The position numbers were made by a program, and so were the translations under genes. Shown here piece by piece: positions 1 through 32,000 of a stretch of 32,000 bases of DNA (positions within the stretch are counted from its first letter, which is position 1; each line of letters starts with the position of its first letter). The notes beneath the pieces were generated by a model, which saw only the letters and a list, made by a program, of their open reading frames with translations, did not search any database and was not told where the DNA came from. This DNA comes from an uncultured archaeon (GTDB taxonomy: Archaea > Asgardarchaeota > Thorarchaeia > Thorarchaeales > Thorarchaeaceae): assembly GCA_964354495.1 (NCBI GenBank), contig CAYHAA010000005.1:120001-152000 (forward strand), in the 5' to 3' direction.

Positions 1-296
1 GGACTCTCTCGATGAGATGAGTGATAGTTCAGGCAGAATTGACAACGAAAATTGCAGCTGGAGGTGCTTATTGAAAATGCATGACTGCCAGGAGCAAAAT
101 GAAACAGCGGCTTCTTCTCAATTGGATCTGCAGCCATACCATCGACTAATTCATACACCTTTGTGTAGAGCGTGCCGTCTTTGGCAGTTCTCACACGGCA
201 GAACCCAGTTTCGCCATCATGCAAGACACACCTTCTTGCACATACGTCGCACCGAATTCCAGTCTTCAGCTTTGTCCAGAGTACAGCCTCTCTCAT
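1..296 (-). CDS. amrS: AmmeMemoRadiSam system radical SAM enzyme (5' part; runs off the window edge)
   Basis: Manual translation from ATG at 296: MREAVLWTKLKTGIRCDVCARRCVLHDGETGFCRVR...DPIEKKPLFHFAPGSHAFSISTSSCNFRCQFCLNY. It has the N-terminal Cys cluster, the DPIEKKPLFHF family motif and the radical SAM CxxxCxxC (CNFRCQFC). The frame is open to base 1 and absent from the ORF track. Confidence 0.9.
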   Translation of the reverse strand, partial: MREAVLWTKLKTGIRCDVCARRCVLHDGETGFCRVRTAKDGTLYTKVYELVDGMAADPIEKKPLFHFAPGSHAFSISTSSCNFRCQFCLNYHSSHRES

Positions 297-426
297 TTCA
301 ATATACCAGCCTATACACCGTATATCGGTCTTACGGTACATCAATAGCTCATTCTTTTGCTCTATTTCCGATAAGATTGAGACAGCATTTAAAGGACAAG
401 AAATGCAATAGTGCGCGAGTCAATGT

Positions 427-873
427 ATGCCAGCACCAAAGCAGATTGAGCGGGTCGGTAGTTTATTCAGTACTCTCTCCGACAAGAGCAAGCCCTTTCT
501 CGAAAGATGCACTAAGACAAAGTTCCTTGCCATTGTCGACTATGATCGCGCTAGTGATGAGTATGTAAAGCTTGTAAGAAAGACTCTAAGCACCAAGGGC
601 TTGGGCATTGCAGACGCAGATGACTGCCAAGGAAGCTTAACAGATGTCAAGAATGCGCTAGAGTCATTGCATCTGGATACGGACCTTATGAATGCGCTTG
701 AGAATCTTCGCTCGACATATCTGGAGAGTATGCTCAAACCGGCTTTCAAGCGATATCTACAGAGTGAATCATGTGCGAAGGGGGACATCGAGAAGCTGTA
801 CATGAACGCCCTGAAGATAGACAGCCTAATTGAAGTGATGCAGTTCATGAAAAGAATCGAGCGAATTCAGTAA
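427..873 (+). CDS. Hypothetical helical protein (148 aa)
   Basis: ATG ORF divergent from amrS, with protein-like composition; it ends 3 nt from the convergent neighbour. No motif recognised. Confidence 0.7.
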   Translation: MPAPKQIERVGSLFSTLSDKSKPFLERCTKTKFLAIVDYDRASDEYVKLVRKTLSTKGLGIADADDCQGSLTDVKNALESLHLDTDLMNALENLRSTYLESMLKPAFKRYLQSESCAKGDIEKLYMNALKIDSLIEVMQFMKRIERIQ

Positions 874-876
874 TCT

Positions 877-2334
877 CTATTCTTTCTTTGTGCGGACATA
901 ATCACGGTGCACAAGGGTACTTCCATCAACTACCCAAGCAATACCCAGCGTTTGAAATTCCTCTGCCCACTTCATAACTATTGCAGGAGCAACTCCAAGC
1001 GAGCGAGCTATCTCCCTTATCGACATCTCGCCATGCTCTTCCACCATAAGGAATGCCTTGGTCTTCTCCGTGCTGTCCATCAAGCTCAGGTAGCCCTGAA
1101 GAATTTGCTCAGCATGGGCCAAGTTTGACTTGGTTTCCTCAAAATCACCCGTCATCCTCTTTAGGCTGGCTGTGGATCGCTCCAGCTCCGTCTTTATGCG
1201 CTCCAGCTCTCTAGCCTTGTCGCCAGACTCATAAGAGCGAAGTCGAGCCCTGAGTTCCTCCATTTCATCTAGCCTTGCTCCGGACTTGCCCATATCGTCC
1301 TCTAGCTGACGAATGTTGGTATTGAGCTCACCAATCTCCAGCTCCCTTTGGGAGAGCTTAGTGAGGTAGTCCTTTTCTTTTGCCTCTCCGGCTGTGTTCA
1401 GTGCTTCCAGTTCTGCAACCTTCTGTTCCAGAACTTCCTTCGATGTCTCAAGTGACTTCACAGCATGTCGCAGTTCATTGAGGGTCGTCATGTCGGCCTT
1501 TGGAGCAGCCTGAAGGCCCATGACCGTGTCCTCCAGATCATCGTTTCGGACCTTCAATTCAGCAAGATTCTTTCGTAGTTCTGCATTCTCTGATTCACGG
1601 TTCTCAGTCTTTTTCTTCTCTAGATTCAGTTCCTGTCTGAGCACTTCGACTGTGCTCTGGAACTGCTTCAGTTGAAGTTCGACTTCCTTTGGAACTTCAA
1701 CGCGCGGCTTCATTCCTAATTCAGAGGAGAGGAATTCAACCTCAGTCGTTGCTCTCTGGGTGTAATCATCAACGTTGCCTTTCAAAGCAGTAAGTTCCTG
1801 GAGAGTGAGTTTCATCGATTCGTTCATACTCTCAGTGATGTCGCGCATCTTCTCAAGTATTGGCGTGGACATGCCCGAGGTCAGTGATTCCTCAACTCTT
1901 GTGAACTCCTCTTGGACAATGGGTTGGACCTCTGTATCCACAAACATGCTCTGAAGATTGGTCTTGGCCTTGCGCTTGCTCCTATTGACTATATCACCTC
2001 TCATGCTCACGAGGTTACCCTTCAGGCCAACAAGAAATGAGAGGACTACAGGTACGAGATCGCGCTCGATTCTATCGATTGTCCCTTCAACATTGGTCAT
2101 ATTCCGCTCTAGAAGGGAGAGACTATCACGTAGCCGCTTAATGCTTTCATCGAGCTCCATTCGGCGGCGAACCTGCGTTGCTGATTCTACACGCATCACA
2201 TCGCTTGACATTCGCCCGGACTGAATCAGCTCATGCCGCATTTCATCATCAACGCCAAGCTCGGAGAGAAGACCATCAATGACTCTCTTGCTGTCTGCGC
2301 CATCGGTCGGTTCTTTGTTTGGATCCTTAGCCAT
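877..2334 (-). CDS. Long coiled-coil protein with C-terminal winged helix-turn-helix (about 485 aa)
   Basis: About 350 aa of E/K/L/R-rich heptad-like sequence. The C-terminus KAFLMVEEHGEMSIREIARSLGVAPAIVMKWAEEFQTLGIAWVVDG fits a wHTH. Start moved to MAKDPNKE (2334) because the longer ORF overlaps the divergent gene. Confidence 0.75.
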   Translation of the reverse strand: MAKDPNKEPTDGADSKRVIDGLLSELGVDDEMRHELIQSGRMSSDVMRVESATQVRRRMELDESIKRLRDSLSLLERNMTNVEGTIDRIERDLVPVVLSFLVGLKGNLVSMRGDIVNRSKRKAKTNLQSMFVDTEVQPIVQEEFTRVEESLTSGMSTPILEKMRDITESMNESMKLTLQELTALKGNVDDYTQRATTEVEFLSSELGMKPRVEVPKEVELQLKQFQSTVEVLRQELNLEKKKTENRESENAELRKNLAELKVRNDDLEDTVMGLQAAPKADMTTLNELRHAVKSLETSKEVLEQKVAELEALNTAGEAKEKDYLTKLSQRELEIGELNTNIRQLEDDMGKSGARLDEMEELRARLRSYESGDKARELERIKTELERSTASLKRMTGDFEETKSNLAHAEQILQGYLSLMDSTEKTKAFLMVEEHGEMSIREIARSLGVAPAIVMKWAEEFQTLGIAWVVDGSTLVHRDYVRTKKE

Positions 2335-2448
2335 GCGAAAACCTCGCTGCGAATTCCAAGAAGGACAGATGGAATGAAGAGCCTGACAATACATAAATCT
2401 ATTCGCGGAATGCATCGACCAACAATTTGGACTCTGGATGGCAAAAAG

Positions 2449-3285
2449 ATGCGGCTAAAGATAGAGATGGAGGCAGTTGTACACAATCGAGGCGTATCCA
2501 GGCTCAGAAAAGGAGTGATGACATGGCACCTCTTCACGGATATGGACAACCAATTTGTCGAGATGATTGATGTCTTCCCTCCTGCGCGAGTGACAGAGAG
2601 AGCTGAGAAGAATATGGTCGCAATCGTCAAGGTTCCGGAGTTGAATCCTGGAGAGAGTTTTTCGCCTACTGTCATTCTCCGAATCGATACAGTTTCACGT
2701 GATTGGTTTTTGGAGCCAAGAGATACGCCACAAGAGATGATGGCGAGAAACAGAGGAATCTACTGTAGCATGCAGAAATATTGGGAAACAACTGACGACG
2801 TGATTCAGGAGATGTCCCAGAAAGCTGCAGAACGAACCGGTGATGACGAATCGTATGCACGATTGGCATTTGATATGGTCAGAGAGAGTGTGAAACTGAA
2901 GACTCATCTTGACCGCAGAATAGGAGCCGCTAGAGCTGCCCGGGAGAGGGAGGGGGACTGTGACGAACACGCAGATCTCTTTGTCGCACTACTTCGTGCA
3001 GTAAGAATACCAGCTAGAAGAGTTGTTGGCCATTTCTTTCGAGGAAGTTCAGAACCCGAGGCGCATGCTTGGTGTGAGGTCTTTCTTGAACAGAAAGGAT
3101 GGGTTCCTGTTGATCCTGCTCTGGGCAACTTTGGCATCTTGAACGAAAACTACTTCTCACGAATCAGGGAGGGACAGGTTTCGGAACGACCCATGATTTC
3201 TCTGAAGTGGAGTGGAATCGCGACTGAGCCACCTACAGTTGAAGAGGTCATCAGGATGTCGCTAGTGGCCGATGATAGGGGCTAG
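2449..3285 (+). CDS. Transglutaminase-like (Cys-His-Asp) domain protein
   Basis: GDCDEHADLFVALLRAVRIPARRVVG (Cys), AHAWCEV (His), GWVPVDP (Asp). Start is ambiguous (2374, 2410 or 2449). No signal peptide seen. Confidence 0.88.
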   Translation: MRLKIEMEAVVHNRGVSRLRKGVMTWHLFTDMDNQFVEMIDVFPPARVTERAEKNMVAIVKVPELNPGESFSPTVILRIDTVSRDWFLEPRDTPQEMMARNRGIYCSMQKYWETTDDVIQEMSQKAAERTGDDESYARLAFDMVRESVKLKTHLDRRIGAARAAREREGDCDEHADLFVALLRAVRIPARRVVGHFFRGSSEPEAHAWCEVFLEQKGWVPVDPALGNFGILNENYFSRIREGQVSERPMISLKWSGIATEPPTVEEVIRMSLVADDRG

Positions 3286-4013
3286 ATGTTCTCAAGATAT
3301 CCCATTGCTTGAAGCTGTACAAACAGCTCTGCACCAAAATGCCAACATGAATGCGTGTCGAAGATTGAGCATCGAATCTGGGGAAGAAGGGGAGCATCCA
3401 GAGCTGACCGGAGAGTTCCTGCAAGGTGATGAGCCATCATCTCACCATACGCCGATACCTGAGGAAGTGAGTCGAAGAACCTTCGTTTGGTCGATTCTAG
3501 GGGTCCAGGCTTGTAATCACATATCTGAACAAAACCGTCCATGTAGCGAATGAGGTCGATATGTCCAGTTATGCTATAGCTATCGGACCATACAGGTACC
3601 TCAATGGCAATTGTCTGAGGGTCGTGAATTAGGAATTCCTTCAGAATTCCGTGGTCTGCAGAGAAGCTCAAATCATTGCGATTCTGATGATACTCCCTCA
3701 GTCTCAACACGAGGTCATCGTCAACCTTGGATGAGATCGACCCGATTCTCTCGAGCTGCTTTCGAAATCCGACTCTCTTCGCTTGAGGCATGCTCACGAG
3801 ACGAAGTCTTGAAGCTCTTGTGAACATGGGGTCAGAGAAGAGAGATTCTGGAATACGGCCAGACTGTATTGTCTTGAGGTGGGCCCATAGTGAGGCTAAA
3901 TCACCAGTTTGATTGCCAAGCCTCAGGTGATTGGAGGTGTTCCATTGGAAGGCATAGGCGACCTTACCGTGTTGATAATCATGTCGTACTATGTCGTCAG
4001 AACCTGCAGGCAT
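3282..4013 (-). CDS. PD-(D/E)XK (RecB-like) nuclease family protein
   Basis: Motifs IEVPVW, ITGHIDLI, ICDYKPG and QVSAY match the RecB-type nuclease motif set. The N-terminal ~120 aa are unassigned. Confidence 0.8.
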   Translation of the reverse strand: MPAGSDDIVRHDYQHGKVAYAFQWNTSNHLRLGNQTGDLASLWAHLKTIQSGRIPESLFSDPMFTRASRLRLVSMPQAKRVGFRKQLERIGSISSKVDDDLVLRLREYHQNRNDLSFSADHGILKEFLIHDPQTIAIEVPVWSDSYSITGHIDLIRYMDGFVQICDYKPGPLESTKRRFFDSLPQVSAYGEMMAHHLAGTLRSALDAPLLPQIRCSIFDTHSCWHFGAELFVQLQAMGYLENI

Positions 4014-4234
4014 ATCCCTCGTCGTTCTAGTCTAGAGCAGACCTTTTTAATCCATCGAACGAATGAGTCAAAGAAGTGGTGGATGAAGCAAATCATCAGA
4101 ATGCAATATCGGAATCCCAGCATTTCCAAATGAGAAAGCGACAATTCTTGGTCTACAATTTCATCTGGCCACTGACTGAAACCTGCACAAAGATGTGAGA
4201 GGGGAGGGCATGAACAGCCTACACCCTATTTCAT

Positions 4235-5020
4235 CTATGGCGAGGCATTCTCAACTAGCATCTTGATTATCCATCGGAGGTCCTTCTCAAGGATCCCATC
4301 TGATGTCTTGAAGACCATGATACATGAACCATCGTAGTTCACAGAGGTCTTGTATGGTGTATTGCTAGGATAGATGAAAATCCCCGTGAACCGTGAAATC
4401 GTTCCTCCATACATCCGACCATAATGACCCACTTCTGCCTTATTTTGGAGCTTGTCGCCCCGGAACTCAGCCTTTCTCAGTTCCTTCTTCTCAATATCTG
4501 TATAGACAATGTGCTCAACATTGATCTCTAGTGGTTTTGGTGGAGCCTCTGTTGGCTTGACAAGTTTGTCAAAAATGACTCTTCTTGCGTCCTTATTGAC
4601 AAACAATGGTTCAGCAATGATTTCAGTCAGATCCATCAGAATCTTGCGGAATCTCATGGCAAGACGACCTGATCCCCTGACCTCTGCAACTTTCTCGTCC
4701 AGTCTGACAGTTATGTTTCCTCTTTCAATTGTAGAGTATTTCTTGCTTATGCGCTCACCAGCTGCATCGAACTCATGGGCAACGACATTGAAAGCTGCCT
4801 TAATGTCGGCGATGACAGTTTTTCCACGGGAGTCGATATCAGCAAAACCAGCCTTGGGCTCCGTATCTGCATTGAAAGGAGCCAAGCCGCTGAAGATACT
4901 AGCTAACTGAGCTCCAGTAAGTTTCTTGGCTGCTTCATCATTCAATGTGAAGAGCCGTACTGATTGCCACAATCCGAGGGGCTCAATCCTGGACGGTGGT
5001 GATGGATTCTTTGCACTCAA
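4235..5020 (-). CDS. Hypothetical alpha/beta protein (261 aa)
   Basis: Long ORF with a TTG start and soluble-protein composition. No family recognised. Confidence 0.7.
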   Translation of the reverse strand: MSAKNPSPPSRIEPLGLWQSVRLFTLNDEAAKKLTGAQLASIFSGLAPFNADTEPKAGFADIDSRGKTVIADIKAAFNVVAHEFDAAGERISKKYSTIERGNITVRLDEKVAEVRGSGRLAMRFRKILMDLTEIIAEPLFVNKDARRVIFDKLVKPTEAPPKPLEINVEHIVYTDIEKKELRKAEFRGDKLQNKAEVGHYGRMYGGTISRFTGIFIYPSNTPYKTSVNYDGSCIMVFKTSDGILEKDLRWIIKMLVENASP

Positions 5021-5335
5021 ATTGCCTCATCTCACAAGCATGAAGGTCGTAGGATAACAGACCTCTACTTCCACTGGAGATAGCACTTCTTCTGATATAA
5101 ACTATACATCTAATCCAGAGAATAGCTAGGACTTACCCGAAGACTATGCACATACTAATCCAGGTATGAAAAAGGACTGCTGCTCAGGAAAACCCGAATT
5201 CATCCAGAGGTGATTGGCGCCAAACAGAATTTGCATTCAAATAAGGGTCATGCCATTCAATGAAGCAAAAGGATGATATTGAGGTTACAGACTTGGGAAG
5301 TCAGAAATGGAAAACCAGGAAGAGAGAACACGCCA

Positions 5336-5803
5336 ATGAGAGTCTTATTCGTACTTGGTTCAGGCGGGCATACAACAAGAGGACTGATACTAAGTAAGCA
5401 GATCAATGCTGAGAAAACGTACATGATTCCTTGGGAGTCCGAGGTCACTAGAAGCAAAGTGGGCAGCAACTACTTTAGAGTCCTATCGCCGCGGTTTAGA
5501 GCAAAGGACAACGTCCTGATGACCATTCTAAGGACAATGTTCCTTTTCTTGCACAGCTTCTTGATTCTGCTTATAGCTAGACCTCATGTTGTGATTAGTA
5601 CTGGTTCCGGCCTGACAATACCGCCCTTCTTCTTGGCCAAATTTCTGAGGATAAAGACAATCTACATAGAAAGTCCTAGCAGGGTCTATCAACCATCTAT
5701 TGCAGGAAGACTTCTCATCGGTAGGGTGGACATGTGGTTGAGTAGCTGGCCAGACCTTCCGGAGCGTTACAGAGGAATCGAGTACAGGGGGATGGTATTT
5801 TGA
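5336..5803 (+). CDS. alg14: Alg14/PssD-like glycosyltransferase acceptor-binding subunit
   Basis: RVLFVLGSGGHT, ARPHVVISTGSG and IYIESPSRV motifs. Start set at MRVLF. The stop overlaps the next start (TTGA). Confidence 0.85.
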   Translation: MRVLFVLGSGGHTTRGLILSKQINAEKTYMIPWESEVTRSKVGSNYFRVLSPRFRAKDNVLMTILRTMFLFLHSFLILLIARPHVVISTGSGLTIPPFFLAKFLRIKTIYIESPSRVYQPSIAGRLLIGRVDMWLSSWPDLPERYRGIEYRGMVF

Positions 5804-6258
5804 TCTTCGTCACAGTGGGTACATCGCTTCCACATGATGAGCTCGTAGAAACGATAGACAGACTGGTGGGTGAAGGAAAAATCAGAGACCGGGTTCTTGC
5901 ACAGAGAGGGGCAGGGAAGTATACTCCAAAGAACATCGAGCACATCCGGTTTTCTCCAAGCCTTGAGGAGTACTATGATAAGGCAGACATTGTGATCAGC
6001 AATTGCGGCGCTGGAACAATCATGGAGAATGTCACGAGAGGCCGAAGGCTGATAGTCATCCAGAATCCAGATGTCACTGGAGGTCATGAGTGGGAGCTTG
6101 TGGCGAAGATGGAAAAGGGTGAACACCTGATTTGGTGCAGGAAGACCAATCAGTTGCTAGACTGCATTGACAGGGCTCGTACGATGACGTTTAGACAGTT
6201 CAAGCCAAGGCAACTCATACTCTCCGAGATAATCAAAGAGATTACTTCATCGAGATGA
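5800..6258 (+). CDS. alg13: Alg13/PssE-like glycosyltransferase (GT28 C-terminal-type, donor-binding subunit)
   Basis: IFVTVGTS, VLAQRG, DIVISNCGAGTI and GHEWELV motifs; coupled to the alg14-like gene. Confidence 0.85.
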   Translation: MIFVTVGTSLPHDELVETIDRLVGEGKIRDRVLAQRGAGKYTPKNIEHIRFSPSLEEYYDKADIVISNCGAGTIMENVTRGRRLIVIQNPDVTGGHEWELVAKMEKGEHLIWCRKTNQLLDCIDRARTMTFRQFKPRQLILSEIIKEITSSR

Positions 6259-6369
6259 ACTCAGCCTTCAAATACAATCCCGAATCCGTGGCAGTTCACT
6301 TTGGTGTGTTTGCGCTGCTTCCGTTGATTACTTATACAGGAGAGTCTCAACCTGAAATGAGGTTTAATC

Positions 6370-7794
6370 ATGGCTTTTGTCAAACCTGCTGAAACTCACC
6401 AACTCTATGGTGAACTAAAGGCCATTGTCGGACAGGAACGAGTGAACGACAAACAGGTCATCATCTCAGCTTATTCCAAAGATGCATGCCACCTTGAAGC
6501 AGAGAGACCTGGAATCGTCGTCATGCCAAAGAGTGTAGAAGAAGTCCAAGAGATTGTCAGGCTCTGCGCGCGAAGCAAGACACCTATTGTTCCAGCTGGA
6601 GGGAGAAATGGTATCTGCGGCGCCTGCCTGCCCAGGGTTCCCAATGCCGTCATGCTTGACATGGTCAAGATGGACCGAATCATCAAGATCGATGAGGATG
6701 TAATGACTGTCACTGTTGAGGCAGGTCTCAGATGGGCTGAGCTAATTCACCGTCTTAATGACAAGGGCTACAAGCTGGGCTTCCGAGGGCCTTATGGCGG
6801 GAATGTCGGCACTGTTGGCGGTTCAACGAGCATCAATAGTATCGGATACGCAGCCTCGAAGTATGGACCATCCACTGAGGGAGTTGTGTCTTTTGAGGTG
6901 GTTCTGGCCAACGGAGACGTAGTCCAGACAGGCACAGGATGGAATCCCGATGCCCAGCTGTTTGGCAGGTATTCCACCTTCTTTGACATGACCGGCATCT
7001 TCAATGGCGACCACGGGACCCTTGGAGTGAAGACAAAGGTCACTCTGAAGATATATCCAAAGGCGGACTGTTACACCTATGGCGACTTCGGGTTCAAGAC
7101 ACTAGAAGATGCCACAGAAGCATTTCTTGAGGTTCAGAAGCGAGGTTTCACAGAGGAGTTGAACCTACTCGTTGATCGTCAGTCCACTGAAACTTTCTTC
7201 CCGGGGTTCTTAGGAAAACATCCAGAGATCAATGCCATGTTCGCATCTATTGTACAGGAAACGGATCAGCAACTTGCAAACAGAAAGATGGAACTCATAA
7301 GAGAGATTGCTCTCAAACATGCCGGAAAGGATCTGGGCAACTTCGCGTCCCAAATGCACTGGTCCGAGATGTTCAACTTGGTTCAGCCGCTCTACAACAA
7401 TGGTTTCTGGTTGAATACATGTCACCTACGGCCAATTCCCACAATTCCGATAGTAATGAAACGAATCTGGGCGATATTCAAGAAGTACAAACTGCTTGAG
7501 AACGACATCAAGTATATAGCGAGTTGTCTGGGGTCTGAGAGAGCCTATGCCACTGGATGGATTACAATCTTCATTCCAACGAAGGACAAAATGGAGTATG
7601 GACTCAAGGTCTGGAATGAGATGCTTGACGCGATAATGGACACTGGTGCCTGTCCGTATTGGATGGGACTTCTTTGGGAGGACCGTGTTCTCAAGAAGGT
7701 TCGGAAGCCCTTCATCGATACATATTGGAAGATAAAGCAGGCACTCGATCCGGACAATATCTTTGCGCCAGAGGTGTTTAGGGGAGGTCCGTAA
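6370..7794 (+). CDS. FAD-binding oxidoreductase, VAO/PCMH (GlcD/D-lactate dehydrogenase-like) superfamily
   Basis: PGIVVMPKSVEEVQEIV, PAGGRNG, TVEAG, TVGG, VVLANG, GTLGVKTKVTLK and terminal IKQALDPDNIFAP motifs. Confidence 0.9.
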   Translation: MAFVKPAETHQLYGELKAIVGQERVNDKQVIISAYSKDACHLEAERPGIVVMPKSVEEVQEIVRLCARSKTPIVPAGGRNGICGACLPRVPNAVMLDMVKMDRIIKIDEDVMTVTVEAGLRWAELIHRLNDKGYKLGFRGPYGGNVGTVGGSTSINSIGYAASKYGPSTEGVVSFEVVLANGDVVQTGTGWNPDAQLFGRYSTFFDMTGIFNGDHGTLGVKTKVTLKIYPKADCYTYGDFGFKTLEDATEAFLEVQKRGFTEELNLLVDRQSTETFFPGFLGKHPEINAMFASIVQETDQQLANRKMELIREIALKHAGKDLGNFASQMHWSEMFNLVQPLYNNGFWLNTCHLRPIPTIPIVMKRIWAIFKKYKLLENDIKYIASCLGSERAYATGWITIFIPTKDKMEYGLKVWNEMLDAIMDTGACPYWMGLLWEDRVLKKVRKPFIDTYWKIKQALDPDNIFAPEVFRGGP

Positions 7795-7795
7795 G

Positions 7796-9373
7796 ATGAC
7801 TATCAAGCTAGAGAATCTGTCAAAGTATGAAAACGAGCTCTGGCTCTGCGCACGTTGTGGTGACTGTTCACTTGCAGACAAGACTGTTGCTTCTAAGCGA
7901 GATGTCTATCTTCCCTGTGCAATCAAGAACGTTCTTGGATTTGAAGCGTATGCATCAAGGGGTCGCATAATGATAATGAACGACCTCCTCAATGAAAGGC
8001 TACCTCTTGACAACGATATCAGGGACTGGGCCTACACATGTACAACCTGTAAGAATTGCATGGAAACTTGCACAGCCACAGCAGATGGTATCAATCTTCC
8101 GGATATGATGGAAGCACTCCGTAAGGATCTTGTGGCCAATAACTTCGACATGCCCAAGCATCGAGAGATTGAAGCATCAATCAATGAGCTTGGTAACCCA
8201 TACAAAGAGCCCGCCGATAAGAGACTCGCCCTGTTTGGCAAACGCGAGTGGCCTGAAACTGCACCTGTGATCTACTACGTTGGTTGTACAAGCTCGTATC
8301 GAGAGAAGGAGATTGCCAAGACTATGGTTGAGCTGTTTGACAAGCTCGGAGTAGACTATACAGTGCTTCCCAACGAGCAATGTTGCGGCTCAGTCTTACT
8401 TCGACTGGGGAGAACAAAATCCTCTGCAAGATTAACCAAGTCGAATCTTGCGCAGATGAAAGCGGCGGGGGCAGAAACAGTAGTCACCGCATGTGCAGGT
8501 TGCTTCAGAACTTGGAAGGTAGATGTTCCCAAACAGGGATTCGAGTATGACTATGAGATCTTGCACATCACAGAATACCTTGACCGCCTCATTCAGGAGG
8601 GCAAGGCAGCGTTTGAATCACCCAAGTCAATAACCGTCACATATCATGACCCATGCCATCTTGGCAGACATGCAGAGGTCTATGAGGCGCCACGTAGAGT
8701 CATCGAGGCTGTTGAAAATGTGACTCTCGTCGAAATGGAAACGAACAAGAGATATGCTCATTGCTGTGGAAGTGGCGGGGGCGTGAAGGGAAGCTACGGA
8801 GATCTGGCTAACGAAGTCGCAGGCAATCGAATCAAGGAAGCACAAGAAACGGGAGCATCCTTGTTGGTCACAGCTTGTCCGTTCTGTCATAGAGGACTCG
8901 AGGATGGAGCTAAGTCCATTGAGAGTGACCTTCCAGTCGTCGATCTCACGGAGTTCATCCTGCCATTCGTCATGCAAGTCAAGAAGAAGAAGGCAGTCAA
9001 TGAAAGTCCCCTAAAGAAGAAGTTCATGGAGTATCTTGGAAACCATCCGCTCATCTTCGATGGCTTGAAGAAGGGAGCAGTGATTGACTATGACCTTGAG
9101 GGGGACAGATTCCATGTGCTCGTAACCGGAAGGAACGAGATTCAGGTGAATCCTGTACGCGCAGAGAACGCCGACGTCGAGCTGCTTTTTGCTTCCAAAG
9201 CTGTGGAGGAGTTGATCACGTACAACAGTGAGGACGAATATGCAGCAAGGTTTGGTTTCTTATTCAAGGTGCCCACTGATGAAAAATGGATAAAATTCGT
9301 GCTGAGACTCAACATTGTGAAGCTGCTCATGAAAGGGTATCGCAAATTCGCACAGAAAGCAGGACTGCTATGA
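7796..9373 (+). CDS. Fe-S oxidoreductase (GlcF/GlpC/HdrD-like; two 4Fe-4S motifs plus two CCG domains) with a C-terminal SCP2-like extension
   Basis: CARCGDC...PC and CTTCKNCMETC; YVGC...QCCG...TACAGC; YHDPC...HCCG...TACPFC. About 125 extra C-terminal residues. Start (MTIKL) lies 1 nt after the upstream stop. Confidence 0.88.
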   Translation: MTIKLENLSKYENELWLCARCGDCSLADKTVASKRDVYLPCAIKNVLGFEAYASRGRIMIMNDLLNERLPLDNDIRDWAYTCTTCKNCMETCTATADGINLPDMMEALRKDLVANNFDMPKHREIEASINELGNPYKEPADKRLALFGKREWPETAPVIYYVGCTSSYREKEIAKTMVELFDKLGVDYTVLPNEQCCGSVLLRLGRTKSSARLTKSNLAQMKAAGAETVVTACAGCFRTWKVDVPKQGFEYDYEILHITEYLDRLIQEGKAAFESPKSITVTYHDPCHLGRHAEVYEAPRRVIEAVENVTLVEMETNKRYAHCCGSGGGVKGSYGDLANEVAGNRIKEAQETGASLLVTACPFCHRGLEDGAKSIESDLPVVDLTEFILPFVMQVKKKKAVNESPLKKKFMEYLGNHPLIFDGLKKGAVIDYDLEGDRFHVLVTGRNEIQVNPVRAENADVELLFASKAVEELITYNSEDEYAARFGFLFKVPTDEKWIKFVLRLNIVKLLMKGYRKFAQKAGLL

Positions 9374-9487
9374 TACGAACTCTAGATGCAAGTAACCAAA
9401 GTGAAGAGTTATCTCGGAAGATGATGAAGTCCCTGATGCAAATCCGATTTCAGTTAGCCTATTGAGTCAGGAGATGAAGCGGAATCG

Positions 9488-10300
9488 ATGGTCGACTACA
9501 TTCTGATAACCAAGTTCTACAACGAACAGAAACGACTCCCGTCCCTGATTCAGAACATCTCTTCGCAGACACTGAAACCAAAAGTATTCGTTTTCATGAA
9601 CGATGGGTCCAATGACAGCAGCGCGGAAGTCGCTGCAAAGGAGGCTACGAAATATGGTCTCAAGTTTGAGATAGTATCAATGCCTCCGAAGGCTAAGGGA
9701 AATCTCGATACCCTTGGTAGGGCTTGGAATAAGGCTCAGCCGCTGTTACGTGTTCTCCTCAGCGACGTGCTCTACGCAGCAACTGCGGATGTAGACACTA
9801 TTTTTCCAGTCACCTACTTCGAGGGAATGATTGCATACTTAGAGAATCATCCTCATGTTGGTGTTGTGGCCGGCCAAGTTAGGAACCAACCAAAACGTAC
9901 GTTCCCCATGTTCACTGGGAAAGTATTTCGTGCCAATATCATTAGAAACATCAAACAGTATTGGGAAGTCTCGGCGGACTCGTTCATCAATGTCAAAGCG
10001 CTGAACAAGGGCTATAGGCTAGTCATTTTGGACAATGTCACAGTTGAGTCACCGCCAACCCATCTTCATACCTGGAAAGGAAGATTCAGGCAGGGGAGAC
10101 TCGCCTACTACTCAGGAACATCTCTTTCCTACGTTATTCTAAAGGGTATTGCGAGGCATGATCCACAGTACCTGAGAGGATATTGGTCTGAACGCTCTCG
10201 AAAGATCTGGCGTTGCCGAGATGAAGAGGTCCTAGCCTATTATGGAAATGAGTTCAGACGAAGGCTGGTAGATCTGGTCAAGAGAGTCCTCCATCTTTGA
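9488..10300 (+). CDS. Glycosyltransferase family 2 (GT-A)
   Basis: ITKFYNEQKRL, FMNDGSNDSS, GRAWNKA and ADVD (DxD) motifs. Confidence 0.85.
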   Translation: MVDYILITKFYNEQKRLPSLIQNISSQTLKPKVFVFMNDGSNDSSAEVAAKEATKYGLKFEIVSMPPKAKGNLDTLGRAWNKAQPLLRVLLSDVLYAATADVDTIFPVTYFEGMIAYLENHPHVGVVAGQVRNQPKRTFPMFTGKVFRANIIRNIKQYWEVSADSFINVKALNKGYRLVILDNVTVESPPTHLHTWKGRFRQGRLAYYSGTSLSYVILKGIARHDPQYLRGYWSERSRKIWRCRDEEVLAYYGNEFRRRLVDLVKRVLHL

Positions 10301-10428
10301 GTCGCGCATATGCCATTGACACGCCCTTTACGGAATTTCAGACTGCTGTTTATGAAAAACCCTTAAAGCAGCCAAGGGGCTCGGAGAATTCGTTAGTCGC
10401 ATCAACCAATAATGGTGACCTGTATTCA

Positions 10429-11532
10429 ATGAGGATTTGCATGATTGATGAGATTGCGAATTGCGCATATCATCTGACAACGGGACTCACTCGAAAGGGC
10501 TTCAAGGTCTATGTCATACTTGATACTCAGCGGAAACTGAGTCGACTTCTATTCACCTATGATGTACCGAAAGGCGCAGAGCTGTTCTGGGTCCGACCAT
10601 TGCCAATTCGACCAAGAGCGTTCGGGCTCTTCTTGCCCATGCTCTTGAGAATTCTATGGCTGCGTCCTCAGATAATCCATGTCCAGTACCTTTGGTCTCA
10701 GTTTTTCATAGGATTCATTGCCGCGAAACTGCTTAGGATTCCAATCGTAGCGACTGGACACGGTTGGGAAGTTATCGATGTGCCAAAAGACCCCATCCGT
10801 GGGAGAATACAGAAAATATTTCTCAGACGCGCGGACATGCTAATCCTTACAGCGGAATATTACCACAAATTCATGGAGAACTTGGTACCTGCTGAGCGGC
10901 GGATTTACATACCTAGGATGATTGACACTGACACCTTTCGACCCGGCATCCCTGCGGAGGATTTGATTGCAAAGTATGGAAACCGTATCGTAACGTTCAC
11001 TGCACGGCTATTCAAAATCAAGACACCGCATAAGACATTGAAGGCGTTTCGTATTGCTTTGGATGAGTTCCCAGATGCGCATCTCCTCATACTCGGCATC
11101 GGCCCTGAAGAGCAGAATATGAGAAAAATGGTAGAAGATCTTCGGATGACAGATAATGTTCATTTCCTCGGCGAAGTCCCGAATACAGAGATACCCAGAT
11201 ACCTGAATGCGTCAAAGGTCGAGGTTAGAGGTTTCAATCCCAAGACTCCAGAACTTGGCATATCTCACCTCGAAGCACTTGCCTGCGGGACTCCAGTCTT
11301 GACCTACAATGACTACAGAAATGTAAAAGGCATGATAATATGCTTGGAAGTACCTGAGATTGCCGAAGCTCTCAAGAGAATACTCCGCAATGAACAATAT
11401 CGGAAGGAACTCAGCAGGGCTGGACGAGAGTACGTAATGTCCATGTTCAGTATTGATGCCGCTACTGATATGACAATCCAAGTATATGAGAGGCTATTGA
11501 AGCAACGGGGTTTGAAGAAGAAGGAGAAATGA
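10429..11532 (+). CDS. Glycosyltransferase family 4 (GT-B)
   Basis: RPQIIHVQ, VATGHG, IDTDTFRP, FTARLFKIK, LILGIGPE and ELGISHLEALACGTPV (EX7E). Start set at MRICMID. Confidence 0.88.
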   Translation: MRICMIDEIANCAYHLTTGLTRKGFKVYVILDTQRKLSRLLFTYDVPKGAELFWVRPLPIRPRAFGLFLPMLLRILWLRPQIIHVQYLWSQFFIGFIAAKLLRIPIVATGHGWEVIDVPKDPIRGRIQKIFLRRADMLILTAEYYHKFMENLVPAERRIYIPRMIDTDTFRPGIPAEDLIAKYGNRIVTFTARLFKIKTPHKTLKAFRIALDEFPDAHLLILGIGPEEQNMRKMVEDLRMTDNVHFLGEVPNTEIPRYLNASKVEVRGFNPKTPELGISHLEALACGTPVLTYNDYRNVKGMIICLEVPEIAEALKRILRNEQYRKELSRAGREYVMSMFSIDAATDMTIQVYERLLKQRGLKKKEK

Positions 11533-11551
11533 CATATTGCCTGATCGTCAA

Positions 11552-12829
11552 ATGAAACTCTGTTTTGTTTTTGGCACGAGACCAGAGATAATAAAACTAT
11601 ATTCAGTCATGAAGGCAGCAGAGGCACACAAACTCATTAGTCCAATTCTCGTACACACAGGTCAACACTATGATTATGAGATGTCACAGATATTCCTAGA
11701 GGAATTGAAACTACCAGAAATCCATCATTTTCTTGATGTGAAATCAGGTCCCCATGGTGCACAAACAGCTTTGCTTCTCACTGAGATTGAAAAGTGTTTA
11801 CTCATGAGTAATCCAGATGCAGTTATTGTGCTTGGCGACACAAACACAACAATGGCAGGGGCGCTTGCTGCGGCAAAGCTTCAGATTCCTATTGCTCACA
11901 TTGAAGCTGGCTGCAGATCTTTTGATCTCAATATGCCCGAGGAGATAAACAGGCTTGTCGTAGATGCGGTTTCCAGCATTTTCTTTGCCCCTTCAGAAGT
12001 GGCAGCCCTAAACCTCCTCTTTGAAGGCAAACCTGAAGACAGAGTCTTTCTTGCTGGAAATACTCTCACTGACATTGTGGAGGAAACGCGAGAAGTCAGA
12101 GCAACCATGAAGCTCGACCATGATGAGATAGGAGAATTCAGCGTCGTCTTGACGCTTCACAGACAAGAGAATGTTGACAATAGAAAGAGGTTGGAAGACA
12201 TCCTGTTTGCGATAGGTAAAATTCGAGGAAAGATTGTATTTCCAATTCATCCAAGGACAAATAGCAGAATCAAGGAGTTTCATCTGGAAGAACTTGTGAA
12301 GAAAATCCCTAATCTTAGGCTCATCAAACCGGTGAACTATTTGAACTTCATGAAGATACTTGAGGAAGCCAAGGTTGTGATTACTGATAGTGGGGGAGTT
12401 CAGGAAGAAGCTATGTTGGTCGGTACTCCTTGCATCACTGCACGTGATACAACTGAGTGGCCTGAAACAGTATGGGCGGGGGCGAATTATCTTGCCGGAA
12501 CAGATGCAGAAAACATAACCACACGATGCAACATGATACTTGGGAGAGATAGTCCTTCGCTCCCTCCTTCAGGACATGAAGAATCACTTAATGCGAATGC
12601 TGGAAAAACGATCATTGAAATCCTTGTAAGGCTCTGGAAAGGAAATTCAATACATATGCAAAAGCCAGATATGACGCGAGGTCAGTATCCACTCCCCTGG
12701 CTCCTTGACACGAGTACTAAGAGCGGTAGATTGAGATGGGCGACACTGACTTTCGATGAGAATGGAAAAGCCATAGTCGATAAAAGGAAAAGAGGCAAAA
12801 ACAGGGTTGTGAGAAGGATGGATACCTAG
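11552..12829 (+). CDS. wecB: UDP-N-acetylglucosamine 2-epimerase (non-hydrolysing)
   Basis: FGTRPEIIK, HTGQHYD, VLGDTNT, HIEAGCRS, PEEINR, TLHRQEN, TDSGGVQEEA and RDTTEWPE motifs; C-terminal extension of about 60 aa. Confidence 0.95.
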   Translation: MKLCFVFGTRPEIIKLYSVMKAAEAHKLISPILVHTGQHYDYEMSQIFLEELKLPEIHHFLDVKSGPHGAQTALLLTEIEKCLLMSNPDAVIVLGDTNTTMAGALAAAKLQIPIAHIEAGCRSFDLNMPEEINRLVVDAVSSIFFAPSEVAALNLLFEGKPEDRVFLAGNTLTDIVEETREVRATMKLDHDEIGEFSVVLTLHRQENVDNRKRLEDILFAIGKIRGKIVFPIHPRTNSRIKEFHLEELVKKIPNLRLIKPVNYLNFMKILEEAKVVITDSGGVQEEAMLVGTPCITARDTTEWPETVWAGANYLAGTDAENITTRCNMILGRDSPSLPPSGHEESLNANAGKTIIEILVRLWKGNSIHMQKPDMTRGQYPLPWLLDTSTKSGRLRWATLTFDENGKAIVDKRKRGKNRVVRRMDT

Positions 12830-12844
12830 AGATGTATCCCCTGT

Positions 12845-14017
12845 CTAATCACATAGTTCCTCAATAAGCTTGGTATATGCTTCTACAGTTTCAGTGAGGT
12901 TGTAATGCTTCTCAATACGATTCCTCGCTCTGATTCCGAGGCTTCTTGCATCATCTGGTTTTGATAGAATATCAGAAATAGCCATCGAAATCTCCTTCGG
13001 ATTTGATGGTTCTATCAGAATTCCTTCCTGCAGATTTCGTATTACATCAGGTATATTGCCTACTCGTGTAGCAATGCATGGTAACTCCATTGCCATAGCC
13101 TCGAGCAGGGCGCCAGGAGTACCTTCTGTCAGTGAAGGGAGCACAAAGATATCGCTGGCACAGAGCAGACTGGGTATGTCCATTCTCTCACCAAGAATAT
13201 GCAGATTATCCTCAATTCGTAGGGACTCTGAAAGGCTCCTCAAGAATTCCTGGTTCCCCTTTCCGACCAGATAGAAGTGAGCATTCGGGTGCGCCTCAAG
13301 AACATAGGGAATAGCTTGGAGCAGGAATTCATGTCCTTTGACTCCCTTTCGGAGAGTCCCGACTGTGATAATTACTGACTTTCCTTCCATTCCAAAATCC
13401 CTTCTCAATCTGCCTCGGTCAAAATTAGACGGTGTGAACAAATCGAGATCAACGCCGTTCGGAATTATGACTTGGCGCACTCTGTTAAAATGGAAGCGTG
13501 ACGCATATGCATTATCCATGAATACGACTCGATCAGCAACTCTGTAAGCCTCGTGCTCTATCCTCTCTACAAATGACCGGAGAAATGGTTGAGACCTAGC
13601 TATTGTATCAGCCCAAGCTCCACTCACAAACTGAATCACTCTGGGTCTGTTCTTTCGTTTGCATAGTTCCACTGTTAATAGAGGATCAGGCGTAATCACA
13701 GCGTCAAATCTCTGCAAGTAGGTATCTGTGAGAGAACTGACTCTCTTGTCATAATAGATTTGATCCACGAAGGATAGATACACGAACTCAAACAGCTTTC
13801 CAAACGGAGGACTCCTCAGACTTGGCAGCGTAACTGTGGGAAGTGGATCGCGGAATGCCGAGCATTTCGGCTTTCTAGGTGTCCTGACAAGGGCGACTAT
13901 ATCCCATTGTTTCTTGTCTAATATGGTGTTGAAAACGCTTGTATACAGAACATCTACTCCACCACGCTCATACGGATACATTGTGCCAAGGATAAGGCAC
14001 AGCCTTCTATGCGACAA
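12845..14017 (-). CDS. Glycosyltransferase family 4 (GT-B)
   Basis: GGVD, IIPNGVDLDLF, VGTLRKGVKG, DIFVLPSLTEGTPGALLEAMAMELPCIATRVG. TTG start. Confidence 0.92.
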   Translation of the reverse strand: MSHRRLCLILGTMYPYERGGVDVLYTSVFNTILDKKQWDIVALVRTPRKPKCSAFRDPLPTVTLPSLRSPPFGKLFEFVYLSFVDQIYYDKRVSSLTDTYLQRFDAVITPDPLLTVELCKRKNRPRVIQFVSGAWADTIARSQPFLRSFVERIEHEAYRVADRVVFMDNAYASRFHFNRVRQVIIPNGVDLDLFTPSNFDRGRLRRDFGMEGKSVIITVGTLRKGVKGHEFLLQAIPYVLEAHPNAHFYLVGKGNQEFLRSLSESLRIEDNLHILGERMDIPSLLCASDIFVLPSLTEGTPGALLEAMAMELPCIATRVGNIPDVIRNLQEGILIEPSNPKEISMAISDILSKPDDARSLGIRARNRIEKHYNLTETVEAYTKLIEELCD

Positions 14018-14933
14018 AAGCCTGCTTCAGCCCCCTTTTTCCGCCAGATCTTCTGGTTCTAGGGCGATAGCCAATTGCAAGCCCTACGATATAGCCTATG
14101 AGTATCTGGATATACTCCATCTGAATAATCCGTGTGTTTCTTCTTCGCGTCTTCCATAGGAGATTAACGGGAACAAGGAGAACAGTGATTACAGTCGATG
14201 TCACCGCTCTCCAAATGGCATGATAGTTCACGAAACCATGTTTCCGCCATACGATCGCACTCCACTTTGAATAATGATATGTCCGCCGAAGGTTTGTACT
14301 CTCATAAACAGTATAGAAGGTGGTCACCTTCCCAATGAAATTGTAATCCGCGACTTGCGCGATACGTAGATGAAAATCATAGTCTTCAATCCAAGGAAGG
14401 TTGTCATCGATTCCTCCGATTTCTCTAACTAGCCTTGCATCAAACATTGTTGATGACATCGCGATCGGATTTCCCTTCTTCAGAGTGTCATAGTTAATCG
14501 TTGACTCGATTCCTGAAGGAACACGCTTCTGCCGCTTTCCGTTAGGATAAACCTTGCACACCAGACCACAGACAGCCCCTGTCATTGATACACCTTGAAA
14601 AAGAGTTTCTAGAGCATTCTCCAAATACCAGTCATCACCATCGATGAAGGCTACATAATCTGATTCTAAGACCTGCAAACCGACCTGTCTCGCTGCACCA
14701 ACACCTCGCCCAAATCCGTAGACTAGCATGAAGAGATCAGGATACTTCATAATGTAACTTTGAACAACACTAAAGGTATCATCGATGCTTGTATCGTAGA
14801 CAACAATGATTCTTTCGGGCAATAATGTCTGCTGCAATATGGAATCAAATGCTCTTCCCAAAGTTGGGGCACAATTCATTACAGGAACAACTACTGAAAT
14901 GGATGTCTTTCTGTGAATCAATGAGTTCCACAA
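14007..14933 (-). CDS. Glycosyltransferase family 2 with hydrophobic C-terminal segments
   Basis: ISVVVPVMN, GAARQVG, YVAFIDGDDW and EDYDFHLR motifs; overlaps the downstream GT4 start. Confidence 0.9.
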   Translation of the reverse strand: MWNSLIHRKTSISVVVPVMNCAPTLGRAFDSILQQTLLPERIIVVYDTSIDDTFSVVQSYIMKYPDLFMLVYGFGRGVGAARQVGLQVLESDYVAFIDGDDWYLENALETLFQGVSMTGAVCGLVCKVYPNGKRQKRVPSGIESTINYDTLKKGNPIAMSSTMFDARLVREIGGIDDNLPWIEDYDFHLRIAQVADYNFIGKVTTFYTVYESTNLRRTYHYSKWSAIVWRKHGFVNYHAIWRAVTSTVITVLLVPVNLLWKTRRRNTRIIQMEYIQILIGYIVGLAIGYRPRTRRSGGKRGLKQAFVA

Positions 14934-15114
14934 CTCGTCATCTTTCTTATTCTCTTTCTAGAGGGGTTTTCCTTTGTGCGCGAAGCATCTTTCACTAGAT
15001 AAACACTGCCTATGCCAGGCCCCTGCCTCACTCTACCTTCTTTTCCATATCCGTCATATCCTGCGAAAAGCGCGCTGTTCTCGATGACGCATCAAAACCG
15101 ATCGTGAGCCTCTT

Positions 15115-16671
15115 TCATCTATCAGCTTCTCTTTTGCAGAAGATTCGAACAAGTGTTCTTGTGAGCGGAATAGCTACACGACTTGGAAGAAACAGAGCAG
15201 CCTTCTTGATCTCATTTGCAGTCACTAACTTGAGAAATCGTATCGACGCAACATAGATTGTGGTGAACATCAGCAGTATGCAGACTAGCTCGATAAATGG
15301 ATTCAATCTCGCGAAATGAATTAGGGCTGCAGGTGCAATTGTAGAGAACGAAATGACTGAAACGGGCAAAATCTGACGAATACTGAGGCTGATTCTTGCT
15401 TCTCTCTTGACCCATAGGGCACAAACCAGAGCTGAGAAGAAGGAGTTTGATACGTAGCCTATGACAACAAGAATCAACGCATAGTTAACAAAGAAAATCA
15501 TGAGCAAACCACTGGCAATAGCAGCTAAAATTGAGCTCACAAGCACTTGTTTTGTCTTGGCCATCGCTCCGAGAACAGAGCTATAGGGTCGTAGAAACAG
15601 ATAGAAGAAGAGTTGCATCATGAGGACTGCAAAGTACTGATATGCCCAATAGTAGTTCGGGAAGACGATTAGAAACACTGCAGGTGCAATAACCACGGAC
15701 CCTATGATGATGGGAAGAAAGAGGAAGAAAGAAAACCGTATTGTCCACCTTACTTCTGATTCTAACGCCTGAGAGCCACTCCGACCCACCACTCGTGTGT
15801 AATGGGGCAAGATTGCATTATGAAAGCCCAGAGTAATGGCATTGATGAAAGTCGTCAGTCTCACTGCAAACCCATACATACCGAGTTCCTCCTGGCCAAC
15901 ATAGTTTTGAAAAATACTGCGAATCAGCAATTCACTGAACAGATATACAAAAATGAATGAGATTATTGCAGGGTATGCAAAATCGACTAGAGGCCTCATT
16001 GAATAGAGTGAGCCGCGCAGGCTCCAGATTTCTCGCATGGTATGAGTCAGGAAGGACGCAGTGACAAGTCCCAATACTACCCATTTAAGGAGCAGAGCTT
16101 GGATACCCCAGCCCAGAGGTATAAGAATAATCAGTAATCCTTGGCTGAGAATATTACCCACGAATTGACTAAGACCCACCTTTTCGTATTCCAGGAGCCC
16201 GGATGATATTCCCACTGTGAATGCTGATAGATTCAAAGCCATGACGCCAATGGAGAAGATTAGTGTGTCAAGAATGGTGTAAGCCGAGCCGACTCCTACG
16301 GCTGTGAATACAAACGGTGTGATTATGAACGCAGTAACGCCGCTAACAGGAACAAGAATCAATGAAAGAACAGTTGAGGTCTTGGTGAGATTCTCTAATG
16401 AAGACGCATCATCTGCTCCCTTTGCCGCTGCAATATATCGCCCAATTGCCGATGGCAATTGGAATGGCACGATCGTAATGAAGAAGGAACTCATCACATT
16501 GAACCATTCGAACACGGCATATTCTTCAGGTAGGATATACTCCCCAATGAGAAATGTGATGAAGAGTCCAAGAATCAGAGACGTGGCCGGGCTTAACGTC
16601 AGAAAGATGCTACCCCGTATCACTCGTTGCTTGTCGCCGATAGGAGTAGATTCAGTCTTGAAGTCAGCCAT
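15115..16671 (-). CDS. Oligosaccharide flippase (Wzx/RfbX, MOP superfamily)
   Basis: About 518 aa with roughly 12-14 hydrophobic segments; ILPEEYAVF, QLPSAIGRYIA, ELGMYGFAVRL and VLGAMAKTK are typical of the family; lies within the GT cluster. Confidence 0.85.
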   Translation of the reverse strand: MADFKTESTPIGDKQRVIRGSIFLTLSPATSLILGLFITFLIGEYILPEEYAVFEWFNVMSSFFITIVPFQLPSAIGRYIAAAKGADDASSLENLTKTSTVLSLILVPVSGVTAFIITPFVFTAVGVGSAYTILDTLIFSIGVMALNLSAFTVGISSGLLEYEKVGLSQFVGNILSQGLLIILIPLGWGIQALLLKWVVLGLVTASFLTHTMREIWSLRGSLYSMRPLVDFAYPAIISFIFVYLFSELLIRSIFQNYVGQEELGMYGFAVRLTTFINAITLGFHNAILPHYTRVVGRSGSQALESEVRWTIRFSFFLFLPIIIGSVVIAPAVFLIVFPNYYWAYQYFAVLMMQLFFYLFLRPYSSVLGAMAKTKQVLVSSILAAIASGLLMIFFVNYALILVVIGYVSNSFFSALVCALWVKREARISLSIRQILPVSVISFSTIAPAALIHFARLNPFIELVCILLMFTTIYVASIRFLKLVTANEIKKAALFLPSRVAIPLTRTLVRIFCKREADR

Positions 16672-17050
16672 CAAATTCCACCAAAGCACAGATGTATTAT
16701 TATTAGAATTCAGGAGCGGTTACTGCAGACACCCGAACATAACTTCCTTTCAATCTTTTTGATTGTGTGATGAATGAGCTATCCGACCCAGCATTTCCCT
16801 GCTGAGTGTGACTCCGGGGAATCACAATCTGCTGAGCTTGCACAAAAGAGGCTCCTTCAAGATGATGTGCACGACCTAATAAAATCCCATCTTGCTTACA
16901 ATCGATCTAGCTCGTAAAACGGGCGAGTCAGTGGGGCTCGATTTGCTGTTCTGACTGTACGCTCCTGACAGATTCAAGATAGAGACTCGAAAAGACACAT
17001 CGCAAGAGATAATTCGTTGAACAGCTCACTGTCAATGGGAAGAGGAATAA

Positions 17051-18370
17051 ATGGAAATAGCTGCTGAAACAGTCCTATTGTTGCTGTCATTGGGGATAGG
17101 TTCTCTCTTGCGATACATCCCTCACTTAATGTTTAGATATCCAGCGACTCCAGACGCGTATTTCTTCATGAACAAGTTTAAGGACCCTAATTATGAATCA
17201 GAAGAGGTCGACTACCCCAAGCTTCTCTATCAGCTGTTCCGATTATTCCTACGGGACAAGAAGGAAATTCCAGACCGTCTGATAAACAAAATGACTCCTC
17301 TCTTTGATATGCTTACAGCAATCATCCTCTATGGGATTCTTAGACCAGCCTACGGAGCAGAAACGGCACTTGTGGCAACTCTGCTATTTCTAGTGACTCC
17401 ATTCACAGTAAAGCATGGTGTCAGTCTGTCAGGGCGTCCATTTGGGCTCTTGCTCTTTACAACATCTCTGCTGTGTCTAACATTGCCATTTCCCCTCAAC
17501 TGGTTCGCTGCCCTTCCAATGGCACTGGTAATGCTCTCACATAGGTTGTCAACTCAGACACTGTTCTTTGTCTGTCTTGCTTTTGCGCTGCTTGACTGGC
17601 AAGTTGGCTTGATTCTAGTTACTGGATTCCTCATTGCAATCCTTGCTTCGAAAGGCGAATATCTGAGGATTCTGAGAAATCATGTATTAACAATCAAGAA
17701 GTACATACAAAGCGGCCACTATCCGAATCAGCGACTGATGGGACTGATTCTTACGCCTTCAGTTGCGGGTTATGCAGTCTACACTAGCATTCTCTGGCTC
17801 CAGAACTTCCTAGTGTTTCCGATGCAACTTGGCAACTTCACGATTTACAGGGTTGTTGTTGTGGACTCCCATGCCGAACTCCTCTTCTTCACTTGGAGCG
17901 CAGTGTGTCTGGTGCTGCTGCTGGCATGGATAGCTGGCGAGTCATTTAGACACCTCTATCTAGCCGCAGCGCCCTTCGCCTTCTTCTCTGCACACATACT
18001 ACAGAATGGGTCAGTATTCCAGGTCCTGATGTTTCTTCTGTTGCTCGGTTCATTCGGATTGTCACTATACTTTGTGGTCAGATACGAGCACTTGGATAGT
18101 GAGTTCGTTGCGATGCTTCGCCGTCTAGGAGAAGTACACGAGCCGGTGCGATTCGTAGTCCCTTATAAGCTGCTTAGAGCAGCGGAGTACTTCTCAGACA
18201 AGAAAGGGATAGCCATGCACTTCCCAGAACTCAGCAAGGATGATGTTTCGAAACGTCTGGTCGAGGAGAAGGTTACCTATGCAGTCATAAACTCTCAAAA
18301 CCGCGAGCATTTCCAGAGCTGGAAAGAAATCAGTCACGAGGGAAACTGGTCCCTACTGGAGCGAGAGTGA
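17051..18370 (+). CDS. Polytopic membrane protein, putative GT-C fold glycosyltransferase (GT39/ArnT-like)
   Basis: First TM followed by a loop with an acidic motif (PDAY; also VDYP), then SGRPFGLLLF and SHRLSTQ, many TM segments and a small soluble C-terminal domain. Assignment rests on architecture and context. Confidence 0.55.
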   Translation: MEIAAETVLLLLSLGIGSLLRYIPHLMFRYPATPDAYFFMNKFKDPNYESEEVDYPKLLYQLFRLFLRDKKEIPDRLINKMTPLFDMLTAIILYGILRPAYGAETALVATLLFLVTPFTVKHGVSLSGRPFGLLLFTTSLLCLTLPFPLNWFAALPMALVMLSHRLSTQTLFFVCLAFALLDWQVGLILVTGFLIAILASKGEYLRILRNHVLTIKKYIQSGHYPNQRLMGLILTPSVAGYAVYTSILWLQNFLVFPMQLGNFTIYRVVVVDSHAELLFFTWSAVCLVLLLAWIAGESFRHLYLAAAPFAFFSAHILQNGSVFQVLMFLLLLGSFGLSLYFVVRYEHLDSEFVAMLRRLGEVHEPVRFVVPYKLLRAAEYFSDKKGIAMHFPELSKDDVSKRLVEEKVTYAVINSQNREHFQSWKEISHEGNWSLLERE

Positions 18371-19137
18371 TTCGGCAGATGCGATTGGTCGATACTCACT
18401 GCCATCTAGAACAGGCGGAGTTCGACTCCGACAGAGAAGAGGTAATCAGGAGAGCTTCAGAGCAGGAAATCGTAATCATTAGCTCAGCGATATCTGTCGA
18501 CGACTATGAGAGGAATCTGGGCATCGCACAGAATCACAAGAATGTGTATGCATCACTAGGACTAGATCCCATGATGCATACTCAGGTGGAGAAGGCGGTA
18601 CAAATGATACACGTTCATAGTTCTGAAATTGTAGGCATTGGAGAAACCGGAGTTGACCACTATCGAGAGAGAGATCATGCTGAGAGAGTGAAGCAAGAAA
18701 CTGCATTTGTAAAAATGATTGGTCTCTCCAAGGAACTTGGTCTTCCAATTCAAGTCCACTCGAGGTCTGCAGGCGCCGCAGCTATATTGCTGCTGCGAAA
18801 GAATGATGCACAGGATGTACACATGCATGCATTCGACGGAAGGGCAGGTCTGGCTAGAGACACTTCAATGGATCTGGGCTACTATTTCTCGATTCCAACA
18901 TCAGTTGTGCGTTCTCCCCAAAAGAGAAAGCTCGTCAAAGCAGTTGCACTAGACCGATTGTTGCTTGAAACCGATAGCCCTGTCCTAGGTCCAAATAGAG
19001 AAATCAGGAATGAGCCCTCAAACCTCCCGATAGCCCTCAGAGAGGTCGCATTAATACTGGGAAGAAATGAAGAAGAGATGCGTGAGATCATCCTTGAAAA
19101 CACACTCCGCCTGTACACAGGAATCGGCGAGATGTGA
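18367..19137 (+). CDS. tatD: TatD family metal-dependent hydrolase/DNase
   Basis: DTHCHL, GIGETGVD, QVHSR, HMHAF and LLLETDSP motifs. GTGA overlap with the upstream gene; alternative start ATG 18379. Confidence 0.93.
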   Translation: MIRQMRLVDTHCHLEQAEFDSDREEVIRRASEQEIVIISSAISVDDYERNLGIAQNHKNVYASLGLDPMMHTQVEKAVQMIHVHSSEIVGIGETGVDHYRERDHAERVKQETAFVKMIGLSKELGLPIQVHSRSAGAAAILLLRKNDAQDVHMHAFDGRAGLARDTSMDLGYYFSIPTSVVRSPQKRKLVKAVALDRLLLETDSPVLGPNREIRNEPSNLPIALREVALILGRNEEEMREIILENTLRLYTGIGEM

Positions 19138-19338
19138 TACAATCGGCAAGCACATACAAGACCAGTTTTAGCTCGGCAATGATTCTGAGTAATGCGATTA
19201 TGCCAGAAGGAGAAAAAGGACTGGACACATTAGGGCACGGGGTAACAATATGATTAGTTTACATAGCTCAATTTTTATTGCCGCTGAAATCTCTCAGAAA
19301 TATCAATAAGCTTGCAGAAGCACGGAGGGTCCATTACA

Positions 19339-20226
19339 ATGTCGTTATCAACGATTCTCCTCATTGGCGTTTCTTCGTGCATTTGGGCATTTACAGCATT
19401 ATCACTAAAGAAACAACTTCGCTTCGCAACATTGTTATTCGATTTGCTTCCCTACTATCCACTATTGGAATTATCAGCAGCAGTCTGTTTCACGATTGGA
19501 TTGTATCTTTGGCTACCGTTACTATATGTAGCACTTCTCGCCAGCATAGGATGGATGGCGACTCTCCTATTGACGTATCTCTTCATAGAATGGCGAAAAG
19601 GATACAGTATAGATCAATATCGATTGTTCTTAAGAGCAATCATAGACGAGAGGTATGATATTCTCCTCTTCAATGACCACATAGATGGTGATTTTGAGAA
19701 GAATAAGGTAAGTGTCTTATTAAGGCATGATGTTGACATTTCGCTGCCCCGAGCCAGAAAAATGTATGAAATTGAAAAGGAGGAAGGAATCAGGTCGACC
19801 TACTTCTTTCGTATGCATGCAGAGAGGTATAGCCACGAAGAAGCGATACCACTAATTAAACAACTTCAGAATGAGGGGTTTGGCATCGGTATGCACTACG
19901 ACATGCTTTCATTCACAAAAGGGGACAGAGAGAAAGCAATCGCATTGTTTAGAGAAGACCTACTAAGACTACGAGAAACCGCGACAACGCATATCGTGTG
20001 TCCTCATGGACATAGAAAATACAAAAACCGCGAAATTTGGTCGGAACTGGATCGTGAGTCACTTCAAGTTTGGTCAGCCTATGATATGAAGTATGACATA
20101 TACATCAGCGATGCCGGCGGGAAGAGAATAATTGACTCACGGGGCCGACATATCCTTGGAAGAGTAGGCGAAACGAAGCCAGGGCAAGTCGTACAAGTGC
20201 TAATTCATCCGGATTGGTGGTTCTAG
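19339..20226 (+). CDS. Membrane-anchored polysaccharide deacetylase-like (NodB/CE4 fold) protein
   Basis: About 3 N-terminal TM helices, then LLRHDVD, RSTYFFR, GIGMHYD, CPHG and VLIHPDWW motifs. Confidence 0.72.
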   Translation: MSLSTILLIGVSSCIWAFTALSLKKQLRFATLLFDLLPYYPLLELSAAVCFTIGLYLWLPLLYVALLASIGWMATLLLTYLFIEWRKGYSIDQYRLFLRAIIDERYDILLFNDHIDGDFEKNKVSVLLRHDVDISLPRARKMYEIEKEEGIRSTYFFRMHAERYSHEEAIPLIKQLQNEGFGIGMHYDMLSFTKGDREKAIALFREDLLRLRETATTHIVCPHGHRKYKNREIWSELDRESLQVWSAYDMKYDIYISDAGGKRIIDSRGRHILGRVGETKPGQVVQVLIHPDWWF

Positions 20227-20721
20227 CAGAAGCCAAAAACGGAGATTGCTTTGCTAATCCGACGAATAACAGTATTTCGAGAAACTGTTCCAAGATGGAA
20301 AGTACCGAAGTCTTCTGACCACAAGGCTAGCTGAAGCAACAAGAAGAGCAGTCAAATCACCGACCCCGGCACAGGTATCTGAAGTTGATAGCGAGTTCCT
20401 TTCTTCTTTGGAAACTGGTTTCATCTAGGAGCGTCAGCTCATATTCGCGAAAGAGCGCATTGAGGGCGATACTGCTTAGTGCTATCTTACATCTGGCCAC
20501 AATGAACCATCAAGGCTTCTGCTAGGTTTGGCGATGAAAATGGAAAAGAGGAATAAGCCTGCGAATCTGCCCACAGGACTTGAAGAAGTTGCTGGAAGAG
20601 TGCATAGAGATGAGGAGGAGATTCATAAAACTCTATGATAGAGCATTATTTGTCTGTACTCAAGTGTTAAAATCAGGTGATATGATTCATAGAAGCGCAG
20701 CAATTCAAGACGGGTAGATCT

Positions 20722-21381
20722 GTGATGAAGTCGGGAATCGAGGAACAAGTCAGAAAGATGGTAAAGGCCACAACAAGCGAGGCAGCGATAGAAGAGTGGA
20801 AAGATGCCTCTGACAATCAGGATGCTCCTCTATACAATTATAGAGGAGATCACGTCGAGCAAGTGGTTCAACTAGCTAAACGTCTTGCCTCAGAAACAGA
20901 TGCTGATATGGAGGTGGTCATTCTTGCTGCTTGGTTTCATGATTATGCTAAGCCAGGTTTGGGGGGAGTATCCATAGGAAATCATGGAGTAGCAAGCGCA
21001 AAGTTAGCAGAAGACTGGCTCAACAAGAATGGATTTGACCCTTCGATTGTAATCAGAGTCTGTGATGCCATAAAGAAACATGTCGGCCTTACATTAGAAA
21101 AGCCTATCGAGTCAATTGAGGCGCAGATAATATGGGAGGCAGACAAAATCCACAAACTAGGATTAATCGGACTATTGCAGTATGTATTGAATGGAGTTCG
21201 GATTAAACCCGGCAACAGCCTCGGGGATTTTCACCGTGAGCTGATTGAGTTTCTCCCACTGGCCTCAAAGATTGCAGAGAGTATGTTTACGGAGAGGGGG
21301 AAGGTACTTGCCTACGCTAGACTAAGGACACTGCAGGACCTTGTGAGAATACTCGGAATGGAACTGAATTCAGGCGCATAG
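20722..21381 (+). CDS. HD domain metal-dependent phosphohydrolase
   Basis: DHVEQVV, AAWFHDYAK, HGVASA, AIKKHVG and IWEADK motifs. Confidence 0.9.
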   Translation: MMKSGIEEQVRKMVKATTSEAAIEEWKDASDNQDAPLYNYRGDHVEQVVQLAKRLASETDADMEVVILAAWFHDYAKPGLGGVSIGNHGVASAKLAEDWLNKNGFDPSIVIRVCDAIKKHVGLTLEKPIESIEAQIIWEADKIHKLGLIGLLQYVLNGVRIKPGNSLGDFHRELIEFLPLASKIAESMFTERGKVLAYARLRTLQDLVRILGMELNSGA

Positions 21382-21394
21382 GAGCCTAGATGAG

Positions 21395-22207
21395 ATGAAA
21401 GAAGAAATCAGAACAGTTGGAATCATAGCCATCGGCAACGAAGTGTTGGATGGGCTTGTTCTTGATACTAACTCTAGTTGGATGGAAACCAGACTCGTTA
21501 GATTGGGCTTGCAGATTAAGAGACTCGTGTCTGTGAGAGATGACCTGGATGACATTGGTCGAGCCTTGGCATTTGCCAGAGAGGTATGTGATGTCATTAT
21601 AACATCTGGAGGTCTCGGACCAACGCATGATGACATGACACTGAAAGCAATTGGTAAGGCTCTCAACCGCAGAATAGTTGAGAATCAAGAGGCATTAGAA
21701 ATCGTGAGGCGCCAATACCAGAGCCTATTCGAGAGAGGCATCGTGGATTCACCAGACATGACCAATTCAAGAGTCAAGATGGCACAGATACCAGAGGGTG
21801 CAGTTCTACTCGATAATAGAGTTGGAGGCGCACCAGGAATAATGATTCAAGAGGTAGAGTCGACGATTTTCTGCTTGCCTGGCGTTCCTAGTGAGTTGAA
21901 GTTCATCTTTGAGAATTCGATAGTTCCATGGATAAAGGAGAGAGTCAGATCGAGTTTCTATGAAGAAGTAGTCGAATTCGGAATGCACGATGAGTCCGTG
22001 TTTGCTCCAGCAATTGACGCAGTTATGAAGAAACATCCGGGCGTCTATGTGAAATCGATGCCGAAGACCTATGGGACCACGAAAACTCTACGAGTATGGG
22101 TTTCAGCGAGGGGAGAAGTGCTGAGTGCTGCAAAAGCCCAAGTGAGAGATGCAATAAGAAGTCTAGAAGAAACAACAGGATTATCTTCATCAGCTGTTGA
22201 TGAGTGA
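21395..22207 (+). CDS. cinA: CinA-like molybdopterin-binding-fold protein (COG1058 type, no PncC domain)
   Basis: IIAIGNEVLDG...DTNS, VRDDLDDI, ITSGGLGPTHDDMT, NRVGGAPG and LPGVPSEL motifs. Confidence 0.88.
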   Translation: MKEEIRTVGIIAIGNEVLDGLVLDTNSSWMETRLVRLGLQIKRLVSVRDDLDDIGRALAFAREVCDVIITSGGLGPTHDDMTLKAIGKALNRRIVENQEALEIVRRQYQSLFERGIVDSPDMTNSRVKMAQIPEGAVLLDNRVGGAPGIMIQEVESTIFCLPGVPSELKFIFENSIVPWIKERVRSSFYEEVVEFGMHDESVFAPAIDAVMKKHPGVYVKSMPKTYGTTKTLRVWVSARGEVLSAAKAQVRDAIRSLEETTGLSSSAVDE

Positions 22208-22272
22208 TTTCTCGACTGCCGATAGATATATTCCTGCGTTTGGATGACAATGGAAGCTAGGAAGCGACTGAT

Positions 22273-23037
22273 TTGCAGGTTGATTTCAATATTGTCTGGG
22301 AGGACATCATCGTCTTCTTCATTGCTGTGATTTATGCAGTCATCATTCTCGTAATCGCTGACGTTGGCCGGAGAAAGATGCATCTTGGATCCGACTTCAC
22401 ACGGAAGATTGTACACCTGTTCGCAGGTGCTGCAATCTGGACAGTCCCCTACTATATTCATCCGTGGGTCGCTACTCTTGTTGCCCTCACTTTCGTGGTT
22501 ATGCTCGGACTGGCAAATACTGAGAGATTTGGCCGGTTCTTTGCAGCCATGGCAAGACCAGAGGACCTGGAACATGGAAGTGTGCGAGGCCCGTTCTGGT
22601 ATGCAGTATCTATCACAGTTCTTACAGCAATATTCACATTCACCGGGTATGACGAGTTCTATTTTGTAGCCGGTGCCGCCATAATGATCATGATGTTGGG
22701 CGATGGCATGAGCGCTCCTATCGGAATGAAATACGGAATAAAACATACGAAGGTGATATTCGGTTCAAAGAGAAGCATCGAGGGTTGCCTTGGCCTCTTC
22801 GTCTTCGGATTCATCGGAGCGATGATTGCTTTCTGGTGGTTTGGAATCTACAGTGATCCTATATTTACGTCGCCTGCGGGCTATCTCAACATGCTGCTAC
22901 TTGCTTTAATTGGAGCTTTCACTGGAACCATTGTTGAGCTCTTCAGTCCCAAAGGCACGGATAATGTCACGTTGCCGATGATAACCTGCCTAGTGATGTT
23001 CTTGGCTGCAATGCAGATGGGACTGCTAGTATTCTAG
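22273..23037 (+). CDS. CTP-dependent polyprenol kinase family protein (dolichol/phytol/diacylglycerol kinase, SEC59/VTE5/DGK1-like)
   Basis: TRKIVH, LGDGMSAPIGMKYG, KRSIEG, VELFSPKGTDNVTLP motifs; multi-TM; TTG start. Confidence 0.88.
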   Translation: MQVDFNIVWEDIIVFFIAVIYAVIILVIADVGRRKMHLGSDFTRKIVHLFAGAAIWTVPYYIHPWVATLVALTFVVMLGLANTERFGRFFAAMARPEDLEHGSVRGPFWYAVSITVLTAIFTFTGYDEFYFVAGAAIMIMMLGDGMSAPIGMKYGIKHTKVIFGSKRSIEGCLGLFVFGFIGAMIAFWWFGIYSDPIFTSPAGYLNMLLLALIGAFTGTIVELFSPKGTDNVTLPMITCLVMFLAAMQMGLLVF

Positions 23038-23236
23038 AATCTGTTCAGCAAGGAGTGCTGCAGAACTGCGCAGAGCTCTTGCAGAACTACTTGATGACCG
23101 GTAACGGCTCATGCATTACCGACGCTATGCATTCGCTGTATTGAAGAGAGAACTGCATGCCAACGCTGACTCGCTTGACCTCATCTGATATGCAATTACG
23201 ATTAGCAGGCCAACCAACTCAGCATCCTCTTCTTCT

Positions 23237-23746
23237 TCAGGTCTCTGCAAAGAAGATACGCGCAGTCCCCTCGAAACGTGATAAAGCAGAATCAGTCACA
23301 TCGTTGCCGGAAGCATCGACAACATACCACGCGTTCTTCTTGAGATTCTGGGCGAACGGCCAATCATCCAACAATGCCTTTCTGACAGTGACATCCTCCT
23401 TGCCATATATGAGCACTTCAGATTTGGAGTCCTCATGGACAATGACTCGGGTATAGAGGTCATCAGGAGGCTCGCTTGGCTGCATGTCGCGGTGACATGG
23501 CGTGACCCATGATGTATCGAGGCATATCAGCGTGGGTGCAATGATCATAGTGAACACCACAAAGAGGAAGAGACCAGTGATTATCACGAGACCAGGATCA
23601 ACATCAATCACTCCATGTCGAGCCTGCTCCGTAAAATAGATAGTCAGTATGAAGATGATGGCACCGATTAGTAGCAATAGTCCGGCGCCTTTCATGAAAT
23701 AGCGGTTCTTGGGACGAATCTCTCCTAACCTCAAAATGGATTCCAC
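23237..23746 (-). CDS. Hypothetical two-TM membrane protein with a small soluble C-terminal domain
   Basis: Two hydrophobic helices followed by a ~70-aa alpha/beta domain. GTG start (alternative ATG 23695). Confidence 0.65.
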   Translation of the reverse strand: MESILRLGEIRPKNRYFMKGAGLLLLIGAIIFILTIYFTEQARHGVIDVDPGLVIITGLFLFVVFTMIIAPTLICLDTSWVTPCHRDMQPSEPPDDLYTRVIVHEDSKSEVLIYGKEDVTVRKALLDDWPFAQNLKKNAWYVVDASGNDVTDSALSRFEGTARIFFAET

Positions 23747-23805
23747 TTGAAGGGTTAAGAACCTTGTCAGGAGTCAGGATGCCAGTGCGGAGGTCTTAAG
23801 CTGTA

Positions 23806-24363
23806 TCAGACACCACGAGCGACAAGTCGATAATAGTAAGTAGCTCCTGCTGTGTCACTCGTGCGCTCAATACGTAATACCTGTCCAGGTACAGCGCCAA
23901 GAACTCGCACAGCCGGATCGTCGTGACTAATCCGAGGAAGTTGAGTCTTTGTGATCTTGTAGTGATTTAGTACAAGGTTGATTTCTTCCTCAGATGCTAT
24001 TGAATGAGGGGGGACAAGTTCGTGCTCAAACAGGTCAAAGGATGCATAGCCGCCTTCAACTAATTCAACTTTTGCAGAGCTTGCTTCCTTCTTGGCAGCA
24101 GGGGTGAAACGCAGCCCGCCCACAAGCATGCCCCGTTGAGCTTCGACTTCCTCCATTTTGCTTGCGATCTCTTTCACAAAGGCAATACCAATGACCTTTG
24201 GTTCTTTGAGAATCCAAACAACGTATCGAGATATTTTTTCGCCCTCTCCTTTTGTCGGGTACATCACATACTTGTCTTCATATTCAAAGAGCTCTGTGGT
24301 CTTGTAAGCGCGAAGATTCAGAAGGCCCCTAGTCTTGACAACATGAATAGGCAGTTCGAACAT
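23806..24363 (-). CDS. rpo5: DNA-directed RNA polymerase subunit Rpo5/RPB5, long two-domain form (185 aa)
   Basis: C-terminal domain FDLFEHELVPPH...QLPRISHDDPAVRVLGAVPGQVLRIERTSDTAG...YYRLV is diagnostic of Rpb5_C; about 105 extra N-terminal residues. Confidence 0.93.
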   Translation of the reverse strand: MFELPIHVVKTRGLLNLRAYKTTELFEYEDKYVMYPTKGEGEKISRYVVWILKEPKVIGIAFVKEIASKMEEVEAQRGMLVGGLRFTPAAKKEASSAKVELVEGGYASFDLFEHELVPPHSIASEEEINLVLNHYKITKTQLPRISHDDPAVRVLGAVPGQVLRIERTSDTAGATYYYRLVARGV

Positions 24364-24405
24364 AGAAGGATACCCCGAGGACTTTGATTGGCGCCGCTGC
24401 AGGAG

Positions 24406-24412
24406 ATATAAA
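24406..24412 (-). promoter_or_regulatory. Candidate TATA box for rpo5
   Basis: TTTATAT on the minus strand, about 43 nt upstream of the rpo5 ATG. Confidence 0.45.
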
Positions 24413-24483
24413 CATTGTCAAGTGTTCAGTTGAAAGATGAAGAATACTGTACTAATAGCTTGGTGCAATAACGAGAAGACGAA

Positions 24484-24606
24484 TCAGTCATCCTCATAGA
24501 AACGCATCGGCTTTCCGCAGCACACGAGAGTACCGACTCCAGACTTCTTCACTTCAATCACTTGTTGACAGATATCACAGACATAAATGCCGCCTTGTTT
24601 GCCCAT
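24484..24606 (-). CDS. Desulforedoxin-like small Fe(Cys)4 protein (40 aa)
   Basis: Manual translation MGKQGGIYVCDICQQVIEVKKSGVGTLVCCGKPMRFYEDD has CxxC plus vicinal CC in LVCCGKPM; GGAG lies upstream of the ATG. Below the ORF-track length cutoff. Confidence 0.92.
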   Translation of the reverse strand: MGKQGGIYVCDICQQVIEVKKSGVGTLVCCGKPMRFYEDD

Positions 24607-24787
24607 GTTTCATTTCTCCGAATATCTCAATGAAAACCATAATCTTGTCCCGTTTTTATGGATTTCTGACCTACTTGATAGCTTTATTATGCTAATTAGC
24701 ATCCCAGAAACGCCTAATAGTAGATGGGGCGAAGATACAAATACTTCGATTGTGCAGAGGCATATTGACAGGCAAGAGGCGATATCC

Positions 24788-25213
24788 GTGGCCGGACTAA
24801 CAAAAGGAATGATTGCAGATGTCCACCGGAAGAAGGAGATTCGACTTCCAGCTGACTTCTTTCAAAATGATGCCTTACAGGGTCTAAAGGCTGCGATGGT
24901 GATCTACTTCGAGAGATCTGGTGAGATTCGGCTGATTCCTATGACAAAAGAAGGTGGAGCTCGAGTACGGCTCGAAGTTGAAAAGGTCAACCCAGCTCTC
25001 ATGCAGACAATGACCCAGCTCTTCAAGCAACATGACCTCAAAGTGCTGTTCACAACAGGCTTCTGTTTTGAGGAGAACAGATGCATCTATGAGGTATACT
25101 TCGCCGCTGACGACATTAGAGCCAAAGAGCCTGATATTCGAAAGACCATCAACAGCATTCCAGGTCTCTACGAAAGCGAGTTTGAAATCCTTGAAATAGG
25201 CCAGGAATGGTAA
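24788..25213 (+). CDS. Putative regulator: AbrB-like N-terminal domain plus ACT-like domain (about 141 aa)
   Basis: EIRLPADFF...MVIYFERSGEIRLIPM resembles a swapped-hairpin domain; ARVRLEVEKVNPALMQTMTQLFKQHDLKVLFTTG...YEVYF resembles ACT. GTG start chosen because GAGG lies upstream and the longer ORF overlaps the desulforedoxin gene. Confidence 0.55.
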   Translation: MAGLTKGMIADVHRKKEIRLPADFFQNDALQGLKAAMVIYFERSGEIRLIPMTKEGGARVRLEVEKVNPALMQTMTQLFKQHDLKVLFTTGFCFEENRCIYEVYFAADDIRAKEPDIRKTINSIPGLYESEFEILEIGQEW

Positions 25214-25255
25214 TAGACACTTCGGACGTCTTGCTGTTAGACAATCGCAAAAGAC

Positions 25256-25933
25256 TTACTTGACGACCTGTAGTGCAACATTCTCTTTCACATTTGTTTC
25301 AACGACTTTCAGCTTTACCTTGAGCAGAGACTCCAGATAGCCACGTATGAATGGTGCTGGATAGAATGGACTACTAATCACGATTAGACCCTGTTCAGTA
25401 TGTGTTATTGATCCCCACCCATTGTCCTGTAGCAGACCTAGAACCAGATCTCGGCTACCGACTTTCCCGGGGTCCTCTCCGTGAATCAATCGTACAACAT
25501 CAGCAACAGGTGATTGAGCACCAGCAGTGAGCCCCAATTCGTATTGGTCAGAGGGAGTAAGTTTAGAGAAGAAGAGAGAGGATATTGCTTCCGATTCAAG
25601 AACTGCTCTTGAGGTGTTGACATAGATGCCTCGCTCATTCCATTTGTGCACGGTAAAATCAAGAAACCACCGAACTGAGTCCTCAATCATCTGAGCCCGA
25701 GACCGACCAGCTCGATCCTTGACAAGGTCATCAATATGATTCACTAGGGATTGAGTCATTGTAACACTGATGATCTTCTTTTTCAGAAGTTCGTTTATTT
25801 CTTCGAGCTGTGCCTTCTCACTTTTCGGAAGCTCAGCTGAATCGTCGTTCTTGTCCTTACGAATCTTCTTGAGCTTCGCTTCCAATTCTGTCTTTTCTCT
25901 CACTAACAACGATTCCTCGAACCTAAGCGACAA
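25256..25933 (-). CDS. Ribbon-helix-helix (CopG/NikR-like) protein with a C-terminal V4R/HNOB-like domain
   Basis: ISVTMTQSLVNHIDDLVKDRAGRSRAQMIEDSVRWFL is an RHH pattern; YELGLTAG...NGWGSI...PFIRGYLESLL is V4R-like. TTG start with GGAGGT upstream. Confidence 0.7.
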   Translation of the reverse strand: MSLRFEESLLVREKTELEAKLKKIRKDKNDDSAELPKSEKAQLEEINELLKKKIISVTMTQSLVNHIDDLVKDRAGRSRAQMIEDSVRWFLDFTVHKWNERGIYVNTSRAVLESEAISSLFFSKLTPSDQYELGLTAGAQSPVADVVRLIHGEDPGKVGSRDLVLGLLQDNGWGSITHTEQGLIVISSPFYPAPFIRGYLESLLKVKLKVVETNVKENVALQVVK

Positions 25934-25955
25934 GGGTAAGGTTACCTCCTGGTAT

Positions 25956-25984
25956 TAGACTATCAGTAAGTACTATCAAGTCTA
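25956..25984. promoter_or_regulatory. Candidate operator upstream of the RHH gene: TAGACT-N17-AGTCTA
   Basis: 6-bp inverted repeat (25956-25961 and 25979-25984) enclosing direct repeats ACTATCA (25959, 25972), 22-51 nt upstream of the RHH start. Confidence 0.35.
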
Positions 25985-26180
25985 TTAGATTGTATTCGAA
26001 TTAAGTAGATTGCATGCAGACCTACTATATGAATTCTTTGGGATATTCTCCTGGTCGATATGAAATTTGTTCAATAGCCGCCTAGGAACAGCAATAGACC
26101 TAGCTGTGTTCAGTCTGACGAGCTTGCATTAGTCATGGAAAGATTCATTGGCGCTGAGAGCACAGAGCGAGAGATGATGG

Positions 26181-26444
26181 ATGGCTTACTGTGAACTCTG
26201 GCTAGAATCGATGAGGGGCATGTCCACCTTTCGTGTAGCACTTCTGGCGCCGGAAGGGTTTGATCTCCCAGAGGGCTTTTCTCTTGCTGAAGTTCAGAAG
26301 AGTCGTAAGAAGAAGCTGTATCTGTCTGAATGCATAGTCGGAATCAAGGCTGCAAAGAAGGAAATCGAGGCAGCAGCACAATTCTATAGTGATCGTAAAC
26401 TGAAGTTCTTGTTCTTTAGGGAGATTAGAAAGCCAACAGAATAG
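26181..26444 (+). CDS. Small hypothetical protein (87 aa)
   Basis: ORF fills an otherwise empty gap, has protein-like composition and converges on a hairpin. Confidence 0.65.
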   Translation: MAYCELWLESMRGMSTFRVALLAPEGFDLPEGFSLAEVQKSRKKKLYLSECIVGIKAAKKEIEAAAQFYSDRKLKFLFFREIRKPTE

Positions 26445-26449
26445 GAGTG

Positions 26450-26482
26450 AAAAAAGAAAGGTAAGAGGGGTCTGACCCCTCT
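26450..26482 (-). terminator. Hairpin plus U-tract between convergent genes
   Basis: Perfect 8-bp stem AGAGGGGT-ctg-ACCCCTCT (26464-26482), followed on the minus strand by TTTCTTTTTT. Confidence 0.65.
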
Positions 26483-26487
26483 ATAGC

Positions 26488-27132
26488 TCACGGCCAGGGT
26501 CCGATACTGACCAATGACGGATTGAGTATGATAATCACGCCGACCGCAATGGCTGCAAGTCCGACAATGACACTGACTGGAGCAGATGCGAATATCTTGC
26601 CTATCAGCTCGAGTACCTTAATGATCACTCCGCCCAGGACATATGCGACGCAGAATATGATGAACCCAATGACTAAGAGGCCTTTACCAGATGTTAGCCA
26701 TGCAACATAGGTGCCTATCACCGGAGTCGAAACATAGGGAACCAAGAATCCGTAGATTGTTGCAGCTCCGAAGATGGCAATAGCCACAGCAAACAACAAG
26801 GCGAGTGGGAATTTCGAGAGCACTCTCATGACCAGAGAGAATCCCATCAGGATTAGCACACCAGCCACAATTGTTGCTCCAGGTTGGACTGTCCAAACAA
26901 CGTATCCAACGAAGATATCCAAGATACCCACAAAAAAGCCCAGATAGGTTCCAATCGCTACTAGAAAGTCAAAGATCGAACCCAGAACCGGGATAGGATC
27001 TGTTATGTTTTCTAAAAGCCATATTGCCAAAAGACCTCCTGACAGTATGAGCACCCATGCAAGAATCCAGTTATCCTGGAAATAGCCCATAATCTCAGGA
27101 AGGGTCCAATCAAGAAATGGGATTTGAAGCAT
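26488..27132 (-). CDS. Hypothetical polytopic membrane protein (about 6 TM)
   Basis: Almost entirely hydrophobic, Gly-rich segments. No family recognised. Confidence 0.75.
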   Translation of the reverse strand: MLQIPFLDWTLPEIMGYFQDNWILAWVLILSGGLLAIWLLENITDPIPVLGSIFDFLVAIGTYLGFFVGILDIFVGYVVWTVQPGATIVAGVLILMGFSLVMRVLSKFPLALLFAVAIAIFGAATIYGFLVPYVSTPVIGTYVAWLTSGKGLLVIGFIIFCVAYVLGGVIIKVLELIGKIFASAPVSVIVGLAAIAVGVIIILNPSLVSIGPWP

Positions 27133-27187
27133 TTTAACACCTCATCCTAACTAAACTCGCATTACATCTAGCTGCAAATAAACTCTG

Positions 27188-28714
27188 CTACACTAGAGTC
27201 AGGCCCATTAGTCCAGAGGAATAGGCAAATGCAATCCAGAATATCAGCCCACAGATGGTGGCCATTAGAACTGGACGTGAACCGCTAACCATTCGGGTGT
27301 TCTGGTAACCCATCGAAACTGCTGTGACTCCAAGAGTGATAAGGAGCGGGGCAATATCAATTGCAGAGAGAGCCCCAGGCGACCATGTTGGCCCCTGAGT
27401 CAGAAGAGAACCTATGAAGAGGAAGGGAGCGAGTGAAGCAAGCATTCCTAGCACTGCAACACTTGTCAAGGTCAGCAAGTAAACCTTCATTCTCTGAGCG
27501 GCAATTATACTGTCTCTCTCTTTGGCCACGGCAGACCTCTTGATGAGACGGGCGGCAATCCTTGAAATCCTCTCGCCAGAATCTTGAGTTGAGGTTTCGC
27601 ACATCAATGCGATCATCTTGAACATCTGCGAAACTCTCTGACCAAGGGCAGCCTCCGATGCAATACTCATGGCCTCAGAAATACTGAGATGTTTCTGATA
27701 GACACCATCGACAGCAAGGTCCACTAGTTTCTGCACTGCCGGCTCCAAATCATCACGGACGGCCGGTAATGCGACCTCCAGTGAGTCGCCTGATGTGAGG
27801 CGTTGTCCTAGAAGGATCAGGAAATTCAGGAGTTCGTCATACTCACCGATTATGTCCTTCTGGGTGGGAGGGAGTAGAGAGTCATCTTTAGGTCTATCAA
27901 AGTAGGCCGAAAATTGTCGTGAGAATCGAGTCCTAAGTAGAATATTGAAAAAGATGAAGAATGGCACAGCCAAGAGAACAGCAAGATGAGTCGCATATCC
28001 TCCGAGGGATATTGCCAGAGTGAACATGATAGGGAGGTAAGTCACCAGGGCGGCCACGATCAAGAGCCTGCTCTCTAGTTCCAAGTTCTTCTGCCGGAGC
28101 GCAAGGTCAGCCTCAAAAGACTCCCCGGAAATCTCGTCCAGAAGATCAGTCTTCCTCTCAAGTGATGCGATAATTGTCGTGAAATAGCGCCTAATGTCGT
28201 CCGAAGGTTGGTCTTTCGCAAAGTCCATCAGGCATGTTTCAGGGGGTACCCCTTCTGCAATTAGACCGAGTATGTGTCGGAACACCTTCGAGAGGTGTGG
28301 ATGATTGGACTGCGCTACCATCTCAATCGCATCGAAGACTGTGCCATGGGTCTGGAATACAAGTATGAACTGCTCAAAAACAATGTCAGCCTCCTCAGAG
28401 AGTCCAAGCTTATAGCTGTTCATGGCAGAAACAGGGTAGGAGATGACAATATAATAGATCACAACCGCCAACATTGCTGAGAGAGGGATGGCAATGAGAA
28501 GATTTAACCTGAGCAGTAGCAGTGTCGTGACTGCTCCGAAGAATGTCACTGCGGCAGAGAGATACGCTGCAGAAACGACGCCCTGTGCAGTCACTGCCAT
28601 AAGCGGTAGGAGAAATCGAACAGCTCTTGCGAGCTCTCTGTTATCCGTCTTCCTAGTAATCCTTGAGAAGGGGGGGACCTTTGAACTGTAATGACACAGT
28701 CGCTCGTATAGCAC
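27188..28714 (-). CDS. Type II secretion system F family / type IV pilus platform protein (TadC/FlaJ-like)
   Basis: Duplicated architecture: TM hairpin, cytoplasmic domain (GTVFDAIEMVA...LSKVFRHI...GVPPETCL), TMs, second cytoplasmic domain (GDSLEVAL...LSISEAM), TMs. Confidence 0.78.
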   Translation of the reverse strand: MLYERLCHYSSKVPPFSRITRKTDNRELARAVRFLLPLMAVTAQGVVSAAYLSAAVTFFGAVTTLLLLRLNLLIAIPLSAMLAVVIYYIVISYPVSAMNSYKLGLSEEADIVFEQFILVFQTHGTVFDAIEMVAQSNHPHLSKVFRHILGLIAEGVPPETCLMDFAKDQPSDDIRRYFTTIIASLERKTDLLDEISGESFEADLALRQKNLELESRLLIVAALVTYLPIMFTLAISLGGYATHLAVLLAVPFFIFFNILLRTRFSRQFSAYFDRPKDDSLLPPTQKDIIGEYDELLNFLILLGQRLTSGDSLEVALPAVRDDLEPAVQKLVDLAVDGVYQKHLSISEAMSIASEAALGQRVSQMFKMIALMCETSTQDSGERISRIAARLIKRSAVAKERDSIIAAQRMKVYLLTLTSVAVLGMLASLAPFLFIGSLLTQGPTWSPGALSAIDIAPLLITLGVTAVSMGYQNTRMVSGSRPVLMATICGLIFWIAFAYSSGLMGLTLV

Positions 28715-28847
28715 CGCTCAAGTCCTCTACTGACAGTGTCTTCTCTGCTTCTCTTAAATTCCCCGATGGACTATTCCGAACAAAAAAGAGAGGAATGTCC
28801 CGTGGACTTCGTTGGACAGAAATCCAGGGGACACCTACAAGCAACCA

Positions 28848-30194
28848 CTATCGTTTGCGAATGATATAGACAACTACTAGCACCCCTACGACCGCAAGAA
28901 GCAGAACGACAACTCCGCCACCGCCGCTCCCAGCAGCAAGATTCGTATACGCGGTGTATACAGGGTCCTGCTGGATACGAAGTGAGTTCCACTCTGGGAA
29001 TGTGACAGCATACCACCAGTTGCTATTATGGAAGGCAGTGCCAGCAACAGCATGAGAGGCCATGTCGCCAACGGATGTATACACTGACCTGATTTGGGCA
29101 GATAGTCCATAGGCCATGTGCGCAAATATCCAGCCAGACAGAGGAGCTTGCCAAGCAACGAGGATGAGGTCACTCAGACGCGCGCCCAGCAGAGTGTTGA
29201 GTGCAGTCTCATCGTCAGAAACTGTTATCCCGGTTGTCTCATTGATGAGGGCATAGTTCCTTCCTAGGCCTATGTCAAAGGCACGCTCATCATCATTTCC
29301 AACTCTGATGCTGATGTCTTCGTCCAAAGGCGTTGTACTAGTCGGTGGTGTCAAGACAGTTCCTGTTTCAGTCGCCACTGTGTACTGAGAAGTGAAGATT
29401 GATAGGTAGTGTACAGCTGAAATTTCCAAAGAATCTGTAATGAGTTCAGTGGGTGCGGTTTCATTACCTAGGAACTTCATCTTGTTGACCTGACCTATTG
29501 TGTACAGGGTTTCAGCACTGACTTCGCCAGCCTCACCGATAGTAATGTCATATTGGATGGCAAGTTCACTGATCAGAACTGTCAGAATGGGCAGGGCCAA
29601 TGAGATCCAGAAACCCAGGGGATTGTTGGCATCGACCACACGACAGGTCAAGTTGTAGTATCGCATACCAAAGCGATAGTGGCCGTCACTGATTTTTGTC
29701 GCAGGGATTGGTTCTACGACTGGCGTGTATTCAGGCCAGGTGGTATCTGAAGCCAAAGGTACGATGTACCAGGCTGGTTCATTTCCCACATCAGGTAGGT
29801 CATTACTGCCGTACGTTTCATTATGTACCAGCAGGAATGCGAATATGGCACCGATGAAGACCTCTCTGTTCTCAGGGGTCTTGAAATACATGCCGAACAA
29901 CTGGTATGGCAAGATTGCCTGAGTACCATCTGTCCTGTTGGCGTTGTTGAATGCAATGAGAAATGACGAAAACTCGCCTACATGCACAAACGATGCTGTT
30001 AGGCTTGCATTGGTTCCATCTTCCGCCTCCACTCGAATTGAGCTGTTGGTCCAGTACTCTTCCTCGAAGGTGTGGCCAAAAACAACGGCTTCATCACCAG
30101 CAGTCCAAGCACCAGACACTGGCATCGTGGCGAATGGGAGCACAAGAATCATCAAGACCGATAAGGTCAGGATTTTACATTTAGTAGCGTGCAT
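28848..30194 (-). CDS. Secreted, C-terminally anchored surface (S-layer-like) glycoprotein
   Basis: Signal peptide MHATKCKILTLSVLMILVLPFATMPVSGA; C-terminal GSGGGG linker, TM helix and RKR; seven N-X-S/T sequons. Start reset to 30194 because the longer ORF overlaps nreA. Confidence 0.8.
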   Translation of the reverse strand: MHATKCKILTLSVLMILVLPFATMPVSGAWTAGDEAVVFGHTFEEEYWTNSSIRVEAEDGTNASLTASFVHVGEFSSFLIAFNNANRTDGTQAILPYQLFGMYFKTPENREVFIGAIFAFLLVHNETYGSNDLPDVGNEPAWYIVPLASDTTWPEYTPVVEPIPATKISDGHYRFGMRYYNLTCRVVDANNPLGFWISLALPILTVLISELAIQYDITIGEAGEVSAETLYTIGQVNKMKFLGNETAPTELITDSLEISAVHYLSIFTSQYTVATETGTVLTPPTSTTPLDEDISIRVGNDDERAFDIGLGRNYALINETTGITVSDDETALNTLLGARLSDLILVAWQAPLSGWIFAHMAYGLSAQIRSVYTSVGDMASHAVAGTAFHNSNWWYAVTFPEWNSLRIQQDPVYTAYTNLAAGSGGGGVVVLLLAVVGVLVVVYIIRKR

Positions 30195-30226
30195 ATGAAA
30201 CTCTCGAATCAATGTACGGGTTTCAA

Positions 30227-30235
30227 TATTAAAAA
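30227..30235 (-). promoter_or_regulatory. Candidate TATA box for the surface protein gene
   Basis: TTTTTAATA on the minus strand, 33-41 nt upstream of ATG 30194. Confidence 0.4.
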
Positions 30236-30261
30236 CAAATGCATGATAAATCCATAGACAG

Positions 30262-31527
30262 TCATTCAATGAAATCAGCAAGTTTCGTCTGGCTTCTGTA
30301 CTCCTGGTAGAGCTTGCTCTTTTTGAGCCATCGGTGGACTGGGTTACGCAGGTATTTCCCAATCTCTGCAGTTGCCTCATCCATAGTCTGTAACCTCTTG
30401 ACACCTCTATCTAATGCTCGTTTTGCTATCTCACGAAATCGCCAGACACCAAGAGGAATCCATTGCTGAGGATCTGTTTCCAAGAAGACAATCACTCCAG
30501 ATTGCTTCCGAATACTAACGAGATACTCCAGAGCTGGCAAACGGGTTGCATAGTAGGCTCCAACGACATCTTTGGCATAATCCTTTCGTCCTTTTCCGAA
30601 TTCATAATCATTGATGATCGTTGGATTCAGGCCTCCGAGCCAGGACTCCATAGCTTCGAACTGCCAGCCACCCGGATAGAAGAGCATAGCAACAGTGTTC
30701 CCAAGAGCCTGATCGATACTTACCAAATAGTCGTTGATTGAGGAGTACCTCAGCACTTGTCTGTGCAGGCGACGACCGACAATGTCATCGATGGCAGTGA
30801 TACTCCATTTGGTAGGAACCAGTCTTCGCTTCTTTCTCTGACCTAGGACACCAACAGAGAGGAGACGGGTGATATGTTCTTGACGAATGCCATCTTTGAA
30901 GAGGTCCATAATGCCGCCTACGGCCTTGAGGTCTGTATCTGATGTGACCCTATCAACCACCCTCGGTACCTTGGGTTCATCCTCGAGTCGGAAGATATCA
31001 AGTGGCGCTGAGGGGCCGATGGGCAGAGTCACGTCAGAAAAAACCGTCGTGAAAGATGGTTTCTTCAGTAATGTTGCTTCAGAATAGAGAGCAGACTCTG
31101 ACAATGCAAGTGTCTGTGTTTCTGCGAGGTCTCGAGGAGGATCTACTGCAGCATCCACAGGCATTAGTTTCTTCGTTCGTACAAGACTGAATCTGAGTGC
31201 CAGGATCTCATCAATGGTCCTATCGAGCCAAAGATCAGGCCGCTCCATGAGTGAAGCTTCATCAACCCGTACAGGAGGGATTAATGGCCCTGCCAACACC
31301 TTGGGATAGCCAGTTTCTCCTATGAATAGAGAGGGAGGCGAAGCGCCGACTAGTTCGTTTCCCTTGAAGGCATCATCAATCTGAGCAAGAGCCTTCGCGC
31401 GCATCAGCAACGGGCAGGGTCTGACACCACAGAGCGCTCTATGTCCCATGCACTTCGAGCACACCCGCTCATCATAGGATGCTCGCTTTGGAGTCTCCGG
31501 TGCTGGAACTAGCTTTGTCTGGGGCAT
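30262..31527 (-). CDS. nreA: Nre family PCNA-interacting DNA repair protein
   Basis: N-terminal CSKC...LCGVRPCP zinc motif, GASPPSLFIGETGYPKV, RRLVPTKWSITAIDD, GAYYATRL, PLGVWRFRE, and the C-terminal PIP-like QTKLADF. Confidence 0.92.
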   Translation of the reverse strand: MPQTKLVPAPETPKRASYDERVCSKCMGHRALCGVRPCPLLMRAKALAQIDDAFKGNELVGASPPSLFIGETGYPKVLAGPLIPPVRVDEASLMERPDLWLDRTIDEILALRFSLVRTKKLMPVDAAVDPPRDLAETQTLALSESALYSEATLLKKPSFTTVFSDVTLPIGPSAPLDIFRLEDEPKVPRVVDRVTSDTDLKAVGGIMDLFKDGIRQEHITRLLSVGVLGQRKKRRLVPTKWSITAIDDIVGRRLHRQVLRYSSINDYLVSIDQALGNTVAMLFYPGGWQFEAMESWLGGLNPTIINDYEFGKGRKDYAKDVVGAYYATRLPALEYLVSIRKQSGVIVFLETDPQQWIPLGVWRFREIAKRALDRGVKRLQTMDEATAEIGKYLRNPVHRWLKKSKLYQEYRSQTKLADFIE

Positions 31528-31623
31528 TGCATATCAACCGAGAGCGCCTATATCGATACCGAAATTACAGCATATCCTTCTAAGGATTTGGACCTATATC
31601 TATCTCTCACAACCGCCGAGTGT

Positions 31624-32000
31624 CTAGAATGGCTTGAGAAGCCATATCCTCCTGGTCTCGTAGAATAACACTAGGATGGCAATCACACTCAAAGCGATAT
31701 ACATGAAATCTTTCCCGCTGGGAGGCCACGAAAGGAAGAATATTCCATAGAGGACGAGCATGGCTAGAAACAGTGTTCCTAGAAACAAGAACCTCGGAAG
31801 AAGTCTAGTTCCGAACTTGATGAATAGAGAGAGTGAACCTACACGAATAGTCCTGGAAATCGAATAGCTTCCGAATTCATCCTTCTTGACAAGATCAAGT
31901 TCTGAGAGTTTCGTAAGATGGTGAAGAGCCAGACTCGGGCTGGAGAATCCAAGAGCCCTCTGAATATCTCGAACGCCCATCTGTCCTTGAGAGAGAAGAA
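31624..32000 (-). CDS. Winged HTH protein with two C-terminal TM helices (5' end outside the window)
   Basis: MGVRDIQRALGFSSPSLALHHLTKLSELDLVKKDEFGSY is an ArsR-like wHTH followed by two TMs. The frame stays open upstream (LLSQGQ) to the window edge. Confidence 0.8.
   Translation of the reverse strand, partial: LLSQGQMGVRDIQRALGFSSPSLALHHLTKLSELDLVKKDEFGSYSISRTIRVGSLSLFIKFGTRLLPRFLFLGTLFLAMLVLYGIFFLSWPPSGKDFMYIALSVIAILVLFYETRRIWLLKPF

Follow-up and report, generated by a model that had tools for sequence, protein, structure and literature searches.

FAD flavoproteins paired with CCG-domain iron-sulfur proteins have routinely been counted as D-lactate dehydrogenases in Asgard genomes, and these pairs are the basis of an argument for lactate-based metabolism (PMC9723677). 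One such pair is found in the 32,000-nucleotide stretch of DNA analysed here (the window), which is from a Thorarchaeia-type Asgard archaeon. An initial annotation of the letters had suggested that the Fe-S protein ends in an SCP2-like tail and that the substrate is probably neither lactate nor glycolate, and may be a lipid, an isoprenoid or an aromatic compound. What, then, does this enzyme act upon, and what does its tail do?

The gene pair and the active site of its flavoprotein

The two genes (Table 1) had been placed 1 nucleotide apart, and a single G at position 7795 does indeed separate them. An upstream TTG at 7763, offered by the ORF finder as the start of gene 2, was rejected on the lengths of full-length homologues, most of which have 522-526 residues. 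The ACPYWMG loop and the tail peptide named in the initial annotation are both present, and the SCP2-like fusion and the flavoprotein/Fe-S pairing, for which a conservation check had been proposed, are both conserved.

Table 1. Features of the gene pair and of its surroundings, in window positions.
Feature	Positions	Strand	Evidence or remark
alg14 and alg13 homologues	5273..6258	+	PF08660 E 7e-18, PF04101 E 3.9e-13; synteny; context
Gene 1, flavoprotein, 474 aa; VAO/PCMH-family FAD oxidoreductase, D-lactate-dehydrogenase scaffold with rebuilt active site	6370..7794	+	PF01565 E 3.6e-35; stop TAA 7792-7794
Cap-domain segment H330-R354	7357..7431	+	Orthologue alignment; residue roles from PMC10589216
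ACPYWMG loop, residues 427-433	7648..7668	+	P429-Y430-W431 invariant, in place of GEHG
Gene 2, HdrD/GlcF-type Fe-S subunit with SCP2-like domain, 525 aa	7796..9373	+	Start ATG 7796
Eight Cys (18, 21, 24, 41; 82, 85, 88, 92), two cubane [4Fe-4S] clusters	7847..8071	+	Weak Fer4_8 match
Two CCG domains, five Cys each (164, 196, 197, 233, 236; 287, 323, 324, 361, 364)	8285..8887	+	
Variable lysine-rich linker, residues 388-404	8957..9007	+	28% mean identity versus 65-75% flanking
Predicted divergent SCP2-like domain, residues 405-525 (121 aa)	9008..9373	+	Homologue profiles, AlphaFold2 model, structure searches
Phytol/farnesol/dolichol-kinase-like membrane protein	22273..23037	+	RKxxH, GDG, RSxEG, DN motifs; context

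With a PCMH-type FAD-binding domain, a cap domain and a model TM of about 0.8 over its full length, the flavoprotein belongs to the VAO/PCMH superfamily. Besides PF01565 it matches PF02913 barely above cut-off, and it reaches 134 bits against the GlcD model TIGR00387, for which the cut-off is 568 bits. Structure comparison of its model places D-lactate dehydrogenases nearest (Z 38-39), followed by D2HGDH (35), ADPS (33) and VAO/PCMH (30-32). These closest solved folds, the database labels of members (glycolate oxidase or HdrD) and the published reading of Dld-HdrD pairs (PMC9723677) all agree with the usual annotation in Asgard genomes, an ordinary D-lactate or glycolate dehydrogenase coupled to HdrD. 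However, we find this identity hardly credible. In mLDHD, Arg347, His398, His405, Glu442 and His443 are each essential (PMC10589216), and all five are replaced in the flavoprotein. Met334 occupies the position of the carboxylate-binding Arg347 (orthologues have Met, Leu or Lys there), the metal ligands His398, His405 and Glu442 are missing, with no His in the motifs of the residue 353-474 region, and PYW stands instead of GEH where His443 would serve as base.

The same holds across the orthologue group, whose 109 members are, in this analysis, confined to archaea, the named ones being Asgard. All share an invariant Trp/Tyr/Asn/Cys-rich site that includes H330, W331, F335, W347, N349, C351, H352 and R354 of the cap-domain segment. 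The GxGNxH motif occurs in 0 of 109, and E-H-G is found at the catalytic position in none, three having it incidentally just before the PYW motif; the C-terminal EHGxG, which the initial annotation had described as absent, is truly lacking. As far as sequence can tell, the conserved pair cannot use D-lactate dehydrogenase chemistry. Several flavoprotein paralogues in the same genome are also without the lactate dehydrogenase motif.

The phylogeny that had been called for points the same way. In a tree of 23 rows (one mis-picked ORF, all redundant rows and three of the genome's own paralogues that were long or partial were left out), the orthologues form their own clade (support 100/100) outside the 2-hydroxyacid dehydrogenase clade (99/96), and a topology forcing the two together gives a p-AU of 0.042, which is borderline and involves long branches. 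Together with the five replaced residues, this separate clade supports the earlier statement that lactate and glycolate are not the substrates. The ADPS-like clade, its references being ADPS-like by motif and not characterised enzymes, also excludes the flavoprotein (100/99). Neither the His-His-His motif nor the His-His-His-Gly loop is present, and identity with alkyl-DHAP synthase was rejected; another gene of this genome is ADPS-like and lies beside glycerol-3-phosphate dehydrogenase-like genes. A plasmid protein labelled VAO-like in the trees has no strong VAO match, and that label is wrong. Characterised ADPS and VAO sequences are not among the rows, and PCMH is represented by the Sulfuricurvum protein alone.

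The flavoprotein falls outside the His-motif clades, in an unresolved part of the tree that it shares with true PCMH. It has the same short C-terminal loop, in which Y430, a candidate catalytic base, aligns both with the Tyr of the VYR motif in a p-cresol methylhydroxylase and with the column that holds His in 2-hydroxyacid dehydrogenases. An aldehyde dehydrogenase gene also forms part of PCMH operons. A PCMH/VAO-like enzyme converting lignin-derived aromatic alcohols or alkylphenols to an aromatic aldehyde, with the Fe-S protein in place of cytochrome c, would explain these likenesses, but we think it rather unlikely. Of the Tyr-Tyr-Arg phenolate pocket of VAO/PCMH 4-alkylphenol oxidisers, the C-terminal Tyr alone is retained: the invariant Trp431 takes the place of the Arg that follows it, and the N-terminal Tyr (GRNxGY motif) has no counterpart, so the pocket is incomplete. 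Furthermore, the structure is nearer to D-LDH than to VAO/PCMH, and the neighbouring genes described below suggest lipids, not aromatics.

The iron-sulfur subunit and its C-terminal domain

The second protein matches PF02754 in two stretches (E 7.7e-39), and its best PDB match is 9ojn (E 2e-32). All of its NCBIfam matches are under cut-off, including the best, TfrB (E 7.8e-66). It is of the HdrD/GlcF/GlpC type, every one of its 18 cysteines lying within the cubane or the five-cysteine CCG motifs, and these motifs are kept in 85-86 of 86 homologues. A Theionarchaea-type gene encoding the Fe-S protein with the tail has no flavoprotein beside it, which speaks against the reaction favoured below.

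Among Thorarchaeia homologues mean identity to this protein is 71% in the tail and 65-75% in the CCG domains, compared to 28% in the linker; therefore the tail is a real domain. In the window's own protein it has no Pfam match, and it was also unrecognised by NCBIfam and by a first PDB profile search; 24 of 49 aligned homologue tails match PF02036 (SCP2) weakly, the best at E 0.0032, under cut-off. An AlphaFold2 model of the tail (pLDDT 94.7) was used for structure searches. The top ten Foldseek matches are all SCP2 proteins, UbiJ SCP2 among them (E 2e-4 to 9e-4, TM 0.43-0.53), and VIA-align, run against 48,161 chains, likewise ranks two SCP2 proteins highest, at Z 9.3 (rmsd 2.7 over 97 residues) and Z 8.7. 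Against the atlas the TM is 0.86-0.96 to unnamed Asgard clusters and about 0.6 to named SCP2, and an atlas feature search returned leads below 0.9 only. The model has an extra helix ahead of the last strand, and the basic C-terminal helices are highly conserved (89% identity). These searches support the SCP2-like fold first proposed for the tail, with moderate similarity; judged by its model, the tail is a divergent SCP2-like domain in an archaeal family of its own. The SCP2-like fold is also found in Eis, MycE/SpnK and alkylsulfatases, and includes non-carrier roles. In the literature searched, of which coverage was incomplete, no paper was found on SCP2-CCG fusions or on the flavoprotein orthologue group.

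Gene neighbourhoods and the proposed reaction

Outside Thorarchaeia, one orthologous aldehyde dehydrogenase with intact Glu and Cys adjoins the pair in 13 of 13 loci, in three different gene arrangements, and in families f7, f13, f15 and f18 its distribution across genomes coincides exactly with that of the flavoprotein. A polyprenol-kinase-like gene lies 2-6 genes from the pair in 9 of the 13, and is missing from the f15 and f9 loci examined; part of this linkage may be inherited gene order. In the Loki-type family f9 the flavoprotein is found in 1 of 45 genomes, and in about 31 an extended SDR lies beside the aldehyde dehydrogenase, in most cases accompanied by two free homologues of the tail. 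Most Loki-type genomes are without the flavin/Fe-S core and have a free tail protein between the NAD(P)-dependent SDR and the aldehyde dehydrogenase, which suggests that the tail takes part in the aldehyde pathway even where there is no Fe-S protein; compared with the fused tail in the sole pair-bearing Loki genome, the free protein lying upstream shows 61-63% identity. If the SDR and the pair both catalyse alcohol-aldehyde conversions, an SDR where the pair is missing is what one would expect. The SDR and the flavoprotein need not be redundant, since they occur together in one Loki genome. The Loki SDR, which we take to be close to plant FLDH, has HpnA as best match (E 2e-55) and PDB 3wj7 as best structure match; we assume the latter to be the long-chain aldehyde reductase Gox2253 and give this no weight in the argument. 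Two Loki loci have DGGGP synthase-like, GGGP synthase and geranylgeranyl reductase-like genes directly next to the SDR and the aldehyde dehydrogenase. The aldehyde dehydrogenase, free SCP2 proteins, polyprenol-kinase-like gene, SDR and ether-lipid synthesis genes favour a hydrophobic substrate. To this extent the original suggestion of a lipid, isoprenoid or aromatic substrate stands; its aromatic part fares worse, the phenolate site being only partly kept.

Given the loss of the lactate-binding site and the presence of a putative lipid-carrier domain, oxidation of a hydrophobic alcohol to an aldehyde appears most likely. Both folds, the intact cluster ligands, the loss of the 2-hydroxyacid site and the gene linkages are established directly; from these we infer the substrate, to which the sequence itself gives no clue, the acceptor and the direction of reaction. 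With some hesitation, we favour a pair that turns a primary alcohol, long-chain or isoprenoid, into the aldehyde, passing electrons via the Fe-S subunit while the tail carries substrate or product. The two proteins would form a soluble FAD/Fe-S dehydrogenase, for which geranylgeraniol, phytol/phytanol or a fatty alcohol freed from ether lipids are candidate substrates. The tethered domain would take the alcohol from membranes or hold the aldehyde product; in an aromatic-lined pocket Tyr430 would deprotonate the alcohol as FAD takes the hydride; and electrons would pass through the two cubane clusters, then the CCG clusters, to an acceptor, perhaps a disulfide as in HdrD, or quinone/ETF. In other Asgard classes the linked NAD(P)-dependent aldehyde dehydrogenase would oxidise the aldehyde to the acid for beta-oxidation, and the kinase encoded nearby would return this alcohol to lipid synthesis.

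The genes around the pair also bear on other reactions. In a glycerol ether lipid or a prenylated molecule, the flavin might abstract a hydride next to the ether, thioether or amine heteroatom; addition of water would then release an isoprenoid or fatty aldehyde, to be burned by the aldehyde dehydrogenase or recycled by SDR and kinase. Such oxidative cleavage accounts for the Loki genome with both SDR and flavoprotein, has structural relatives acting on ether-type substrates (ADPS and VAO, Z 30-33) and mirrors the plant FCLY-FLDH-FOLK route, in which FLDH and FOLK serve farnesal/farnesol salvage (PMC13415981). We nevertheless consider it unlikely, since the ADPS motif and clade membership are lacking, and in most Loki genomes the flavoprotein is absent while SDR, aldehyde dehydrogenase and carriers are retained, a pattern better explained by replacement of an alcohol-oxidation step. 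The pair could also run as a reductase, in which thiols would donate electrons to the CCG clusters, as they do in TfrB, and FAD would reduce the aldehyde group or a double bond of a lipid; alternatively, the tail could act on the electron side, binding a lipophilic quinone or anchoring the enzyme to membranes. TfrB is the best NCBIfam match, the tail is fused to the Fe-S and not the flavin subunit, UbiJ is among its fold matches and its basic helices are the most conserved part. Even jointly we give these two ideas little chance: the free tail gene persists beside SDR and aldehyde dehydrogenase where the Fe-S protein is absent, and the adjoining, essentially irreversible aldehyde dehydrogenase favours the oxidative direction.

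In Thorarchaeia, the pair borders a variable glycosylation island and adjoins alg14/alg13 in about 16 of 20 loci (usually divergent, co-oriented in the window), and at orthologue level the pair-linked aldehyde dehydrogenase, which would drain the aldehyde, was not found in 48 genomes; the source genome lacks it too. Both observations would suit glycan-carrier synthesis, such as polyprenol to polyprenal toward dolichol, or DprE1-like oxidation of a lipid-linked sugar. However, this is very improbable. The alg13/14 linkage is not seen outside one family, within which the block upstream of the pair is syntenic as a whole; no flavoprotein orthologue was seen in about a quarter to two fifths of Thorarchaeia genomes; the sole PF02544 match above cut-off in the genome is presumably of ICMT/PEMT type, not a polyprenal reductase; and the DprE1 model scores 36 against a cut-off of 500. 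For hydrophobic alcohol oxidation, the absence of the aldehyde dehydrogenase makes the last step a guess in this organism: tungsten aldehyde oxidoreductases, of which the genome has 11 (three close to SCP2 genes), could substitute and probably oxidise the aldehyde to the acid, with beta-oxidation to follow. Two further FAD/Fe-S pairs in the genome have an SCP2 gene directly upstream. The kinase-like gene of the window, one of only two polyprenol-kinase-like genes in the genome, possibly represents the salvage branch; in a relative without the glycosylation island it is 4 genes from the flavoprotein. Its protein has no Pfam or NCBIfam match, one aligned homologue matches PF01148 weakly, and we take its motifs to be those of the phytol/farnesol/dolichol-kinase family.

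Significance and comparison with known systems

It is possible, if doubtful, that the pair catalyses the first step of an anaerobic Asgard route, not yet described, for breakdown or recycling of archaeal ether lipids or their isoprenoid alcohols, its flavin/Fe-S enzyme being a dehydrogenase or an ether-cleaving enzyme, and a tethered carrier replacing oxygen-dependent chemistry. Given the pair and the same-genome paralogues without the motif, part of the Asgard lactate-metabolism picture may instead be lipid or alcohol catabolism. The pair offers a concrete, expressible candidate for anaerobic long-chain or isoprenoid alcohol oxidation in marine sediments. It also adds a new type of active site to a flavoenzyme family that is well studied, and a new archaeal branch of SCP2-like proteins, with a proposed carrier role, from the lineage closest to eukaryotes.

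By a neighbour-based analogy, the extended SDR and CTP-type prenol kinase genes around relatives of the pair resemble the plant FCLY/FLDH/FOLK set (PMC13415981), in which FCLY is a flavoprotein unrelated to that of the pair. Alkyl-DHAP synthase (AGPS; 4BBY, 2UUU) shares the superfamily, a TM of about 0.8 and lipid substrates, as proposed for the pair, whereas it is non-redox and needs no Fe-S partner, and the flavoprotein has neither its His-His-His motif nor a place in the ADPS-like clade. With p-cresol methylhydroxylase and vanillyl-alcohol oxidase (1DII, 1VAO) the pair has in common the short C-terminal loop, the Tyr at the same position, a nearby aldehyde dehydrogenase and, as proposed, aldehyde-forming chemistry; it differs in lacking the phenolate-site Arg and second Tyr, in its lower structural score (Z 30-32) and in having an Fe-S partner, not cytochrome c or O2. 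The tail has the alpha/beta topology of SCP2 domains (AF1534 3BN8/3CNU, UbiJ 6H6N, human SCP2, MFE-2) and, as in MFE-2 and alkylsulfatases, is fused C-terminally to what is here presumed to be a lipid-handling enzyme, but it is 10-16% identical to them, under the Pfam cut-off, and has an extra helix and an archaeal family of its own. Finally, D-2-hydroxyacid dehydrogenases and their CCG partners (mouse LDHD 8JD-series, A. woodii LctD 7QH2, E. coli GlcD/GlcF, archaeal Dld-HdrD) have the same two-subunit plan, a flavoprotein built on the same scaffold (Z 37-39, about 20% identity) and the same two cubane and two CCG motifs; in contrast, the pair has no metal/carboxylate site, carries PYW and not GEHG, forms a separate clade, and adds an SCP2-like domain and a linked aldehyde dehydrogenase.

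Gene pair and its distribution

The flavoprotein (474 aa) and the Fe-S protein (525 aa) are encoded by two ORFs 1 nt apart, as the initial annotation had it. Their named homologues are from Thorarchaeota, which places the window in an Asgard archaeon of the Thorarchaeia type. All 18 cysteines of the Fe-S protein lie inside two cubane and two five-cysteine CCG motifs, which are retained in 85-86 of 86 aligned homologues. Orthologues of the flavoprotein are separated from paralogues by a clear gap (E below 1e-140 versus 1e-69 or weaker). One was detected in 46 of the 79 further family members searched. A sample of 200 genomes from the phylum gave orthologues in 36 of its 48 genomes from the Thorarchaeia family and in 12 from five other families, although these counts, like those of loci, are samples of related genomes that are not independent of one another. 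Database names of the hosts include Hel-, Loki-, Jord/Frey-, Atabey-, Sigyn- and Hodarchaeota. In every locus with undamaged DNA, the gene for the Fe-S protein with its C-terminal tail follows the flavoprotein gene: in 18/20 wide Thorarchaeia loci, the exceptions being one contig end and one frameshifted copy, and in 12/12 loci outside Thorarchaeia. Both fusion and pairing, flagged initially for checking, are therefore conserved. In one relative's single-contig genome (locus L072; G056:C1, about 2245000) the pair is split into several ORFs by frameshifts that may be long-read errors.

Features of the window and of the source genome (G000; C, contig; L, fetched locus)
Feature	Position	Strand	Remarks
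Conserved Thorarchaeia gene block	427-5020		Upstream of pair in most relatives; unknown 148 aa, 512-aa coiled-coil/HTH protein, transglutaminase-like, PD-(D/E)XK-like, unknown 261 aa
261-aa protein	4235-5020	-	Kept beside alg14/alg13 in 19 Thorarchaeia loci
alg14-alg13	5273-6258		Co-oriented with pair here and in few close relatives; divergent in most Thorarchaeia
FAD flavoprotein	6370-7794	+	FAD_binding_4, marginal FAD-oxidase_C match (Pfam)
CCG Fe-S protein	7796-9373	+	Two CCG domains, weak dicluster match (Pfam)
Glycosylation island	9488-16689		GT2, GT4, UDP-GlcNAc 2-epimerase, GT4, GT2, flippase
Rpb5/Rpo5, 185 aa	23806-24363	-	Longer, eukaryote-like form; N-terminal extension, weak Mrr_cat match
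SCP2, FAD oxidoreductase, CCG Fe-S operons	G000:C1:576116-579145 (L014/L006); G000:C2:96503-99469 (L019/L011)		
Candidate ether-lipid backbone pathway	G000:C1:300280-310534		Glycerol-3-phosphate dehydrogenase-like genes, ADPS-like flavoprotein (HQHGVG), CCG protein, radical-SAM-like gene, sole Aldedh gene

The SCP2-like tail

Among homologues of the Fe-S protein, the tail (residues 405-525) is as conserved as the CCG domains, with 71% identity overall and 89% over the last 25 residues, and follows a variable linker (28%). Half of the aligned tails match the SCP2 profile, weakly. When 1.8 billion proteins were searched with a profile of the tail, just 38 relatives emerged, consisting of additional fused Fe-S proteins and free proteins of 110-210 aa. 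A structure model built on a 55-row alignment (pLDDT 94.7) matched SCP2 proteins in all of its best ten Foldseek hits, and a second, independent aligner ranked SCP2-like 2 top (Z 9.3), then AF1534 (Z 8.7), so the SCP2 resemblance noted initially is upheld at the level of fold. Lower-ranked structural matches include SpnK, further SCP2s, and alkylsulfatase and Eis domains; in a structure atlas, unnamed Asgard clusters are closest (TM 0.86-0.96), then SCP2 (about 0.6). As modelled, the tail is a divergent SCP2-fold family, differing from SCP2 proteins in an extra helix of its own, and its ligand would be a lipid. A quinone or membrane role for the tail, or a pair that runs reductively, is improbable.

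A free tail paralogue with an acidic N-terminal extension lies at G000:C1:28700-29383 (L002:1123-1806), directly 5' of a triosephosphate-isomerase-like gene, and a second tail-family match is found in nearly all Thorarchaeia, including genomes without the pair. A Theionarchaea-type Fe-S protein (fetched locus L078:6001-7506) has the same tail and no adjoining flavoprotein; the fusion therefore exists outside Asgard too.

Genomic neighbours

Outside Thorarchaeia, one specific aldehyde dehydrogenase with intact catalytic Glu and Cys adjoins the pair in 13/13 loci, in three arrangements, and in four families the genomes that have it are exactly those that have the flavoprotein. Of 45 Loki-type genomes, one was found to carry the flavoprotein, and about 31 have an extended SDR (best-matching model, HpnA) beside this dehydrogenase. 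The usual Loki gene order is SDR, free tail, dehydrogenase, second free tail; the sole pair-bearing genome has the SDR on one side of the pair and the dehydrogenase on the other, and the fused tail there shares 61-63% identity with upstream free proteins and 22-26% with downstream ones. The free tails beside these two genes argue that the tail takes part in the aldehyde pathway whether or not the Fe-S core is present. A canonical SCP2 gene adjoins the Atabey copies of the pair.

Our favoured, though tentative, reading is that the pair oxidizes a primary alcohol, either long-chain or isoprenoid, to its aldehyde. The folds, motifs and gene linkages are observed, and we infer all of the chemistry: Tyr430 would act as base, FAD would accept the hydride, electrons would exit via the Fe-S chain and the tail would serve as carrier. 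In two Loki loci, SDR and dehydrogenase adjoin ether-lipid synthesis genes (DGGGP-synthase-like, GGGP synthase, reductase-like). Oxidative cleavage of an ether or thioether by the pair is unlikely. A gene with phytol/dolichol-kinase motifs lies 2-6 genes off in 9/13 loci outside Thorarchaeia, 4 and 11 genes off in two Thorarchaeia loci, and 16 kb off in the window. In Thorarchaeia the pair has on one side a conserved block with alg14/alg13 as its last genes and on the other the glycosylation island, whose contents vary between genomes at the same site, and no alg14/alg13 link was seen outside the family in the loci compared; dolichol or lipid-linked sugar chemistry is very improbable. The alg14-alg13 orientation difference is a local inversion. 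The 261-aa protein matches no Pfam or NCBIfam family, and its structure-atlas neighbours are unnamed archaeal and bacterial clusters.

The linked aldehyde dehydrogenase is absent from the source genome, whose sole Aldedh gene has 26-32% identity to it and lacks the family insert. Tungsten AORs number 11 in this genome, and three of them lie close to SCP2 genes. Of its roughly 12 FAD_binding_4 genes, most adjoin CCG genes; two are immediately preceded by an SCP2 gene, and in several a PY/PF-type loop takes the place of GEHG. The flavoproteins of the two tabulated operons have PFK/PYK loops where GEHG is expected and are therefore likely no lactate dehydrogenases either. At G000:C19:52259-56579 an SCP2 gene is divergent from a 1215-aa AOR with an apparently fused acyl-CoA ligase-like C-terminal part, judged by eye.

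Active site, phylogeny and known systems

Published analyses have interpreted Asgard FAD/CCG pairs of this type as lactate oxidation (PMC9723677), and the flavoprotein model ranks D-lactate dehydrogenases first (Z 38-39), then D2HGDH (35), ADPS (33) and VAO/PCMH (30-32). Mouse D-lactate dehydrogenase (mLDHD) has five individually essential residues: Arg347, His398, His405, Glu442 and His443 (PMC10589216). In the profile alignment, Met334 occupies the Arg347 column, no histidine is present in the strands matching the two mLDHD His strands, and PYWxG replaces GEHG, confirming the reported absence of EHGxG. In a 23-row tree with long branches, the orthologues form one clade (100/100) outside 2-hydroxyacid dehydrogenases (99/96) and ADPS-like proteins (100/99), deeper branching being without resolution; constraining them to group with 2-hydroxyacid enzymes gave a borderline p-AU of 0.042. 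With site residues replaced and a clade of its own, ordinary lactate or glycolate oxidation is extremely unlikely, in line with the initial view.

Invariant in 109 orthologues are R79, N156, E263, W331, F335, W347, N349, C351, H352, R354, W397, T399, P429, Y430, W431, G433 and W436. The Y430 column holds the VYR-motif Tyr of a true p-cresol methylhydroxylase, and the Arg and N-terminal Tyr of that enzyme's phenolate site are missing from the aligned flavoprotein; action on aromatic substrates is distinctly unlikely.

The literature searched, with partial coverage, yielded nothing on this orthologue group or an SCP2-CCG fusion. The GlcD/GlcF and Dld-HdrD dehydrogenases have an architecture like that of the pair, but the pair falls outside them by their membership test, as does the flavoprotein by those for ADPS and PCMH/VAO.
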